This document shows positions 1-59,284 of a stretch of 59,284 nucleotides of DNA, in pieces. The notes under the pieces are model-generated. The model made no database searches, was not told where the DNA came from, and saw only the letters and a list, made by a program, of their open reading frames with translations. How positions within the stretch are numbered: the stretch's first letter is position 1; each line of letters starts with the position of its first letter. A program made the position numbers and the translations under genes. Where the stretch lies: the IMG/VR virus record IMGVR_UViG_3300042291_002144. One strand, written 5' to 3'. Source of the stretch: an uncultured virus (IMG/VR IMGVR_UViG_3300042291_002144) (lineage: Duplodnaviria; Heunggongvirae; Uroviricota; Caudoviricetes).

Positions 1-1
1 A

Positions 2-418
2 AGCGGTGATGAAGTAACTGAAAAATTTATAGAAAATACTATTTCACCAAAATATATAAAGCATGATATTTCTGATCTACTTCCATTAACTCCAGATAAA
101 ATTAAAGAGTTATTTAATAATAACTTTGTTGATATCTCAATAGAATCAGATCTATCTAAAAAGTTTCCATTTTCTCAATTTACTGACTTTGTTAAAGGCT
201 TTGGCCACCGACGTCTTGAATTATCTTCTTATTCAAGAGAATTAATTAAAAATCAAAGTGAAGTAGAACAAAATAGTGATTATTCATATAATATTTTTTC
301 AATATTAGATGAACATATCCAAAAATTAAATTTACCAATTTCTGAGTCATCTCCATTAATTAATAAATTTAAAGAAGTTTACGATTCACTAAAAAATACA
401 AAACACTACGATCAATGA
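2..418 (+). CDS. gp47: C-terminal part of recombination endonuclease subunit (T4 gp47/SbcD/Mre11-like), 5' truncated by window edge
   Basis: Open frame 2 from the window start (SGDEVTEKFIENTISPKY...KHYDQ*); its TGA overlaps the ATG of the gp46-like gene (ATGA). Position and the FIEN..P motif fit a gp47 C-terminus. Confidence 0.7.
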   Translation, partial: SGDEVTEKFIENTISPKYIKHDISDLLPLTPDKIKELFNNNFVDISIESDLSKKFPFSQFTDFVKGFGHRRLELSSYSRELIKNQSEVEQNSDYSYNIFSILDEHIQKLNLPISESSPLINKFKEVYDSLKNTKHYDQ

Positions 419-2082
419 GATTATCTGAATTTTCATATAAAAATATCTTATCATACGGAAATAAGATCCAAACTTTTAAATTTGATGATAAACCTGGACT
501 AATCCTCGTGGAAGGCGAAAATGGAAGTGGCAAATCATCAATCAAAGAAGCTTTAACTGTTGCTATATATGGAAGATCAGCTATTCGTAAAATGAAAGAT
601 ATTCCAAATTGGATAAATCGTAATGCTCATACTAATGTTAAATTTATAACTACTTCTGGTGAATCAATTGAATTAACTCGTGGAATTGATCCAAATTTTA
701 ATGATATTAAAATAAATGGAGCAACATTTAATCTACCAGATAAACGAAAAGTAGATGAATTTATTGAAGATGAATTAGCAAAAATACCATTTTCAGTATT
801 TTGTAATACTATTAGTCTTTCATTTGATGATTTTAAATCCTTTGTTAACTTAAATAAGGAAGACAAACGAAAAATTGTCGATCGAATATTTGGAATTGAT
901 ATCTTAGCTGATATGCGAAATCAGGCTAAAAAAGAAGCTTTAGAAAATAAAAAAGTCCTTGATATTCTTGAATCAAATATTACTCTTAATGAGATAAATC
1001 TTGAAAATTATACTTCTCAATTAACTTTATTAAAGGATAAGTTAGTAAAAAAGAAAAACGACCTAATTGATCAACTCAGTGACAAAATAAAAACTGCTGA
1101 ATCTGATCTTGACTTGGCTAAATCTAATTATCAAACTATTAAAACTAGCCTAGAAGATCTTAATAAAACTAAAACAGCTGTTTCAGACGACCTAAGTAAA
1201 ATGAAATCATCAATTCGTGATTTTAATAATAAACTTGAACTTTATAATAAAAATAGATGCCCTCAGTGTTTAAATGACCTGCATTCAGATTCATCAATTG
1301 AGATAAAAGAAAAGATTGAAGAAAAATTAAAAAAACTCAATAGAGATCTTCCTAACTTACAAAAAGAAGTTGAAGAGTTAAGTGATAAATCTACTACTTT
1401 ACTTTTAGATAAAGGTACCGCTGAATCAGAATATTATAGAATAAAAGCAGATTTACAAAGCTTAAAGTCCTCATTAGAGGCTTCTCAGGAAACAGATAAT
1501 TCTGATGAATTAACTTCAATTAAAACTATAATTGATGATCTTAGAGATAAACTAAAAGCTGATCAACTTACTCAGTCTTCTCTGCTTAATACTAAAAATC
1601 TATACTTAAATTTAGATGATCTTCTTTCAGATAATGGAATTAAAAAATCAATGATAGATAAAATAATTCCTACCTTAAATTCAAGAATTTTAGAAATATC
1701 TGAGAAATTAGAGTTTAAATTCCCTTTTGAATTTGATAATGATTTTAATCCAATAATTAACTATTTAGGAATGCAAATTTCACCAGATAGTCTATCTACA
1801 GGTCAACGCAAAAAAATGAACTTAATTGTTCTTCTTGCATTTATTGAAATAATTAAAATGAAACATAGTCAAATGAACGTAATGTTCCTAGATGAGATCT
1901 TTAGTTCATTAGATAAAACAAATGTATATCGAGCAATTACAATACTTAAAGAGTATGCTGATAAATATGGAATGACCATCTTTGTAGTATCCCATGAATC
2001 TTTACCAGAAGAGTTATTTAATTATCGAATTTGTGTTACTCAACAAGACCATTTTTCAGAAATGGAAATAATTAAGATTTAA
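415..2082 (+). CDS. gp46: Recombination ATPase subunit (T4 gp46/SbcC/Rad50-like)
   Basis: Walker A GENGSGKS, long coiled coil with zinc hook CPQC, signature LSTGQ, Walker B MFLDEIFSSLD, VVSH switch. Confidence 0.95.
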   Translation: MRLSEFSYKNILSYGNKIQTFKFDDKPGLILVEGENGSGKSSIKEALTVAIYGRSAIRKMKDIPNWINRNAHTNVKFITTSGESIELTRGIDPNFNDIKINGATFNLPDKRKVDEFIEDELAKIPFSVFCNTISLSFDDFKSFVNLNKEDKRKIVDRIFGIDILADMRNQAKKEALENKKVLDILESNITLNEINLENYTSQLTLLKDKLVKKKNDLIDQLSDKIKTAESDLDLAKSNYQTIKTSLEDLNKTKTAVSDDLSKMKSSIRDFNNKLELYNKNRCPQCLNDLHSDSSIEIKEKIEEKLKKLNRDLPNLQKEVEELSDKSTTLLLDKGTAESEYYRIKADLQSLKSSLEASQETDNSDELTSIKTIIDDLRDKLKADQLTQSSLLNTKNLYLNLDDLLSDNGIKKSMIDKIIPTLNSRILEISEKLEFKFPFEFDNDFNPIINYLGMQISPDSLSTGQRKKMNLIVLLAFIEIIKMKHSQMNVMFLDEIFSSLDKTNVYRAITILKEYADKYGMTIFVVSHESLPEELFNYRICVTQQDHFSEMEIIKI

Positions 2083-2464
2083 CTAATATTTTATCAAAAA
2101 ATATTGTAAACACTATTCCATATAATACTCTAGCGATTGCTGCAGCTAAAATAAAATTCATTGGTCCTACTGCAATAAGCGGCAATCCTATAAAAATTAA
2201 AGTATTTTTAAAAAATTTAAAAAGGTGCCATGCATCAGTTGTAAATACAAATAGTGTCGATGATCCGCTAAACTTTTCTTCTCGTGCACTTGAATCTTTC
2301 CATTTATTAACCCATGAAAGATTAGGATTCCAAAAAGTCTGTTTATATTTTTCATTACTAAAAATTGATTTATCATAATGAAATTGTAATTTATCCATAA
2401 CTGCTTCAGATACTCCTGAAGCCGCTACACATAATAATCCGATAATTAATAATACATATTCCAT
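2072..2464 (-). CDS. Hypothetical membrane protein
   Basis: 130-aa ORF with N- and C-terminal hydrophobic segments; stop/start coupled to the upstream ORF. Confidence 0.75.
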   Translation of the reverse strand: MEYVLLIIGLLCVAASGVSEAVMDKLQFHYDKSIFSNEKYKQTFWNPNLSWVNKWKDSSAREEKFSGSSTLFVFTTDAWHLFKFFKNTLIFIGLPLIAVGPMNFILAAAIARVLYGIVFTIFFDKILVKS

Positions 2465-2712
2465 TACTTTATTCCAAATAAATTTTTAAAGTTTTTAACG
2501 AATGGCATATCTTCACCATTATGGTCAAGTTTATATTCCTCGTTCTTAGTTATAATCGTCCAAATAATATTTCCAAAAAATGCTCCATTTGCAGCTATTC
2601 CAGAACCTATTATTCCATACCATTCCACTCCATCATTATACCATGATCCAACTAGTGTCCAATACATAATAAAAAAGAAAGTTGTTACTATCCAATAAAC
2701 AATATTTACCAT
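2464..2712 (-). CDS. Small two-TM membrane protein (holin-like topology possible)
   Basis: 82 aa, two hydrophobic helices and a charged C-terminal tail; preceded by a late-type promoter motif at 2724-2738. Confidence 0.7.
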   Translation of the reverse strand: MVNIVYWIVTTFFFIMYWTLVGSWYNDGVEWYGIIGSGIAANGAFFGNIIWTIITKNEEYKLDHNGEDMPFVKNFKNLFGIK

Positions 2713-2723
2713 TATAATATAGT

Positions 2724-2738
2724 TTTTTATTATTTATC
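2724..2738 (-). promoter_or_regulatory. Putative late promoter GATAAATAATAAAAA
   Basis: Copy of a motif recurring upstream of many genes; contains the ATAAATA core of the T4 late promoter TATAAATA. Confidence 0.65.
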
Positions 2739-5700
2739 CTTCTACTTGAATAAAACCAATTCCTCCAAACTCTGATCGGTAATCTATAAAGTCCATCTTA
2801 TTGCCTTCAAGCTCAGACCATAATTGATCTACTCGACAATTAGCATTTCTATGAAATTCAGTATCTTTAGTATCGTGAAAACCAATCCATCCTCCAGGTT
2901 TTACTAAGTGTCTATACATTTCATAATCTTGTTTTACTCCATCATATGTATGATCACCATCAATAAATAGAAAATCTAATAACTCTCCAGATAAAACTGA
3001 TTCTACTTCTTCTAACATTGTATAATCATGCGAAGATCCACATAGCATTGTTACATTTGAGCCAAGCGATTTAAGATATTCATCTCTTTCATATTCATCA
3101 TAATCTGCTCTTCCAAATTGACCATGAGGCATGTCTACTGATATTCTGATTCCATCATTAGATAGTTTACTCCAAATTGCAAAAGATCCTCCCTGATCAG
3201 TACCTATTTCCATAAAATTAGTCACATCTAAACTCTTAAAGAATTCAGCTGCTTCTAATATTTCTTTATGATTTTGCACCATTCCTAAATCGTATGATTC
3301 TTGAACAATTACCTCTACTGATTTTTCAGAATGACCAATCGCCTCATATCTTTCAATTTCTTTAATTACATCATATGCTATAATATTTCTAGTACATTCA
3401 AATTGGCGATGAGTTCCTTTTTGATCAGGACACCAGTTCCAATCACCAGCATCTAATCTATGTCTATTGAAACATCCAGTACATCCTCCACCTTTAAATA
3501 TTCTAATTACATTATCATCAAATATTTCAGTAGATGGTAAACTAAATCCTGAAATTAATACAGTAGGTGTTCCAACTGCCCAAGATAACCAACTTAATCC
3601 TGAACCTACTCCTACAAACATCTCACTATGTTTTAAATGAAGAATAACATTTGCTAAAGTGGAAGGTCCCTGTTTCATCGCTGCTCCATTAGGATAATAG
3701 TTTTGCATATATCCATCTTCTTCAAGCCCAATAATAATTACTTTTAATCCACGATCTATAAAATAATTAGTTAATTCTTGCCAACCATTTGGATTATTCC
3801 AATATTTTGCTTGTGCTGTTGCATGCATAGCAATACAAACGTATTTTCCATCAACTGGTGAATCTCCAAGAGGAATAGTTAATTTAGGTTTAATGGTAGT
3901 GTGAGTTATTCCCAATATATCACATGCAGTAGATTGAAGTGGCAGTTTTTTAAAATCATTTTGATGATATTCAGTATTTACTGAATTATCTGCATTATAA
4001 AACCAACCTATTTTATACTGTGCATATAAGTCATGAACGATTTCACCTGGAGAAACAAATTTTAATTCAGGATAATTTTCAATAAATAATTCATTTTTAA
4101 AAGTACTTATAATAACTTCACAATTATGTTTCTTTTTAAATTCAGCAACTTGTGGAAACCACGCAAGAGAATCTCCTAGTGCACTTGATTCAAGGGAAAT
4201 TAGAACTCTTTTTCCAGCAAGATTAATATCTTCTTCATAAACTTCCTTAGTATCTAAATTAGTTATTTTAACTTTCCAATCTACGAAATATTTAATATTA
4301 CTTCTAACCCAACAGTTAATATTAATTGTATTAGAATAAAGAATTTCATTACTTTTATTATCAATTAATTCTATTAGGAATTGACTATCACTTTGTCCAG
4401 TAATCTCAACAAATGCACCATTAATAAAATTAATATGATAGTTAATTGTTACTGGTCTAGGCTCTAATAATAAGTCTTTAATATAATTTGGGTTTGATAT
4501 CATACATGTTGCTTTTTTAGTTAAATTATTATATTCTTTTTTTATCTTTAAATTTGGAAAATCTACTGAAAATCCTTCATCTAAAAGATAGTTAGGTATC
4601 TTATACGCAACTATTTCACGAGGAGCAAGTTGATATTCAGTTAATTTATTTTGATATTTAATAAGAGTAAAAATAGATTCTGATTCTGCTCCAACTAAAC
4701 ACAAATAGTTTTCTCCATTTTGGTTTTGTGCAAGGTATACAAAACCATCTCCGCCAGATTTAGTTGTTAATTGAGGATAAGTTAAAAGAATAACACCATT
4801 TAGAGTATTTAATTTCTTTATTGATTCAATATTATTAATTTGAATATCTAATCCATATCCATCACATGCAGCATAGAGAACATCTTCTAATATTACTTTA
4901 CCATTATATGCAAAATAACTTTCCTTTGTTGTAAATGGTGCAAGAACTGAACTTAACATGCTAATGTTTGCTGAAAAGAATGCTGAATTAATCGAATCTT
5001 CACCATTCCATGAATATGCAATCATATCATAATCAGTTAAGTTAGTATGATGCACTTCTAATAATTTAGGGTCATCAATAATATAGTCATAATTTATAAA
5101 GTGAGCAGTTGAACAAGTATTTGATTTTGCAATACCTAATCCGTTTTTAATAAGCTTCAATGCTGCAAACCCATGATTAAACTCATATGAATAAGATAAA
5201 TCAAAATCTGGGTATCTAATATAGTGGATTGGTACAGTATTTGATAACTTATGATATTCGTCTGGGTAAACTACTGGATTGTCTCTATCAAATATTACAT
5301 AATCTGCAATTTTATAAAATTCTGTTGGTACTTCAATATGTGATGATATAATTACAAGTAAACCCTGATTTTTTAAACTATTTACAGATCTTCTTAAAAG
5401 AGATAATTTTTCAGGAGTATCTGCATGCGACATTATAATTGCGGCTTCATCTTTTCTAGTAACTTCAAGTGTAATTGGGCACACCTTTTTTAATTGTTCA
5501 AATCCTTCTAAACCAACCTTTGCCCAATTAAATTCTTGAAAAATTAAGTCAGCTTCTTCTCTAGCTAATTTCTTTTTATCTCCCCAATTTTCAAAGCAAT
5601 CAATCATTACCTCTTTAAGATTATCAAAGTCAGGCTCAGAGTATAACCCTGGAGTATATCTAGCAAAACCTAAGTTTGCTCCAATATTTGCAAGTCGTTC

Positions 5701-6639
5701 ATCTACTATTTTTACAGGATTTCCTTTTCCTTCTGCAAATTCTAATTGTGCTCCCCAATTAGAATAGATTACAGGTGTTCCGGCAACCATTGCTTCAATT
5801 AATGGAATATTCCAGCCTTCACTTCTTGCACAAGTTATTAAAACATGGCCATTTTTTAAATAGTCATCGTATTCTTCTCTACTTAAAAAATGTTTAATTT
5901 TAATTCGATCATCGAGTAATCCATAGTGATCTAGCCTCTCTTCAGTTGAATTTAATCCATCTATCGAATAAGGATTATCTGCACTTAGTATTAAACAAAC
6001 TTCATCATTATTTGGAAATGCTTCTAAGAATGCTTTAACTATTTCAGGTACAGATTTACGATAATCCCATCTTCCAAAAAACATAAATTCAAAGCTATCT
6101 CTAGCTTTTTTATTTTCTGGTTTAAAATATAATACTTCATCCACTCCTTCATGGACTATAAATATTCTATGCTCTGGATATCCTTGTTTAATTGCAACTT
6201 CTCTATGCCATTTAGTAACCACCCATAAATAATCAAATTTTAATAATTGATTAAAAAATTCTTCAGGCAATTCTGTGCTTTCCCAAACAGTATATGCAAT
6301 TTTAACTTTTGCTGAATAATCTTCATAGAAATAATAATGGTTCATATCCATTAATACGATATCTATATCTTGTTTAAATTCATCAGTATTTGACTTCGTC
6401 CATGGGTAACCAGGCAAGCCGTGTGTAATATCATAGTCTGACTCGTTATCTTCACTATTTAATGTAATAGTATCAATTATTCTATAATCTATTTCATTTA
6501 AATAGTCTAGGTCATTATCCCAAGTATAGTTTCTTACTCTAAGATCTACGTGATTTGACAGTTCTCTAAAAAAAGATCGTGCATGTGCTGCATATCCAGT
6601 TTTTCCTAAGTAACATGTATGTGCTCTTACTTTCAACAT
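2734..6639 (-). CDS. Multidomain glycosylation enzyme: GT4-family GT + unknown domain + TibC/Aah-like protein O-heptosyltransferase + class I SAM methyltransferase (Methyltransf_24-like)
   Basis: N-terminal TGYA..R, YTVWES, FFGRWDYRK, RSEGWNIPLIEAM (GT4). LESSALGDSLAWFP..EFKKKHNC, FVGVGSGLSWLSWAVGTPTVLISGFS and iron-finger CTGCFN...WCP..FEC (TibC/Aah). C-terminal MEIGTDQGGS, DFLFIDGDHTYDGVKQD, LVKPGGWIGFHD (methyltransferase). Confidence 0.88.
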   Translation of the reverse strand: MLKVRAHTCYLGKTGYAAHARSFFRELSNHVDLRVRNYTWDNDLDYLNEIDYRIIDTITLNSEDNESDYDITHGLPGYPWTKSNTDEFKQDIDIVLMDMNHYYFYEDYSAKVKIAYTVWESTELPEEFFNQLLKFDYLWVVTKWHREVAIKQGYPEHRIFIVHEGVDEVLYFKPENKKARDSFEFMFFGRWDYRKSVPEIVKAFLEAFPNNDEVCLILSADNPYSIDGLNSTEERLDHYGLLDDRIKIKHFLSREEYDDYLKNGHVLITCARSEGWNIPLIEAMVAGTPVIYSNWGAQLEFAEGKGNPVKIVDERLANIGANLGFARYTPGLYSEPDFDNLKEVMIDCFENWGDKKKLAREEADLIFQEFNWAKVGLEGFEQLKKVCPITLEVTRKDEAAIIMSHADTPEKLSLLRRSVNSLKNQGLLVIISSHIEVPTEFYKIADYVIFDRDNPVVYPDEYHKLSNTVPIHYIRYPDFDLSYSYEFNHGFAALKLIKNGLGIAKSNTCSTAHFINYDYIIDDPKLLEVHHTNLTDYDMIAYSWNGEDSINSAFFSANISMLSSVLAPFTTKESYFAYNGKVILEDVLYAACDGYGLDIQINNIESIKKLNTLNGVILLTYPQLTTKSGGDGFVYLAQNQNGENYLCLVGAESESIFTLIKYQNKLTEYQLAPREIVAYKIPNYLLDEGFSVDFPNLKIKKEYNNLTKKATCMISNPNYIKDLLLEPRPVTINYHINFINGAFVEITGQSDSQFLIELIDNKSNEILYSNTININCWVRSNIKYFVDWKVKITNLDTKEVYEEDINLAGKRVLISLESSALGDSLAWFPQVAEFKKKHNCEVIISTFKNELFIENYPELKFVSPGEIVHDLYAQYKIGWFYNADNSVNTEYHQNDFKKLPLQSTACDILGITHTTIKPKLTIPLGDSPVDGKYVCIAMHATAQAKYWNNPNGWQELTNYFIDRGLKVIIIGLEEDGYMQNYYPNGAAMKQGPSTLANVILHLKHSEMFVGVGSGLSWLSWAVGTPTVLISGFSLPSTEIFDDNVIRIFKGGGCTGCFNRHRLDAGDWNWCPDQKGTHRQFECTRNIIAYDVIKEIERYEAIGHSEKSVEVIVQESYDLGMVQNHKEILEAAEFFKSLDVTNFMEIGTDQGGSFAIWSKLSNDGIRISVDMPHGQFGRADYDEYERDEYLKSLGSNVTMLCGSSHDYTMLEEVESVLSGELLDFLFIDGDHTYDGVKQDYEMYRHLVKPGGWIGFHDTKDTEFHRNANCRVDQLWSELEGNKMDFIDYRSEFGGIGFIQVEG

Positions 6640-6656
6640 AAAAATTCTTTTATATA

Positions 6657-6683
6657 ATTATATTAATATAAAATAAAAAGTTT
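6657..6683 (-). promoter_or_regulatory. Putative early/middle promoter AAAC-N17-TATAAT
   Basis: gAAAC tttttattttatattaa TATAAT just upstream of the glycosyltransferase ATG; the same spacing occurs at several other sites. Confidence 0.65.
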
Positions 6684-6697
6684 CACATTACGTGTGA

Positions 6698-9600
6698 TTA
6701 CAAACTGTTCTTAAGATCGTCTAGTGATTCAGCAGTTTTAATCTTATCAATTAAGTACTTAAGTGCTCCAAACATAGTCTTGTATACTTGATCAACGTTT
6801 AAAGTATGGAAATCTTCAAAGCCATGTTCTTCAGAAAAAGATACAGCTTTTGGAAATAACTCTTTAACCTCTTGTGCAATAAAACCTATTGCATTTCTAT
6901 CATCTACTTCAGGATAAAATGTTTCATCCCATGTAAATCTTTTTAGTGATAATCCACTAACGATATCAAAACATGTCTTAAGATTAGCATCTTGAATATT
7001 AGTTTTTACTCTTGCATCTGAGCCTGTTGTCCAAGTAGTAGTTGTTAATTTTCTAGCACCATCTGTTGATAAATCCAACTGAACAGTCGGTCCTAATAAA
7101 CCTAGTCCTAATCTACTATTTGTTCCATCAAAATATGCAATAGCCGTTCCAGCCTTACCGTTATATATACCAGTATTTCTAAATTGAGTATATAGTCCAT
7201 TATATCCTCTATAATTAATATAAAGCTGATCTGTCCCATTAACTTTATTTGCCCATATTTCATTATCTATACCTATTCCAATCCCTCCAATTAGATTTGT
7301 TAAACTAGTGTCTGCTGTTGACGCTTGAATTGTACCTCGAGCAACAATATTTCCACTAGTTGGTGCAATAGTAAATAAGTTTTGACTTGCGCTTGCCCCA
7401 ATTATTCCCTTAAAGTTAAATCCACGAACTGTACTACTAGCATCAAAATTTATACCATCATCGTTTACACCAAGATCTAATGTATATGCACTAGTATTTG
7501 TACCTGTGGCTAGTCTAATAGTTTGAGTACCGTCTACTATATGTACTTTTGCGGTAGGCGCATTTATACCGATCCCGATATCTCTATTAACGTTATCAAT
7601 TACTAAATTCTCAAACCAGGTCGTTCCAGTATATCCCCATATCGCAAATTTTCCAACTCCTTGTTGTAGTGTAGAATATGATGACGGCGCTGCTCCTTGT
7701 AAATATAAGAACGGTCCGCCTTGGATAGTATTACTTGGGGTACCTATTATTCTTACACCAGTTCCATCGTAAGTAAAATTAGCTTCACCATTTATTGTAT
7801 TAGCTGTCCCAGTTGCAGTTATGACATACGTATCCACATTATTATTAATTGTTACACCTGCACCACTTGAACCAGAAGTACCTGAACTACCACTTGTACC
7901 ACTTGATCCTGATGTTCCTCGAGTACCGCTTGTTCCAGATGATCCGCTTGTTCCAGATGATCCGCTTGTTCCAGAAGAACCGTTTATATTATTATCACCA
8001 GTAATTGCTATATACCATGTATTAAAGGTACCTGATCCAACTACATAATCTACATTTACATTAATATTTGCTGACTGTGGATCAGTAATAACAGTAGTTA
8101 TTTGACCTTCCATGTAAGTTGTACTACTATTCCATATTCTAACTCTAGTCCCTTGTTGCCATCCTAAATTATTAATAGGCGTACCTATAGTTAATGTTTT
8201 TGATCCAGTCGTTAAACTTAAACTTAAAGCCGTATATGACAATGCCATTGCTGCTTTATATCCACTTGAACCAGAAGATCCGCTTGTACCTGAACTTCCA
8301 CTTACTCCAGAAGAACCACTAGTTCCACTAGATCCGCTAGTACCTGAGCTTCCAGATGTACCTGAAGAACCCCTAGTTCCGCTTGTACCTGAACTTCCAC
8401 TTACTCCAGAAGAACCACTTGTACCTGAGCTACCGGATACTCCAGAAGAACCGCTTGTTCCGCTAGATCCAGATGTACCTGAAGATCCATTAATACCACT
8501 AGTACCTGAACTTCCACTAGTACCGCTTGAACCAGATGTACCTGAAGAACCCCTAGTTCCGCTTGTACCTGAACTTCCACTTACTCCAGAAGAACCACTT
8601 GTACCTGAGCTACCTGATATCCCTGAAGATCCGCTAGTTCCTGATGATCCATTAATACCGCTTGTCCCAGATGTCCCGGAAGAACCGGATACTCCTGAAG
8701 TTCCAGAAGATCCATTAGTACCTGAGCTACCTGATGTACCACGTGTACCTGAAGATCCACTAGTACCTGAACTTCCGCTTGTACCTGAAGATCCAGATAT
8801 TCCCGAGGATCCGCTAGTACCTGATGTCCCTGAGCTACCACTAGTACCTGAAGATCCAGATACTCCAGATGATCCACTTGTACCACTCGAACCGCTTGAT
8901 CCTGATGTACCAGAAGATCCACTAGACCCAGAAGATCCTGAAGTACCACTTGATCCAGAAGTACCACTTGATCCAGAAGATCCTGAAGTACCACTTGATC
9001 CTGAGCTACCTGATATTCCAGAAGTTCCACTTGATCCTGAACTACCACTAGTTCCTGATGATCCAGAAGTTCCTCGTGTCCCAGAAGATCCGCTAGTACC
9101 TGAAGATCCATTTACTCCTGAAGTACCGCTAGTTCCTGATGATCCAGACGTTCCACTTGAACCGGAAGATCCACTTGAACCAGAACTACCGCTTGAACCG
9201 GAAGTACCCGAAGAACCAGATATCCCTGATGATCCGCTTGTGCCTGATGAGCCATTAGTTCCCGATGTACCCGAAGAACCACGAGTACCACTTGTACCTG
9301 AACTTCCTGATGTACCAGATGATCCATTAATGCCGCTTGTTCCAGATGTTCCTGAGCTACCGGATATCCCTGAAGATCCACTTGTACCAGATGATCCATT
9401 AATACCACTTGTACCAGACGATCCGGATGTACCTGAAGAACCAGATATCCCCGAAGATCCGCTAGTTCCTGATGATCCATTTACTCCACTAGTACCCGAA
9501 GAACCACGAGTACCACTTGTACCTGAACTTCCTGATGTACCAGATGATCCATTAGTTCCAGAAGATCCTGAAGACCCACTTGTGCCTGAACTACCGGATG

Positions 9601-12600
9601 ATCCACTTGAACCACTGGTGCCAGATGTACCCGAAGATCCACTTACTCCAGAAGAACCGCTTGTTCCGCTAGATCCATTAATACCGCTAGTTCCTGAGGA
9701 TCCACTAGTACCTGATGTCCCACTTGATCCAGAGCTTCCGCTTGTCCCAGAAGAGCCAGATGAACCACTCGAACCAGAAGATCCTGAGTTACCGCTTGAA
9801 CCAGAAGTACCTGAAGAACCAGACGTGCCTCTCGATCCAGAAGATCCACTAGTGCCGCTTGATCCTGAGCTACCAGATACTCCAGAAGATCCACTTGTAC
9901 CTGATGATCCATTAGTACCTGATGTCCCACTTGATCCAGAGCTTCCGCTTGTACCTGATGATCCATTAATACCGCTAGTACCTGAAGATCCTGAAGTACC
10001 GCTTACTCCAGATGTACCGCTTGTACCTGATGATCCATTAATACCACTTGTTCCATTAGATCCAGAGGTACCTGACGTACCTGCTGACCCACTAGTACCT
10101 GAACTACCAGATATCCCTGAAGATCCAGATGTACCGCTTGATCCACGCGTACCTGAACTTCCACTAGTTCCAGAAGATCCACTAGTTCCAGAAGATCCAC
10201 TAGTTCCACTTGTCCCTGAACTACCACTAGTTCCACTTGAACCGGAAGATCCACTAGTTCCAGAAGATCCGCTTGATCCTGATGTACCACTTGATCCTGA
10301 TGTACCGCTTGAACCGGAAGTACCCGAAGAACCAGAGGTACCTGATGATCCATTAATGCCACTAATGCCGCTAGATCCAGATGAACCGCTTGTCCCTGAA
10401 CTACCACTTGTTCCAGAAGAACCAGAAGTACCGGACGATCCATTTACTCCACTAGTACCTGAGCTACCTGATACTCCAGAAGAACCACTTGTTCCGCTAG
10501 ATCCGCTTGTACCTGAAGATCCATTTACTCCACTTGTACCTGAACTTCCTGATGTACCTGATGATCCATTAATACCACTAGTACCTGAACTACCAGATAT
10601 CCCTGAAGATCCAGATGTACCACTTGATCCGCTTGTACCTGAACTTCCACTTGTCCCTGAAGAACCGCTTGTTCCAGAAGAACCATTTATTCCACTAGTA
10701 CCACTAGTACCAGATGACCCACTTGATCCTGAGCTACCTGCTCCTCCTAAATCAGATAATAATTGGGTCGCCGTTCTATATTTAACTACTCCTAAATCAC
10801 TGACTAAAAATTTATCAGTATTCGTCGTAGCATTCGCAATAGTAGAAATTTTAACGTCTCCGTTTACTTCTAATTTAGTAGACGGAGTTAACGTCCCGAT
10901 ACCTACATTACCAGAGGCCAATATAAACATTCGAGTAGATGTCCCCGTTACAAATGACAAATCATTAGTATTACCAACTGCTCCTATTATCGCTCTATTT
11001 GTATCCCATGATAAATAACCATTAGCACTAGTCGGGTCTGCATTTAGACCCCAATACTGTATACCATCTGATGTAAAATTAAATCTTTGTGTACCTGCGC
11101 TACTAAACCTTACAATAGAAGTTGCAGATGTATCTCCAACACTATTTACAACAAGTGATGCAGTAGGAGTTAACGTACCGATACCTACATCACCATTTGA
11201 AAATACAGTTGCTCCACTAGTAGTTATTGACATTCTTGTCTGTCCAGCAACTCTATCATATATTTCATAAGGTAAACCTAAAGCAATACCCGTACCAACT
11301 TCCCATCTATTAACACCAGCAGACCAATAAGCTATTGATGAATTCGCAGTAGTTGCTGCTGATTCTAATCTTATGATAGCAGTTTGTGTACTTGAAGGAT
11401 TAGATTTAACATGTAATACAGTAGCTGGTGTAAGAGTACCCATACCAACATTACCATTTGTATCAATTATAAATGGGCTTGCATCAACATTTGTATCATC
11501 TTCAACTATCATTGAAGCATTTGCAGTTGTATTATTAATGTGAAATTTTGCAGTAGGCGCTGCAATACCTAGACCAGCGTTTGCTGCAGCCGTGATAGTA
11601 AGTCCACTTATTGAACTTCCTGTGGAGTTTGAATTAACTATTAAGTTATTATGGCCGATGTTTGATGTACCTCCAGCAGCCCATTGAATATATATTGTAG
11701 CTGGTGCACCAATTAAATTACCATTTGAAAAATACGTATTTATTTCATTACTGTTTTGAAAAAGAGTATAATTTGTAGTATCATTATGATTAAATCTAAC
11801 AGTTCCATTTACATCTAAATTTGCTCCTGGAGTTGCTGTACCAATTCCAAACCCAGTTGTTGTTTTACGAGCAAATTCAGAGTTACCTCTATAGAATACA
11901 ACATCGTGGTTACTTAAAGACCCAAATGATGAACCTTGACCATCTGATGCTAAATAGGTTCTTACGCCAGCACCAGATTCTATATTTATTTTTGTGGAAT
12001 TAGAACTAATTAAATTTATATTTCCATTAATATTTAATTTTTCAGATATACTCACTGCACCAATACCAACATTGCCATTTGCATCAATTACAAATGGTGA
12101 TGAGTCTGGATTAGTATCATCTTCTACTAAAAATGAATTACCAGTACCTACGTTGTTTATATGTAGTTTAGCAGATGGTGTAGTTATGCCAATGCCGACA
12201 TTGCCACTTGTATTTATTCTCATTGCTTCAGAACTTCCAATGAAGAAATTCATATCTACTGTAGTATAAAGTGTTGTTAATACATCACTCGCACCACCTA
12301 TTATTGAAGCTGAATCACCAAATGCATATAAAGTAGTTGAACTAGCGTTTTTAGTACCATAATATGCTGATCCTAGTGATGTACCTTTCAATCTAACTAG
12401 TGTACTTGCTACGTTTGATAGATTTTTAATATCGAGTACAAATCCTTCATTTGCTAATTGCCCTCCTATTCCAACATTACCTGAAGTAGGATCAATATAA
12501 ATTGATGAAGTAGATGACAATGATGAATTTGTTTGCCATTTAACTACATAATTTTGTGTTCCAGTTGATGCAAACGATGTACCGCTAGTACCCGAAGATC

Positions 12601-14005
12601 CACTTGTTCCGCTTGATCCGCTTGATCCTGATAAACCACTAGTACCTGAAGAACCAGAAGATCCTGATGATCCACTTAATCCGGAGCTACCACTTGTACC
12701 AGAAGATCCTGAGTTACCGCTTGAACCAGAAGTACCCGAAGAACCAGATGTCCCTGAGCTACCACTAGTACCCGACGAACCTGATGTGCCGCTTGAACCA
12801 GATGTCCCTGAGCTACCTGAAGATCCGTTTGTTCCAGAAGAACCAGATGTACCAGATGACCCGCTTGTTCCATTAGAGCCAGATGTTCCAGAACTTCCTG
12901 ATGTACCAGATGACCCATTAATACCACTTGTTCCAGAAGAACCGCTAGATCCACTAGTACCGGAACTTCCTGATGTTCCTGAAGAACCACTTGATCCTGA
13001 AACTCCAGATGTACCTGATGACCCACTTAATCCACTAGTACCGGACGTTCCTGAAGAACCACTTGACCCTGAAGTACCAGAACTACCACTAGATCCTGAA
13101 GAACCTGATGATCCATTAATACCACTTGTTCCAGATGTCCCTGAGCTACCACTTGAACCAGACGTACCATTAGATCCTGAAGTACCAGAACTACCACTAG
13201 ATCCCGAAGAACCGCTAGTTCCATTAGATCCAGATGTCCCTGAGCTACCGCTCGATCCGGAAGATCCACTAGTACCAGAAGAACCTGAATTACCACTTGT
13301 ACCAGAACTTCCGCTTGATCCATTGGATCCACTAGTACCAGAAGAGCCTGAAGAACCATTAATACCGCTAGTACCAGATGTGCCAGAAGATCCACTTGTT
13401 CCAGAAGATCCTGAATTACCGCTCGTACCTGAAGATCCTGAGCTACCTGAAGAACCAGATACTCCAGACGTTCCAGAAGATCCACTTATCCCTGAACTAC
13501 CGCTAGATCCTGAAGATCCAGAAATACCGGAGGTACCTGAAGATCCGCTTACTCCACTAGTACCGCTTGAACCATCTGTACCTGATATACCACTCGTACC
13601 TGAAGATCCGCTTACTCCACTAGTACCGCTTGAACCATCTGTACCTGATATACCACTCGTACCTGAAGAACCACTTGATCCTGAAATACCGGAGGTACCT
13701 GAAGATCCTGATCCAGGAATATTAATTGTTACTGCTGATCCTGTGGTTGATGCAGTAACACCAGCTCCAGTAAAATTAAGTAATGAAAGTGAAGAAGTTA
13801 AAGTAGATCCTTCGTCTTGTACAGTTATAGGAGTTCCACTCCCACCACCACCTCCTTCAATTACTGTAATTACACCAAAACGGTCCATTTTACATAACTT
13901 TCCGCCATTACTTGTATCGAAACCTATTAGATAAGCCCCTACTGGTATTTTAGCATAATCGACTAGTGTAAAATCTATAATTGGATAAACGTGGCTAACC
14001 CCCAT
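6698..14005 (-). CDS. Long tail fibre/virion fibre with Gly-X-Y Ser/Thr collagen-like blocks, GNVGIG repeats and C-terminal peptidase S74 intramolecular chaperone
   Basis: 2435 aa. Three GSSGTS-type triplet blocks, multiple GNVGIG.T.P repeats, and C-terminal GSDARVKTNI...GFIAQEV..FP.AV S74 motif. Confidence 0.88.
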   Translation of the reverse strand: MGVSHVYPIIDFTLVDYAKIPVGAYLIGFDTSNGGKLCKMDRFGVITVIEGGGGGSGTPITVQDEGSTLTSSLSLLNFTGAGVTASTTGSAVTINIPGSGSSGTSGISGSSGSSGTSGISGTDGSSGTSGVSGSSGTSGISGTDGSSGTSGVSGSSGTSGISGSSGSSGSSGISGSSGTSGVSGSSGSSGSSGTSGNSGSSGTSGSSGTSGTSGINGSSGSSGTSGSNGSSGSSGTSGNSGSSGTSGSSGSSGSSGTSGSNGTSGSSGSSGSSGTSGSNGTSGSSGSSGTSGTSGINGSSGSSGSSGSSGTSGSSGSSGTSGTSGLSGSSGTSGVSGSSGSSGTSGSSGTSGSSGSSGTSGINGSSGTSGSSGTSGSNGTSGSSGTSGSSGTNGSSGSSGTSGSSGTSGSSGTSGSSGTSGSSGTSGSSGNSGSSGTSGSSGLSGSSGSSGSSGTSGLSGSSGSSGTSGSSGTSGTSFASTGTQNYVVKWQTNSSLSSTSSIYIDPTSGNVGIGGQLANEGFVLDIKNLSNVASTLVRLKGTSLGSAYYGTKNASSTTLYAFGDSASIIGGASDVLTTLYTTVDMNFFIGSSEAMRINTSGNVGIGITTPSAKLHINNVGTGNSFLVEDDTNPDSSPFVIDANGNVGIGAVSISEKLNINGNINLISSNSTKINIESGAGVRTYLASDGQGSSFGSLSNHDVVFYRGNSEFARKTTTGFGIGTATPGANLDVNGTVRFNHNDTTNYTLFQNSNEINTYFSNGNLIGAPATIYIQWAAGGTSNIGHNNLIVNSNSTGSSISGLTITAAANAGLGIAAPTAKFHINNTTANASMIVEDDTNVDASPFIIDTNGNVGMGTLTPATVLHVKSNPSSTQTAIIRLESAATTANSSIAYWSAGVNRWEVGTGIALGLPYEIYDRVAGQTRMSITTSGATVFSNGDVGIGTLTPTASLVVNSVGDTSATSIVRFSSAGTQRFNFTSDGIQYWGLNADPTSANGYLSWDTNRAIIGAVGNTNDLSFVTGTSTRMFILASGNVGIGTLTPSTKLEVNGDVKISTIANATTNTDKFLVSDLGVVKYRTATQLLSDLGGAGSSGSSGSSGTSGTSGINGSSGTSGSSGTSGSSGTSGSSGTSGSSGISGSSGTSGINGSSGTSGSSGTSGVNGSSGTSGSSGTSGSSGVSGSSGTSGVNGSSGTSGSSGTSGSSGTSGSSGSSGISGINGSSGTSGSSGTSGSSGTSGSSGTSGSSGSSGTSGSSGSSGTSGSSGTSGTSGSSGTSGSSGTSGSSGTRGSSGTSGSSGISGSSGTSGSAGTSGTSGSNGTSGINGSSGTSGTSGVSGTSGSSGTSGINGSSGTSGSSGSSGTSGTNGSSGTSGSSGVSGSSGSSGTSGSSGSRGTSGSSGTSGSSGNSGSSGSSGSSGSSGTSGSSGSSGTSGTSGSSGTSGINGSSGTSGSSGVSGSSGTSGTSGSSGSSGSSGTSGSSGSSGTNGSSGTSGSSGTSGTRGSSGTSGVNGSSGTSGSSGISGSSGTSGSSGTSGINGSSGTSGSSGISGSSGTSGTSGINGSSGTSGSSGTSGTRGSSGTSGTNGSSGTSGSSGISGSSGTSGSSGSSGSSGSSGSSGTSGSSGTSGTSGVNGSSGTSGSSGTRGTSGSSGTSGSSGSSGTSGISGSSGSSGTSGSSGSSGTSGSSGTSGSSGSSGSSGTSGSSGSSGTSGSSGVSGSSGTSGSSGTSGTSGSSGISGSSGTSGSSGTSGSSGTRGTSGSSGTNGSSGTSGVSGSSGTSGTSGINGSSGTSGSSGISGSSGTSGSSGVSGSSGTSGTRGSSGTSGSSGTSGSSGTSGINGSSGTSGSSGTSGSSGVSGSSGTSGSSGVSGSSGTSGTRGSSGTSGSSGTSGSSGTSGSSGVSGSSGTSGSSGSSGYKAAMALSYTALSLSLTTGSKTLTIGTPINNLGWQQGTRVRIWNSSTTYMEGQITTVITDPQSANINVNVDYVVGSGTFNTWYIAITGDNNINGSSGTSGSSGTSGSSGTSGTRGTSGSSGTSGSSGTSGSSGAGVTINNNVDTYVITATGTANTINGEANFTYDGTGVRIIGTPSNTIQGGPFLYLQGAAPSSYSTLQQGVGKFAIWGYTGTTWFENLVIDNVNRDIGIGINAPTAKVHIVDGTQTIRLATGTNTSAYTLDLGVNDDGINFDASSTVRGFNFKGIIGASASQNLFTIAPTSGNIVARGTIQASTADTSLTNLIGGIGIGIDNEIWANKVNGTDQLYINYRGYNGLYTQFRNTGIYNGKAGTAIAYFDGTNSRLGLGLLGPTVQLDLSTDGARKLTTTTWTTGSDARVKTNIQDANLKTCFDIVSGLSLKRFTWDETFYPEVDDRNAIGFIAQEVKELFPKAVSFSEEHGFEDFHTLNVDQVYKTMFGALKYLIDKIKTAESLDDLKNSL
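7860..7985 (-). repeat. Gly-X-Y triplet repeat block 3 of fibre
   Basis: GSSGTSGSSGTS...GSSGAG encoded by 9/18-bp degenerate repeats. Boundaries approximate. Confidence 0.85.
8260..10745 (-). repeat. Gly-X-Y triplet repeat block 2 of fibre (~820 aa)
   Basis: GSS/GTS/GIN/GVS/GIS/GTR triplets with degenerate 9/18-bp nucleotide periodicity. Boundaries approximate. Confidence 0.9.
12576..13712 (-). repeat. Gly-X-Y triplet repeat block 1 of fibre (~375 aa)
   Basis: GSS/GTS/GSN/GIN/GLS triplets; includes an exact 63-bp tandem duplication at 13533-13669. Boundaries approximate. Confidence 0.9.
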
Positions 14006-14017
14006 TTAATAAAAAGT

Positions 14018-14033
14018 CTTTATTATATTTATC
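14018..14033 (-). promoter_or_regulatory. Putative late promoter variant GATAAATATAATAAAG
   Basis: GATAAATA core just upstream of the fibre ATG, divergent from the early-type promoter at 14043. Confidence 0.55.
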
Positions 14034-14042
14034 ATACTCTTG

Positions 14043-14069
14043 AAACTTTTTCAAAGCATCATGTATAAT
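14043..14069 (+). promoter_or_regulatory. Putative early/middle promoter AAAC-N17-TATAAT
   Basis: gAAAC tttttcaaagcatcatg TATAAT upstream of the 14086 ORF. Confidence 0.65.
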
Positions 14070-14085
14070 AGTAAAAAGTAAAAAT

Positions 14086-14955
14086 ATGGTAATCTATCAA
14101 TCCAAAACCTTTGCTGATGTTTATGAAGAGCTTCTGAATGATTTAATTAATGAGCCTGAGTATATAACTCAACCTAGGGATATGAAAATTAATGAGATTT
14201 GTGATGTATCTCTAGTAATAGAGGAACCTCTTTCATGTCTATACTTAAACCCATTTAGATCTTCTCAATTCAAGTATATTGCTGCTGAGTTTTTATGGTA
14301 TTTTATGGGCAGAAACGATGTTGAATATATTTCAAAGTTTGCAAAGTTTTGGGAATCAATTGAAAATGGTGACGGTACTGTAAATTCTTCATATGGGCAT
14401 CTCTTATTTAATAATAAGAATGAGCATGGTTTCACACAATACCTTTGGGCATTAGAATCATTAACTCAAGATAAGGATTCACGACAAGCTGTCATACACT
14501 TTAATTTACCTACTCATCAGCGATCTGGAAATAAAGATTTTGTTTGTACTATGTATGGTATTTTTCAAATTAGAGATAACAAACTTAATTTTACAGTAAG
14601 CATGAGAAGCAATGACGTCATATTAGGATTACCTACTGATGTTGCTTTCTTTGTTACTTTACAATCTCAAATGCTTGCTCATCTTCGTATTCATTCAGGA
14701 TATCCAAATCTAGAACTAGGTACTTATACTCATATTGCTAATTCTTCACATATTTATGAAAGACATTTTCAATTAGCAAGTAACATGATTACTAGGAAAT
14801 TTGAACCAATTGCTATTCCAGCGGTTGATCTTGATTTAATAAATATTGATGGAACACCTACTGAAAATTTTAAAGCTTTATTTGATAATCAAGAAGAACA
14901 AATTGAATTAACTGATGAATTATATAATTGGATAATTAATAACATTAACTTATGA
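14086..14955 (+). CDS. Thymidylate-synthase-fold enzyme, T4 gp42-like dCMP hydroxymethylase/methylase candidate
   Basis: NSSYG, DSRQA, catalytic DFVCT, MRSNDVILGLPTD, SSHIYERH. Asp sits at the position that is Asn in dUMP-specific ThyA. Confidence 0.85.
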   Translation: MVIYQSKTFADVYEELLNDLINEPEYITQPRDMKINEICDVSLVIEEPLSCLYLNPFRSSQFKYIAAEFLWYFMGRNDVEYISKFAKFWESIENGDGTVNSSYGHLLFNNKNEHGFTQYLWALESLTQDKDSRQAVIHFNLPTHQRSGNKDFVCTMYGIFQIRDNKLNFTVSMRSNDVILGLPTDVAFFVTLQSQMLAHLRIHSGYPNLELGTYTHIANSSHIYERHFQLASNMITRKFEPIAIPAVDLDLINIDGTPTENFKALFDNQEEQIELTDELYNWIINNINL

Positions 14956-15167
14956 AAAAATCTATAATAACTTTAATAAAATCTATAATAATTTTACTAA
15001 TACTTGCAGCCGTTTGTAATTATCTATATTTATGGAATCATCTAGATCATATATTTGGATCTAAGATAAGATTTGAACAATGGATGGCAATAATTGTTAT
15101 CATTCGAACAATTAATCCAACTACCGAATTATTTTCAATTAATCAAAAAGATAAAGATGACAAATAA
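14952..15167 (+). CDS. Small membrane protein
   Basis: 71 aa, two hydrophobic segments; overlaps both neighbours in the operon. Confidence 0.65.
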   Translation: MKKSIITLIKSIIILLILAAVCNYLYLWNHLDHIFGSKIRFEQWMAIIVIIRTINPTTELFSINQKDKDDK

Positions 15168-15579
15168 AGATCTTAGATATCATTTAACTTATTTAAAGAT
15201 GGCAACCGAATGGTCTAACCTTTCATGTTGTCATCGTAAAAAAGTTGGTGCATTAATTGTTAAAGACAGTACAATTATTTCAGATGGATTTAATGGGACG
15301 CCTAAAGGATTTCCAAATGATTGTGAAGATGCAAATGGAGATACTTATTGGTATGTTTTACATGCTGAAGCCAATGCAATGTTAAAAGTAGCTAAATCTA
15401 CTCAAAGTACAGATGGTGCAACTTTATATGTGACTTATTCTCCATGTAAAGACTGCTCAAAAATGATTATTCAAGCTGGAATAAAATTAGTAGTATATAA
15501 AGAAGCGTATCGAGATCTTTCTGGAATTAAAATATTAAAGGAATCTGGTGTCGATGTTATAAAATTAGATATAATATGA
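15157..15579 (+). CDS. dCMP deaminase
   Basis: HAEANA and SPCKDC zinc motifs, KVGALIV, GFNGTP. ATG at 15157 preferred over the track's TTG at 15094. Confidence 0.93.
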   Translation: MTNKDLRYHLTYLKMATEWSNLSCCHRKKVGALIVKDSTIISDGFNGTPKGFPNDCEDANGDTYWYVLHAEANAMLKVAKSTQSTDGATLYVTYSPCKDCSKMIIQAGIKLVVYKEAYRDLSGIKILKESGVDVIKLDII

Positions 15580-15998
15580 ACAATCGATCAATTAATATAG
15601 TATTTGTAAAAGATTATAAAAGTTTTATCTCAATTTTTGATAAAAAAGACAAAGGCGACTACATTCTAAATGTTAGTAAACTAATTAAAGATAAATTCAA
15701 TACTAAATTTATTGTTCCTAATAGAGTTCAGTCTTTTTTACTTAATTATGAAATAAAAAAGCTTTTAGATAAAGCAATAACTGTAAAAAATGAAAAGTAT
15801 ACTAGAATAATTTATTTAAATTCTAATCTTTCAACAATGTCAATTTTAAATACTATTGATTTTATAGAATCCGAATACTTGGAATTTTCTTTTAAATATT
15901 CACTAGTTAATTGTGAAATGGATGTAAATCTAGATTCAGCCTCTCGACTTCCTCAAGATCTTCAAATATTTGATACAAAAAAAGAGTCTCAGTATTGA
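15576..15998 (+). CDS. Hypothetical protein
   Basis: 140-aa ORF overlapping the deaminase stop; ends inside the terminator hairpin. Confidence 0.75.
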   Translation: MNNRSINIVFVKDYKSFISIFDKKDKGDYILNVSKLIKDKFNTKFIVPNRVQSFLLNYEIKKLLDKAITVKNEKYTRIIYLNSNLSTMSILNTIDFIESEYLEFSFKYSLVNCEMDVNLDSASRLPQDLQIFDTKKESQY

Positions 15999-16009
15999 GA
16001 CTCTTTTTT
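15977..16009. terminator. Bidirectional intrinsic terminator
   Basis: AAAAAAAGAGTCTC-agtatt-GAGACTCTTTTTT inverted repeat between convergent genes. Confidence 0.85.
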
Positions 16010-16028
16010 ATTTAATATAAATATTAAT

Positions 16029-16634
16029 TTAATACTCTTCTTCACTAGAATTTTCTAGATCTATTATCCATTGTGGTTTTTTACCAAATGGAGTATCTTC
16101 AGCTTCTTCATAATCTCCATAGTCTTCATCATCCATTGGATTTGCTCCAAAATCAATATCTTCTTCTTGTCCATCACCTCCTTCAAATCCTCTAAGGCTA
16201 GCTTCAATTTGACTTAAACTTAAATTTGATTGAGTTGCAGATGATCTAAACTCTTCATCATCTTCAGTCTCATCAGCTTCATTAATAAATCTATTAAATG
16301 AAGTGTATGTTTTTCCTTCTTTTAATGGTTCAATCTCAACTACTGGAATACCGGTACGAGTATCATCATATGTAAAAGGCTTCCTTTTCTCTTGTTTATA
16401 TACAAGATCATGAGTCATTGCTTTATATGTAGGATCATATACTGGATGAGAAAATGCAGGATCTCTCTCAACAGTTCTACGATAGCCATCTAATTTTGGA
16501 GTTTTGTCTACTAAGCTTCCTTTATTGTCTCTTAGAGCAATTGCAGATTTAGGTCCACCGAATCCCGGTTTCTTAAGATCCATATAATTATCGAAGTTTA
16601 AAATATCTCGACGATGTGCATCAAACATTTCCAT
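16029..16634 (-). CDS. Hypothetical late/virion protein with acidic C-terminus
   Basis: 201 aa downstream of the tail tube gene; internal KTYTSFNRFINEA motif. Confidence 0.75.
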   Translation of the reverse strand: MEMFDAHRRDILNFDNYMDLKKPGFGGPKSAIALRDNKGSLVDKTPKLDGYRRTVERDPAFSHPVYDPTYKAMTHDLVYKQEKRKPFTYDDTRTGIPVVEIEPLKEGKTYTSFNRFINEADETEDDEEFRSSATQSNLSLSQIEASLRGFEGGDGQEEDIDFGANPMDDEDYGDYEEAEDTPFGKKPQWIIDLENSSEEEY

Positions 16635-16650
16635 TCTTATTTTATATTTT

Positions 16651-17226
16651 TTAAACTTTAATTTCTTTTACGCGTTTTTCAATCCAGTAATCTGCACGGT
16701 ATGACATAGTTACTTCATATATCTCATTAGATATATAATCAAGTTCTATTGCTTTAATTGCAGAATTAGGAATAACTGATGGAAATTTCCATTCTCTAAA
16801 GATTGTACCTGCTTTATCTGTTACGTGAATAGATATTTGGCCTACGTAGTCTTTTTTCAAACCTTGACTACCATCTTGTGGATTATATACAATATCATTC
16901 CATGCTCTAAGTATGTTATATACGTATGCATCATTTTCTTCATTTAAATTGACTGTAAATGTAAATGCAAGATCTGCGGTAGTCTTATCAGGTCTTGCTC
17001 CAGCATAGGATCTAGTAGCAAATTTATAAGTTTGCTCAACTAGTGTTCCATTTCCATTATTTTCTGGAAGACCTGTTACTTTTTTTACGTGCTCTACCAG
17101 TAAACCTACGTTAGGTCCTGCAATTACAGCTGGTGGTGTTATCGTTACTTCGAACTGATTTTGGAAAATCGGCTCATAATATTTACTAGCTGCTGCTGAG
17201 TTAGTCCAATATGGTAAACCTGCCAT
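16651..17226 (-). CDS. gp19: Tail tube protein (T4 gp19-like)
   Basis: YEPIFQNQFEV, LAFTFTVN, LRAWNDIVYNPQDG.QGLKKDY, REWKF..V.P and terminal YRADYW, typical of the gp19 family. Confidence 0.8.
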   Translation of the reverse strand: MAGLPYWTNSAAASKYYEPIFQNQFEVTITPPAVIAGPNVGLLVEHVKKVTGLPENNGNGTLVEQTYKFATRSYAGARPDKTTADLAFTFTVNLNEENDAYVYNILRAWNDIVYNPQDGSQGLKKDYVGQISIHVTDKAGTIFREWKFPSVIPNSAIKAIELDYISNEIYEVTMSYRADYWIEKRVKEIKV

Positions 17227-17236
17227 GTTATATTGA

Positions 17237-18391
17237 TTATTTTATTTTATTTATTTGTTGATTTTCTTCAAAATCAATATTCTTAGTTGGCTCTTTTTTA
17301 TTTTCTTCAGTATCTTCTCCTTCTTCAGGTTCTTCAACCTCTTTTGGAGTCTCATCAATATTAAATAAATTATCAAAGTCAATATTTGATCTTACCGAAA
17401 TTTGAGAAGATCTACTAGAATAATTGTCTATTTTTACTCGATCTCCTTTAAATTCTAAAATTACAGATGGTAAAATTGTTCTAAAAATAAGTTCATTTGA
17501 ATTATCAATAGCATCATATACAAGTATTTCAGAAATCTTAGGAGTAGACGAATTATCTATTACAACTGTATTTAATCTTGAAGTAACTACTACTTTAAAA
17601 TTATCCCAACTATTAATTGCCTTTCCATCTAATGTATCTACCATTCCAGTCGAGAGTTTAAGAGTTACTCCTGGTGAACCAGTATCTAGTCCACTAGTTG
17701 ATACTTCTCTTAGGACTATGTTATTTGCTACAAATGTAACATCAAATGAAGTACCTTTAAAATACTTATCATTAATTGCCTCAATTTGATTAGAGGTTAA
17801 TTTAGTTGTATATAACACTTCATTAATTACACTTTCTGATGTTGATCCAGGTAATAGTTTTTGTCCAGCATTTAACATTGACTGACCTTGATTTAACCTA
17901 GGCTTTCCTTGATTTAACATTGACTGGCCTTGATTTAACATTGACTGGCCTTGATTTAACATTGTTTGTCCAGGACCTAGCTGTTTTTGTTTTTCTGGTT
18001 CAGGTAAAGCAAGAGTTTCCTTATCCATTTCTCCATCAACCGGTTTAGGTACTTCTTGTGAATCATCAGTAGACAACGTTTCTCCATCCATTTCTCTAGC
18101 ATAGTTTGGATTAATTATTCTCTTAATTGCTTCGCTCGCTAATTCAAATTTTCTTTTAAGTAGATTTACTTCACTTAACAAAACATAAGTGAGGGTTGCG
18201 TAACCCTCATTAAATCTCATGTCAGGAAATGCATCAACTTGTTTTAGCCAGCCCTGAATATTTTTTTGGTCTAGTGAAACATGTCCATCAACTATTGACC
18301 AATTTAGATCATAGTTTAAAATAGCTTGAAAGATGAATCCTCCATCCTTTATACTAGTTTCATCAGAATATGCTTCAAATATTCTTTCCAT
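17237..18391 (-). CDS. Hypothetical late protein with internal LNQGQSM heptad repeat
   Basis: 384-aa ORF; about 5 copies of (M/R)LN(Q/A)G(Q/K). Confidence 0.75.
   Translation of the reverse strand: MERIFEAYSDETSIKDGGFIFQAILNYDLNWSIVDGHVSLDQKNIQGWLKQVDAFPDMRFNEGYATLTYVLLSEVNLLKRKFELASEAIKRIINPNYAREMDGETLSTDDSQEVPKPVDGEMDKETLALPEPEKQKQLGPGQTMLNQGQSMLNQGQSMLNQGKPRLNQGQSMLNAGQKLLPGSTSESVINEVLYTTKLTSNQIEAINDKYFKGTSFDVTFVANNIVLREVSTSGLDTGSPGVTLKLSTGMVDTLDGKAINSWDNFKVVVTSRLNTVVIDNSSTPKISEILVYDAIDNSNELIFRTILPSVILEFKGDRVKIDNYSSRSSQISVRSNIDFDNLFNIDETPKEVEEPEEGEDTEENKKEPTKNIDFEENQQINKIK
17862..17970 (-). repeat. 21-bp tandem repeat (LNQGQSM)
   Basis: ccttgatttaacattgactgg-like unit repeated about 5 times, some copies exact. 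Confidence 0.85.
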
Positions 18392-18648
18392 TACTTTTCT
18401 TTACTATCTCTAGTACGTTTATAATTCTTCCAAAGTTCGTTGTAAATATTACAAGATGCTCCTAAGAAGTTAATAATACCTACGTATTTTTTCTTGTCTT
18501 CGCCTTCCATATTTGCGACCTTGCTGCCAATCTTTTTAGCATCATTCAACGTAAGCTCTTCGTCTTCGTCTTTTCCAACTAGCTTCTTAAGATCACCCTT
18601 CTTTTCAAGAAGAGCATACTTATTAAAGCTTGTAATCGCTCTTTTCAT
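18391..18648 (-). CDS. Hypothetical protein, CTS-like N-terminus
   Basis: MKRAITSFNKYALLE start; 85 aa. Confidence 0.75.
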   Translation of the reverse strand: MKRAITSFNKYALLEKKGDLKKLVGKDEDEELTLNDAKKIGSKVANMEGEDKKKYVGIINFLGASCNIYNELWKNYKRTRDSKEK

Positions 18649-18656
18649 GTGGCTAA

Positions 18657-18887
18657 TTATTTTTTACCAACAACGTTCTTGCTCTTAACACTTGACATAT
18701 ATTGTTTAGTGTACTTATCAAGTTGAGGTGTTCCTTTTCCTTTAACTGGACCTGATATTAATCCTTGATTAACTTTCGCTGATCCTGATTTATCATTTGC
18801 CGCAACATTAGCTTTTCCGCTATATCCTGCTTCTGCTTTTTTGAAAGCTGCCATGAATTGACTGTAGTTCATAACTGGATTTCCCAT
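18657..18887 (-). CDS. Small basic hypothetical protein
   Basis: 76 aa, Lys/Gly-rich, MGNPVMNYSQF start; late motif at 18901-18915. Confidence 0.75.
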   Translation of the reverse strand: MGNPVMNYSQFMAAFKKAEAGYSGKANVAANDKSGSAKVNQGLISGPVKGKGTPQLDKYTKQYMSSVKSKNVVGKK

Positions 18888-18900
18888 TATTATCTAATTT

Positions 18901-18915
18901 TTTTTATTATTTATC
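18901..18915 (-). promoter_or_regulatory. Putative late promoter GATAAATAATAAAAA
   Basis: Exact motif copy upstream of the 18887 ORF. Confidence 0.65.
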
Positions 18916-18957
18916 TTTAAAATCTTTAGTTTTTATTATTTGTCTTAACTCAAAACC

Positions 18958-18982
18958 AAAAAATAGGGACCATTGCCCCTAT
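18958..18982 (-). terminator. Intrinsic terminator
   Basis: Minus strand AATAGGG-caatggt-CCCTATT followed by a T-tract, downstream of the 19009-19473 ORF. Confidence 0.7.
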
Positions 18983-19008
18983 TAATTAAAAAGTATTCTT
19001 AAGATTTA

Positions 19009-19473
19009 TTAAAACTTAAATTCAGGATCTTTGGTATCTCCTCCAGCGTATCCTCCACCTGCACCGCTTGGTGCCTTCCAGCTAGATTTTTTGAAAAACT
19101 CAGGATCTTTAACATCACCACCAGCATAGGTATCATCATTTGGGATTAAATTCTTAACTTTTTCCCAAGTTGTTTCATCATCAAACGCATCTAATAGTTT
19201 TGCAACATTTGGAAATTTATTATCTCCTCCTAAATCAAAATGTTGTTTTCCAAATTTAGCTTTTATTTTACTTCCAAGAGCATATCGTTCTGCTCCAGAG
19301 TCAGCCAATATATCTAATACATTAGTTAATCCTCCATATTGTTTAACTAATGCCCACATACCTGCAGCATCACCATCTCTTAATGCAGATATTTCGTTAT
19401 TTAATTTAACTGGATTTTGACTAGCTTGTTCATTAAGTCTTTTCCAATTACTAAAATCAAGTATTACACCCAT
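19009..19473 (-). CDS. Hypothetical protein, CTS-like N-terminus
   Basis: MGVILDFSNWKRLNE start; duplicated YAGGD(V/T)KDPEF at the C-terminus. Confidence 0.75.
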   Translation of the reverse strand: MGVILDFSNWKRLNEQASQNPVKLNNEISALRDGDAAGMWALVKQYGGLTNVLDILADSGAERYALGSKIKAKFGKQHFDLGGDNKFPNVAKLLDAFDDETTWEKVKNLIPNDDTYAGGDVKDPEFFKKSSWKAPSGAGGGYAGGDTKDPEFKF

Positions 19474-19484
19474 TTCAAATTAAT

Positions 19485-19499
19485 TTTTTATTATTTATC
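19485..19499 (-). promoter_or_regulatory. Putative late promoter GATAAATAATAAAAA
   Basis: Exact motif copy upstream of the 19473 ATG. Confidence 0.65.
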
Positions 19500-19550
19500 T
19501 TTCAAATTAATAATTTTTTAAGTATAATAACCTTATACAATAATTAAAAA

Positions 19551-20243
19551 ATGAAGACTATGAAAAATTTAGCACTCGTATTTCTTACAATAGTTATCAG
19601 TTTCTCTTCTCTTTCTCAATTCTATACTGAGACAGTTTTTTTAAATATTTGGAATAACTATAGAAGTTCCATCAACATTACACCAGCATATTGTGATTTT
19701 CAACATTATTATGGAATTGACGTGACTCCTACATATAATGTTTTAATATATATCGTTGAAAAATCTGGTGATACTACTTACCGATCTATTGAATGCACCG
19801 GTGACAAAAAAATAATTTCAGCATACCATGATAAAAATACAAATAAACTATTTCAGGCAGCTTGTTCGATTCCACTAGATTCAATTTATGATGATTCAAA
19901 GTTGCCTTTAAATTACTTAACTGATTCTAATTTTACTCATCCATTAGCTGCAAGACGATATTTAGATAGTCTTGCCTTTAATAAAGTTTTTAAGACAATC
20001 ATTTCATCTTCTGAATATGAGTCAATTCTTTCTTCTAATTTTAAATTTCATCTTAAGATTAATAAAATAGTATCTAAGGATCAATTAAATATGGTTTATA
20101 CTATTCAATTTTTTGAAATCTTTGATGCAACGGATACGTCTATTTCTTCTGACTATGATGCAACGTATGTTAAAGGAAACTTTGAGAAATTAAAACCATA
20201 TATTGTTGATAAAGCAACTTTAAAATTAAAATACCCTAATTAG
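19551..20243 (+). CDS. Hypothetical exported protein (signal peptide)
   Basis: MKNLALVFLTIVISFSSLSQ Sec-type leader ending in Q, as is common for Bacteroidota mature N-termini. Confidence 0.7.
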   Translation: MKTMKNLALVFLTIVISFSSLSQFYTETVFLNIWNNYRSSINITPAYCDFQHYYGIDVTPTYNVLIYIVEKSGDTTYRSIECTGDKKIISAYHDKNTNKLFQAACSIPLDSIYDDSKLPLNYLTDSNFTHPLAARRYLDSLAFNKVFKTIISSSEYESILSSNFKFHLKINKIVSKDQLNMVYTIQFFEIFDATDTSISSDYDATYVKGNFEKLKPYIVDKATLKLKYPN

Positions 20244-20249
20244 TTAGAT

Positions 20250-21041
20250 ATGCCAGAATTAGCTGAAATAAAAATAATGTCTGATTATATTAATGAGACC
20301 TGTAAAAACCAAGATTTTACAAGTATTAGTTTTTCTCCAAGTGCAGTAAAAAGAGGATTATCAATAGTTCAAGATAGTGATCTACAAATATTTAGCATCA
20401 CTGCTGAATCTAGAGGAAAGGAATTAGTTCTTTCGATAATTCAAGGAGGGAAAATATTTATAAAAATAAGCTGTTCCATGGGAATGTCTGGATACTGGGA
20501 TTTTTGTAATCTTAATAACCGACATAATCATACTCATATGGTATTTAACTCAGTTTCTGGAAAATCATTATGTTTAGTAGATGTTAGACGATTTGCTAGA
20601 TGGAAAGTAACTGAATCTTGGTCATCAAACAGAGGACCTTGTCCAGTAAAACAATTTAACGAGTTCAAAGAAAATATTTTATCTAATTTACACAAAAAAG
20701 AATTTGATAAACCGATTCACCTCGTTCTCATGAATCAACAGTATTTTAATGGAATAGGAAACTATCTCCGTGCTGAAATCCTCTTTCATGCCTCACAAGA
20801 TCCTTTTATAGAGGCTCGTACTGCAATTACTATGAATCCATCACTATTAGATCTTTGTTCTCAGCTTCCAAAAGAAGCATACATACTTGGTGGAGGTCAG
20901 CTTAAAGATTGGGAGAATCCATTTGATATTCCAGTTGGAGGATTTAATGAGTGGATTCAATGTTATGGAAAATCAAATAGAGTAATCGATAAAAACGGCA
21001 GAGCTTTATGGTATCATGATAGTCAACTTGAAACTATTTAA
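20250..21041 (+). CDS. Fpg/Nei DNA glycosylase, NEIL1-like (zincless finger)
   Basis: N-terminal MPELAE, SRGKEL, GMSG, LCLVDVRRFARW, H2TH FNGIGNYLRAEILF, C-terminal DKNGRALWY without a Cys4 zinc finger. Confidence 0.92.
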   Translation: MPELAEIKIMSDYINETCKNQDFTSISFSPSAVKRGLSIVQDSDLQIFSITAESRGKELVLSIIQGGKIFIKISCSMGMSGYWDFCNLNNRHNHTHMVFNSVSGKSLCLVDVRRFARWKVTESWSSNRGPCPVKQFNEFKENILSNLHKKEFDKPIHLVLMNQQYFNGIGNYLRAEILFHASQDPFIEARTAITMNPSLLDLCSQLPKEAYILGGGQLKDWENPFDIPVGGFNEWIQCYGKSNRVIDKNGRALWYHDSQLETI

Positions 21042-21067
21042 TTTTTCTTAGTTTTAATAAAGTACAT

Positions 21068-21238
21068 ATGATAGAAATATTTAAACCTAAATTTTCAAAA
21101 AAAGAATATGCAATAATCAAAGAATGTTGCACCCAAGTAGTAAAATCAATGGAGCAACATGATATTGACCATGGATTAGATGATCTAGGTAAATTAATAA
21201 AAGACGATATTTACACAATACTAAAAAAGATAGACTAA
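21068..21238 (+). CDS. Small hypothetical protein (56 aa, not in ORF track)
   Basis: ATG...TAA ORF MIEIFKPKFSKKEYAIIKECC...LKKID filling the gap and ending 3 nt before the helicase ATG. Confidence 0.6.
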   Translation: MIEIFKPKFSKKEYAIIKECCTQVVKSMEQHDIDHGLDDLGKLIKDDIYTILKKID

Positions 21239-21241
21239 TAC

Positions 21242-22834
21242 ATGAATGAAATTTCTCTTGAATTCTCACCACGACCTCAGCAAACCCAAATACTTGATTT
21301 TGTTAAGTCATCAATTACTGATGGCAAAAAATTTATTATGGTTGATGCACCAACTGGTGTAGGTAAATCATATGCAGCAATTATGATTGCTGAATGGTAT
21401 CGAAGTGAGCATTCAAAGAAGGCAAAAACAGATATTATTACAAATACTAAGATTCTTCAAGATCAATATATGAAAGATTTTGGATTTGCAGCTAATTTAA
21501 AAGGTAAAAATAATTATTGGTGTCGATCTCAAAGTATGGGATGCGGTGATGCTCAAGTAATAAACAAAGCAAACGGCACTCGATGTAATATTTGCCCTCA
21601 TAAAATTGCACAAAACAAATTTTTAAAGAGCCCTGTTAGTTTATCTAATTTTCACCTAGTTACTGCGTATTCAATGTATTCTCCAGAGATGCTTGCTGAA
21701 CGCGCTTCTAAATTACTAATAATTGATGAAGCGCATGCATTTGAAGAAACATTTTGTGATTTTATTATGTCTACTTATTCAGAAAGAGCATTAAAAATAT
21801 TAGATGTTTGGCAAGATTGGATGGAACGAGATTTAGATAATGTTACATCGCTATCTGACCTATCTACTTGGACTAACGATATCCTAGTACCTTTACTTTT
21901 AGCTAAAGCTGAAGAACTTCTCGAAGAAGCTAAAGAAACTAGAGCTAAGAAGAAGAAAATAGAATTAATTAAGAAAGCTGATCATGTTGATAAATCAATG
22001 TGTAAATATAATCGATTTGTTAATGATAAAGAAAATTATAAAACAAATTGGACTTTTGAAAAAGATCTTGACCAGTATGGTAAAACTAGAATTATCGTAG
22101 AGCCTATTTGGGGAAATCTTTATCTTAAAGAATTATTTTGGGATCAATATGACCATATAATCTTAATGTCTGGTACTCTACTTGATCGTGAATTAGTTTC
22201 ATTTATTATGGGTATCGAAGACCATGAATCTTCTTATCTTGCACTTCCTTGTCCATTCGATTCAGTAAATAGACCAGTAGTATATTTAAAGTTTGGTAAA
22301 ATGTCGTATTATAATAAAAAAGAGACTTTTGCTAGAGCTATTCCAATAATGGAAAAAATATTAGAAAAGAATAAAGATAATAAAGGAATAATTCATACTT
22401 CTAATTATGAATTTAGTAAATGGATTAAAGAAAAAATAAAAAATAAGAGACTTATCTTTCATGATTCATTAAATAGGGAAAAATCACTAGTCGATCATCT
22501 TACTTCTAAATTAGAAACTGTCCTAGTTTCTCCATCTATGATAAATGGTGTCGATTTAAAAGATGAACTTTCAAGATTTCAAGTTATTTTAAAAGTACCT
22601 TTTCCTAATTTAGTTAGTAATAAAATAAAGAGAAGACTTGAAACTCGTCCAGAATGGTATAATTGGAAGACCCTAGTTGATCTTCTTCAAGCATATGGTA
22701 GATCAATAAGAAATGAAGAAGATTGGGCAGAGACGTATATCTTAGACGAATGCTTTGATCAAATACTTTTAAATAAATCAGTGCCTCAATACTTTTTAGA
22801 TGCATTAAAAATAAAAAAATTACCAACTAAGTAA
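21242..22834 (+). CDS. DinG/XPD-family SF2 helicase
   Basis: Q-motif PRPQQ, APTGVGKS, Cys cluster (C.....C...C..CP), IIDEAH, MSGTL, GVDL, QAYGRSIR. Confidence 0.92.
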   Translation: MNEISLEFSPRPQQTQILDFVKSSITDGKKFIMVDAPTGVGKSYAAIMIAEWYRSEHSKKAKTDIITNTKILQDQYMKDFGFAANLKGKNNYWCRSQSMGCGDAQVINKANGTRCNICPHKIAQNKFLKSPVSLSNFHLVTAYSMYSPEMLAERASKLLIIDEAHAFEETFCDFIMSTYSERALKILDVWQDWMERDLDNVTSLSDLSTWTNDILVPLLLAKAEELLEEAKETRAKKKKIELIKKADHVDKSMCKYNRFVNDKENYKTNWTFEKDLDQYGKTRIIVEPIWGNLYLKELFWDQYDHIILMSGTLLDRELVSFIMGIEDHESSYLALPCPFDSVNRPVVYLKFGKMSYYNKKETFARAIPIMEKILEKNKDNKGIIHTSNYEFSKWIKEKIKNKRLIFHDSLNREKSLVDHLTSKLETVLVSPSMINGVDLKDELSRFQVILKVPFPNLVSNKIKRRLETRPEWYNWKTLVDLLQAYGRSIRNEEDWAETYILDECFDQILLNKSVPQYFLDALKIKKLPTK

Positions 22835-22859
22835 TTAAAAATAAAAAAATTATTAATAA

Positions 22860-24722
22860 ATGGCAAAGAAGACACTTGAAGCACAATATCAAAAATTAAC
22901 GGATACTGAACATGTTTTATTAAGACCATCTATGTATATTGGCTCAGTTGCAATTCATAGTGGTGATCAATATTTATATGATGGTGAAAAAGTAACAATT
23001 CAAGAAGTTAACTATAATCCTGGATTTATTAAATTATTTGATGAAATAGTTTCAAATTCAGTTGATGAGCATCGACGTAATCCTAAATTAAATGAGATTA
23101 AGGTAACTATTAATTTAGATTCAAGCGAAATAAGTATTTGGGATAATGGTGGAATTCCAGTAGAAAAACATCCAGTACATAAAGAATGGATTCCTGAAAT
23201 GATTTTTTCAAATCTTAAATCGGGATCTAATTTTGATGATACTGAACAGCGTACTGTTGCTGGAACAAATGGAGTAGGCTCAACCTTAACGAATATCTTT
23301 AGTAAAAAGTTTTCTATTTCTACTTGTGATGGTAAAAATAGATTTGATCAAGTATTTACTGATAATATGGGTAAACGAACTCAAGCAAAAGTTACACCAG
23401 CAAAAAGAGGATTTACCGAAATTACATTTACTCCAGATCTTGAAAGATTTAAAATGACTCATATTGATGAAATAACGTTTCAAATCTTATTTAAAAGATG
23501 CCTTGACTTAGTTGCGTGTAATAATAAACTTACATTAAAGCTCACTAAAATAAAAAATAAAGAAAAGAGCGAGCATACTCTTCGATTTAAAAGTTTTGAA
23601 GAATATATTCAACTATATTCACAAGAATATTTCTTTGAAGAGACAAAGGATTGGAAAATAGGCTTTGCTAAGTCAGAAAATGGCTTTCAAAATGTAAGTT
23701 TTGTGAATTCTGTACATACGAAAGACGGTGGAACTCATGTCGACTATATTACATACCAATTAATTTCTCAATTAAGAGAAATGATTAAGAAAAAGCATAG
23801 GGTTGATGTTAAGCCTAGTGATATTCGTAATCATTTATATGTATTTATTGATTCAACTGTTGTAAATTCATTCTTTAGCTCACAAACCAAAGAAAAGCTT
23901 ATTACTGAAATAAAAGATTTTGGAACACGTCATGAAGTTACTGATAAACTTGCAAAATTAATCTTTAAATCTGAAATAATACAGTCCGTTTTAGATTGGG
24001 TTGAGAAAAAAGCACTTGCTCAAGAGAGAGCTGAACTTCGAAAACTAAATAAGGACTTAGATAAAACAAAAATACCTAAATTAATTGATGCTCAAAAGAA
24101 AGGTGACCGTGGAACTTGTATTTTAGGTATTTATGAAGGATTATCGGCAGTTTCAGCTGTTCGTAAATTTAGAGACACTCAAACGATTGGTGCATTTCCA
24201 TTAAAGGGTAAATTTATTAATGTTAGTGAGATGAAAAGCTCTGAAATTATAAAAAATGATGAAGCTGTTCAATTAATGGCCTCACTTGGACTAAAATTAG
24301 GCGAAGAACCTACTGGATTACGATATGGTCGCATCTATATCTATACTGATGCTGATCCAGATGGAAGTCATATTGCAGCAACCTTAATTAATTTCTTTAA
24401 TCGCTTTTGGCCGGAGCTATTTGATCAAGGCCGAGTATATAAAGTGATGACTCCATTAGTTGTTGCTAAAAAAGGCAAAGAATCGTTAAATTTTTATACA
24501 AATGAGGAATTCGATAAGTGGTTAAAGAAAAATAGTGCTAAAAGTTGGGATGTTGAGTATAAAAAAGGACTTGGTGCCCTTGAGGACGCTGAATATGAAG
24601 AAATTATCAAAAATCCATACTTAGTTCAACTAAAAAATGATAAAGGGTATAAAGAATCATTAGAATCATGGTTCGGTAAGGATTCTCAACCGCGAAAGGA
24701 TAGAATACTTGGAAATAATTAA
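22860..24722 (+). CDS. gp39: Type IIA DNA topoisomerase large subunit (T4 gp39+gp60 equivalent)
   Basis: EHVLLRPSMYIGS, EIVSNSVDE, GTNGVG (GHKL); EGLSA, PLKGK, TDADPDG (TOPRIM); YKKGLG. Confidence 0.96.
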   Translation: MAKKTLEAQYQKLTDTEHVLLRPSMYIGSVAIHSGDQYLYDGEKVTIQEVNYNPGFIKLFDEIVSNSVDEHRRNPKLNEIKVTINLDSSEISIWDNGGIPVEKHPVHKEWIPEMIFSNLKSGSNFDDTEQRTVAGTNGVGSTLTNIFSKKFSISTCDGKNRFDQVFTDNMGKRTQAKVTPAKRGFTEITFTPDLERFKMTHIDEITFQILFKRCLDLVACNNKLTLKLTKIKNKEKSEHTLRFKSFEEYIQLYSQEYFFEETKDWKIGFAKSENGFQNVSFVNSVHTKDGGTHVDYITYQLISQLREMIKKKHRVDVKPSDIRNHLYVFIDSTVVNSFFSSQTKEKLITEIKDFGTRHEVTDKLAKLIFKSEIIQSVLDWVEKKALAQERAELRKLNKDLDKTKIPKLIDAQKKGDRGTCILGIYEGLSAVSAVRKFRDTQTIGAFPLKGKFINVSEMKSSEIIKNDEAVQLMASLGLKLGEEPTGLRYGRIYIYTDADPDGSHIAATLINFFNRFWPELFDQGRVYKVMTPLVVAKKGKESLNFYTNEEFDKWLKKNSAKSWDVEYKKGLGALEDAEYEEIIKNPYLVQLKNDKGYKESLESWFGKDSQPRKDRILGNN

Positions 24723-24727
24723 TAAAT

Positions 24728-24838
24728 GTGAAATATAGCGATGATTTTAAAAGAAAGCCATTACATGTCGTCCTATGGGTAATATTAGTTACATCAATGT
24801 TTACGATAATTAGGATTATTCATAAAACCTTAGACTAA
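24728..24838 (+). CDS. Possible small single-TM protein (36 aa, not in ORF track)
   Basis: GTG-start ORF MKYSDDFKRKPLHVVLWVILVTSMFTIIRIIHKTLD in the intergenic gap. Confidence 0.4.
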   Translation: MKYSDDFKRKPLHVVLWVILVTSMFTIIRIIHKTLD

Positions 24839-24868
24839 CTCACTAGTAAAATTAATAAAGTTCTTTTT

Positions 24869-25225
24869 ATGACATTTGAAAAATTTAAACTAGTGATTGA
24901 CCAAATGGTTAATAATTCCAAAAAAATATCTACTACGTATGATAATGGTATAGATTTAATTGACTTTACCGATGGTTATCATACTATTATTCATCACTTA
25001 TTGGAAGAAATATTGCACCCAGACGGTTTATCATGGCTAGACTGGTTTCTATATGAAAAGGACTATATTCATGATGGTATTGGAAGATCTGATATTAGTG
25101 CATTTGACCGTGAATATAATCCATTAACTAATGAAAAGACTGAGGTCGAGATTATTAAAAATCTTGAAGAATTACATGAATATTTAACCCAAAACAACTA
25201 TTTTAAATGCGAAAGCCTGAAATAA
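24869..25225 (+). CDS. Hypothetical protein
   Basis: 118-aa ORF with W.DWFLYE motif between the topoisomerase subunits. Confidence 0.75.
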   Translation: MTFEKFKLVIDQMVNNSKKISTTYDNGIDLIDFTDGYHTIIHHLLEEILHPDGLSWLDWFLYEKDYIHDGIGRSDISAFDREYNPLTNEKTEVEIIKNLEELHEYLTQNNYFKCESLK

Positions 25226-26571
25226 AAACAGTAACTGACTATTTAGATAATGACTATAAAGAATACGCAGTATATGTTGTAGAAGAGAGAGCAATACCTT
25301 CAGTGATCGATGGATTTAAACCAACCCAACGTAAAGTAATTTTTGTTGCAAATAAAGTTTGGAGAAATGGTTCTGAGAAGCCAATGAAGATATTTCAATT
25401 AGCTGGTAGAGTTGCAGCAGATGCTTTTTATCATCATGGAGATGGATCTCTTAATTCTGCGATTGTTGGAATGGCTCAAAAATTTAAAAACTCAATGCCA
25501 GTATTAGAAGATATTGGCCAGTTCGGTTCATTACGTTCTCCTGAAGCAGCGGCCCCTAGATATATTGCAACTAAACTGCACAAGAATTTTAGATTATTAT
25601 ATAAGGATTTTGAATTACTTGAGTCTAGATATGAAGAAGGTAATGAAATTGAACCTAAATTCTTTCTTCCAATTATCCCTACTGTTCTTCTAAATGGTGG
25701 TAGTGGGATCGCAGTTGGATTCGCAACAAATATATTAAATCGTAATCCATTGCATCTTATAGAAGCTTGTTTAAAATCACTAGATGGAAAAGCATATTCT
25801 GAGCCTTCTCCATGGAATAGAGAATTTGATGGGTCCTGTGATTTAGTAGATTCAGAAAAGTTTTCTTGGATCTTTGGTGGAAAATATGATGTTAAAAATA
25901 CAACAACTGTTTCTATTACAGAATTACCTCCATCTATTACATATGAAAAATTTGATCAACATCTAATTGATTTAGAAGATACTCGACGAATTGCAAGTTA
26001 TGAAAATAACTGTAAATCAAATATTAATTATACTCTTAAGTTTAGGAGAGAAGATTTAAAAACGTTATCTGACTCAATTAAGCTAAAGAGATTATTAAAG
26101 ATGGAAGAACGTCAAACTGAGAATTTTACAGTACTTGATGAATTTGGTCGATTGAAAATCTTTACTTCAGCTAGTGAAATAATTGAATATTTTGTAAAAT
26201 TTAGGCTTACTTTCTATGATAAGCGTAAACAATATATTATTGATACTCTAACTCAAGAGTTATTAGTTTTATCAAATAAGGCTAGATTTATTAACGATAT
26301 TATTAATAATAAACTTAAAATTAATAATGTTCTTAAAAAAGAAATTGTTCTATATTTACAAACTGCTGATTTTGATGAAGTAAATGGATCATACCAATAT
26401 TTACTCTCTTTACCGATCTATACATTAACTAAGGAGACATATGAAGATTTACTTAGTACTGTTTTAACTAAAGAATTAGAATTAGAAGAAATTAAAAAGA
26501 GACTTCCAGTTTCAATGTATCGAGAAGATTTACAAGAATTAAAAAAAGCATTACAAAAAGAATATAACTAA
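25207..26571 (+). CDS. gp52: Type IIA DNA topoisomerase medium subunit (T4 gp52)
   Basis: RAIPSVIDGFKPTQRK, YHHGD, active-site AAPRYI, P.VLLNG..GIAVGFAT. Confidence 0.96.
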   Translation: MRKPEIKTVTDYLDNDYKEYAVYVVEERAIPSVIDGFKPTQRKVIFVANKVWRNGSEKPMKIFQLAGRVAADAFYHHGDGSLNSAIVGMAQKFKNSMPVLEDIGQFGSLRSPEAAAPRYIATKLHKNFRLLYKDFELLESRYEEGNEIEPKFFLPIIPTVLLNGGSGIAVGFATNILNRNPLHLIEACLKSLDGKAYSEPSPWNREFDGSCDLVDSEKFSWIFGGKYDVKNTTTVSITELPPSITYEKFDQHLIDLEDTRRIASYENNCKSNINYTLKFRREDLKTLSDSIKLKRLLKMEERQTENFTVLDEFGRLKIFTSASEIIEYFVKFRLTFYDKRKQYIIDTLTQELLVLSNKARFINDIINNKLKINNVLKKEIVLYLQTADFDEVNGSYQYLLSLPIYTLTKETYEDLLSTVLTKELELEEIKKRLPVSMYREDLQELKKALQKEYN

Positions 26572-26577
26572 AATATT

Positions 26578-26838
26578 ATGAAAAAATTATTTATTGCAAT
26601 CAATCTTATTCTATTAGTTTCATGTACAGAAAATGCACGAGTAAAAAGCTTTGGCGGAACTGGCGATATCAATTTACCTACTGGACAAAAATTAGTAAAT
26701 GTAACTTGGAAGGAAACTCAAATTTGGTACTTAACTCGTAAAATGAGAGCAGGCGAAACTGCAGAAACATACCAATTCCAAGAAGAGTCTTCATGGGGAG
26801 TAGTTGAAGGAACTTACAATATTATCGAATCAAAATAA
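26578..26838 (+). CDS. Small lipoprotein
   Basis: MKKLFIAINLILLVSC lipobox. Confidence 0.75.
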   Translation: MKKLFIAINLILLVSCTENARVKSFGGTGDINLPTGQKLVNVTWKETQIWYLTRKMRAGETAETYQFQEESSWGVVEGTYNIIESK

Positions 26839-26848
26839 ATAATAAAAA
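26835..26848 (+). promoter_or_regulatory. Putative late promoter ATAAATAATAAAAA
   Basis: Motif copy 7 nt upstream of the RlpA-like ATG. Confidence 0.55.
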
Positions 26849-26855
26849 GAATATT

Positions 26856-27179
26856 ATGATATTACTTACACATTTAATACTATCCCTTTTCCTAACCTCT
26901 ACTCCAACTAATCATATTTCTGGAGTAGCTACGTGGTATGATACTTCTCGCCATCCTAAAGTACACCGACACTATTCAACCGCTGCATATTGTGATTGGA
27001 AACACTTAAATAAAAAGTTTGTTGTGACTAATATTAAAAATGGAAAATCAGATACTGTTGTAATTACAGATAAACATCCAAATGGCCCTAATCATATTGA
27101 TTTAAGTAAATCTTCATTTGGTAAGCTTGCAAATCATGCACAAGGAAAAATAATAGTAAAAATTACCGAATTAAAATGA
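26856..27179 (+). CDS. RlpA-like double-psi beta-barrel protein (putative lytic transglycosylase) with signal peptide
   Basis: GVATWY, TAA, VVTN..NGKS..V.ITD, IDLS..SF..LA pattern of RlpA/DPBB_1. Confidence 0.8.
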   Translation: MILLTHLILSLFLTSTPTNHISGVATWYDTSRHPKVHRHYSTAAYCDWKHLNKKFVVTNIKNGKSDTVVITDKHPNGPNHIDLSKSSFGKLANHAQGKIIVKITELK

Positions 27180-27355
27180 ATCAAGATGTAGAAAAAGCTC
27201 TATTCCATTTAGAGATGGCAGATATTCATATATCTAAATATTTAGATAATGAAAATAAATTAGGTTTAATAACAACTATTCGTAATACTGCATATAATAT
27301 TAAACAATATTATAATGAAAATAAGACGATTTGTGAAACTAATAAAAATAAGTAG
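27176..27355 (+). CDS. Small hypothetical protein (59 aa, not in ORF track)
   Basis: ATGA-coupled to the RlpA-like stop: MNQDVEKALFHLEMADIHI...TNKNK*. Confidence 0.55.
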   Translation: MNQDVEKALFHLEMADIHISKYLDNENKLGLITTIRNTAYNIKQYYNENKTICETNKNK

Positions 27356-27361
27356 TATAAT
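27336..27361 (+). promoter_or_regulatory. Putative early/middle promoter AAAC-N16-TATAAT
   Basis: gAAAC taataaaaataagtag TATAAT upstream of the 27380 ORF. Confidence 0.6.
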
Positions 27362-27379
27362 AATAAAAACATAATCACT

Positions 27380-27808
27380 ATGACTATTGCACAAGCATTA
27401 AAAGAAAAAAACAAAAAAGTTGCAACTCTTCAAAAGCTTTGGGAAAGAATTCAAAAATATAATTCTATTCAAGAAGGAGCTGAACGTCCATATAGTACAA
27501 CTGAGACATTTAGTCAAATTGGAGAAGTATCTGCAGAATTAATTCTATTAAAAACTAGAATTCATGCTGCCTCTGAATCAGTTAGGTCTGATATTTTTGC
27601 TCTTTCTGAGTTTAAGAATATTGCACAACGAATTAAAGGTATTGATTGTACTACTGGTACGTATACTGAAAGATTTTCAAGCACAATTGTCCAAAAAAAT
27701 GCTGAATTAAATATTACTTGGCAGGACCGTGAACTTGCTTTAATTGAAGATAACATTGAAGCAATTCAAGAAAAACTAGATAAATTCAATCATACTACTG
27801 AAATTTAA
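27380..27808 (+). CDS. DIP1984-like coiled-coil protein
   Basis: MTIAQAL.....K N-terminus, LKTRIH.A, I..L.E, and C-terminal IQEKLDKFN.TTEI pattern recalled for the DIP1984 family. Confidence 0.65.
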   Translation: MTIAQALKEKNKKVATLQKLWERIQKYNSIQEGAERPYSTTETFSQIGEVSAELILLKTRIHAASESVRSDIFALSEFKNIAQRIKGIDCTTGTYTERFSSTIVQKNAELNITWQDRELALIEDNIEAIQEKLDKFNHTTEI

Positions 27809-27811
27809 AAT

Positions 27812-28003
27812 ATGGGCGAGTTTAGTTAGAATTAGATCATTCATAGCTTTATCCAACCGTTAAAAAGTTGTACTAAGAACTGGAAAGTTGCTCGATATTG
27901 ATACTAGCCTTAAAATTCAAGATATAAAGGTTCTTTAAATAAAACTCTGTTTGTCAAAAGTCTGCAGCTATATTAATCTTTTTCTTCTAAGCGAGCCCGC
28001 CAT
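27812..28003 (+). ncRNA. Candidate structured ncRNA downstream of DIP1984-like gene
   Basis: Non-coding, with nested end-to-end complementarity (ATGG/CCAT, TTAGAA/TTCTAA, AGAT/ATCT, ATAGCT/AGCTAT) and internal helices (CAAC/GTTG, AAGAAC/GTTCTT, CCTT/AAGG); ends right before a terminator. Confidence 0.6.
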
Positions 28004-28007
28004 GTTA

Positions 28008-28048
28008 AAATAAAAAAGGATCTATAAATTATAGATCCTTTTTTATTT
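28008..28048. terminator. Bidirectional intrinsic terminator
   Basis: AAATAAAAAAGGATCTATA-aat-TATAGATCCTTTTTTATTT perfect inverted repeat between convergent units. Confidence 0.88.
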
Positions 28049-28667
28049 ATTTTTGAAAATACTTAGCTATTCGATTGCTTAGTCGAACTCTAGGATCGTC
28101 TATATCTCGTGATAATATTTGGTATGGTAACATGAAACCAAAACTAAGCACTATTCGTCTTGACTTAAATGGATTTGGCGTCCAGTGTTTATATAGGCTT
28201 GCCTCAAAGCAATACATATCAGACTTACTAATAGTTAGAGTATCGGAGTCAATGCAAAAATCATATGGTTCTGCAAGTACACTAATATTACACTTATAGT
28301 TAATGTAGCCCTCTACTGCAGCATCATAATGTTTCTGTATCTTTCCTCCAGTAGACATATCAACTGCTTGTAAAAAACTATTGTCTACTGGTATATTTAG
28401 TTGGCCACTAATCTTGTCTCTAAGCGTGTAAATAAATTGAGGTACTTCATTCTGTACTACGCTAGATATTGACTGAAAATCAGTGATGTAATTAGTTAGT
28501 TTAGTATTTGAAAGATCAAACATTGCACTACCTCCATTTAGAGACTTTGATAATTTATCTAGGTGATAATTAGGTTTTCCTAGACTAAAATCTAGAGTGG
28601 CTACCCAGTCAACTATTTGAGTAGTCTCCTCTCTATCTATAAAATTTTTAAAATGAAGGTAACTCAT
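28047..28667 (-). CDS. 2OG-Fe(II) oxygenase superfamily protein
   Basis: GGKIQKHYD (HxD), distal H (YKHW) and R.VLSFGF 2OG-binding strand. Confidence 0.78.
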   Translation of the reverse strand: MSYLHFKNFIDREETTQIVDWVATLDFSLGKPNYHLDKLSKSLNGGSAMFDLSNTKLTNYITDFQSISSVVQNEVPQFIYTLRDKISGQLNIPVDNSFLQAVDMSTGGKIQKHYDAAVEGYINYKCNISVLAEPYDFCIDSDTLTISKSDMYCFEASLYKHWTPNPFKSRRIVLSFGFMLPYQILSRDIDDPRVRLSNRIAKYFQK

Positions 28668-28996
28668 TTTCCCCAGTTAGATTTGATTCGTTTTAATCCA
28701 TGTTCTTCTAGGAACTCGCTCGGTAATCGATCCTCTTCAATAATAGTATACTGTTGAGAATCTAGCATGTTTTGATGCATCTTTTCGTTTACGTTAATAA
28801 AGCAAAACCAATGAGTTGCTGGCAATTCTCCAGTTGAGGAAAGCGGTATTTTTAGGTGATCTAATGAAATATCATCACCCTTTTTCTTTTTTAATTCAAG
28901 TAACCCTTCAGTTAATTTGTATTTTGGCAAAACATTAGATGCTCTTTCACGAGCTTCATTAATGTTTACATCTTCACATAGTATACATAATCTCAT
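28664..28996 (-). CDS. Hypothetical protein
   Basis: 110-aa ORF coupled to the oxygenase; PLS.TG.LPATHWFC motif. Confidence 0.72.
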   Translation of the reverse strand: MRLCILCEDVNINEARERASNVLPKYKLTEGLLELKKKKGDDISLDHLKIPLSSTGELPATHWFCFINVNEKMHQNMLDSQQYTIIEEDRLPSEFLEEHGLKRIKSNWGK

Positions 28997-29010
28997 ATAA
29001 TTAAATTTTT

Positions 29011-29934
29011 TTAGAAACGAGTGATTGAAAGTATTGGAGCACCATCGGCTGATGCTATTTCTAAATCTTTAACTAACGTCAAATAGTAAGGCGCAACTGC
29101 TCCGCCAGTTTCAGTGTCCATTTTAAATAGTCCAATACTATAGTTATTTTCAGAATCTAACCATCCTGCATCTACATATACTACACCTTTGTGTTCAATT
29201 GCTCCAAATACAGTATCAATTGAAACAATATTTGGTTCACTTGGTGAGGGAACTAATATATTGCTATAGGTAAACGTACCTGTCTCAATATCAAATGGAC
29301 CAGTAATAAAACCTGATGAAATATCATTTGCCGCAATCGCCCAAGTAGCTTCGTCATAGATGAATAAATTCCTAAGCGTATATCCTGCTTCCTCTGGATC
29401 TACTTCTGAAACTTGAGTTGCAGTCGCAACGTTTGGTAAAAGTGGGTCTAACTCGATTCGAACAATACTGCTAACTGCTTTTTTAAAGAAGTTATCCAAG
29501 TAGATAAATTTTCCGTCCCCTTCATAATAGAGAGAAGAGGCACCTTTTACAGTATAATCTGAAATATTATTCTCAATAATTGTAAAGTTTCGTGTAGTGC
29601 GATCAATTCTTATAAAGTAAATTTCACCAGCAAAATCAACTATTGCATATAGAAATCCATCGTCTGTGTTCAAGGTGATTTGTGTAATCTCAGGAAATGA
29701 CTCATAATTAAACGACCAAACATTCTCGCCTCTGCTTAAGCTATATATAAGACCATCTTGACCTACTCCATATAAACCATTTAACTGATCTAGACTTCCA
29801 CCAGCTACTCCAGCAACTGCACTTGATGATCTAGCATAAGCCATCATCGCTTGTTCAAATAGCTCACGCTCTTCAAATCTTTTTCTAGATTCTCTTTGTT
29901 CAGGAGTTTCATGTCCCCAATTAATATATGACAT
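29011..29934 (-). CDS. Hypothetical beta-rich (propeller-like) late protein
   Basis: 307 aa, helical N-terminus, Ala/Gly linker, repeated beta-strand motifs (GFLYAI, IRID..T). Confidence 0.7.
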   Translation of the reverse strand: MSYINWGHETPEQRESRKRFEERELFEQAMMAYARSSSAVAGVAGGSLDQLNGLYGVGQDGLIYSLSRGENVWSFNYESFPEITQITLNTDDGFLYAIVDFAGEIYFIRIDRTTRNFTIIENNISDYTVKGASSLYYEGDGKFIYLDNFFKKAVSSIVRIELDPLLPNVATATQVSEVDPEEAGYTLRNLFIYDEATWAIAANDISSGFITGPFDIETGTFTYSNILVPSPSEPNIVSIDTVFGAIEHKGVVYVDAGWLDSENNYSIGLFKMDTETGGAVAPYYLTLVKDLEIASADGAPILSITRF

Positions 29935-29944
29935 AGTATTTTAA

Positions 29945-30313
29945 TTATTTTAAAGTTAATAAATATTTAAGTTTATTAATAGCACTTAGCATCTCATCTC
30001 TAAGATTTAATAGATCGCTATCTTGGTTACTATCTAGCTTATGGTTTAAAGATAATAAGAATTCAGTAATAGTCCCTAAGAATTCCTCTATATTAACTTC
30101 TCCAATATTTCCTAATAAGATAGCATCATGTTCTCCTTCTAGTGCAACTCTTCCGTATTTACCCATGTATGTTTCCATAAATTCATCAGATAAGTCACTT
30201 AGAGTATCGTATATTCCACCGTATGCAATATGTTTAGCATACGACTGAGTCTGCCAATGGAATACTTTAAATTGGGATTGTATTCCTAAAAATGTTGACA
30301 TTAAACTTGTCAT
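29945..30313 (-). CDS. Ferritin/Dps-like four-helix bundle protein (DUF5856-like)
   Basis: FHWQT.SYAKH.A...Y..L....DEF.E.Y.GKYGR and NLRDEML....KLKYLLTL. ATG at 30313 preferred since the late motif lies just upstream. Confidence 0.8.
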   Translation of the reverse strand: MTSLMSTFLGIQSQFKVFHWQTQSYAKHIAYGGIYDTLSDLSDEFMETYMGKYGRVALEGEHDAILLGNIGEVNIEEFLGTITEFLLSLNHKLDSNQDSDLLNLRDEMLSAINKLKYLLTLK

Positions 30314-30323
30314 AATTATAAGT

Positions 30324-30338
30324 TTTTTATTATTTATC
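30324..30338 (-). promoter_or_regulatory. Putative late promoter GATAAATAATAAAAA
   Basis: Exact motif copy between the MCP terminator and the Dps-like ATG. Confidence 0.65.
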
Positions 30339-30347
30339 TCCCTAAAC

Positions 30348-30375
30348 AAAAAAGAGGACTCTTTCGAATCCTCTT
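30348..30375 (-). terminator. Intrinsic terminator after major capsid gene
   Basis: Minus strand AAGAGGATTC-GAAA-GAGTCCTCTT-TTTT, with a GNRA loop. Confidence 0.85.
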
Positions 30376-30393
30376 AATATATTTAATCAATTA

Positions 30394-32031
30394 TTAGATT
30401 GATATTTGTGCAGTAGAACCTGTAAGAACTCCAATAGCTGCTGGATCAATTTCCATATTCAAGTATTGAGTTTCAGGGTGCCATCCTGCTTCAGTAATCG
30501 CGTATCTTGATTTCATACCGATTTTTGGAGAGAATGTACCTTCAGAGATAGTCTGTAAAGACTCAGCCATGATGTATGGCATGAATTTTACTCCTGGCTC
30601 TTCGTCAGCTCCTTTACGACCAATAGCAAGTCTTGAATCTCCCCAAGATAAGTTAGGGTCAACATAAACTTGTACACCGTAAACTTTACCAGCTGGGTAT
30701 AAGTTACCTGCAACACCAGTCATATCAGTTGGAACTTGTGCAATTGAGTAACCAGCAACGTCAGCTAATGCAGAAGCAATACGACCGTTAGTTACCATGA
30801 AAGTACCAGCTCCGAAACGACCTCTGTGATAGATTAAGTTAGCAAGTTCAAGAACTTTAGTAACTAATCTTCTTTGTAATGTAGAAGTGTTATCAAATCC
30901 ACCAGAAGTTAAGTTAAGAGTAGTAATGTCTGCACCTTCAACTAATGCGATTTCAGCATTATGGTAATCAGCCATTTGGAATACTCTATCAACTAATCTT
31001 TTGTTGATTGATTGAGCTAAATCATTAACTGCAACGTTCTCTAACATAGAGATAACGTCATAATTCCAAACTCTGTTTAAGTCTTGGATTTGCTCAACTG
31101 TTGCAGAAATAGATACTTGATCAGTTTCAGCTTCAACAAATTTAGTGAACATTCTTAATCCCATTTGACGGAATTTAGAGTTTTCACCAGCTTCTCTTTT
31201 CATAGAGTTAACAACACCACCAGTAGTTGGTAAATAAGAACCAGACCAGTTGTCACCAGCGTAAGAATCATCAGAAGATGATGTGAAACCAGAAATATGA
31301 TTTTCTAAAGCAGAAACTAAAGAAACTCCATCAACATCTTTATTTGCAAGTTTACCACCGATCGTTACAGTAAATCCTGTATATTCAGCGTCAGCAGTAG
31401 TTGCACCACCTACAGAAGAATCATTAATAATTTTAATAATTACTGTACCGTCTACACGTGAATAACCAACGAATTCAGCTGTGAAATCACCAGAACCACC
31501 AACAACTGCGTTACCAGATGCAAGATCTCCAACAAAGTTAGTTGATTTAAGACCTTCTAATTTTACCATATATGGATCAAATGCAGAACCGTCAGTTCTA
31601 CCACCTGCATATAAGTAATCTAAGTAAGGTAAGAATCCTACTGGAGAATCCATAGGGATAACTGGAACTAAGTCAAAACCAATTGTTTTAGCAGCAACTT
31701 GAATTGCAACTGGTAACAAAGATGGAAACTTATCTCCTGATCCTGAATCAGCACCACTAGTTTTAGCACCATTGAAGAATGGAGTTTGAGATCCTGTTGG
31801 AGCTACTGGGGTACCCATATAACTTCCTAAAGAACCTGGTGTTTGAAAAAATACACCTGGAGCAGTGTTTTCGAAAAGTGGTGTAGTATTATCAAAGATT
31901 GCGTGGTTGTGAGCATACTCAGCTAACCATGGAGTCTTAGTAATATCAGCACCATGTCCTTCCAAAATTGGCTTCCATGTGTTTGTCAAGCGAGCATCGC
32001 TTGAGCGTCTAAAAATTTTAGTACGTGCCAT
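30394..32031 (-). CDS. gp23: Major capsid protein (T4 gp23-like)
   Basis: W.PILE, DLVPVIPM.SP.G, EQIQDL, L...INK, RGRFGAG.F.V, G.V.GVQVYVDP, FMPYI, FSPKIGMKSRYA. Highly biased codons; followed by a strong terminator. Confidence 0.93.
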   Translation of the reverse strand: MARTKIFRRSSDARLTNTWKPILEGHGADITKTPWLAEYAHNHAIFDNTTPLFENTAPGVFFQTPGSLGSYMGTPVAPTGSQTPFFNGAKTSGADSGSGDKFPSLLPVAIQVAAKTIGFDLVPVIPMDSPVGFLPYLDYLYAGGRTDGSAFDPYMVKLEGLKSTNFVGDLASGNAVVGGSGDFTAEFVGYSRVDGTVIIKIINDSSVGGATTADAEYTGFTVTIGGKLANKDVDGVSLVSALENHISGFTSSSDDSYAGDNWSGSYLPTTGGVVNSMKREAGENSKFRQMGLRMFTKFVEAETDQVSISATVEQIQDLNRVWNYDVISMLENVAVNDLAQSINKRLVDRVFQMADYHNAEIALVEGADITTLNLTSGGFDNTSTLQRRLVTKVLELANLIYHRGRFGAGTFMVTNGRIASALADVAGYSIAQVPTDMTGVAGNLYPAGKVYGVQVYVDPNLSWGDSRLAIGRKGADEEPGVKFMPYIMAESLQTISEGTFSPKIGMKSRYAITEAGWHPETQYLNMEIDPAAIGVLTGSTAQISI

Positions 32032-32060
32032 TTGTTAAAATGATTTTTTTATTTTAATTA

Positions 32061-34031
32061 TTACAATCTAGAATTTGCGCCTCTTAGCATCATTTCTAGG
32101 TAATTTTGAGAGTATCCTCTCTGCATCTCAACAACCTGATTTACAGGTACTAGGCCTTCTGTACTTTGGCTTTCGTTGAGTTGCTTTTGTAATTTTGTAT
32201 TATTCTTTTCGATTTCAATTCTTTCATTGATTCCTCTCATATCCATTTCGTCCCAAAACGCTTTAACTTGATATGGAGTGTTTACTGTATACAATTGAGC
32301 TTTTGCATGAATTTTAGCTTTTTCATTTTCATTCATCTCATTCCAAGTTGGTTTGTATTCAGCTGGCATAAATCTTAAGTAAGTTGGGATATTTTGTTCT
32401 TTATGGTTAACTACTGCTTCCATAATTCCAACAACATCCGCTTCATTAAACCATACTGCTCCGTTTAAAGCTTCAACAATTGCTTGTTTAGTATTCGATT
32501 CTAATGCAAAGAAAGATTTTTTATTGTCTTCTCCAATAACCTTTAAGAAAGGATATTTGTTTTCAAGAACTGCTTTAGAAGATTTATCATTTACTTCAGT
32601 AATTACTTGGTCAACTTTGCTAATTAATGAATCGATTGAATTAGATTCGTCGATTTTACTTACTCCGTTCATAATATTTCTTTTATTTACTGTTGTTCCA
32701 TCAGTTAAAGATTCTGCAATATACTCAGAGTAACCAATTGATTCGCTAAGTTTATTAGCAAGATATTGTGCGTAATCACGGTTTTGATTAACAGATTCAG
32801 CAAGATATTCTGAGAATTCAATTCCACGATTTGCGCCTTCAGCAACATATTCAGTATATTGAATATTTTTATCTAACTCCTCAGCTAAATAATTTTGATA
32901 TTTAATAGATCCGTTTACACTTTCTTTAATGTATTCAGTATAGTTAATCGTTTGATTTACTTTTTCTCCTAAATAATCTTGGTAATTAACTGATTGATTT
33001 AATTTTTCTCCAAGGTAAGAAGAATAATCAATTGCGTTATTTGTAGTTTCTGCTACGTGTTCAGAATAACGAACTGATTCATTTAATTTGTTAGAAAGAT
33101 AATCAGTGTAATTAATTACTCCCTCTAATGATTCTGCTAAATAGTTAACAAAATTAACCAATTCAGATTGATCAGTTCCGTTTTGAGCAGATTCAAGAAT
33201 AGATTTGTGCCCTTTTAATTCTTTCTTAATTCCAGTAAATTGGGTTTTAAGAACTTCTGAGTACTTATCCATTTGTTCTTTTGTTACAAACTCGGCCATT
33301 GTATTATTATTTTTTTGTTCTTGCAAAGTTCCTTGGAATTCTAATCCTGAACTATTTTCTAAATTATTTATCTTATAAACTTTAAAATTATCTGCAAAGT
33401 TTAAACTTTCTGAAATATCCATTAATCCAGCTTTGTGAATATATGAATTTTCTTTCATTGTATTATAACTTTCATTAATCATTGAGAAATCAGTTTTCAA
33501 TGATTCACTAACTGTTTTACGTAAAACTGCTTCAGTAAATCCAGGTTCACCTACTAAATCATAAGTAAAAATTCTTTGTAATTTAACTGTTCCACTTTCA
33601 CTAACTTGACCAGCTGCTCTACTTGAAGTAGATAACTGTACTCCTCCATCAAGCAATGCTTTTGCTAATTTACCGTGTGGTGTATTTTCAAGCAATCTAA
33701 CTTTGATGTATACTTTATTTCCTCCATCATAAGTTAATCCTTCAATAATATGTGAAGCTTCACTTAATTTTGGTTCAAAGTGTTGTGGATGATCTACTGT
33801 TCCTACTAATTGTCTTTTAGCTATCTTATCCTGTAAATAAGAAAGGTGAGGAAGATATTCAGATTTTTCGTAAACTCTTCGGTTGTTATTCATTTCACCG
33901 AATACTGCACAGATTCCTTCAAGAACAGTTCCATTTGAAGAAGACTCCTTTACTTGAAGTTTTTCACCAACGTTCTCAACAATTAATAACCAATCATTGT
34001 TATTAGTTTGTGCTAAATTTTGATTTGTCAA
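32061..34031 (-). CDS. gp21: Prohead protease (gp21-like) fused to prohead core/scaffold domain
   Basis: N-terminal LEGI......N.NRRVY, G.VDHP, SHII, TPHGK, STSSRAAG, TYDLV.EPGF; C-terminal 14-aa helical repeats; TTG start; immediately upstream of the MCP. Confidence 0.9.
   Translation of the reverse strand: MTNQNLAQTNNNDWLLIVENVGEKLQVKESSSNGTVLEGICAVFGEMNNNRRVYEKSEYLPHLSYLQDKIAKRQLVGTVDHPQHFEPKLSEASHIIEGLTYDGGNKVYIKVRLLENTPHGKLAKALLDGGVQLSTSSRAAGQVSESGTVKLQRIFTYDLVGEPGFTEAVLRKTVSESLKTDFSMINESYNTMKENSYIHKAGLMDISESLNFADNFKVYKINNLENSSGLEFQGTLQEQKNNNTMAEFVTKEQMDKYSEVLKTQFTGIKKELKGHKSILESAQNGTDQSELVNFVNYLAESLEGVINYTDYLSNKLNESVRYSEHVAETTNNAIDYSSYLGEKLNQSVNYQDYLGEKVNQTINYTEYIKESVNGSIKYQNYLAEELDKNIQYTEYVAEGANRGIEFSEYLAESVNQNRDYAQYLANKLSESIGYSEYIAESLTDGTTVNKRNIMNGVSKIDESNSIDSLISKVDQVITEVNDKSSKAVLENKYPFLKVIGEDNKKSFFALESNTKQAIVEALNGAVWFNEADVVGIMEAVVNHKEQNIPTYLRFMPAEYKPTWNEMNENEKAKIHAKAQLYTVNTPYQVKAFWDEMDMRGINERIEIEKNNTKLQKQLNESQSTEGLVPVNQVVEMQRGYSQNYLEMMLRGANSRL
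32700..33165 (-). repeat. 14-aa tandem repeat (xxxYxEY(L/I)AExxNx) in scaffold domain
   Basis: About 11 copies: VINYTDYLSNKLNE, SVRYSEHVAETTNN, AIDYSSYLGEKLNQ, SVNYQDYLGEKVNQ, ... SIGYSEYIAESLTD. Confidence 0.85.
33363..33372 (-). promoter_or_regulatory. Putative internal late promoter GATAAATAAT within protease gene
   Basis: Late core motif about 65 nt upstream of the in-frame ATG at 33299 (M245), which has an A-rich leader. Confidence 0.45.
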
Positions 34032-34043
34032 AGCCCAAAATAT

Positions 34044-34057
34044 TTTTTATTATTTAT
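34044..34057 (-). promoter_or_regulatory. Putative late promoter ATAAATAATAAAAA
   Basis: Motif copy upstream of the protease TTG start. Confidence 0.65.
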
Positions 34058-34077
34058 TATGGCTTTATTAAAACTTT

Positions 34078-35076
34078 TTAAGATTTATTTTCGCAATCCA
34101 ATATTAGTGATTTTAATTTAATAGAATCATCTTTGTCTAGTGATTCAATATTAGGTAACATAACGTTAAACTTTACGAAATATTCACCTAATTTATTGGA
34201 TTCATCAAGTAAGCCTTCATTAGGAATTGTGAACTTTAATCGACTTACTGATTGTGGTTGATTGAAATCAACTTCGTATTTTTTATTTACAATTGTCTCT
34301 ACTTTTATTTTTTCACCACTAAATAATACTTTACTTAATGGTATTGGAATAATCTGAATAATTGAATTTCCTTCAATTTGAACATCATCAGGTATTTCTA
34401 ATTCTAGTGTTACATGTAGATCTCCAATTAGTGGGACCTGTTCAATATCTCCCCATATATTTAATTGAGTAGTAACCTCTTCATTTCCTAATTTAGGTAC
34501 TCTTGCAGAAACAGTATATGCTCCTCCATCTTTCTTAATAATAATATATTTCTTTCTTAAGTCAATTGTAATTGCAATATCCCGTTCCTCTACTTCAGTA
34601 TCGTATGATAATAAACTACCGTTTTTTCCAGTATAAGTTATTTTTTGTCTACTGAAATTAAGTTCAATTTTTTTACCTAACATTGCATCAGATAAAGTTA
34701 TCTTATCATTTAAATATATGTTTAGGTGATCTGTGCTTGGCGGTGGTGCATGTTGTCGACCTTGTGATTTTCTTGCATAGTCAGATGACCGTTTTCTAAA
34801 ATCACCAGTTCCAAAGTTATTTACAAAATCTTCAAACCCAAATCCTCCAGTATTAGTCTTAGTTCTATTTGTAAATCTAGACGAGTCATACGTTTTTCGT
34901 TTTTCTTCATCACCAAGTATAGAATATGCATCAGAAACCTTTTTAAACATTTCTTCAGACTCTTTATTTCCTCCATTTTTATCTGGATGATGTTTTATTG
35001 CAAGTTTACGATATGCTTTTTTTATTTGATCTGGGGTTGCTGTATTTTGGACTCCAAGTATTGAATAATGATCCAT
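34078..35076 (-). CDS. dnaJ: DnaJ-like co-chaperone (J domain + C-terminal domain, no zinc finger)
   Basis: DHYSILGV...[18 protein letters not shown] domain, G/F region, GDLHV and C-terminal IPNEGL...GEYFV. Confidence 0.9.
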
Positions 35077-35094
35077 TCGTTAGGTATTTTTTAT

Positions 35095-35138
35095 AAACTT
35101 TATCTTCTTATATTGTATAATAAAAAAAGAAAAGGTTC
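35095..35138. promoter_or_regulatory. Overlapping divergent early/middle promoters
   Basis: Plus strand AAAC-N17-TATAAT (35095-35121); minus strand GAAC-N17-TACAAT (35138-35112); the -10 boxes overlap in ATTGTATAAT. Confidence 0.6.
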
Positions 35139-35141
35139 TAT

Positions 35142-35903
35142 ATGAAAAATACTAAAATTATTGTAAATATTGATTGGCAACACGATAATGGGCTAGATTC
35201 TCTACCTATTCTTACAAATATTGTTAAATCTCTTTCTGAAATAGGAATAACTCATATTTCATTGGATATAGAGAAGAGCTTAGGCTTTACTACTAACATT
35301 TGTGATGAATTTGATGACATATGTAGAGAAAATAATATTTCATGGATTCCAATTATTAAATCTGTGCGATCTCTTAACTTTACTAGGCCATACTATTCTA
35401 AATGGTTTGATGGAAAGTCTGGATACAACATAATTATACCTTCTTCACATAGTAGGGACCTTAGCTTACTTGATATTGCTCAAGAAAGTACTGATCACTT
35501 AATTTTATATACTGGGCTATCTAATCAGGAGCAAATTGACACATCAATTGGAGCTTCAAATCCAGATCTTGTTTTTCATGAAGACTATGGAAATCCTTCT
35601 CTTGATTATCTTCCATATTTACAACATATTTCATCAGAATTTGAAAAAAAGTATATTATTGGCTTTGCTAGTGCTATCTCTAATCAATATGGACTATTGA
35701 TTGCGGCTTCAATACTTGGAGCAAAGGTTTTACAATATACTATTAAAGTAACTGAATTATCTGCTGAATATTATCTGAGGACTCCTGCTGAATTTACACA
35801 ACTTTTACATTTAGTTAATGATCTAGAACAAGTAGATGATTCTAGAGGAGGATATGGTGCCCGAGAGCTATCAAAATTAGAAAAAGCTTATCTTAAATCA
35901 TGA
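35142..35903 (+). CDS. Divergent NeuB/SpsE (sialic-acid synthase)-like TIM-barrel protein
   Basis: C-terminal half follows the NeuB pattern (LILYTGLS..EQI, IIGF, AASILGAKV, TPAEF..L, ELS..EK), but the SDH and EKH motifs are replaced. Confidence 0.5.
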   Translation: MKNTKIIVNIDWQHDNGLDSLPILTNIVKSLSEIGITHISLDIEKSLGFTTNICDEFDDICRENNISWIPIIKSVRSLNFTRPYYSKWFDGKSGYNIIIPSSHSRDLSLLDIAQESTDHLILYTGLSNQEQIDTSIGASNPDLVFHEDYGNPSLDYLPYLQHISSEFEKKYIIGFASAISNQYGLLIAASILGAKVLQYTIKVTELSAEYYLRTPAEFTQLLHLVNDLEQVDDSRGGYGARELSKLEKAYLKS

Positions 35904-36187
35904 AAATAACTCCAAAAAAGATATTACAGTTTATTGAAGGTAATATTAAAATGTTAGGTGATACGTTCCATCTTCTTCCAGAACATGAAAAAGAACAAGT
36001 CATGTATAGACTTCAAATATGTAAAGATGAGTGTGTTCAACTAGGGTATTGCGTATATTGCGGATGCTCTATTCCAGGAAAACTCTATGTAAAAAAATCA
36101 TGTAACCACGGAGATCGATTTCCAAATATTATGCCTAAACCTGACTGGGAAGATTTTAAAAAATTAAATAATATTATACTGGAATAG
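35900..36187 (+). CDS. Small Cys-rich protein
   Basis: C...C....C..CGC.......K.C; likely metal-binding. Confidence 0.72.
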   Translation: MKITPKKILQFIEGNIKMLGDTFHLLPEHEKEQVMYRLQICKDECVQLGYCVYCGCSIPGKLYVKKSCNHGDRFPNIMPKPDWEDFKKLNNIILE

Positions 36188-36758
36188 TACTAAGTAAAGT
36201 ATCTAATGTTTTAATTGTATCTCCTACAATTAAAACAGGTTGAGGTAATTCAAATAATATCATTGTTGCTGCTTTAATTAATTTTATTAAATTAGTAGCA
36301 AGCGCATTTAATATTGCTGATAATACACTCTTAGTTTGTGCAGCTATTGATAATGCATAAATCGGATTCGGCCCAACTGGTCCAATCGCAGGCGGAAGTG
36401 CAATTGCAGCAATGGCAGCTGCCACATCCTTAGGGATTTGCTTAACCTGTACCTTGATCTCTTTCCAAACAGATTTTATTTCATTAATTGCGTCATTCAC
36501 CATTTTTTTAATGGCCTCTTTATACTTATCAATATACTCTTTAATCTTATCTTTAAGCATTTGTTTTGCTTCTTCCTTAGTTATTCTATCTCTATTTAGG
36601 AGCTCATCTATCTCTTTTTCAATTGCTTCCTTTTTAGCTTTAATTGCTTCTGCTTTTTCTACAATCTTTTCGATAATTTTATCTAAGTCTAATCCAGGTA
36701 ACCCTGTTCCCATGTCTCCTAGGGCTGCCATTAATGCTATTTGCGGTTCTAATGCCAT
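36174..36758 (-). CDS. Hypothetical protein of baseplate operon
   Basis: 194 aa, charged coiled coil plus hydrophobic C-terminus, directly downstream of the spike gene. Confidence 0.72.
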   Translation of the reverse strand: MALEPQIALMAALGDMGTGLPGLDLDKIIEKIVEKAEAIKAKKEAIEKEIDELLNRDRITKEEAKQMLKDKIKEYIDKYKEAIKKMVNDAINEIKSVWKEIKVQVKQIPKDVAAAIAAIALPPAIGPVGPNPIYALSIAAQTKSVLSAILNALATNLIKLIKAATMILFELPQPVLIVGDTIKTLDTLLSTIPV

Positions 36759-36773
36759 ATTAATTTAATTATT

Positions 36774-37448
36774 TTATTTGGTTTTTGATGTCATACTTAA
36801 TTCAGAAGTAGTCATCAATGTTGCCGGCGGTCCGACTGGCCCAGTATGAGTATGCGCATTAAATAGAGCCATAAATGCTTCACCTTTTATTAGTGATTGA
36901 GTTGCACCAGCACCTAATTCTATGTGAGGCGCATCAACAACAACCTTTCCAGTATCTTTACCATCTCCTACTTTAATTGTAATTAATTCATTTTTTAAAT
37001 TAATCGATGCATCCTTTACTACTAGAGTTAAGCCTTTAGTTGCACTAAACCATACCTTTAATTCTTGATCTCCATCAAAAAGAACAAAATGACTTCCTTC
37101 ATACTCAGTATTAAGTTCATCTTTTACATCTTGTGCCAATTCATGAATTGCAAAATATTCAGGCGAATATGAATTACCATTATCAAATTTAACCGCAACA
37201 ATACTTCCAACTTTAGGTATAGAAATAGAACCTGCTCTACCTTCTTTGCCAAAGACCATTCCTTTATTTTTAGGATATGCCCATGGTATATCTCCAGTAG
37301 GTATTTCATCATGTAATACAGCAACTCTTACCCTAGCTCTACCTTCTCGTCTAGGATCATTGATATCTTCAATTACACCTAAGAATTGCTTATCAATTAA
37401 ATCATTGATGTCTCTATTGGATATGTCGTGATTTCTATCTGGTGTCAT
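36774..37448 (-). CDS. Baseplate central spike (gp5 N-terminal OB-fold / gpV-like)
   Basis: FLGVIEDINDP...GRARVRV, IPWA, IPKVGS.V.V.F..G and C-terminal FNAHTH metal-binding apex motif. Confidence 0.88.
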   Translation of the reverse strand: MTPDRNHDISNRDINDLIDKQFLGVIEDINDPRREGRARVRVAVLHDEIPTGDIPWAYPKNKGMVFGKEGRAGSISIPKVGSIVAVKFDNGNSYSPEYFAIHELAQDVKDELNTEYEGSHFVLFDGDQELKVWFSATKGLTLVVKDASINLKNELITIKVGDGKDTGKVVVDAPHIELGAGATQSLIKGEAFMALFNAHTHTGPVGPPATLMTTSELSMTSKTK

Positions 37449-37458
37449 ACTTTAAATA

Positions 37459-38544
37459 TTAATATATTTTACCTAAATATGGATATCTGGTTTCAGTAAA
37501 TGCTGCATTTAATGCTGGATTAATAAGTCCGCCGATTGATTTTAATTTATCTGATCCTTTTTGTAATCCATTATTTATTCCTTCTCCAATTTTACCTGGT
37601 AAAAATGATGCTCCTTCTACCATATTTTGAGCTTTTGCTGCAGTATTCATTGCACTCCATGGGTTTCTTCTAGCTGTATTTGTCGATGAATCGCTTAATT
37701 CTCCATCATCGTGGTATTTACTCTCTTCTTCAAAATAACCTACGTTAATTTTAAATTTACCTGAATTAGGCTCTTTTCTTGGCGAAACACCTAGTGATTG
37801 TCCACCTACAAACGAGTCTGAAAAATCAAATTCGCACTGTCTACATTTAAATTTAATATATCCAAACTGATTCATTGGGCTTGCCAAGTCTAGACTTGGA
37901 TCTAGTGTACCTAGAGCAGATGTTATTCCAGTTGCAACTCTATTTATAGATTGAGTATTAATTCCCATTGCACTTGTCATATTACCATATGAACCTTGAA
38001 CCTCATATCGAATATTTCTAGCTTCAGCTATATAAATGTCTAGTGCAAACCATCTTAAATTATCTGGAACTCGCGTTCGCATACTCTGCTTATCATAAAT
38101 TGATGTTCTATATAAATTAGCTAATTCAGTTATTCGTAAATCAATTGCCTCCAATGTATTAATCGTGATTACTGCACCCTTTGACTTATTTCCACCTTCC
38201 ATATTAGTTGCACCTTTCCATAAAGTCTCAAGTCCAGTGATCTCTTGAAAATACCATGGTGCATTAAAAGTAAGATATTCTAAAATCGATTTAAATTTTA
38301 CTAAATTTTGTTCTTTATCTTTATGCCCAATTGATCCTAAATAAGTTTGTGCGCTATACGTATTGTCCTTACCTCCTTTTTCAAAAAGAGGGCTTGCCCA
38401 TAGTATATCCCTAACCGCTGAATTAGATCCTTCAAATCTAAAGTCTAGTGCAAAACTTAGATATGTTGGTTGATCATATCCATCCATAAGATAACCTTTT
38501 CTAAAAGAGTCAGTTTTTGCTCTTATTCCATAAAAATTATGCAT
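37459..38544 (-). CDS. Putative baseplate/tube-like structural protein
   Basis: 361 aa inside the baseplate operon; PWYFQ.I.GL, ITI.TLE..DLR. Confidence 0.6.
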   Translation of the reverse strand: MHNFYGIRAKTDSFRKGYLMDGYDQPTYLSFALDFRFEGSNSAVRDILWASPLFEKGGKDNTYSAQTYLGSIGHKDKEQNLVKFKSILEYLTFNAPWYFQEITGLETLWKGATNMEGGNKSKGAVITINTLEAIDLRITELANLYRTSIYDKQSMRTRVPDNLRWFALDIYIAEARNIRYEVQGSYGNMTSAMGINTQSINRVATGITSALGTLDPSLDLASPMNQFGYIKFKCRQCEFDFSDSFVGGQSLGVSPRKEPNSGKFKINVGYFEEESKYHDDGELSDSSTNTARRNPWSAMNTAAKAQNMVEGASFLPGKIGEGINNGLQKGSDKLKSIGGLINPALNAAFTETRYPYLGKIY

Positions 38545-40030
38545 TTGCCGTAAATGTTATTTTATTTGTTGCCCATTCTCTTCGTGCCAATACAAGTTCT
38601 GTCAAAAATTGATGGGGATCAGCTGGATCAAAAATATATTTTGCCTCCTTTACATAATACCATCCACTAAGTTGAGTATCAATAGATTCCTCATTAATAT
38701 TCTCACCGGTCGGATTTGCATTTGTTTGATTCTCTGAGTCAGTTTCTCTAGCAATTTTTTCAGCAATCGATTGTGTTAATACTACAGGTATTGTCATTCC
38801 TCTAATTACTTGAAAATTTACTCCTTTTAATAGGACCTTTAATTTTATCTTATCTAATTCCTTTAAATTATGTGAATTAAATACCCTAGCTGCATTCCAA
38901 TGCTCATGAGTATTTCCATAGTTAATATTCATCCATTTTTTATTTCCAATTTCATCAAGACCTTCATCTGATGGTATTAACATTGATGTGTCAGACGCTC
39001 CACTTGTATTATTCGGAGCAATAAAAAAACTTTTAAATTTTGAATTTGCACTCTCAAGATGATCATAATAATAAATCTTCTTCTTATATCCTTCATATTT
39101 AAGAATAGATCCCTGTTCAGATATTAAGTTTGCTTCATAAATATAATTAGATTTACCTGCAGTATTTCTCTTATTTGTAAGTACATTTACTACTGTCATG
39201 TCATCAAACGCTTCTCTAGTTGGACTATCTTTTTGGTCTTGAGTTAAGGCTGTGCCTAATGTTTCTGGAGCAGTCGAAAAAGTTAAATCTGATTCAATAA
39301 CCTTTAATTGTTCATCTACGTTTACCATAGTTAAAATCATCTCCTTACTAATAAATCCTGAAAAAAATGAATTATCATCCTGATATGCATAATTTAATAT
39401 TTCTTTAATAAAATTAGATGGACTAGTATTAATATTTACCCAAGTCATTGTATCAGCTGGGGTAAATTCATTTTGTGCATAGCCTAAACCTAATTCTCCG
39501 CATATCGTCTTTAATGCATCAGATGAAGTCATATTTGAATAACTCTTAGACACACTATTATATAGCCTAGGCACAAATAAGTCGGCTTTTATAATATACG
39601 TAATTCCAGTATTTATAGTTACTTTTGCTCCTCTATTTTGAGAAGATATTGATTTAATACTAGTTATCAAATAATCTGATCTAATTGGCTTAAGTTTAGG
39701 ATTTGCCGAATTAATAAATAAACTAACTATTAAATTTCTCTTAGGGAAATAATTTCCAGCAAATTCTCCATTACCATCAGTAAACATTAATTCAAGCACA
39801 GGAATAAACCCAGATTCATCTATAGTAAGTCTATCAATATTATTTATAGAGCGACCTTCTATTTTAACAAATGGGGCTGTTCGACCAGCAGTTTGTGAAA
39901 AATCTGGCAAATTTTTAGATCTTATTGAAAATTGTGGTGACTCACCGTCAGCTGAATTTTCAAAGTCGCCCAATTCAATTAATTTAATTGCTGGCTGAAA
40001 ATGAGTTTTTATGATTTGACTAAATGCCAT
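38537..40030 (-). CDS. Putative baseplate hub (gp27-like)
   Basis: SY..MTS.DAL..IC.ELGLG, D.MTW, L.G.NF...RG, LSGWY.V signature; located between the LysM wedge and spike genes. Confidence 0.65.
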   Translation of the reverse strand: MAFSQIIKTHFQPAIKLIELGDFENSADGESPQFSIRSKNLPDFSQTAGRTAPFVKIEGRSINNIDRLTIDESGFIPVLELMFTDGNGEFAGNYFPKRNLIVSLFINSANPKLKPIRSDYLITSIKSISSQNRGAKVTINTGITYIIKADLFVPRLYNSVSKSYSNMTSSDALKTICGELGLGYAQNEFTPADTMTWVNINTSPSNFIKEILNYAYQDDNSFFSGFISKEMILTMVNVDEQLKVIESDLTFSTAPETLGTALTQDQKDSPTREAFDDMTVVNVLTNKRNTAGKSNYIYEANLISEQGSILKYEGYKKKIYYYDHLESANSKFKSFFIAPNNTSGASDTSMLIPSDEGLDEIGNKKWMNINYGNTHEHWNAARVFNSHNLKELDKIKLKVLLKGVNFQVIRGMTIPVVLTQSIAEKIARETDSENQTNANPTGENINEESIDTQLSGWYYVKEAKYIFDPADPHQFLTELVLARREWATNKITFTANA

Positions 40031-40031
40031 A

Positions 40032-40616
40032 TTATAACATATTATTGTTTTTTAATTGCTCCTGTACTCTTGCCCTAGCTGCGGCTTGATTAATATTAGT
40101 TGCACTAGTTTGTGTCATATCGCCGCCTAAAATTACTTTTCCATTAACTATTTTTACATTTTTTGAACCAGATAAATTAACATTTGGTGGAACAACCTCT
40201 GATGTTTTTGTTCTAATTGAAGCAAGTCGATCAATATCTTTTGCAGATTTAGGTTTAATTAAAGCCCCTTCATTCTTTTTAGCAGGTTCAGTTCCTTTTT
40301 CTACAACTTCTCTTGGCGGTACTATAAATTTTTCTAGTGTGTTAGTTGATGGAGCTAATAGTATTTCACCAGAGTCTAATGAAAATGGATTAGATATTCC
40401 ATTAAATTTTAATAAAGTATCCCAATAATCTTGACTAGCATATAATTTTTCAGATACTAGATCAGGCCTCATTGTTTCATACTCATTAACTACCGTTGTC
40501 CCCATTGATGATGCGCTTACTCCAAAATTAAAAGTAGATTTTACTAAATCTACAATTGATTCACCTGTAAATAAAGTAAATAGTGTTTTTGCTCTTAATA
40601 ATTTGCTATATAACAT
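40032..40616 (-). CDS. Baseplate wedge protein, LysM-like (gp53-like)
   Basis: RPDLVS.KLY....WD.LLKFNGISNPF.L..G.IL.P. Confidence 0.8.
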   Translation of the reverse strand: MLYSKLLRAKTLFTLFTGESIVDLVKSTFNFGVSASSMGTTVVNEYETMRPDLVSEKLYASQDYWDTLLKFNGISNPFSLDSGEILLAPSTNTLEKFIVPPREVVEKGTEPAKKNEGALIKPKSAKDIDRLASIRTKTSEVVPPNVNLSGSKNVKIVNGKVILGGDMTQTSATNINQAAARARVQEQLKNNNML

Positions 40617-40620
40617 ATTG

Positions 40621-42522
40621 TTAGTCTTTTGTTTGTAATTTAGTAAAGTAATCCTTTAAGATTGGAGATTTACCGAATCCTGTACCATATCTAGCAGCTA
40701 CGCTTACTCCAAAATATGAAGCATAGTTACTAGCATCTACTGCTCCATCTGTCCCGTCTATTTCAACTTTAGATTTCATTAAATCATCTTTGAATGCTTT
40801 AAATTTTCCATCCTTATCTGCTTCTGAACCTGTGCTAGTTTTATGAGCAGACGCTAATCTAACACTATTATATTCTCCGAATGAATTCATTGCACTTGAT
40901 GGAACTTGTAATGGGGTGTGATTTAAGTCTCCTCCACCATGATTAAACATTGACGCAATATCTTGTTTTGCTCTATGTCTTCCTGGTTCAAGTTCAATTG
41001 TAAATCTAACACTTACTGGGAAATCATTAGCTCCTAACTCATCTGAAAATGTTAGTTTAGTTTTCTTTAAACATAGATTTCCAATTACTGCAATCGGATC
41101 CATTGGATTACCTACCATTAAGTGCCATTCACCAACTGCTCTACCATCGAGTAGTGCTCTCATAACTAGCGGTTTTTGATGTAATGATGCCATTCTTGAA
41201 GCCAAAAACTTTTTAGCCACATCACTTTCTCCAATTGTTTTAGCAATCCCTTCTGCTGCAGTTGTCACATCTTCAGCATTTGCCATATCGTTACCTAAAG
41301 TATCCATAAATTTTTTAAACTCTGACCCTCCATCAGCTAGCATGTTACCTGCCATTGCTGAAATATCTTTAAGTGCTTGTGGATAATCACCTTTTTCCAT
41401 AGCATCAGTATTAAATCCCGGTAAAAGTGCACCAGTCTGTTGGTAATATCTATATGATCCTCCCCAAAAATCAGCAGTATTTGATGTAAGCGATAATATA
41501 TTACTAATTAAGTCAAGCATTGCAATCTTAGGGTTAATATTACCATACGATCTTAAATTATATTCAAAATTTAAAGTGATTGTGTGAGTAAAATCATATC
41601 CCTGATCTCTCATTTGAGTTGTGTTAATTACATTAACTGGTCCTCTAATCCTATTCCAGTATGCTCCAGACTCCCAATTTTTCTTAGTAAACTCTTGAAT
41701 TGTTTTATCATATCCTGAAAAAGAATATGGATTACTTTCATCCATTTTTCCAAATGCTAATTTTAATGCTTGCTGTGCTTTTGGATTAGATACGCCGACT
41801 GCCGCGATTAAATCTTCTATTCTTAATTCATTTCCAGTAACATCAGTTACGTTAGCAGGAGCAGGTTTCCACTTAAATCCATAAGTCATTCCTAAGATAT
41901 CAGATAAGCTATTTTGAGTACCTTCTCCAAACCATGTAATTGCTTGTGCAATTGGGACAAGTGGTAACTTTTCTTGGTGTATTTGTAAATTATCTTCAAC
42001 TGGGATTGTATATCTTCGAAGAGTTAATAATCTATTATTTGGGATTTTTCCATACCATTTACACCATAGAAAATCATTTAATGCATATGGATATGGATAA
42101 GTAGGCCCACTCTTAGCTTCTGCTTTTCTATTTGCCCAATCTATAATCGTTAAAGCAGAAGGATTTTGAATTTCCTCAAGTGCTTTATTTTCAAGTTTCT
42201 TAGCTTCATATTTTGCAACATTAATAAGTTTTGAACTATCATATTGCAGCCTATGTTTAGCGACATCGTAATCGCCAGTATTACCTGAAGTTACACCAGT
42301 TGCAAATTTTGAATACCTAAATATATTAAAGGGATTAAATATTGAATCTGCTCCTTTTAATGGGATTGCATTTCCTCCTATTCCATCAGTTAATCCAAGT
42401 GTTGATTCAGTAGCTAGATTTTTTTGTTCAGAAAGATCACGATCAGCTGTATTTTCAGCATCACTATTACCTAGTAGTTTATTTGCTGCATCACTAAGTG
42501 CCCCACCTCCTATTATTCCCAT
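40621..42522 (-). CDS. Putative baseplate-tail tube junction protein (gp48/gp54-like)
   Basis: First gene of the baseplate operon; LNFEY.LRS, IGNL.....KL.F...LG..DFP....FT.EL tube-fold-like motifs. Confidence 0.55.
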   Translation of the reverse strand: MGIIGGGALSDAANKLLGNSDAENTADRDLSEQKNLATESTLGLTDGIGGNAIPLKGADSIFNPFNIFRYSKFATGVTSGNTGDYDVAKHRLQYDSSKLINVAKYEAKKLENKALEEIQNPSALTIIDWANRKAEAKSGPTYPYPYALNDFLWCKWYGKIPNNRLLTLRRYTIPVEDNLQIHQEKLPLVPIAQAITWFGEGTQNSLSDILGMTYGFKWKPAPANVTDVTGNELRIEDLIAAVGVSNPKAQQALKLAFGKMDESNPYSFSGYDKTIQEFTKKNWESGAYWNRIRGPVNVINTTQMRDQGYDFTHTITLNFEYNLRSYGNINPKIAMLDLISNILSLTSNTADFWGGSYRYYQQTGALLPGFNTDAMEKGDYPQALKDISAMAGNMLADGGSEFKKFMDTLGNDMANAEDVTTAAEGIAKTIGESDVAKKFLASRMASLHQKPLVMRALLDGRAVGEWHLMVGNPMDPIAVIGNLCLKKTKLTFSDELGANDFPVSVRFTIELEPGRHRAKQDIASMFNHGGGDLNHTPLQVPSSAMNSFGEYNSVRLASAHKTSTGSEADKDGKFKAFKDDLMKSKVEIDGTDGAVDASNYASYFGVSVAARYGTGFGKSPILKDYFTKLQTKD

Positions 42523-42536
42523 AATCAGTTTAACTA

Positions 42537-42550
42537 TTTTTATTATTTAT
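42537..42550 (-). promoter_or_regulatory. Putative late promoter ATAAATAATAAAAA
   Basis: Motif copy upstream of the baseplate operon. Confidence 0.65.
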
Positions 42551-42577
42551 TAAAAAATAAAAAACAAATAAATTTGA

Positions 42578-44518
42578 TTAACCTTTCATAAAATCTTTAA
42601 AACTTGCAATTCTTGGAATAATTGACTTCTTTTTTGACTTCTTAGTCTTTTTTCCAGGGCCAGCTAATGAAAGGGTATCCATATTGGCATCAGGTAAAGT
42701 TGATGGTACTTGCATACTTACTCCAGGTGATATTCCGCCAGTTGCATCTTCATTTGTCTTTTTCTCAGCAGTTTTATAGAATTGAGGCTGGTCTTCTCCC
42801 TTTTCATATGGAGTTAATCCAACTGCATCTAATCTTGCTTTATTTGTTATCTTACTTACGCCTTTTTCAAAATCTCGACCTGCCTGTTTACTAACTGCAT
42901 ATACTCCACCTTTGATAATACTAAATATCCCATTAAAGATTGCTCTATTTTGATCAGCATTTCTTTTTGCTAGCTCTTGATTAATATTTACTGGAATAGT
43001 TGATAATAAACCTACTGCTACTTGCCCTAATCCTTTTAGTAAGTTCTTTAAAGGACTTTCAGCGATTCGGTCAGATTCGCTAACTGCTAATCTTACTTTT
43101 TGATATAATGGTAACCTGAGTTCAGGTTTTAATTGAATTCCTTTGAAATTCTTCATATTAAAATCTTTCGATAAGTAATAATTTTTAATTTCTCTTTCTT
43201 TTTCTTGAGTAGTTGATTTTATTCTAGCTACCGCATTATCCATATCCTTTTTTGCTAATTCTCCATCTACTTCACTCTGTACATATTTTGTTATCCAATT
43301 ACTACTTATATGTAAATATGCAAGTTGATCTTCTTCAAGAGAACTTTCCTTTTCTCGAGGGCCGCTATTAAATTGAGCAATTCTTTCAGGCGAATTTAAT
43401 ACTTCCTTAATTGATGCATCTAGCCAAGCTCCATTATGAATACCTACTCTTTTCATTAATTTAAAATAGTCTCCTCCAAGTTGAGATATTTCTCCATTTA
43501 CTAAAGGTGGAAGTAGAGCAAGTCGAAGAGCTGCCATTAGCTTTTCTCGAATTCTATTCTTTTTACGTATACTTGGTCTCTCTTTAACTACTATTTTATC
43601 TTCTTTTTGCTTTATTGTATTTTGATAAAATTTAGTATATCCAAGTATATCCATTAATGGTTTCCAATCTACTTGGATTTGTTCCATAGTCTTTTCAGTA
43701 TTCGGCAAATTGGAAATAACTTCAGCATTATAATTTAGAGAATCAGCTATTTCTTTTCGAATAGTTTGTTCTATTCTTTGATAAATCTTAACTAGTTTCT
43801 TTTTATATCCTTCAGTAGTTGCGCTCTTAGCCTTTTCAGCAGCTTCTGGATTTAATTCAAGTAGATTCTTTAATTCACTCTTTTGAAGAATTTTATTTTC
43901 TCCAGCATCATCAATTACTTCAAATTCATTGCTTTGTACAGTATTGTCGATTCTACCTATTTTACCTATTCGATATTTAGTTGAATTCTCATCAGTTGAA
44001 GATACTAATTCAATTCCTTCACTTTTAAAATATGATAAGATATTTGAATCATTATCTAAATCAGGAATAGTTTCAGCGTATTTAAAAATAAGATATAGTT
44101 TATATAGTCTAGATTTAATATCTGCTTGCTTAATCGTAAGTATGGTAAACTTTTCAAAGTTACTTGAAGCATCTACTTTTTTCTTATCAGTAGCAATACT
44201 ATTTAAATTCTTTTTGGATTTAGTAATATACTCACTTAACCAGTTTACTTTTCCTGGAGAAATTAAAGATAATAAAATTTTCTGTAATTCTGGATTATCT
44301 TTTACTTTTTGTAAAGCAGATGTTTCAATACCTGATAAGATCTCTTCAATTGACCCAAATGAAGTAGTCCTAGCTATAAGATTAGATGGATCTCCTCCAA
44401 TCCCACTACTAACTATATTTTGTAGGTTATTTAATTTTGAATCACTCTCTTCTTTTGATGATTCATTGATTGATAGTGAATTACCTAACCAACGTTTAAA
44501 ATATGCTTCGAAACTCAT
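42578..44518 (-). CDS. Large hypothetical helical protein (possible internal virion protein)
   Basis: 646 aa; N-terminal ...LSINES and C-terminal RIASFKDF motifs. Confidence 0.75.
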   Translation of the reverse strand: MSFEAYFKRWLGNSLSINESSKEESDSKLNNLQNIVSSGIGGDPSNLIARTTSFGSIEEILSGIETSALQKVKDNPELQKILLSLISPGKVNWLSEYITKSKKNLNSIATDKKKVDASSNFEKFTILTIKQADIKSRLYKLYLIFKYAETIPDLDNDSNILSYFKSEGIELVSSTDENSTKYRIGKIGRIDNTVQSNEFEVIDDAGENKILQKSELKNLLELNPEAAEKAKSATTEGYKKKLVKIYQRIEQTIRKEIADSLNYNAEVISNLPNTEKTMEQIQVDWKPLMDILGYTKFYQNTIKQKEDKIVVKERPSIRKKNRIREKLMAALRLALLPPLVNGEISQLGGDYFKLMKRVGIHNGAWLDASIKEVLNSPERIAQFNSGPREKESSLEEDQLAYLHISSNWITKYVQSEVDGELAKKDMDNAVARIKSTTQEKEREIKNYYLSKDFNMKNFKGIQLKPELRLPLYQKVRLAVSESDRIAESPLKNLLKGLGQVAVGLLSTIPVNINQELAKRNADQNRAIFNGIFSIIKGGVYAVSKQAGRDFEKGVSKITNKARLDAVGLTPYEKGEDQPQFYKTAEKKTNEDATGGISPGVSMQVPSTLPDANMDTLSLAGPGKKTKKSKKKSIIPRIASFKDFMKG

Positions 44519-44538
44519 ATGAGATTATTAGATTTTAA

Positions 44539-44730
44539 TTATTTATCTCTCTTTTTGAATTGCTCATATGGAATTACCCACATATTTCGTTTTACCTCAC
44601 CTTTCATGAAATCATATACTGACTTTTCACCCTTACTTTCTTCAGGATGTTGAAGAACTGCGTTCTCTAATTTTTCCTTACCTTTACGATAATTTTCAAA
44701 ATTTTGCTGACTATCATTTTTCTTGGCCAC
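44539..44730 (-). CDS. Small hypothetical protein
   Basis: 63-aa GTG-start ORF in a tightly packed operon. Confidence 0.65.
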   Translation of the reverse strand: MAKKNDSQQNFENYRKGKEKLENAVLQHPEESKGEKSVYDFMKGEVKRNMWVIPYEQFKKRDK

Positions 44731-44739
44731 AGTAGTTGA

Positions 44740-44907
44740 TTATTTTAAAGTATCTGATGGAGTATTATCATGTTTACAATCATGACATATATATAAATCG
44801 TCACCTCCATCTGCAATTGGCCAATCATGTCCGCATTTATCGCATATAATGTCAGTATGAGTTACCTTCTCATATAAGTAGGTATCCTGTTTTAGAATAT
44901 ACTTCAT
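44740..44907 (-). CDS. Small zinc-ribbon protein (55 aa, not in ORF track)
   Basis: MKYILKQDTYLYEKVTHTDIICDKCGHDW...LYICHDCKHDN: two CxxC pairs. Confidence 0.7.
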   Translation of the reverse strand: MKYILKQDTYLYEKVTHTDIICDKCGHDWPIADGGDDLYICHDCKHDNTPSDTLK

Positions 44908-44927
44908 AAATACTTATTTTAAGTTAT

Positions 44928-46487
44928 TTATTTCAGAGTAGTATATTCACCATTTATAAAATTAATGTGCTGTGCTTTTGAGTCTTCATGGATAATTACA
45001 TGTGATTGTAACCACCCACTAGCACCAATATTGTATCCTACTCTTAATGTAGTTGATGTTCCTACTGCCAGTGCACCATCCTTTCTTCCAGGAGAGTGAT
45101 AGTGGCCTACTACAATTTTACGATTTAATCTTCTAAATTGCTGTAGCGAACCTCTACTTCCATTTGAGCCAATATCTCCATGTTGACCTAATTCCCATCC
45201 ATTAACAATATAACTATCGCTTCTACCTAATGTTATAAAGTGCGGGTATTTATTATTTATTACCCATGGAATTATACCATCTGGTGCCTCTCCACTAAGT
45301 ATAGCAGATGAAAATTGCATATACTCTAGAGAATTTTTAGGAGTTACTGTTTTTCTCCAATCAGTATTCTTTAACCATCGATCAATAAAATCATCGTGAT
45401 TACTTCGAACAATAACCGTATTATAATCTTCAAATTCAGATAAACCTTTTAATAATTCATCAATTTCTTTTTTAAGAGAATTGGTTCCATCGATCTCCTT
45501 TTGATATTGTAAAAAAGGATCTTTCTCTTCATGATGACTAATTGATTTTCCATCAAATACATCATGTAAGATTACATGGTCTGGTCGAATATCTTTCATC
45601 AATTCTAGAGTTTTATTAACTACTCTTTTATCATGGTGACCATAATGAAGATCTCCCCAAACAATTGCGGATACTTTATTAATTCGATCTACTCCACCAT
45701 CTTTTATTCTATAAAAAAGATCTGTAAAATTTCCATCATCCGTTGCAGTAACATTTCGCATAAAGAAGATCTCATTATTCTTGATTTCAACTATTGTGAA
45801 TCCTAAAGTATGATGGAATTCTCCTTTTTTACCAGATTTAGAATCAGTATAATTTGTAACGGTGCACGCACCAGTAGTAACCATCATCTTAGGAGCATTT
45901 CCTTCGAGTACAGGTATTGTTTCTAATTGTACTTTAGGCGATCCGAATATACATGAATTAATTCCACTTAATCCTTCTAAACCAGTCATTGGATTTACAG
46001 CGGTTGACTGTATTTTTACATCTGACATAATTGAAACGTATTTATGAATATCGTGACGATTTGCATCCAAATATTCTAATATTTCATTTGCCCAAGACTC
46101 TTCGTATTCTTGATTAGCTGACCATACACTTGTTGGATTTCTATATCTTCCTGCAATCACATGGATATCAGCATTAATAAAATCTGAGTATGCTTTTATA
46201 TTTTCTAAGAATGGTTTATGTACAGGTGTATTATTTTGTGCCCAAGTAACAATAAATCTTTTTGATTTTTTATTAAATTCTTTTTCTTGGGCTATCTTGA
46301 ATTGAGGCGATTCCTCAATTACTTTACTAGTTAATCCTAGTTTAGTGATCCATTTTTCAATCGTTCTACTTGAACATTCAAATTTTTCAGCAAGTGAACT
46401 TATTCGATTATCCCATGAAAGTTCTTTGTTATTATAAGTTTCACTAATGAATTGCTTATCGGTTTCCGTTAATTCGTTAAACCTCAT
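44928..46487 (-). CDS. T5 A1-like protein: N-terminal HTH + metallophosphoesterase domain
   Basis: LAEKFECSSRTIEKW HTH; VTWAQNNT.VH; WGDLH, HDVFDG, SNHD, GQHGD.G.NGSRGS, GHYHSP. Confidence 0.8.
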   Translation of the reverse strand: MRFNELTETDKQFISETYNNKELSWDNRISSLAEKFECSSRTIEKWITKLGLTSKVIEESPQFKIAQEKEFNKKSKRFIVTWAQNNTPVHKPFLENIKAYSDFINADIHVIAGRYRNPTSVWSANQEYEESWANEILEYLDANRHDIHKYVSIMSDVKIQSTAVNPMTGLEGLSGINSCIFGSPKVQLETIPVLEGNAPKMMVTTGACTVTNYTDSKSGKKGEFHHTLGFTIVEIKNNEIFFMRNVTATDDGNFTDLFYRIKDGGVDRINKVSAIVWGDLHYGHHDKRVVNKTLELMKDIRPDHVILHDVFDGKSISHHEEKDPFLQYQKEIDGTNSLKKEIDELLKGLSEFEDYNTVIVRSNHDDFIDRWLKNTDWRKTVTPKNSLEYMQFSSAILSGEAPDGIIPWVINNKYPHFITLGRSDSYIVNGWELGQHGDIGSNGSRGSLQQFRRLNRKIVVGHYHSPGRKDGALAVGTSTTLRVGYNIGASGWLQSHVIIHEDSKAQHINFINGEYTTLK

Positions 46488-46506
46488 ATGTCTTAAAGTT
46501 TTGTAT

Positions 46507-46533
46507 ATTATATTGAATAAACATTTGAAGTTT
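46507..46533 (-). promoter_or_regulatory. Putative early/middle promoter AAAC-N17-TATAAT
   Basis: AAAC ttcaaatgtttattcaa TATAAT upstream of the A1-like gene. Confidence 0.65.
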
Positions 46534-48410
46534 TAAATAATATCTTCTTCTTCATTTTTAATTAAGTCAGACTCGATAATTCTAGCATCCATATGTGCTT
46601 CATTAAGTTGCATAATCTTTCCAAGTTCTTTTTGTAAATTAAAGAAATTTGATGATACTGACTGTGGAGTAGCTTTTTCGAAATCTTTATAATCTGAATT
46701 TTTAATCATATCAATAAGTTCTTCAGATTTTGCAAAGCTTGGCAATTCAACTAATTTAAATTCTTTTGATATTCTTAATGGAATATCTCTCTTTTTAATA
46801 TAGTCAAGTTGTATTGCATAATCTTTAAGTCGGCGATCAGTTGTTCCCCATAAGATCGGTTCGTATTCTGGTCTTAGTACCTTAATAATTTCAGCAAGCT
46901 GCCCACTAGGGATGACCTTAGTATCTTCTATGACGTCTAAATATTCACTCTTTACTTTATTTAGCATAGTTACTGTAGTAGCCAATGAAAATGGTGACTT
47001 TTTAGATTGTGAATCTCCTTTAACTGCAACAAAGATTGTTTTATGGCCATTCTTTTCTTTAAGAGACTTAGCTGCTTTAATGTGTCCCATTGATACTGGT
47101 TGAAATGTTCCAACTAGAATATTTACCTTTTTTGGTTCAACCGTTTCTTCTACTTTCTTAGCATGTTCAATTTCACTAAGCGGCATAAAATCTTTAGGTG
47201 ATCCTATGAACTGACTAAAACTTGGAAATAATCCTTCGTATACAGCATCACCCATAATTAAATTTTTGATCTTTTGAACAATTAAATTCAATTGTGATAC
47301 TAATTCAGGTGTAAAGAATCCAGCACTAGATTTCTTTCTTACTTTTCTAAAGAAATTAAGTAAAATTTTGTATATTTCAACATGAGTATTGCTTTTTTGA
47401 ATTGAGTTAACTACCTCTGGGTCTCTAACTAAATTCATATCTAAATCAAATTCAGGTCTTTTTAAATATTCAGGTATCTCTAATTCAAGTCCATCATATT
47501 TAGCTGAATACTCTTTTAGAAAATCTTTAAATATCTTATTAATTAGATCTATATATTTTTCATCAAATGTTCCAGTCTCATCAATCATATCTTTTAATTG
47601 ATCGATATCATACATTTCAAAATGATTCATTAGGTCAATTACAATTAACCATATATAATCTTGTGAATTATTAGTCTTTGGTTTATTTTCACCTATTTTT
47701 TGTTGAAATATCGGATCAACCATTTTAGCTAAGAATACTCCATCTTCTTCAGAATCTCCATAGAATCTAAAAATTATTGTATCTAATTCAGTTGCGCTAA
47801 ACCCTTCTGCTTTTTCATCAGGGCAAAGTACAGAAATAATATATTTAGTAAATGAGGTAGTCTTAAATTTATCTTCAAGACTAGTTATATCTGAATATAC
47901 AAACTCAAGTATCTTACTCTTTTGTTCGTTATCTAGCTTTCCTTCAAAAAGAATAGGTGGTGCATCTACTTCTAAGAAATCTGCCCATCTAGTAAGCTCA
48001 TCCTTTGTTTGTAGAGTTTCAACGACTTTTCCAGTATTGTCTAATCTGTGAATATAAGAAAGAATAAGACCATTTTTAGGTAAGTCAAGTCTTTTAATTG
48101 ATTTAGCATCACCTTTTGTAAAATATTCAAATCCAAAAAAGAAATTTGCAGGAATTCGCTGCTTCTTTTCATCTGATAAGTTATTAAAATGATCAATTGC
48201 TAAATTATAGTATTTCATTAACACCTGATCAACATAAGTTATTTCACCAGATTTTTTAAAATATTTAAATTTATCATCACTAGATTTCTTTACTCCAAAG
48301 AAGGCTCCATCGATCTTTTCATTAATTATAACATAACTATTTAGTAGTCCATTCAAGAAAGACTCGCCCCTCTTTTCATAAACTTCTCTTAAATTGTTTA
48401 TTCCTGCCAT
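46533..48410 (-). CDS. Fusion of RNA-ligase-like nucleotidyltransferase domain and HIGH-superfamily (cytidylyltransferase-like) domain
   Basis: N-terminal INEKIDG (motif I KxDG), FGFEYF, P.LFEG.L, LAKMVDP.F; C-terminal ILVGTFQPVSMGH...KSPFS. Confidence 0.7.
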   Translation of the reverse strand: MAGINNLREVYEKRGESFLNGLLNSYVIINEKIDGAFFGVKKSSDDKFKYFKKSGEITYVDQVLMKYYNLAIDHFNNLSDEKKQRIPANFFFGFEYFTKGDAKSIKRLDLPKNGLILSYIHRLDNTGKVVETLQTKDELTRWADFLEVDAPPILFEGKLDNEQKSKILEFVYSDITSLEDKFKTTSFTKYIISVLCPDEKAEGFSATELDTIIFRFYGDSEEDGVFLAKMVDPIFQQKIGENKPKTNNSQDYIWLIVIDLMNHFEMYDIDQLKDMIDETGTFDEKYIDLINKIFKDFLKEYSAKYDGLELEIPEYLKRPEFDLDMNLVRDPEVVNSIQKSNTHVEIYKILLNFFRKVRKKSSAGFFTPELVSQLNLIVQKIKNLIMGDAVYEGLFPSFSQFIGSPKDFMPLSEIEHAKKVEETVEPKKVNILVGTFQPVSMGHIKAAKSLKEKNGHKTIFVAVKGDSQSKKSPFSLATTVTMLNKVKSEYLDVIEDTKVIPSGQLAEIIKVLRPEYEPILWGTTDRRLKDYAIQLDYIKKRDIPLRISKEFKLVELPSFAKSEELIDMIKNSDYKDFEKATPQSVSSNFFNLQKELGKIMQLNEAHMDARIIESDLIKNEEEDII

Positions 48411-48426
48411 TTTTATCTTTTTAGAT

Positions 48427-48990
48427 TTATCCTTCTATTGCTTTAGGTTCAGTTGATTCAGTAGATTGAGTAGGTTCAGATTTTTCAACAGACTCAACCT
48501 CCTTAGCTTTAGCTTCTGGTGCATTCATTGCTTTTCTAATACTTGGAGCGTCGATGCTAATTGATATACTTCGTAAATTATCTGAATCTTCTGGATTTTC
48601 AGTAAAATATCCTATTACTTTCTTCAAATTTACATTATTTGCCTCTTCGCCAAATCCGCCAGCCGATTCTATTTTTTGTCTAAGAGTTGATGCTGCTTTC
48701 CAGCTTCCATTATAACTTATTGACCAACAATAGAATCTAACTTGTTCATTTTTACTATCGTAATAGTGTAAAATATCTTTGATTCGTTGGATTGCTCCAT
48801 TTGCATCTCTATAAGTAGTTGCTCTACCTAAGTTATCTGAAGGTACTCCAAATCTTACTTGGTCAGAAAGAACTTCCATAAGTTCTTCGATTCTACTTAT
48901 AATTTGATCCGCTTTATATCCTTTTAATGGATTAATGTCTTCTGACTCGTTGACAAACTGTGAATAGCTTAATGTATATTTGGATGTCAT
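48427..48990 (-). CDS. Hypothetical protein, CTS-like N-terminus
   Basis: MTSKYTLSYSQFVNESE start; late motif upstream. Confidence 0.75.
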   Translation of the reverse strand: MTSKYTLSYSQFVNESEDINPLKGYKADQIISRIEELMEVLSDQVRFGVPSDNLGRATTYRDANGAIQRIKDILHYYDSKNEQVRFYCWSISYNGSWKAASTLRQKIESAGGFGEEANNVNLKKVIGYFTENPEDSDNLRSISISIDAPSIRKAMNAPEAKAKEVESVEKSEPTQSTESTEPKAIEG

Positions 48991-49000
48991 CCTAAAATAT

Positions 49001-49014
49001 TTTTTATTATTTAT
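49001..49014 (-). promoter_or_regulatory. Putative late promoter ATAAATAATAAAAA
   Basis: Motif copy upstream of the 48990 ATG. Confidence 0.65.
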
Positions 49015-49622
49015 TAAGAAATCATTGAGCTATTTATTAGATTGTTTAGCATTTGATTGAATTCTTCAATACTGTCATCATTAAATCTATTAGTCATTCT
49101 CGTAAATTCATTATTTCGAGTAGAATCATTGATCTCATTTTTAAATTCTGAAAAGATTCTTTCAAATAATTCTTTCTCAGCATCTGCATTTTCGAAATTA
49201 CTAAAATAGTCTTTTTCACGTTTTACTATTTCAATCTTATCTGCACGATCAATATACACAACTTTACTATTTTGGTAAAGATCACTAGTTAAAATCTTTT
49301 GAAACTCGTTAAGTAGTCTAAACTGATCCATGCGTTCTCTGTAGATTGACCATACATATGCTGAAAAAATACATCTATCAAATATTAAAATTTGATCCTT
49401 TAATAAAGATTGATTTAACTCAAGGATAGTCATTACATTTGCAATACTAAAATAGTGTACTCCTGGACCAGTATCCTGATCTCTCATTCCAAGTTCATCA
49501 ATATATTTTGCAAATTGAAATTTATAATAGTGAACCTTTGGATTAGTATTTTGCTCAAGGAATTTCTCAATCAAATGAGTTTTTCCACTATGTCGATGAC
49601 CTTCTATAATAATTAATGGCAT
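49014..49622 (-). CDS. Deoxynucleotide monophosphate / thymidylate-kinase-like P-loop kinase
   Basis: LIIIEGHRHSGKT P-loop; LIFDRC.FS.YV. Confidence 0.82.
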   Translation of the reverse strand: MPLIIIEGHRHSGKTHLIEKFLEQNTNPKVHYYKFQFAKYIDELGMRDQDTGPGVHYFSIANVMTILELNQSLLKDQILIFDRCIFSAYVWSIYRERMDQFRLLNEFQKILTSDLYQNSKVVYIDRADKIEIVKREKDYFSNFENADAEKELFERIFSEFKNEINDSTRNNEFTRMTNRFNDDSIEEFNQMLNNLINSSMIS

Positions 49623-49623
49623 A

Positions 49624-50190
49624 CTAAATTAATGTTATTCGTTTTTTATTACTTAATTGAATATCTCCTATCTTAAATACTCTTGCTTTATCAACAATCC
49701 AATATTCTACATCAATATTATACACAAGACTATTAAAATATTGTTGATACTTAAATATTTGATCTATTGAATCTTCAAAAATTTTAATTTTATTAATTGA
49801 CTTAGGGTCATATACGAAAGTCAATAAGTATTCTACCACATCTGATTTATCACTGACTCTTCCTAAAAAATAAGTTTCATCAAACTTTACTCCTTTTCTT
49901 GATAGTAAATCAATTACTGTTTTCTTTAATTTATCAACCCTATGGGTAATTAGGACGTGTGCACAATCAAGATCAGCATTTGCTTCTTCCCATTCTCTAA
50001 ATACTGGTTCAATTAATTGGATATTATTTAACTTATCACATAACGATAATGGATTATCATAAAATGAATATACATCATCAAAATGTACTCCAGGATTCTT
50101 ATCCTCGATTAGATGTTTAGTAGTATAGCTTGGAACCCTTAATAAGGTCTCATCAAGATCAAAAATGTAAAGTTCTTTTATTTTTTGCAT
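49624..50190 (-). CDS. HAD-superfamily phosphatase
   Basis: YIFDLDETL motif I, LITHR motif II, K, IFEDS motif IV. Confidence 0.82.
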   Translation of the reverse strand: MQKIKELYIFDLDETLLRVPSYTTKHLIEDKNPGVHFDDVYSFYDNPLSLCDKLNNIQLIEPVFREWEEANADLDCAHVLITHRVDKLKKTVIDLLSRKGVKFDETYFLGRVSDKSDVVEYLLTFVYDPKSINKIKIFEDSIDQIFKYQQYFNSLVYNIDVEYWIVDKARVFKIGDIQLSNKKRITLI

Positions 50191-50198
50191 AACACTAT

Positions 50199-50225
50199 AT
50201 TTTATTGATAAATAATAAAAAGTTT
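50199..50225. promoter_or_regulatory. Minus-strand AAAC-N17-TAAAAT promoter with plus-strand late motif GATAAATAATAAAAA (50207-50221) nested in its spacer
   Basis: Both motifs are read directly in the 46-bp divergent intergenic gap. Confidence 0.55.
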
Positions 50226-50236
50226 TACTCCAAAGG

Positions 50237-50728
50237 ATGTTAAAGTATATCAGATTGTACGAAGATTATAGCCACGATATTAAGACTCAAACTAGCGAAA
50301 CTGGCCACACTTGGTCAGAAATCAGGGATGCAGTTCAGACTAGGATACCATTTACTGTAATTGTCTTTAAAAATAAAGATAGTTATACTGAAGCTCTGGA
50401 TTCATTCTTTACTGAGTACGATTATATTAAACAAACTGCATTTTTAAGTCATGATGGAAAATTAATAGATTATCCATCAATTTTCATTATTCTTGATGAT
50501 GACATTAAGTTTAAAGATAAGATACCACAAATTTTTGAGAAATTTAAAATTAAGACCCTTATTCTAGGAAAACAGGGAGAAGAATATTCTGATTACTACT
50601 TTGATGATGGTTCATCTTCAACTCTAGGTAATGAAGTAGTCTCTTCAAATGATATTACTGATATGCAAAATGATGAACATTTTAAGATAGGCTCAACTTA
50701 TTATAAATTCATTGATTTTTCTGACTAA
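50237..50728 (+). CDS. Hypothetical protein, CTS-like N-terminus
   Basis: MLKYIRLYEDY start; 163 aa. Confidence 0.75.
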   Translation: MLKYIRLYEDYSHDIKTQTSETGHTWSEIRDAVQTRIPFTVIVFKNKDSYTEALDSFFTEYDYIKQTAFLSHDGKLIDYPSIFIILDDDIKFKDKIPQIFEKFKIKTLILGKQGEEYSDYYFDDGSSSTLGNEVVSSNDITDMQNDEHFKIGSTYYKFIDFSD

Positions 50729-50753
50729 ACCTGCTCTTCATCTAAAGTATAAG
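50727..50753 (+). promoter_or_regulatory. Putative early/middle promoter AAAC-N17-TATAAG
   Basis: Same spacing as the other copies; upstream of the UvsY/UvsW-like genes. Confidence 0.5.
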
Positions 50754-50776
50754 TTTTTAGATAAAAATATTTTATT

Positions 50777-51211
50777 ATGAACGAAGAGACTAAAATTAAA
50801 ATTACAAAGAAATTTCAAGACCGTCGTGCTGAAGTATCTAATGAGATTTATGAAAACATTGAAAAGCTTTCAAATCTCAAGACATTAAAGGACGCTCAAG
50901 TAAATATGTTATCCCTACGTCAACGTATATTAGAGGATAATCATACTCTATTTGAACATATTACGACTCTTCGTAAAAAATACAGAGATGATCGATCGCT
51001 TGAAATGGAGAATCTTTCTAGAAATTTACAAATTAGATATCAAGCAAATGAAAAAACAGTTGTTTTAGATGGCCGAACTTCAAATATTAGAGAATCGCTA
51101 GAGATTTTTGAAAATCAAGTTGCATTCTTTACTGAATCAATCAAAACAATTGATAATATTATTTTTGGAATAAAAACTAGAATTGATATTGAAAAATCAA
51201 TAGGCCTATAA
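50777..51211 (+). CDS. Putative recombination mediator (UvsY-like)
   Basis: 144-aa helical protein adjacent to UvsW; C-terminal FF.ES.K.IDN..F.IK.RI resembles UvsY. Confidence 0.55.
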   Translation: MNEETKIKITKKFQDRRAEVSNEIYENIEKLSNLKTLKDAQVNMLSLRQRILEDNHTLFEHITTLRKKYRDDRSLEMENLSRNLQIRYQANEKTVVLDGRTSNIRESLEIFENQVAFFTESIKTIDNIIFGIKTRIDIEKSIGL

Positions 51212-51226
51212 AAAAATGGAAGCCAT

Positions 51227-52801
51227 GTGCTAAAATTTAAAGTAACTGACGATAAAAAATTTATTAAACTCATAGATTTTACTCTAAACTATGAAAAAAA
51301 GAGTCTCACTAAGTTTTTTAAACGTAAATCTAGACAAGCTGCATTTAACGTTTTAGTTGATCGTGGAGTATGGGATGGTAATGATTCATTTATTACAAAG
51401 GATGGAAATATTGCAGTTGGCCTTTGGAAAGAGCTATATAATTTTTCAGAACATTCAGGCTATGATATTGAAATAGATGGTGCTGAGTCATTTGTAAATA
51501 ATTCATTAGGTAGAGAAAAATACTTAAAATATGTTGAATTATTATTAGATGGAATTGTTGATGAACGCGGACTTCCAATAATACCTCGAGATTATCAAAT
51601 AGAAGGTGCATTTAGAGCAGTTAAATATAAATTTTGTACCCAAGAGCTTGCAACTTCTGCTGGTAAGACCCTAATCTTCTTTATCTATAATTCATTCCTA
51701 AGAGATGGTGGAAAAATTACTAAAGAGAAAAAATCTTTAATTATTGTTCCAAATATCTCATTAGTTGGACAAACTGCTGAAAAATTTGAAATGTATGCTC
51801 AACCAGGTAAAGAATGGAGTGTATGTACAATTGGCGGCAAAGATAAATTTACTCAAGAAAAATTTGATAATGCAGAAATAGTAATTTCTACTTACCAAAG
51901 TTTAATGAACCTTCCAGTTGAGATATTTAGGGCTTTTTCAATTGTTCAAGTGGATGAAGTACACAAATCTAAAGGCAATACTATTCGAGAAATTCTTCTC
52001 TCTTGTGTAAATTGGGAATATCGTCTTGGATTATCAGGTACCGTTAAATTAGATGAACAATATTCTGATTTCTTTAAAGTTCAAGAAAATGTTGGTCCAT
52101 TAGTAATGGTATTATCAGCAAAGCACTTAATTGATAATGGATATTCTCCAAATATTAAAATAAAAATCGTTGGTCTTAAATACGATGAACAGGATCCTAA
52201 AATACAAAAATATTGGTATCTAAAGGAAAATGGTAAATCAATGTATAATAATGCAAAGGATTTTGGTCGTGATATGTTATCAATTGAGAAAGGAATAATC
52301 TTTGAAAGTACTGAACGGCTTGATTTTATTAGTGACTTAACTAGAAAATTTGGAAAAAATGCACTGATCCTTTTTTCAGATGTTAAGAATGGATATGGTA
52401 AACTGATTCAATCAAAACTATTAGAATGGAATCCAAATACTTTTTATATTGATGGAGAGGTTGATTCAAAAGATAGGGATAGATTTAAAGATGTTCTTGA
52501 AGCACAAAATGATGTAATAATTGTTGCTAGTTTTGGAACATTTGCTACAGGATTAGATACTAAAAATCTACATCATATTATCTTAGCTGAATCAATTAAA
52601 GCTGAAGTAACTCTACGACAAGCGATTGGTAGAGGTATGCGTAAACTTGCTGAAAAAACAAAAGTACTTGTTTGGGATCTTGTTGATCAACTTGACGGGT
52701 ATTCAATTAGGCATGCCAAAATTAGAAAAGGTATTTATAAAGAACAAAAATTTGAAATTTCTGAAAATACTATCGATCTAACAAAAAAGAGACCCTTATA
52801 G
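51227..52801 (+). CDS. uvsW: UvsW-like SF2 DNA helicase
   Basis: WDG, PRDYQ, ATSAGKT, IIVP..SLV.Q, STYQS, VDEVH, GLSGT, SFGTFATG, QAIGRGMR. Confidence 0.93.
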   Translation: MLKFKVTDDKKFIKLIDFTLNYEKKSLTKFFKRKSRQAAFNVLVDRGVWDGNDSFITKDGNIAVGLWKELYNFSEHSGYDIEIDGAESFVNNSLGREKYLKYVELLLDGIVDERGLPIIPRDYQIEGAFRAVKYKFCTQELATSAGKTLIFFIYNSFLRDGGKITKEKKSLIIVPNISLVGQTAEKFEMYAQPGKEWSVCTIGGKDKFTQEKFDNAEIVISTYQSLMNLPVEIFRAFSIVQVDEVHKSKGNTIREILLSCVNWEYRLGLSGTVKLDEQYSDFFKVQENVGPLVMVLSAKHLIDNGYSPNIKIKIVGLKYDEQDPKIQKYWYLKENGKSMYNNAKDFGRDMLSIEKGIIFESTERLDFISDLTRKFGKNALILFSDVKNGYGKLIQSKLLEWNPNTFYIDGEVDSKDRDRFKDVLEAQNDVIIVASFGTFATGLDTKNLHHIILAESIKAEVTLRQAIGRGMRKLAEKTKVLVWDLVDQLDGYSIRHAKIRKGIYKEQKFEISENTIDLTKKRPL

Positions 52802-52821
52802 GTCCCTTAAATATATCTAAC

Positions 52822-53190
52822 TTACTTTATTGGTTCCCAATCACTAGGAAGAGAATATAATTGTCGATAGTATGTCTTTTCATAATCATACATTTCAGAC
52901 CAAGTTAAAGGTTTAATTTCTAAATAACTAATAAAAAGCGTATTTGCACAAAATCCAATTAAAAATGGTACATAATCAAAGGGATTATCCACCGCAAATA
53001 AAATAGCAGACGATGAAAATAAACCAATCATTATATATGCCATAATATCTATCTTAGATAAAAATAGATTTTTAGATTTTCTATTTATTGGTCGATATAG
53101 ATCTACAATTTCTCTTCTAACTTTTTTAAATATTTTTGAATATTCCTTATTTAGTTTTTCCTCTTTCGTTTTTCTCTTTATAAAAATCAT
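52822..53190 (-). CDS. Hypothetical two-TM membrane protein
   Basis: Basic N-terminus and two hydrophobic segments. Confidence 0.7.
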   Translation of the reverse strand: MIFIKRKTKEEKLNKEYSKIFKKVRREIVDLYRPINRKSKNLFLSKIDIMAYIMIGLFSSSAILFAVDNPFDYVPFLIGFCANTLFISYLEIKPLTWSEMYDYEKTYYRQLYSLPSDWEPIK

Positions 53191-53204
53191 GATCTTTTTA
53201 TTTT

Positions 53205-53654
53205 TTATACTCTAATTAATTTGAAAGGAACAAGCAATGGATTAATGTCTTCTCCTTTTATTAATGCTGGCAGATAGTCCTTAACTATGTCTACTGATTT
53301 TATAGTAGACTTTGTTAAATATTCATTTTTTCCAGATGTAGTCTTTCCTCCAGTATAATATGTAATTTTAACACTGTTTCCAGAAATAGGATCAATTGAT
53401 TTAATATTGAACGGTTTTCCCATTACATATATTTGATAATTATATGGTTTTCCATATGCTGTAACTGTTAGAATACTATTTAGAGGTCTCCCATTCTTTA
53501 TATACTGCACGTTTTTCTTAATATTTAATTTGTTCTTGCTAGATATACTAGCAAATTTAAGATTGTCAGAGTCAGTATCTAAATCAATTGAAACATTTTC
53601 AATAATATATTCACTACCTTTTATAAATTCATTAAAACTTTCTAACATATTCAT
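53205..53654 (-). CDS. Hypothetical protein, CTS-like N-terminus
   Basis: MNMLESFNEFIKGSEYIIE start. Confidence 0.72.
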   Translation of the reverse strand: MNMLESFNEFIKGSEYIIENVSIDLDTDSDNLKFASISSKNKLNIKKNVQYIKNGRPLNSILTVTAYGKPYNYQIYVMGKPFNIKSIDPISGNSVKITYYTGGKTTSGKNEYLTKSTIKSVDIVKDYLPALIKGEDINPLLVPFKLIRV

Positions 53655-54112
53655 TATTTATTTAAATCAGTAGACCACGTAGGTTGTCTATTACCTTGAG
53701 TATTTACATATTCATCTTTTCTTGCTGATAATGCATCTGTTAATTTTTTAATTAATAGTATAGTGGACATATAATTTACTTGGTCTACAGTAAATGAATA
53801 CTTCCACTCAGGTTGGGGAGAATTTGGTGAATTAGGAATTTGTGTTTTTCCAGTAACCTGTTGAAATATTTTACTCGCAGCTTCACTAGTAGTAGTCCAA
53901 TGTAACTTTTCTGGTTGGTCATTAAAATAAAAAAGGCGCCATGATTCTTCATCATATTTTTTACCTTGGCCCTCCCAGCCCCAAGATAGAAGCTTATTGT
54001 CTGGACTTATTGCATTTTTAAAAGATGGCTCAGCACAAAGTTTATCCCAAACAGACACATTTACTGCTTCATTTATAAATTGACTAAACTGTTTTATGTA
54101 ATTCTGTTTCAT
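53654..54112 (-). CDS. Hypothetical protein, CTS-like N-terminus
   Basis: MKQNYIKQFSQFINEA start. Confidence 0.72.
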   Translation of the reverse strand: MKQNYIKQFSQFINEAVNVSVWDKLCAEPSFKNAISPDNKLLSWGWEGQGKKYDEESWRLFYFNDQPEKLHWTTTSEAASKIFQQVTGKTQIPNSPNSPQPEWKYSFTVDQVNYMSTILLIKKLTDALSARKDEYVNTQGNRQPTWSTDLNK

Positions 54113-54126
54113 ATTAATCGTTTTAT

Positions 54127-54891
54127 TTATTTATTTAATTTTTCAGAGTTTTCGATTTTTTCAAATACTTCTTCTAGTTTTTTAATAATTGGGTGACGAA
54201 CAATATCTTCTCTACCTAATTGAGCTATTCCAATTTCTTCAATATCTCCAAAATGTTCTATTAAGATTTCAAGAGCACTCTTTTGTCCTTTATTTACCGA
54301 TTTCTGTTTAATATCTCCAAGAAATACCATTTTAGAATTTGTTCCAATTCGAGTCATTAGGGTATGTAGATGGTCTTTTGCTATTTGTTGGGCTTCATCA
54401 ATAAGTATTATCGAATCATCGAGAGTTACACCAAGTGCAAATTTAATTGGTAATATCTCAATATTTCCATTTGACTTAAGGGAGTCAGTTGCCTGTTTTC
54501 CAATAACCTTATTAAAATTTGAGATAAATGGGTACATATACATTTCCATCTTCTCTTCCATAGTACCTTTTAGATAACCTATCTCCTCATCCTTAGGTAC
54601 ATTAACAGATTTTATTAAGATGATCTTACGATACGTTCCAGCATCATCCTTTATGTATTTAAGAGCTCTTGCACAAGCTAAATAAGTTTTACCTACACCA
54701 GGAGGACCAGTTATTATTGAAATATCATGGTTTTCCATTGCATTCAGTGCATCCTTTTGCGCTTTTGATCTACATTTAATTTCTATTCCAGATCTAAAAA
54801 GCTTAGAAGTATTGACCATCTCTCGTTCTCTGTCCCAGTTCTCAAGATCTTCTAATTCTTCTTTTCCTAATTTTTTTGTTCTGTTAGCCAT
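54127..54891 (-). CDS. phoH: PhoH-family ATPase
   Basis: GPPGVGKTYLA, IGYLKGT.EEKM, G.TLDD..ILIDEAQ, TRIG..SKM.F.GD..Q, DIVRHP. Confidence 0.94.
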   Translation of the reverse strand: MANRTKKLGKEELEDLENWDREREMVNTSKLFRSGIEIKCRSKAQKDALNAMENHDISIITGPPGVGKTYLACARALKYIKDDAGTYRKIILIKSVNVPKDEEIGYLKGTMEEKMEMYMYPFISNFNKVIGKQATDSLKSNGNIEILPIKFALGVTLDDSIILIDEAQQIAKDHLHTLMTRIGTNSKMVFLGDIKQKSVNKGQKSALEILIEHFGDIEEIGIAQLGREDIVRHPIIKKLEEVFEKIENSEKLNK

Positions 54892-54893
54892 AT

Positions 54894-55520
54894 TTAATAT
54901 ATTTTAGAGGCAATTACGATTCCTAATAGAATCTTAGTATAATGGATTTGAAAGTTAAGGAAAGCAGTCACTGCTTTATATTGACGTTCCGAAAACTCAG
55001 TTGATTTTAGTGTCGCTTCGCTTAATCTTTGCAAACCCAATTTTATTTTTGATGTAAGTGCAGTTTCATTAAGTTCAATAAATTCTGATAATAGTTCATT
55101 AAAGTCAATCATTAATGTACTATCACATCCTACTGCTTTAGTAAATTTCTTTCCAGCCTTAATTGATTTGACCTTATCAATAAGATTATCTGATGCTAAG
55201 CCTTCATCTAGTTTTTTTCGTATTGAATCCAATATTTTAACATTATCCGCTTGTTCTGCAATCCAGTCAACATCATATTTACTTATTGAAATAGAGATTT
55301 CAGATCCTGCTTCAGTATAATAGAAATTAAGATTTTCAATTTTTCCAGTATCTCCAAATTCGCTAATTAGCATTGGAGATATTCCCAATTGAATAAAATC
55401 TTCACCTTTTTCAATTAATTTTATTTTATAATCTCTAAAAGGGAATTCTATCATGAATGGAAGAACTTTTACTAACTCTGCTGTCTTATCTATCGGCTCT
55501 TCATAATCATGGTCACTCAT
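54894..55520 (-). CDS. Hypothetical protein
   Basis: 208-aa ORF; late-type motif GATAAATAACAAAAA at 55531-55545. Confidence 0.75.
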   Translation of the reverse strand: MSDHDYEEPIDKTAELVKVLPFMIEFPFRDYKIKLIEKGEDFIQLGISPMLISEFGDTGKIENLNFYYTEAGSEISISISKYDVDWIAEQADNVKILDSIRKKLDEGLASDNLIDKVKSIKAGKKFTKAVGCDSTLMIDFNELLSEFIELNETALTSKIKLGLQRLSEATLKSTEFSERQYKAVTAFLNFQIHYTKILLGIVIASKIY

Positions 55521-55530
55521 ACCAAATTTC

Positions 55531-55545
55531 TTTTTGTTATTTATC
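55531..55545 (-). promoter_or_regulatory. Putative late promoter GATAAATAACAAAAA
   Basis: One mismatch to the consensus; upstream of the 55520 ATG. Confidence 0.55.
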
Positions 55546-55594
55546 TTAGTTTAATTTTCAAGTAACCGATAAATTTAGTATTTAATAATTTGGA

Positions 55595-55621
55595 AAACTA
55601 GTAATCACATACAAGTATAAT
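55595..55621 (+). promoter_or_regulatory. Putative early/middle promoter AAAC-N17-TATAAT
   Basis: AAAC tagtaatcacatacaag TATAAT, ending 5 nt before the PolB-fragment ATG. Confidence 0.65.
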
Positions 55622-55626
55622 TTTAT

Positions 55627-57060
55627 ATGGAAGATAAAGACAAACAACTTAAAAAACTTGATCTTAAGCAAAACGCTATAAAGATCTTAATTAACTCAAT
55701 TTATGGTGCATTTGGTAATAAGTGGTTCTATTTTTATAATCCAGATATTGCACAGTCAATTACTTTACAAGGTCAAGATTTAATTAAGTTTTCAATTAAA
55801 GCAGTTAACCATTATTTTCTAGAAAAATGGCATCTTGATACTGAACTTCATAAATTATTAGGTATCGATCAATATACTATCAATAAAGTAGAAGGTGAAG
55901 CTGCTATCTATACTGATACTGACTCGATTTATGTACAGTTCGACTCAGCATTAGACTCAATTATTGGTGCGGATTTTACAAAAGATGAAGCCCTAAATAT
56001 CTGTATTAATATTGACCGTTATCGATTATCTAGCTATTTCGATAATTGTTTTGAGAAGTATGGAAAACTTTTTAATACTAAAAATCGATTAAAATTCAAA
56101 TTAGAGAATCTTTCTGAAACTGGTATTTGGCTTAAGAAAAAGAATTATGCTATTCGAGTTGCGTATGAACCTAATCCTACATATGAATTAGAACCACAAG
56201 ATAAGAGATACTTAATTATTAAAGGTCTTGAACCAGTTAAAGGATCATATCCTATCTGGGCAAGAAATAAATTAGTTGAATTAACCTCTTTTGTTATGGA
56301 CAGAGGTAAGCGATTAGATATTGAAAAAGATATTATCCCTAGGTTAACGACTTTAAAAAATGAAGCAATCAGTCTTCATCCAGATGAATTAGCATTTAAC
56401 TTTAATATTAGAGTATACAATAAATATATTACTAGTGAAGAGAGACTTGAACTTAAAAAGGGTATTTCAATCTTTCCTAGAGCTGCTGCCATCTATAACC
56501 ATATCCTAATTAAAACTGGATTAGTTGAAAAGTATCCAAAGATTAGAGAAAAAGATAAAATAAAATTTTATTATTGTAATCCTGAAACTAATGAAGGTGG
56601 GCATGATGTATTTGCATACTCTCCAGGAACATATCCAGATGAAATAGCTTTACTTATGGATATTGATTCTCAATTCTTTTCTTTAATTGTTGAACCGGTA
56701 AATCGATTATTAACTGCTATGAAAATGAGCTCACTGGATACTAATCTAAAAAGAGCAGTTGACTTAGTAACTGTTAAAAGTAAAAAGGTCTTAACTGATG
56801 CTGATATTTATCCACTATATGTCGTTGATCAAGACACATTACAATATGATGAAGTTCCAGAAAAGTTTTGGAAAATTGTCGGTAACCCTGAAACTGACGT
56901 ACATGAAGATGACTTTCAAGAATATTTAGGAGTGATTACCAAATATGGATTAAACACTACAATTGTACCTAAGCCAGAACTTGACAAATATTTAAAACGC
57001 CTGACTAAGAAAAAAGAAAAAGCTAATCCTACTCTTGAATTAGAAGAAGATGCTATTTGA
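55627..57060 (+). CDS. gp43: Family B DNA polymerase, C-terminal fragment only (split gp43)
   Basis: Starts at motif B (QNAIKILINSIYGAFG); has SITLQGQ, motif C YTDTDS, KKKNYA, IKGLE. No exonuclease or motif A. Confidence 0.92.
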   Translation: MEDKDKQLKKLDLKQNAIKILINSIYGAFGNKWFYFYNPDIAQSITLQGQDLIKFSIKAVNHYFLEKWHLDTELHKLLGIDQYTINKVEGEAAIYTDTDSIYVQFDSALDSIIGADFTKDEALNICINIDRYRLSSYFDNCFEKYGKLFNTKNRLKFKLENLSETGIWLKKKNYAIRVAYEPNPTYELEPQDKRYLIIKGLEPVKGSYPIWARNKLVELTSFVMDRGKRLDIEKDIIPRLTTLKNEAISLHPDELAFNFNIRVYNKYITSEERLELKKGISIFPRAAAIYNHILIKTGLVEKYPKIREKDKIKFYYCNPETNEGGHDVFAYSPGTYPDEIALLMDIDSQFFSLIVEPVNRLLTAMKMSSLDTNLKRAVDLVTVKSKKVLTDADIYPLYVVDQDTLQYDEVPEKFWKIVGNPETDVHEDDFQEYLGVITKYGLNTTIVPKPELDKYLKRLTKKKEKANPTLELEEDAI

Positions 57061-58186
57061 TTTAATGACGGGTTACTCGATATCGACGTTTATTCAAGAT
57101 CTCTTAAAAAAGAGGTTCCCAGATAATCGATTAAAACAGATGATTTATGATGCTGGCGACAAATTAAATTTTGCATGCCCATATTGTGGAGATTCTGCAC
57201 ATGATTCTAAAAAGAAGAGGGGTAACCTATATCCAGATAAAGGTTTCTATAAGTGCTATAACGATGGATGTGGAGTAAAAGTAGATCTTCCAAAATTTAT
57301 TTCAAAGTTTTCTTTAAAGTATTCATTAGGAGTACCTGATTTAAAATCATCTGATGTAAAATGGGTTGCTGCTACTACTAAAAAGAAGAGAGGTTCATTA
57401 ATTGAATTATTAATTAATAAAAATGCAACTGACCACCTACTTAGGATTGATTACTTAGCTGAGCGATTTTCATTAATTCCATGTGAAGAAGCTGAACCTA
57501 CCTCAAAAGTTGGTCAATTTATAAAAAATAGAGAACTCTTTAATCTTCATGCATTTAATGAATGTAGCTATTTTGATATTGCCGATGACAAAATATACCT
57601 GTTTAATTTAGATCATCGATCTGGAAAAGTATTAGGATTTGCAGTACGTCGTCTTGAAAATGAGTTTGGTCCAAAGTATCTAATTAAAAACTATTCTGAA
57701 TTAAAAAAGAGTGGTCTTATAAAGAATATCGAAGACGATCTTCTTTCTGATATAGATACAGTAAACAATTATTTTAATGTTCTTAATGTTAACTTTTCAA
57801 AACCAATAATTGTTACTGAAGGTCAAATAGATTCAATGTTTCTAGATAATTCAATTGCAACGACCGGTATTTCCAAAAGTAAACTTCTTCTTGATAATTT
57901 ACTCTCTAGATCTAATACGCTAATCCTATTCGACAGTGACTCTGCGGGTAAGAGCCAATCTGTTTCTCTAATTAAGGATGGATATCGAGTATTCCTATGG
58001 AATCGAGTATTTAAAGATCTTTGTGTAAAATATGGAGTCACTAGTCAGAAAGCTAAATCCATTAAAGATATTAATGACTTATTTATATTTATGAGAAAAT
58101 ATGAATCTGATCTTACAATAGTTAACTTCAATACATTTATACTGCAGTACTTTTCGGATTCACCTTTTGATTTACTCTGGGTTTAA
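57050..58186 (+). CDS. gp61: DNA primase (T4 gp61-like)
   Basis: NFACPYCGDS..D.KKKRG...YKCYN.GC zinc finger; TOPRIM VTEGQIDSMF and FDSD.AG, KDINDL. Confidence 0.93.
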   Translation: MLFDLMTGYSISTFIQDLLKKRFPDNRLKQMIYDAGDKLNFACPYCGDSAHDSKKKRGNLYPDKGFYKCYNDGCGVKVDLPKFISKFSLKYSLGVPDLKSSDVKWVAATTKKKRGSLIELLINKNATDHLLRIDYLAERFSLIPCEEAEPTSKVGQFIKNRELFNLHAFNECSYFDIADDKIYLFNLDHRSGKVLGFAVRRLENEFGPKYLIKNYSELKKSGLIKNIEDDLLSDIDTVNNYFNVLNVNFSKPIIVTEGQIDSMFLDNSIATTGISKSKLLLDNLLSRSNTLILFDSDSAGKSQSVSLIKDGYRVFLWNRVFKDLCVKYGVTSQKAKSIKDINDLFIFMRKYESDLTIVNFNTFILQYFSDSPFDLLWV

Positions 58187-58200
58187 ATAAATAATAAAAA
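58187..58200 (+). promoter_or_regulatory. Putative late promoter ATAAATAATAAAAA
   Basis: Motif copy upstream of the 58212 operon, which continues into gp4. Confidence 0.65.
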
Positions 58201-58211
58201 AATTAAATTAC

Positions 58212-58505
58212 ATGTTTAAGATAAATCGTTTAAATGAAATGGAAGAGGAAAACTTGCCATTCAACTTGGATGACGCTTTAATGGATGAACTAGTTGAATT
58301 AGTTGGATCAGAAGAAGATATTGAATCTGCTGCGGAATCTGCTTATGCTGATCTTGAAGCGGCTGCTCAAAATGATGAAGTTGAGATGAATGAGGAAGAT
58401 GTTCCAGAAAAACTTGCAATTGCTGCGTTATTAGTTAAATTAGTAGAATCAGGTAAACTTGATCCTATCGATGCTGATCGCTTAATCGAAAAATATTTAG
58501 GCTAA
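58212..58505 (+). CDS. Acidic hypothetical protein
   Basis: 97 aa, MFKINRLNEM start. Confidence 0.75.
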   Translation: MFKINRLNEMEEENLPFNLDDALMDELVELVGSEEDIESAAESAYADLEAAAQNDEVEMNEEDVPEKLAIAALLVKLVESGKLDPIDADRLIEKYLG

Positions 58506-59027
58506 ATGAATCTTTTAGATTTTAATAATTGGAGTAGACTTACTGAGAATACTGAAGATTCCACTGATTATTCAAAAAATAATCTAGGTGTAATACATTA
58601 CAGAAACGGAGATCCGATTCCAGAAGTAAAAGATCCACTTGAATGGAGTAACTTAACAACTGGTGCGTACTGTCAGTATGACAATGATCTTACTGAAGGT
58701 ATATTATATAATTGGTATGCGGTTAATGACCCTAGGGGTCTTGCTCCTGCGGGTTGGAAAATTCCTACTATTGATGAACTAGAAAAAATAGATTTAACTA
58801 TTGGTCTTCCTGGCGGGTTCCGCTACTTCAATGGAAATTTCAACTACACTGGCTACTTCGGTTACTGGTGGAGTTCTACAGAGGACAATACTTACAGTGC
58901 TTGGTACCGCTCCCTGAACTCCACTAATGGCGATGCAGCCAGAAACAACACCAGTAAGGAAGTCGGCTTGTCTGTTAGGTGTATACTTGATTTTGATAGT
59001 CTTTCAAACTTATTATCAGATTTTTAA
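58506..59027 (+). CDS. FISUMP/Fib_succ_major (C-type lectin fold) domain protein, probable DGR target
   Basis: NL.V.HYRNGDPIP, W..LTTGAYC.Y, G.LYNWYAV.D.RGLAP.GW.IP, LPGG.R...G.F...G..G.WWSST, G.SVRC. Confidence 0.88.
   Translation: MNLLDFNNWSRLTENTEDSTDYSKNNLGVIHYRNGDPIPEVKDPLEWSNLTTGAYCQYDNDLTEGILYNWYAVNDPRGLAPAGWKIPTIDELEKIDLTIGLPGGFRYFNGNFNYTGYFGYWWSSTEDNTYSAWYRSLNSTNGDAARNNTSKEVGLSVRCILDFDSLSNLLSDF
58803..58982 (+). other. Putative DGR variable region (VR)
   Basis: Abrupt GC rise; variable positions use NNC/NNT codons (TTC, TAC, GAC, TCC, ACC, GCC, AAC) between fixed G/W/R codons, as expected from A-mutagenesis of AAC/AAT template codons. Confidence 0.7.
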
Positions 59028-59034
59028 TTAATAT

Positions 59035-59284
59035 ATGAAAAAGCCGAATCAAGATATACATGACTTTCTTAAACCTCAAAGAGGTAAAGTAAAGCAGGGA
59101 TACTTTACTCCACAATATCCAGAAAAATATACTGGTGATATAACTAAAATTATCTATCGATCTAGTTGGGAGCTTAAATTTTTAACATACTGTGATAATA
59201 CTGACGCCGTTATTGAGTATGCATCAGAGCCTACTGGGATAGGCTACTGGAACCCAATCCTAAAAAAGGAAAGTACTTATTGGG
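59035..59284 (+). CDS. gp4: Head completion nuclease (T4 gp4-like), 3' truncated by window edge
   Basis: MKKPNQ...QGYFTPQYPEKYTGD..KIIYRSSWELKFLTYCD....VIEYASEP. Confidence 0.85.
   Translation, partial: MKKPNQDIHDFLKPQRGKVKQGYFTPQYPEKYTGDITKIIYRSSWELKFLTYCDNTDAVIEYASEPTGIGYWNPILKKESTYW

What the first reader, a model, noticed from the sequence alone, without database searches (positions are those of the whole stretch)
2734..14005. Candidate phage 'glyco-collagen' system: proline-free Gly-X-Y Ser/Thr fibre next to a TibC/Aah-type protein O-glycosyltransferase fusion
Seen: about 1200 residues of the fibre are Gly-X-Y triplets (GSS GTS GIN GVS GTR) with X/Y mostly Ser/Thr and no Pro. The adjacent co-oriented gene fuses GT4, an unknown domain, a TibC/Aah-like domain and a SAM methyltransferase. 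Established: TibC/Aah heptosylate many Ser residues on repetitive autotransporter passengers; S74-type chaperones fold trimeric fibres; glycosylated Thr can stabilise collagen triple helices lacking hydroxyproline (vent-worm cuticle collagen). Inference: the phage hyper-O-glycosylates hundreds of Ser/Thr on a trimeric collagen-like fibre, then extends and methylates the glycan, to stabilise the helix and/or shield or adhere the virion.
Basis: partly seen in the sequence, partly recalled or inferred. Interest (0 to 1): 0.88.

Follow-up and report, generated by a model that had tools for sequence, protein, structure and literature searches.

The report
Phage fibre with its own glycosylation enzyme
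A large uncultured phage encodes a giant proline-free collagen-like fibre made of Gly-Ser/Thr-Ser triplets, and right next to it a four-domain sugar-adding and methylating enzyme related to the E. coli adhesin-glycosylating enzyme TibC, so the phage probably sugar-coats its own fibre, although no sugar has yet been observed.

Summary
Window 6698-14005(-) encodes a 2435-aa fibre with 417 unbroken Gly-X-Y triplets. These hold no Pro and have Ser at Y in 375 of 417. The fibre ends in an S74 chaperone domain.

- 43 of 80 IMG/VR TibC loci (23 of 38 clusters) have a Ser/Thr-type GXY ORF within 10 kb.
- In a sample of 67 GXY contigs, TibC occurred only beside GSSGTS-type fibres (2 of 4 against 0 of 63).
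- In the window's own clade, the thyA-sbcC site is either empty, holds the GSSGTS fibre plus the enzyme, or holds GPT/GPQ fibres without any such enzyme.

The phage branch lacks TibC's adenine-reading Arg-286, so the donor may not be ADP-heptose. No glycan, triple helix or activity has been shown. Counter-examples exist, namely a GSS-type fibre without TibC and TibC loci without GXY.

This scan has noted the same pairing before on other DNA (23 notes, at least 22 genomes). I found no paper on it.

The parts
6698..14005 (-). Fibre gene, 2435 aa: collagen-like Gly-Ser/Thr-Ser fibre with a C-terminal S74 chaperone
   Evidence: ORF and translation; Pfam Collagen E 3e-167 and Peptidase_S74; PHROG tail-fibre families
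12575..13708 (-). GXY run 1 (aa 100-477, 126 triplets, no Pro)
   Evidence: script count
10748..12574 (-). Central non-collagen domain (aa 478-1086) with repeated 'NVGIG..P..KL' motifs
   Evidence: translation; no Pfam family at E 0.01 or better
8255..10747 (-). GXY run 2 (aa 1087-1917, 277 triplets, no Pro)
   Evidence: script count
7856..7981 (-). GXY run 3 (aa 2009-2050, 14 triplets), preceded by a 91-aa non-repeat insert (aa 1918-2008)
   Evidence: script count
6701..7021 (-). S74-type intramolecular chaperone domain (aa 2329-2435); the motif GSDARVKTN begins at aa 2328
   Evidence: PF13884, 51.2 bits against a cut-off of 22; motif position
2734..6639 (-). Four-domain enzyme gene, 1301 aa: GT4, GT-A-like, TibC-like and methyltransferase
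5470..6384 (-). GT4 (GT-B) glycosyltransferase domain (about aa 86-390)
   Evidence: PF00534, 44.7 bits against 26.4; phrog_2170 over aa 91-385 at E 4e-28
4771..5466 (-). GT-A-fold domain (about aa 392-623). Asp-518 is invariant and Tyr-517 near-invariant across the alignment.
   Evidence: AF2 model, pLDDT 86.8; VIA Z about 15, rmsd about 2.9 A over 165-175 residues to GT-A enzymes; alignment A1; residue numbers
3349..4431 (-). TibC/Aah-family (BAHT) protein O-glycosyltransferase domain (aa 737-1097). D823, T941, K945, W1017 and Cys 1053/1056/1070/1082 are conserved. V998 stands in place of TibC Arg-286.
   Evidence: residue roles from PMC4358343, sections 10 and 11
2866..3279 (-). SAM-dependent methyltransferase domain (aa 1121-1258): Methyltransf_24 / rhamnosyl O-methyltransferase-CmcI type
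   Evidence: PF13578, 62.2 bits against 26.3; PF04989, 31.9 bits against 23.2
14086..14955 (+). thyA, left border of the cassette's insertion site
   Evidence: phrog_160; synteny
415..2082 (+). sbcC-like nuclease gene, right border of the insertion site
   Evidence: phrog_77; synteny

Best explanation
This is a two-gene phage cassette, a substrate gene and its modifying enzyme. The 2435-aa fibre is made in the infected cell and is brought together as a trimer by its C-terminal S74 chaperone domain. The neighbouring 1301-aa enzyme O-glycosylates the Ser (perhaps also Thr) side chains of the Gly-Ser/Thr-Ser triplets.

The proposed division of labour is:
- The TibC-like domain puts on the first sugar, using Asp-823 as the base.
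- The GT-A-like and GT4 domains extend the glycan.
- The CmcI-type methyltransferase O-methylates it.

The result would be a densely sugar-coated fibre on the virion.

Shown here: the domain identities, the conserved catalytic residues, and the specific genomic coupling of this enzyme branch to Ser-at-Y collagen-like fibres.

Inferred: that the fibre is the acceptor, the order of the steps, and what the glycan does (hydration, stiffening or stabilising a Pro-free helix, protease or antibody shielding, or adhesion).

The donor sugar is open. The phage branch lacks the Arg that reads adenine in TibC, so the donor need not be ADP-heptose.
For: 1. Family membership. TIGR04414 scores 310 bits against a cut-off of 200. 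PDB 4rap matches at E 1.7e-58 over nearly the full length. In 47 phage-branch sequences, Asp-110, Lys-230 and Trp-305 are kept in 47 of 47, Thr-226 in 46 of 47, and the four iron-finger Cys in 46-47 of 47. Residue roles come from PMC4358343, sections 10-11.

2. Forward co-occurrence. 217 IMG/VR stretches encode relatives, and 80 loci were kept. Of these 80, 46 have a GXY ORF of at least 10 triplets within 10 kb, and 43 of those 46 are Ser/Thr-type and Pro-free. By 90% clusters, including three GenBank records, that is 23 of 38, and 13 lie less than 1.2 kb from the enzyme gene. Controls from the window's own clade gave 0 of 25 PhoH loci, 7 of 68 tube loci and 11 of 77 topoisomerase loci. All the tube and topoisomerase positives lie at the syntenic fibre site.

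3. Reverse test. In an arbitrary IMG/VR sample of 67 contigs with GXY ORFs, TibC was found beside 2 of 4 GSSGTS-type fibres and 0 of 63 other types such as GPQ, GPT, GAT, GDK and GYS. Clear homologues of the fusion's GT4 domain (43-47% identity) and any homologues of its GT-A domain were likewise found only on those two contigs. The one other hit was a weak GT4 match (27% identity, E 8e-22) beside a Pro-type GXY ORF in L351.

4. Natural experiment at one site in the window's clade.
- thyA and sbcC abut (gap under 100 bp) in 9 of the 12 relatives' loci that show both genes.
- The window, L004 and L006 carry the GSSGTS fibre plus the fusion there.
- G007 (GPT/GAT fibre) and G008 (GPQ fibre) carry fibres there with no homologue of any of the four enzyme domains.

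5. Branch specificity. In bacterial genomes and MAGs, 4 of the 5 loci with at least 45% identity have GSSGTS ORFs, against 0 of 51 canonical bacterial homologues. The phage branch is a 48-row clade on a branch of length 0.69 with SH-aLRT 100.

6. Module logic. The TibC-like domain is fused to, or abuts, a second glycosyltransferase (GT4 or GT2), and often a methyltransferase from one of three different Pfam families (MT24/CmcI, FkbM, MT23/11), in varying order.

7. Decay without a partner. One relative without any collagen ORF over cut-off (G006) keeps only a frameshifted C-terminal TibC remnant.
Against: - No glycan, activity or virion location has been observed. All the evidence is genomic.
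- The coupling is not obligate. 15 of 38 clusters have no Ser/Thr GXY ORF within the flanks seen. Some of those flanks are short. Others hold a different neighbour: a giant structural ORF (five clusters), a non-GXY Ser/Thr-rich fibre with an S74 end (L059), a tail sheath (L021), or nothing suggestive (L029, L033, L003).
- One GSS-type fibre contig of 52 kb (L358, estimated 29% complete) has no TibC.
- Known BAHT substrates are beta-helical autotransporters, not collagen-like repeats (PMC4358343).
- Arg-286 is replaced (V998; V/I/L/A/T in 45 of 47 phage-branch sequences, against Arg in 43 of 48 bacterial ones). In TibC, the Arg-286-to-Ala mutant lost or largely lost activity.
- A phage-borne gmhA-like gene was found in only 2 of 19 TibC-bearing contigs.
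- Controls for the forward test came from a single phage clade.
Confidence: 0.7

Rival explanations
1. The enzyme remodels the host cell surface, for example LPS or host surface proteins, to block superinfection. Its position next to the fibre gene would then be an accident of a variable 'host-recognition' island.
For: This is the usual reading of glycosyltransferases found in the tail-fibre islands of aquatic myophages (PMC7029224, passages seen). The Pfam hit PF01075 is named for LPS heptosyltransferases. Some TibC loci have no obvious fibre substrate nearby (L029, L033, L003).
Against: The domain passes the curated model for the protein-modifying BAHT family (310 bits). It scores only 18.9 bits on LPS heptosyltransferase I, whose cut-off is 185. 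Presence follows the fibre's repeat type rather than the phage clade or the site. No membrane or secretion feature was looked for or seen.
Confidence: 0.08
2. The enzyme glycosylates other virion proteins, such as capsid, tail tube or other fibres, as in mycobacteriophages. The GSSGTS fibre would then be at most one of several targets.
For: Virion glycosylation of capsid and tail-tube subunits by phage enzymes is known (Freeman et al. 2023; known to me only as cited in PMC12619734). In five clusters a stand-alone TibC follows a giant structural ORF of more than 1900 aa with few GXY triplets. In L059 it precedes a non-GXY Ser/Thr-rich S74 fibre.
Against: At the thyA-sbcC site the enzyme comes and goes with the GSSGTS fibre, while the rest of the structural genes stay in place. 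In the reverse sample the enzyme was absent from 63 of 63 contigs with other fibre types.
Confidence: 0.12
3. The fibre is glycosylated, but the Gly-Ser/Thr-Ser region is not a collagen triple helix. It would instead be a flexible, mucin-like 'bottle-brush' stalk held together only at the trimeric non-repeat domains.
For: The 1251 repeat residues contain no Pro and almost no charged residues. From my own recall, not from a call, known bacterial collagens rely on Pro or on charge pairs. Ser/Thr-rich glycosylated linkers are common.
Against: The strict Gly period runs for up to 277 triplets without a single break. A merely disordered linker would not need that. The same strict period holds in relatives with up to 1000 triplets. 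[quoted passage not shown]
Confidence: 0.3

Closest known systems
TibC-TibA and Aah-AIDA-I of E. coli (bacterial autotransporter heptosyltransferases, BAHT; TIGR04414; PDB 4rap/4rb4; PMC4358343)
   Same: The domain is a family member by the curated model. It keeps the catalytic Asp, the phosphate- and sugar-binding Thr, Lys and Trp, and the four-Cys iron finger. As in E. coli, the enzyme gene sits next to the gene of a long repetitive Ser-rich protein, and many Ser residues are modified in a soluble, cytoplasmic reaction.
   Different: It is phage-encoded. The neighbour is a Gly-X-Y fibre, not a beta-helical autotransporter. The domain is fused to GT4, GT-A-like and methyltransferase domains, which implies a longer, methylated glycan. 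It lies on a separate, long-branched clade. It lacks the adenine-contacting Arg-286, so the donor may differ.
BclA, the collagen-like exosporium glycoprotein of Bacillus anthracis and its relatives
   Same: BclA is a trimeric, microbial collagen-like filament. Oligosaccharide side chains sit on its collagen-like region and end in an unusual capped sugar (PMC7793302, passage and reference list seen).
   Different: From my recall, BclA repeats are Pro-containing (GPT). Its glycosyltransferases are not BAHT-type. It belongs to a spore, not a virus. Here, GPT-type phage fibres at the same genomic site carry no such enzyme.
Virion glycosylation in mycobacteriophages (Freeman et al. 2023, Cell Host Microbe; known to me only as cited in PMC12619734)
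   Same: Phage-encoded glycosyltransferases decorate the phage's own structural proteins.
   Different: The targets there are the C-termini of capsid and tail-tube subunits. No TibC-family enzyme or collagen-like substrate is described in the passages I saw.
Glycosylated animal collagens: galactosyl-threonine cuticle collagen of Riftia, and Hyl-linked Gal-Glc made by COLGALT1/LH3
   Same: Sugars sit on hydroxyl side chains of Gly-X-Y triplets. In Riftia the high level of glycosylation is reported to contribute to thermal stability (PMC10141479). The GT-A-like domain here shares the general GT-A fold with COLGALT1 and LH3 (Foldseek E about 1e-5 to 1e-6, 10-13% identity).
   Different: These are eukaryotic, secretory-pathway enzymes from other families. 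The fold match is generic to GT-A: bacterial GT-A enzymes score the same or better in VIA. It does not indicate a specific relationship.

Membership tests
BAHT (TibC/Aah, TIGR04414) | Scores above the curated equivalog cut-off over the full model | tested here: met
   310 bits against a cut-off of 200; model positions 15-373 of 374; aa 737-1097
BAHT (TibC/Aah, TIGR04414) | Catalytic base Asp-110 | tested here: met
   D823 aligns with Asp-110; Asp in 47 of 47 phage-branch sequences; role from PMC4358343 section 11
BAHT (TibC/Aah, TIGR04414) | Beta-phosphate and heptose contacts Thr-226, Lys-230 and Trp-305 | tested here: met
   T941, K945 and W1017; 46, 47 and 47 of 47 in the phage branch
BAHT (TibC/Aah, TIGR04414) | Arg-286 contacting adenine N1 (the basis of ADP-sugar specificity; the Ala mutant is inactive or much weakened) | tested here: not met
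   V998 stands in its place. The phage branch has V 25, I 9, L 6, A 3, T 2 and R 1 of 47 (one further residue not listed). Bacterial homologues have R in 43 of 48.
BAHT (TibC/Aah, TIGR04414) | Iron finger of four Cys (Cys-339, 342, 358, 370) | tested here: met
   C1053, C1056, C1070 and C1082; conserved in 46-47 of 47; role from PMC4358343 section 10
BAHT (TibC/Aah, TIGR04414) | Ring-shaped dodecamer formed through the beta-hairpin thumb | not testable with these tools
   The thumb-tip residues Phe-265/Val-266 align to Tyr/Met next to a 3-residue gap. Oligomeric state is unknown, and the domain is embedded in a 1301-aa fusion.
BAHT (TibC/Aah, TIGR04414) | Partner substrate is a neighbouring autotransporter with a beta-helical passenger | tested here: not met
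   The neighbour carries only Collagen and Peptidase_S74 domains. No autotransporter appears among the window's ORFs scanned with PHROGs.
BAHT (TibC/Aah, TIGR04414) | Transfers heptose from ADP-heptose to Ser | not testable with these tools
   This needs an enzyme assay. A gmhA-like gene is present in only 2 of 19 TibC-bearing phage contigs.
Collagen-like triple-helix proteins (PF01391) | Long unbroken Gly-X-Y periodicity | tested here: met
   417 triplets in runs of 126, 277 and 14; Pfam E 3e-167
Collagen-like triple-helix proteins (PF01391) | Stabilising Pro/Hyp or charged residues at X/Y (the feature itself is recalled, not taken from a call) | tested here: not met
   0 Pro in 1251 residues. 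X and Y are almost entirely Ser, Thr, Ile, Val and Asn.
Collagen-like triple-helix proteins (PF01391) | Forms a trimeric triple helix | not testable with these tools
   This needs CD, EM or a crystal structure.
S74 intramolecular-chaperone fibres (PF13884) | C-terminal chaperone-of-endosialidase domain above cut-off | tested here: met
   51.2 bits against 22; aa 2329-2388
S74 intramolecular-chaperone fibres (PF13884) | Autocleavage at the conserved Ser before the domain | not tested
   The motif GSDARVKTN at aa 2328 looks like the cleavage motif as I recall it. No call tested this.
GT4 glycosyltransferases (PF00534) | Domain above the gathering score | tested here: met
   44.7 bits against 26.4
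GT-A-fold glycosyltransferases | GT-A fold with an acidic (DXD-like) motif | tested here: inconclusive
   Z about 15 to the WrtF fucosyltransferase, mannosylglycerate synthase and hyaluronan synthase, but the same Z to nucleotidyltransferases of the same fold (IspD, GlmU). Asp-518 is invariant within 'NYDYIIDD'. No Pfam family matches.
Methyltransf_24 / RMNT_CmcI sugar O-methyltransferases | Domain above the gathering score | tested here: met
   PF13578, 62.2 bits against 26.3; PF04989, 31.9 bits against 23.2

The most novel reading that the evidence does not exclude
A distinct phage branch of the TibC/Aah family has been re-aimed from beta-helical adhesins to collagen-like triplets, and from ADP-heptose to another nucleotide sugar. 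Together with fused extension and methylation domains, it would turn hundreds of Ser residues per chain into a methylated glycan coat that takes the place of proline in holding a collagen triple helix together. That would make these fibres a 'glyco-collagen' whose folding depends on a virus-encoded enzyme. The branch occurs in at least 217 IMG/VR contigs of large aquatic phages.
Probability: 0.25. Interest if true: 0.85.

Novelty: new variant of a known kind. Interest (0 to 1): 0.7.

Why it matters
If the fibre is indeed glycosylated, this would be protein hyper-O-glycosylation carried out by tailed phages on their own host-recognition or decoration fibres. It would use an enzyme family known so far only from Gram-negative adhesin biogenesis.

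Three consequences follow:
- It would change how the many 'LPS-type' glycosyltransferases in the fibre islands of aquatic phages are read.
- It would add a sugar layer to models of phage adsorption, stability and immune or grazing resistance.
- It would give collagen chemistry a natural Pro-free, Ser-linked glycosylated triple helix to study.

The enzyme and substrate are next-door genes, and a cultured relative exists (Microcystis phage Mel-JY01). The idea can therefore be tested directly by co-expression and mass spectrometry.

Tried and rejected
- Trimer prediction. Three copies of fibre aa 1840-2060 gave a score of 0.00 against a mark of 0.32. The tool's verdict was 'no answer', so nothing follows from it either way.
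- Own genome. The window's assembly is not held. The nearest record is a 31-kb fragment without a collagen match, so a whole-genome count of fibres and sugar-pathway genes was not possible.
- Phage-encoded heptose synthesis as support for 'heptosylation'. A gmhA-like gene was found in only 2 of 19 TibC-bearing contigs (both below the curated cut-off) and in 0 of 20 clade contigs. This is not informative. hldE and gmhB were not searched. The 'cytidylyltransferase-like' gene near the Mel-JY01 cassette gave only a marginal CTP_transf_like hit (E 4e-4) and no NCBIfam hit.
- DNA glycosylation. I considered this and dropped it, because the TibC family is protein-specific and its presence tracks the fibre type.
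- Promoter and terminator scan. Promoter-like sites were no more frequent than in shuffled sequence (46 against 52), and there is no terminator-like site between the two genes. The scan neither shows nor excludes an operon.
- The Foldseek top hits to human collagen glycosyltransferases (COLGALT1, LH3) are tempting. I rejected them as a specific link because identity is 10-13%, TM is 0.34-0.41, and bacterial GT-A enzymes score the same or better in VIA.
- Literature. Searches for TibC with phage, TibC with collagen-like, autotransporter heptosyltransferase with bacteriophage, heptosyltransferase with collagen-like and phage, collagen-like with glycosylation, tail fiber and phage, and Mel-JY01 found no paper linking this enzyme family to phage fibres. 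The library lacks most subscription journals, and no supplements were read.
- Corrections to my own first counts. The GXY ORFs near L073 (GAQ type), L024 and L048 (Pro type) are not Ser/Thr type, so they were removed from the positives. The tree labels still counted L073 as positive (32 of 48; the corrected figure is 31 of 48).

Full report
**What is there**

The window is part of a large, low-GC (about 30%) myovirus-like phage. It encodes a tail tube, sheath-like and baseplate proteins, topoisomerase II, thyA, a dCMP deaminase and PhoH. Its major capsid protein is closest, at 32-37% identity, to uncultured huge phages and Lak phages. CheckV estimates for relatives' contigs (176 kb estimated as 70% complete) suggest a genome of about 250 kb.

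Between thyA (14086-14955, +) and an sbcC-like gene (415-2082, +) lie four minus-strand ORFs. These are the 2435-aa fibre (6698-14005), the 1301-aa enzyme (2734-6639), and two small ORFs with no family hit.

**The fibre**

A script found 417 Gly-X-Y triplets in three unbroken runs of 126, 277 and 14, with no Pro. X is Ser (203) or Thr (159). Y is Ser in 375 of 417. The runs are separated by a 609-aa non-repeat domain and a 91-aa insert. After them come a 278-aa C-terminal domain and a Peptidase_S74 chaperone domain.

The DNA repeats are degenerate. GC rises to 0.40-0.46 across the gene because of its codon content.

**The enzyme**

- Pfam finds GT4, GT9/TibC_1st and Methyltransf_24/CmcI.
- The TibC-like part matches the solved TibC structure (4rap) at E 1.7e-58 over chain residues 27-380.
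- It passes the curated BAHT equivalog TIGR04414, at 310 bits against a cut-off of 200.
- Residues 3-234 of that model have a GT-A fold: Z about 15, rmsd about 2.9 A over 165-175 residues. The same Z is reached by nucleotidyltransferases of that fold.
- An invariant Asp (D518, in 'NYDYIIDD') and the absence of any family hit leave it a probable, unclassified GT-A glycosyltransferase.

**Family features**

The TibC paper (PMC4358343; abstract, passages, and section 11 read) defines the key residues. Asp-110 is the catalytic base. Thr-226 and Lys-230 contact the beta-phosphate. Trp-305 contacts heptose O4. Arg-286 contacts adenine N1. Cys-339, 342, 358 and 370 form an iron finger needed for the dodecamer.

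In the window these positions are D823, T941, K945, W1017, V998 and C1053/1056/1070/1082.

I aligned 47 phage-branch and 48 bacterial sequences. All positions are conserved in both groups except the Arg. It is V/I/L/A/T in 45 of 47 phage-branch sequences (Arg in 1), against Arg in 43 of 48 bacterial ones. The preceding Glu is conserved in 46 of 48 bacterial sequences but is variable in phages. TibC itself was not in that alignment. The column was mapped through the pairwise alignment.

So the catalytic machinery is intact, but the nucleotide pocket differs systematically. 'Heptosyltransferase' should not be assumed.

**Does the enzyme travel with such fibres?**

*Forward test.* 217 IMG/VR stretches encode relatives of the domain, and the best 80 loci were kept.
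- 46 of the 80 have a GXY ORF (at least 10 triplets in runs of at least 6) within 10 kb or less. 43 of those 46 are Ser/Thr-type without Pro.
- After clustering at 90% and adding three GenBank records, 23 of 38 clusters are positive. In 13 of them the fibre gene lies within 1.2 kb of the enzyme gene.
- Positives include Microcystis phage Mel-JY01. Its 1016-aa, 202-triplet frame is not annotated in the record. Another is a 735-kb uncultured phage.
- Controls came from the window's own clade: 0 of 25 PhoH loci, 7 of 68 tube loci and 11 of 77 topoisomerase loci. Every tube and topoisomerase positive lies at the syntenic fibre site.

Of 76 loci, giving 68 contigs, 67 contigs have a GXY ORF.
- TibC lies within the flanks of 2 of the 4 GSSGTS-type contigs.
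- TibC lies within the flanks of 0 of the 63 others, which include GPQ, GPT, GAT, GDK and GYS types and several Pro-free Gln-rich types.
- Clear homologues of the fusion's GT4 domain (43-47% identity), and any homologues of its GT-A domain, occur only on the same two contigs. Apart from them there is one weak GT4 match (27% identity, E 8e-22) beside a Pro-type GXY ORF in L351.
- My own exact calculation gives about 0.003 for 2 of 4 against 0 of 63.
- One GSS-type contig of 52 kb (estimated 29% complete) has no TibC anywhere on it.

*Natural experiment.* Among 27 tube-gene loci of at least 12 kb, 12 show both thyA and sbcC.
- In 9 of the 12 the two genes abut (gap under 100 bp).
- One has a 757-bp gap.
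- Two loci (L138, L139; L139 lies in G002) hold about 4.8 kb of other ORFs.
- In the window, L004 and L006, the same site holds the GSSGTS fibre plus the fusion.
- In G007 the site holds a GPT/GAT fibre, and in G008 a GPQ fibre. Neither has a homologue of any of the four enzyme domains (tblastn, E 1e-4 or better).
- Across 20 long contigs of the clade, TibC occurs only in G009, 5 kb from four GTS-type fibre genes, and as a frameshifted C-terminal remnant in G006, which has no collagen match over cut-off.
- G013 has a GSS-type fibre cut by the contig end, so it is uninformative.

*Bacterial genomes.* Of 56 loci, the five with at least 45% identity are MAG contigs, and four of them carry GSSGTS ORFs. 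None of the 51 more distant bacterial homologues does. On a quick ML tree the phage branch is one 48-row clade on a branch of length 0.69 with SH-aLRT 100. It includes those five MAG contigs and one Sediminibacterium MAG contig, L457 (39% identity), which was counted with the 51 above and has no GXY ORF on its 8 kb. In that clade 31 of 48 rows have a Ser/Thr GXY ORF nearby, after my correction of L073. In the bacterial part the count is 0 of 47.

**Module logic**

Across 30 representative proteins, the TibC-like domain is fused to, or directly preceded by, a second glycosyltransferase (GT4, or GT2 in two clusters). It is often joined to a methyltransferase from one of three different Pfam families (Methyltransf_24/CmcI, FkbM, Methyltransf_23/11), in different orders. 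Homologues of the GT-A-like domain also recur in or beside these genes. This looks like selection for a function, namely start, extend and methylate a glycan, rather than for one particular fusion.

**Limits and results against**

- Nothing biochemical is known.
- 15 of 38 clusters show no Ser/Thr GXY ORF within the flanks seen. In five of these a stand-alone TibC follows a GT4-methyltransferase ORF and a structural ORF of more than 1900 aa. L059 has a non-GXY Ser/Thr-rich S74 fibre next door. L021 has a tail sheath next door. L029, L033 and L003 show nothing suggestive. Others are cut short by contig ends.
- Pro-free GXY fibres of other compositions occur without the enzyme. The correlate is therefore Ser at Y, the likely acceptor, and not the lack of Pro as such.
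- The forward controls come from one clade.
- The reverse sample is arbitrary, and its key cell holds only four contigs.
- A gmhA-like gene occurs in just 2 of 19 TibC-bearing contigs.

**Comparison and novelty**

The closest known system is TibC-TibA and Aah-AIDA-I. The domain is a member of that family by model score and by most defining residues. It differs in substrate type, in its fusion partners, in its clade and in the adenine-contacting Arg.

Functionally the cassette resembles BclA glycosylation (PMC7793302, passage). It also resembles mycobacteriophage virion glycosylation (seen only as cited in PMC12619734) and Thr-galactosylated Riftia collagen (PMC10141479, passage).

Six literature searches found no paper linking this family to phage fibres. 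Two papers on aquatic phages read such glycosyltransferases as acting on LPS or DNA.

This scan's own earlier notes describe the same pairing on other DNA: 23 notes in at least 22 genomes. They gave me the TIGR04414 lead and the idea of looking in bacterial genomes, and I tested both here. I rate the finding a new variant of a known kind, with a genomic case that is strong and a mechanism that is still inferred.

Noticed in passing
window 415-14955; relatives L111-L142, L478, L479, L139: The thyA-sbcC junction is a swap site for fibre cassettes in this phage clade. It is empty in 9 of the 12 loci that show both genes. Elsewhere it holds a GSSGTS fibre plus enzyme, a GPT/GAT fibre plus a second fibre-like ORF, a GPQ fibre, or about 4.8 kb of other ORFs.
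   Followed up: partly
L001 (PP395634.1, Microcystis phage Mel-JY01), positions 2-3049, + strand: A 1016-aa open frame with 202 Gly-Ser/Thr-Ser triplets runs off the start of the record and is not annotated. The record instead annotates two minus-strand hypothetical CDSs over it, plus a short plus-strand CDS (2519-3052) at the frame's end. The fusion next to it is annotated 'methyltransferase FkbM'.
   Followed up: partly
L256 (G006:C1:132326-135544), about 1519-1891: A TibC remnant covers only query residues 243-368 and is split over two frames. It lies in a 138-kb relative that has no collagen match over cut-off, so it looks like a decaying gene.
   Followed up: partly
L010 1-6795 (also L007, L011, L025, L062): A giant structural ORF (over 1900 aa, open at the locus edge) lies upstream of a GT4-methyltransferase ORF and a stand-alone TibC. 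By eye, its sequence contains a stretch that looks like a Hint/intein insertion ending in 'SHN'.
   Followed up: no
L042 1273-3882 and L353 9851-12487: Some cassettes hold two kinds of collagen-like fibre side by side, one Ser/Thr-type and one Pro-containing (P about 0.15-0.21).
   Followed up: no
G025:C1:119364-119834 and G026:C1:118794-119264: A gmhA-like (phosphoheptose isomerase) gene, at 188 bits just under the cut-off of 209, occurs in two complete 343-373-kb TibC-bearing phage genomes. It was found in none of the other 37 records searched.
   Followed up: no
L061 13066-14833: Two Gly-rich (30% Gly), non-collagen ORFs ending in 'GGDGLVI..CW' lie near a TibC-FkbM fusion. They may be another fibre type.
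   Followed up: no
window 2072-2712: Two small co-oriented ORFs (130 and 82 aa) lie downstream of the enzyme gene. They have no hit in Pfam, PHROGs or NCBIfam, and they are absent from relatives L004 and L006, where sbcC follows the fusion directly (L006: the fusion frame ends at 11704 and sbcC begins at 11707).
   Followed up: partly

What the first reader, a model, noticed from the sequence alone, without database searches (positions are those of the whole stretch)
27336..28048. Self-contained protein + structured RNA cassette: DIP1984-like gene followed by a ~190-nt folded non-coding element
Seen: promoter (27336-27361), then a 142-aa coiled-coil ORF, then a non-coding stretch (27812-28003), then a perfect terminator. 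This is among the longest ORF-free gaps in an otherwise packed window. Its ends pair in a long interrupted stem (ATGG/CCAT, GTTT/GAGC with G-U pairs, TTAGAA/TTCTAA, AGAT/ATCT, ATAGCT/AGCTAT). This encloses a multibranch core: CAAC-cgttaaaaa-GTTG, AAGAAC...GTTCTT enclosing AAC-tggaaa-GTT and CCTT-aaaattcaagatata-AAGG with an A-rich loop. Inference: a co-transcribed RNA that binds the oligomeric protein, i.e. an RNP, a type III-TA-like pair or a regulatory module. I know of no named function for it.
Basis: partly seen in the sequence, partly recalled or inferred. Interest (0 to 1): 0.82.

Follow-up and report, generated by a model that had tools for sequence, protein, structure and literature searches.

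The report
New phage RNA with protein partner
A small phage gene is followed by a conserved, folded non-coding RNA that turns up in lake RNA samples, and the same gene-plus-RNA pair recurs in many phages and bacteria, which points to an RNA-protein module that has not been described.

Summary
Window 27380-27808 encodes a 142-aa helical protein, a distant DUF6847/DIP1984 relative. It matches the HMMs below their cut-offs, and its model resembles PDB 3kdq (TM 0.72). An ORF-free stretch of about 190 nt (27813-28002) follows, then a 19-bp terminator.

Folding energy alone is unremarkable (z -1.05). Comparison carries the case:
- Homologues at 21-63% protein identity come from T4-like phages, other phages, Bacteroidota, Victivallales, Armatimonadota, Planctomycetota and Verrucomicrobiota.
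- They carry the same kind of element directly downstream on the same strand.
- Its features are a long closing helix whose sequence differs by lineage (covariation 0/500 shuffles), a purine (G.A) internal loop, hairpins, and an A-rich core with 7-nt periodicity (YCAAR units).
- A covariance model finds it in 50 of 78 non-redundant loci.
- Two canonical DUF6847 genes lack it.
- No Rfam family matches, and no paper was found.
- Four lake metatranscriptomes hold 153-179-nt contigs lying wholly on 27831-28000.
- The protein is predicted to form a homodimer (0.63 against control 0.00).

Best reading: a stable ncRNA that works with, and probably binds, its neighbouring protein. Binding and function are untested. 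The window's own copy has a degenerate repeat core.

The parts
27333..27361 (+). sigma-70-like promoter match (GTGAAA-17-TATAAT) upstream of the ORF
   Evidence: 10 of 12 matches. There are 10 such sites in 27100-28200 against 6.0 +/- 2.7 in shuffles, so this is not distinctive. Function was not tested.
27380..27808 (+). 142-aa gene for a helical protein, a divergent subfamily of DUF6847/DIP1984, predicted to form a homodimer
   Evidence: ORF. Pfam PF20935 gives E 1e-3 and 19.5 bits against a cut-off of 27. NCBIfam NF038048 gives E 3e-6 and 27.4 bits against a cut-off of 70. The AF2 model has pLDDT 92.3. Foldseek's best hit is 3kdq_A, E 4e-3, TMq 0.72. Homodimer score 0.63 against best control 0.00.
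27813..28002 (+). structured non-coding RNA element; limits are set by the conserved closing helix, and the true RNA ends are not known
   Evidence: Conserved in relatives. Covariation. Model R2 hits 27828-27987 at 25.7 bits, E 0.033; its only other match in the 59-kb window is at E 0.76. Metatranscriptome contigs lie on 27831-28000. No Rfam match. No tRNA or tmRNA.
27814..27830 (+). 5' strand of the closing helix: GGGC, tandem GA, GUUUAG, then AGA
   Evidence: Pairs with 27983-27998. helices 1 and 2: 93.3% and 79.9% of cells paired, with 10 of 13 pairs changed on both sides.
27983..27998 (+). 3' strand of the closing helix: UCU, CUAAGC, GA, GCCC
   Evidence: Partner of 27814-27830. G.U pairs are frequent on this strand (UG:6, UG:4, GU:5, GU:4).
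27834..27848 (+). inner part of the long stem, 5' side: AGAU 27834-37 and AUAGCU 27843-48, pairing with AUCU 27976-79 and AGCUAU 27966-71
   Evidence: Read directly from the sequence. Analogous helices are seen by eye in relatives, for example AGAGUA/UACUUU in L002. The alignment there is not in register, so this was not tested statistically.
27854..27870 (+). hairpin H1: CAAC, a 9-nt loop, GUUG
   Evidence: helix 3: 3 of 3 pairs changed on both sides, 70% of cells paired. Relatives carry UGAC/GUCA, AGAC/GUCU and UAGAAC/GUUCUA.
27894..27902 (+). GAU-NNN-GAU motif
   Evidence: G, A and T of both triplets are invariant or nearly so in 21 sequences. Also conserved in Bacteroidota copies.
27905..27965 (+). 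A-rich core corresponding to the heptad (YCAAR) array of relatives; includes local hairpin CCUU 27908-11 / AAGG 27927-30 with the conserved loop AAAAUUCAAGAU
   Evidence: Aligned with the arrays of relatives. Family-level lag-7 periodicity. In this copy the periodicity is weak (lag-7 identity 0.273) and there is one strict unit.
28008..28048 (.). intrinsic terminator hairpin (19 pairs) with T-runs on both sides, shared with the convergent ORF 28047-28667
   Evidence: Relatives have an equivalent hairpin of different sequence.

Best explanation
The locus is one copy of a widespread, previously unnamed two-part module. The first part is a gene for a small, dimer-forming helical protein, a divergent DUF6847/DIP1984 subfamily marked by an N-terminal IAQALKEKNK and a C-terminal IQExLDxFNHT. 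The second part is a non-coding RNA of about 170-200 nt encoded immediately 3' on the same strand.

The RNA folds into a long irregular closing helix that contains tandem G.A pairs. The helix encloses one or two hairpins, a GAU-NNN-GAU motif and an A-rich core built from degenerate 7-nt units (NNYCAAR). It is found as a short separate contig in lake RNA libraries.

Shown here: conservation, structure, genomic linkage, presence in RNA libraries, and predicted protein self-association.

Inferred: the RNA is the partner of the protein. Protein dimers would bind the regularly spaced YCAAR units while the closing helix holds the array in place. This resembles the way TRAP and HutP read evenly spaced triplets (recalled, not from a call). 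The resulting ribonucleoprotein would be the working unit of an accessory module exchanged between phages and bacteria. Its cellular target is unknown.
For: Linkage
- In 15 of 15 viral loci, the next opposite-strand ORF of 60 aa or more starts 225-389 nt after the stop. One locus, L011, has a 67-aa + strand ORF inside the gap.
- The stretch in between is better conserved than the protein. Blocks are conserved across 11 distinct sequences with 69% mean column identity, while proteins are 49-63% identical.
- Model R2 finds the element on the + strand at E <= 0.05 in 50 of 78 non-redundant sources. In 49 it lies directly after the gene. In L065 it lies behind one extra ORF. About 35 of the 50 were in the seed; 15 were new, including the window.
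- Contexts differ: topoisomerase II in T4-like phages; RNA ligase, TnpB or tRNA arrays in other phages; ECF sigma factor, M48 peptidase, YceI or PorP/SprF in Bacteroidota.
- Three genomes checked whole have exactly one R1 hit each, at the gene.
- In 151 genomes of one family, the protein and the only strong RNA hit (114 bits) sit in the same single genome.
- Two canonical DUF6847 genes (163 and 133 bits) found in 401 Bacteroidota genomes have no element.

Structure
- Covariation statistics. On A6: 91.7% paired against 62.7% shuffled, all 11 pairs changed on both sides, 0 of 500 shuffles. That alignment was fitted to the model.
- Planctomycete subgroup: 62 predicted pairs, 15 compensatory, 89.6% of cells paired.
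- A long-range helix scores above all 20 shuffles in 37 of 78 loci. It is stronger on the + strand in 48 loci, weaker in 20, and tied in 10.

Repeats
- Lag-7 identity is 0.329 against 0.255-0.296 at other lags. Lag 7 is the best lag in 38 of 78 elements, 0 of 78 ORFs and 6 of 76 flanks.
- The in-phase YCAAR chain scores above all 30 shuffles in 47 of 78 loci and above the minus strand in 72 of 78.

Expression
- Four metatranscriptome runs hold contigs of 167, 167, 179 and 153 nt that lie on 27831-28000 at 1-3 differences. The X20 contig continues for 26 further letters, most of them adapter sequence.
- Three of the contigs stop at 27997-28000 without loose ends. That is a weak hint of a 3' end upstream of the terminator.

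Protein
- Homodimer score 0.63 against a best control of 0.00. This mark was reached by 20 of 30 proteins solved as pairs of one chain and by 1 of 23 solved as single chains. The runs agree in at least 94% of contacts, and partner pLDDT is at least 90.
- My own alignment was used, so those counts hold only roughly. The solved relative 3kdq may make this pass partly memory.
Against: - No experiment or computation here shows that the protein touches the RNA. Gene neighbourhood alone is weak evidence for binding.
- The protein has no recognised RNA-binding domain.
- The window's own copy has a degenerate array: one strict unit and no lag-7 signal. Strict in-phase YCAAR units number only 2 at the median. 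The figure of 8-9 units is a by-eye count that includes degenerate units.
- R2 misses 28 of 78 sources, mostly GC-rich ones, where the element was recognised only by eye or by a separate alignment.
- L063 and L069 homologues show no element.
- The contigs give no strand and no reliable ends. Their 5' ends (27831-27845) fall inside the predicted 5' strand of the closing helix. If those ends are real, the mature RNA would lack the outer helix.
- Only a dimer was tested, not a higher oligomer.
Confidence: 0.5

Rival explanations
1. The RNA acts on its own in trans as a decoy or sponge for a host factor that recognises regularly spaced pyrimidine-CAA units in unstructured A-rich RNA. Candidates are Rho (YC dinucleotides of rut sites), an S1/KH/cold-shock-type single-strand binder, or a ribonuclease. 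The neighbouring protein would work in the same pathway without binding the RNA.
For: - The core is G-poor and A-rich with repeated YC dinucleotides over roughly 55-65 nt (by-eye reading).
- The element is present in RNA libraries as a short separate contig.
- Plain tandem heptamer arrays of the same unit, (AAATTCA)n, (AAGTCAA)n and (GAGTCAA)n, occur in intergenic DNA of 8 of 151 Flavobacteriales-type genomes that lack the gene. The unit may therefore matter to a host factor.
- The properties of rut sites are recalled, not tested here.
Against: - Strict linkage to one protein subfamily across phyla is not required by a free-standing decoy.
- The 7-nt period does not match what I recall of Rho's footprint per subunit.
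- Parts of the core are base-paired in some clades.
Confidence: 0.2
2. The element is a cis-acting 3' UTR device of the gene's mRNA. It could be a protective 3' structure, a processing site, or part of the terminator that sets the protein's expression level. It would not be a functional RNA in its own right.
For: - It always lies 3' of the gene on the same strand, with only 3-10 nt between the stop codon and the first helix in most T4-like copies.
- In Bacteroidota copies the closing helix is followed directly by a U-run, so the helix itself could terminate transcription.
Against: - About 190 nt with lineage-specific compensatory changes, a conserved purine loop, a conserved GAU-NNN-GAU motif and a periodic core is far more than a stabilising hairpin needs.
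- The T4-like copies have a separate terminator hairpin after the element.
- L015 and L038 carry an extra insert of about 125 nt between the stop codon and the element. L065 carries a whole extra ORF there. The element therefore tolerates separation from the coding region.
- RNA contigs of 153-179 nt lie on the element alone.
Confidence: 0.13
3. The pair is a toxin-antitoxin-like or abortive-infection-like module in which the repeat-bearing RNA neutralises the protein (type III-like logic).
For: - A small protein sits beside a repeat-containing structured RNA plus a terminator.
- Distribution is patchy and mobile-looking across phages and chromosomes: the gene is in 1 of 151 related genomes and occurs in many phyla.
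Against: - Tested defining features are not met. The RNA is downstream of the gene, the units are about 7 nt and degenerate rather than 34-48-nt exact repeats, and the protein has no ToxN/AbiQ or other nuclease match.
- PADLOC gives only weak coiled-coil noise.
- The fold is the helical DIP1984 type.
- The features of type III systems are recalled from the literature, not taken from a call.
Confidence: 0.08
4. The element acts at the DNA level, as inverted repeats flanking short iterons. Examples would be an origin, a recombination site, or a binding array for a DNA-binding protein.
For: - The closing helix is also an inverted repeat in DNA.
- 7-nt direct repeats resemble iterons.
- Similar heptamer arrays exist as plain DNA microsatellites.
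Against: - The helices rely on G.U pairs and are stronger on the + strand in 48 loci against 20.
- Tandem G.A loops are conserved.
- The orientation relative to the gene is fixed.
- RNA libraries hold the element.
- Compensatory changes keep pairing rather than sequence.
Confidence: 0.03

Closest known systems
DIP1984 / DUF6847 protein family (PF20935, NF038048; crystal structure 3kdq; some members carry the automatic label 'putative septicolysin')
   Same: - The protein's predicted fold matches 3kdq_A (TMq 0.72, probability 1.00).
- 22 of 30 subfamily members match PF20935 at E <= 0.01.
- The nearest Atlas clusters carry DUF6847.
   Different: - Scores are below both curated cut-offs (19.5 against 27 bits; 27.4 against 70 bits).
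- The subfamily has its own conserved termini.
- The two canonical members examined (163 and 133 bits) have no downstream RNA element.
- The family has no known function, so the name explains nothing.
Type III toxin-antitoxin systems (ToxIN, CptIN, TenpIN)
   Same: A compact pair of a small protein gene and an adjacent repeat-bearing structured RNA with a terminator. Found on phages and chromosomes with patchy distribution.
   Different: - The RNA lies after the gene, not before it.
- The units are about 7 nt and degenerate, inside a closed stem, not 34-48-nt tandem repeats.
- The protein is a helical DIP1984-like dimer with no endoribonuclease signature.
- Toxicity was not tested.
TRAP-trp leader and HutP-hut leader (oligomeric proteins reading evenly spaced short RNA motifs)
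   Same: Evenly spaced short motifs in a purine-rich single strand, with a 7-nt period. As I recall, HutP's UAG triplets also repeat every 7 nt. The protein is predicted to self-associate.
   Different: - Those RNAs are 5' leaders that control attenuation. This one is a separate RNA 3' of the protein's own gene, closed by a long helix.
- The protein fold is unrelated.
- Binding and ring formation are not shown.
Protein-partnered orphan structured ncRNAs (Y RNA with Ro/Rsr, OLE RNA with OapA, 6S RNA)
   Same: A structured RNA of 150-200 nt with a long closing stem formed by its two ends. It is genomically linked to a specific protein gene and present in RNA libraries.
   Different: - No Rfam model of any of these matches: the window at gathering score, its region 27700-28100 also at E <= 10, 40 related loci at gathering score, and 5 more loci at E <= 0.01.
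- The partner protein is unrelated.
- The periodic YCAAR core has no counterpart that I know of.

Membership tests
DIP1984 family (NCBIfam NF038048) / DUF6847 (Pfam PF20935) | Whole-protein HMM score at or above the curated cut-off | tested here: not met
   NF038048: 27.4 bits against 70. PF20935: 19.5 bits against 27. Homologues in 4 of 5 genomes holding loci score 20-32 bits; the fifth, G006, gave no match.
DIP1984 family (NCBIfam NF038048) / DUF6847 (Pfam PF20935) | Fold of the solved family member (3kdq): long helices with a beta-hairpin | tested here: met
   AF2 model pLDDT 92.3. Foldseek 3kdq_A: E 4e-3, probability 1.00, TMq 0.72, TMt 0.68. That 3kdq is DIP1984 itself is recalled; the entry title says only 'conserved protein from C. 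diphtheriae'.
Type III toxin-antitoxin system | Antitoxin RNA made of tandem direct repeats (about 34-48 nt) upstream of the toxin gene, separated from it by a terminator | tested here: not met
   The element lies downstream. Its repeats are about 7 nt and degenerate. The terminator follows the RNA.
Type III toxin-antitoxin system | Toxin is a ToxN/AbiQ-type endoribonuclease | tested here: not met
   No such Pfam, NCBIfam, PHROG or PADLOC match. The fold is DIP1984-like.
Type III toxin-antitoxin system | The protein is toxic and is neutralised by the RNA | not testable with these tools
   Needs expression assays.
Any Rfam 15 RNA family | Covariance-model score at or above the gathering score | tested here: not met
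   No matches in the window. Nothing credible at E <= 10 in 27700-28100; the hits there are terminator look-alikes. Only tRNAs appear elsewhere in 40 related loci. Nothing on the element in 5 more loci.
tRNA / tmRNA-like RNA | Cloverleaf or tmRNA detected; acceptor stem ending in NCCA | tested here: not met
   ARAGORN finds none in the window. GCCC-N-CCA occurs in many T4-like copies but varies (GCAA, UACC, UCCU) and is absent in other clades.
Intrinsic (Rho-independent) terminator | GC-containing hairpin followed by a T-run | tested here: met
   28008-28048: 19 pairs, 3-nt loop, T-run. This applies to the terminator only, not to the element.
TRAP/HutP-like protein-RNA recognition (works-like comparison, not homology) | Evenly spaced short motifs on the RNA | tested here: inconclusive
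   Family level: lag 7 is the best lag in 38 of 78 elements against 0 of 78 ORFs. Window copy: no lag-7 signal and 1 strict unit.
TRAP/HutP-like protein-RNA recognition (works-like comparison, not homology) | An oligomeric protein that binds those motifs | not testable with these tools
   Only homodimer formation is supported (0.63 against 0.00). RNA binding cannot be modelled here.

The most novel reading that the evidence does not exclude
The element defines a new class of bacterial and phage ribonucleoprotein. A rod-shaped ncRNA would present a ruler of 7-nt YCAAR units on which dimers of a DUF6847-like protein assemble side by side into a short nucleoprotein filament or ring. Phages and bacteria would trade this particle as a weapon or shield in RNA-level conflict, for example by trapping a host termination, decay or RNA-repair factor. 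The neighbouring tRNA arrays and RNA ligase genes in some phage copies would fit that use.
Probability: 0.2. Interest if true: 0.92.

Novelty: categorically new. Interest (0 to 1): 0.82.

Why it matters
If this holds, it adds a new structured RNA class with a dedicated protein partner. The class spans at least five bacterial phyla and several phage groups. It also gives a first functional handle on DUF6847/DIP1984-like proteins, which have a crystal structure but no known function.

The 7-nt periodic core inside a closed helix is an unusual RNA design. It suggests a countable, modular way for a protein to read RNA.

The module is patchy: the gene was found in 1 of 151 related genomes. It is shared between lake phages and Bacteroidota-type genomes and is present in lake metatranscriptomes. 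It is therefore a plausible player in phage-host conflict and can be tested with ordinary tools.

One caution on novelty. The general idea of a gene-linked structured ncRNA is well known. What is new is this family and its architecture. Large unnamed catalogues of viral RNA motifs exist (PMC10690425; passages only were read, supplements not opened) and could already list fragments of it.

Tried and rejected
**Known families and similarity searches**
- Rfam gave nothing on the element.
- ARAGORN found nothing in the window.
- blastn against GenBank phages found no match. tblastn found one uncultured 462-kb phage at 31% identity.
- A PDB sequence-profile search found nothing below E 0.08.
- PADLOC gave only weak LmuB coiled-coil noise.

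**Searches that went wrong or added nothing**
- The first pattern scan was mis-specified and found only the window's own contig.
- The corrected pattern found the same phage group plus one more contig.
A simple helix scan replaced it.
- RNAalifold on the mixed Bacteroidota alignment predicted no pairs because the stems were out of register. I set the closing helix by hand.
- 'Family of G157' returned the same genome sample as 'family of G005', so it added nothing.

**Weak model hits**
- The weak R1 hits in 8 other genomes are plain heptamer microsatellites, not the element.

**Repeat counts**
- A strict YCAAR matrix finds a median of only 2 in-phase units. The 8-9 units read by eye must count degenerate units.

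**Ideas considered and dropped**
- tRNA-like acceptor end: the CCA is not conserved.
- T-loop mimicry by UUCAA: many units are UUAAG.
- boxA-like GUUCUUUAAAUAA: found only in the window copy.
- A conserved peptide: no + strand ORF of 25 aa or more lies in the window's gap. ORFs of 60 aa or more occur in the gap only in L011 and L029. Single-base indels occur inside conserved blocks.

**Parts of the stretch without RNA-contig cover**
- No contig lay on the ORF body 27435-27812 or on the terminator 28002 onward.

**Literature**
- 'DIP1984'/'DUF6847': one incidental paper.
- '3KDQ'/'septicolysin': plasmid annotation papers only.
- Heptanucleotide repeats with noncoding RNA and phage, structured ncRNA with metatranscriptome and lake, novel RNA families with covariation and bacteriophage: none described this pair.
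- The search of earlier findings returned nothing.
Full report
**What is in the window**

The region lies in an AT-rich T4-like phage contig. A topoisomerase II gene sits at 25207-26571 (phrog_551, E 5e-140).

A 142-aa ORF runs from 27380 to 27808. A sigma-70-like match lies at 27333-27361, but such matches are as common as chance in this sequence. Downstream there is no + strand ORF of 25 aa or more until the convergent ORF at 28047-28667. A 19-pair hairpin with a T-run sits at 28008-28048.

On its own, the intervening RNA does not fold unusually well. The z-score is -1.05 on the + strand and -1.00 on the minus strand. Rfam and ARAGORN find nothing.

**The protein**

HMM matches to DUF6847 and DIP1984 are real but fall below the cut-offs.

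An AlphaFold model built on a 30-sequence alignment is confident (pLDDT 92.3). It has three long helices, a beta-hairpin and a C-terminal helix. Its best PDB match is 3kdq, an uncharacterised Corynebacterium diphtheriae protein (TMq 0.72). Prefoldin subunits follow far behind.

The ESM Atlas places the protein among viral hypothetical-protein clusters, some of which carry DUF6847.

A homodimer is supported. The score is 0.63 against a best control of 0.00. That mark was reached by 20 of 30 solved one-chain pairs and by 1 of 23 single chains. The runs agree in at least 94% of contacts, and pLDDT is at least 90. I used my own alignment, and the solved relative may contribute memory.

**Relatives and the downstream stretch**

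Protein-guided scans gave three sets of loci:
- 15 viral loci
- 43 metagenome loci
- 60 loci in species-representative genomes

Identity to the window protein runs from 63% down to 21%.

In all 15 viral loci, the next opposite-strand ORF of 60 aa or more starts 225-389 nt after the stop. The stretch in between shows conserved blocks: ATGGGCGA, GAT-NNN-GAT, CTCAAAATTCAAGAT and GAGCCCACCATAC.

The printed downstream sequences of the metagenome and genome loci show a common plan in Bacteroidota, Planctomycetota, Victivallales/Lentisphaerae, Verrucomicrobiota, Armatimonadota, a Eubacteriales MAG and several phage types. The plan has three parts:
- a long closing helix whose sequence is different in each lineage
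- internal hairpins
- an A-rich run of units such as TCAAG and TCAAA, spaced about 7 nt apart

L063 and L069 show no such element. L065 has it behind an extra ORF.

**Tests of structure**

In the T4-like clade (A4, 21 sequences), 16 pairs were counted. They gave 82.4% paired cells against 69.8% in shuffles (0 of 500) and 26-50% when partners were slid. Thirteen pairs show double changes. The covariation score is 0.392 against 0.209.

A model built from 21 Bacteroidota copies (R1) found the element in other clades. Of its 36 matches at E <= 1, 33 lay on the + strand right after the gene. On the resulting cross-clade alignment, the 11-pair closing helix is 91.7% paired against 62.7% in shuffles, and every pair shows double changes. 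That alignment was fitted to the model, so it leans towards the structure.

The iterated model R2 hits 50 of 78 non-redundant sources at E <= 0.05. Fifteen of these were not in its seed. One of them is the window, at 27828-27987 (E 0.033). The 28 misses are mostly GC-rich clades.

A separate alignment of seven planctomycete copies gives 62 predicted pairs. Fifteen have compensatory changes, and 89.6% of cells are paired.

A crude single-helix scan finds a long-range helix above all 20 shuffles in 37 of 78 loci. The helix is stronger on the + strand in 48 loci and weaker in 20. This fits an RNA read from the gene's strand.

A purine-purine internal loop (GGAA opposite GGAA in Bacteroidota, GA opposite GA in the phage clade) sits at the same place next to the outer helix.

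**The periodic core**

Nucleotide identity at lag 7 averages 0.329 in the elements, against 0.255-0.296 at other lags. Lag 7 is the best lag in 38 of 78 elements, in none of 78 ORFs and in 6 of 76 flanks.

An in-phase chain of strict YCAAR units beats all 30 shuffles in 47 of 78 loci and beats the minus strand in 72 of 78. The median is only 2 strict units. The 8-9 units I read by eye include degenerate ones.

The window's own copy has one strict unit and no lag-7 signal.

**Linkage**

Neighbouring genes differ widely, so conserved synteny of one phage group does not explain the pairing.

Three genomes searched whole have one hit each, at the gene. Two GC-rich genomes gave no hit because the model is blind there.

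In 151 genomes of one family, the protein occurs in one genome, and the only strong RNA hit is in that same genome. The weak hits in eight other genomes are plain heptamer microsatellites.

Canonical DUF6847 genes were found in 2 of 401 Bacteroidota genomes. One is followed directly by a terminator. The other is followed by what looks by eye like a tRNA gene on the other strand. Neither has the element. This sample is small.

**Expression**

The DNA occurs in lake-water metagenomes.

Four metatranscriptome runs hold contigs of 167, 167, 179 and 153 nt that lie on 27831-28000 with 1-3 differences. Three of them stop at 27997-28000 with no loose end. The fourth runs into adapter sequence about six letters after 27989.

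Contigs cannot give the strand, the level or firm ends, and RNA libraries can carry DNA. This shows presence in RNA libraries and gives a weak hint of a 3' end before the terminator.

Their 5' ends fall inside the predicted 5' strand of the closing helix. I cannot explain this.

**Interpretation**

The data establish a conserved, structured, gene-linked RNA class that Rfam does not hold and that my literature searches did not find.

The most economical mechanism is an RNP in which protein dimers read the spaced units. This is inference only. Rivals are set out separately: a free-standing decoy, a 3' UTR device, a TA-like pair and a DNA element.

Features of type III TA systems, HutP/TRAP, Rho and Y/OLE/6S RNAs are recalled from the literature, not taken from a call.

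Noticed in passing
L138:1501-1675, L139:1501-1676, L140:1501-1578, L142:1501-1573, L143:1501-1578, L146:1501-1669 and five more (L137, L141, L144, L145, L147): Intergenic tandem heptamer microsatellites, such as (AAATTCA)n, (AAGTCAA)n and (GAGTCAA)n with 8-13 copies, occur in 8 of 151 sampled Flavobacteriales-type genomes. They use the same unit as the RNA core but have no closing helix and no DUF6847-like gene.
   Followed up: partly
L015:2930-3055 and L038:2930-3060: A GC-rich insert of about 125 nt that looks strongly self-complementary lies between the stop codon and the RNA element in two T4-like relatives. It has no Rfam match at E <= 0.01. It could be a second structured RNA or a processing element.
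   Followed up: partly
L119:2470-2591 and L105 (first ~80 nt after the stop): Planctomycete copies carry a long near-perfect palindromic hairpin (30 pairs in L119) between the gene and the element. Rfam reports it only as a chance microRNA look-alike.
   Followed up: no
L060:2240-2415 and 5250-5323; L062:414-1569; L099:2696-2768 and 4176-4416; L122:110-342; L070:1275-2249; L071:2-694: In several phage-like loci the pair sits beside tRNA gene arrays. In L099 a tRNA follows the element directly. In L070 and L071 an RNA ligase gene (PF09414) lies immediately upstream.
   Followed up: no
L065:2943-3794 and 3793-3952: A 283-aa ORF is inserted between the DUF6847-like gene and the R2 hit (E 0.0012). 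The element can therefore be separated from the gene by a whole ORF.
   Followed up: no
window 27381-27417: RNA contigs of 192-708 nt from other organisms (depth up to 340) match only the first ~36 nt of the ORF, the conserved IAQALKEKNKK coding stretch, and then diverge. Homologous genes of relatives are thus present in the same lake RNA libraries.
   Followed up: no
window 27804-27832: A second promoter-like match (TTTAAA-17-TAGAAT, 9 of 12) overlaps the stop codon and the 5' strand of the closing helix. The RNA contigs begin at 27831-27845.
   Followed up: no
L076:2942-3105: A second, weak R2 hit (27 bits, E 0.017) lies about 330 nt downstream of the main element in a Crocinitomicaceae MAG contig. 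It was not inspected.
   Followed up: no
window 26856-27179 and L070:3332-3727: A small DPBB (lytic transglycosylase-like, PF03330) gene lies two genes upstream of the pair in the window. A similar gene lies just downstream of the pair in the unrelated phage locus L070.
   Followed up: no
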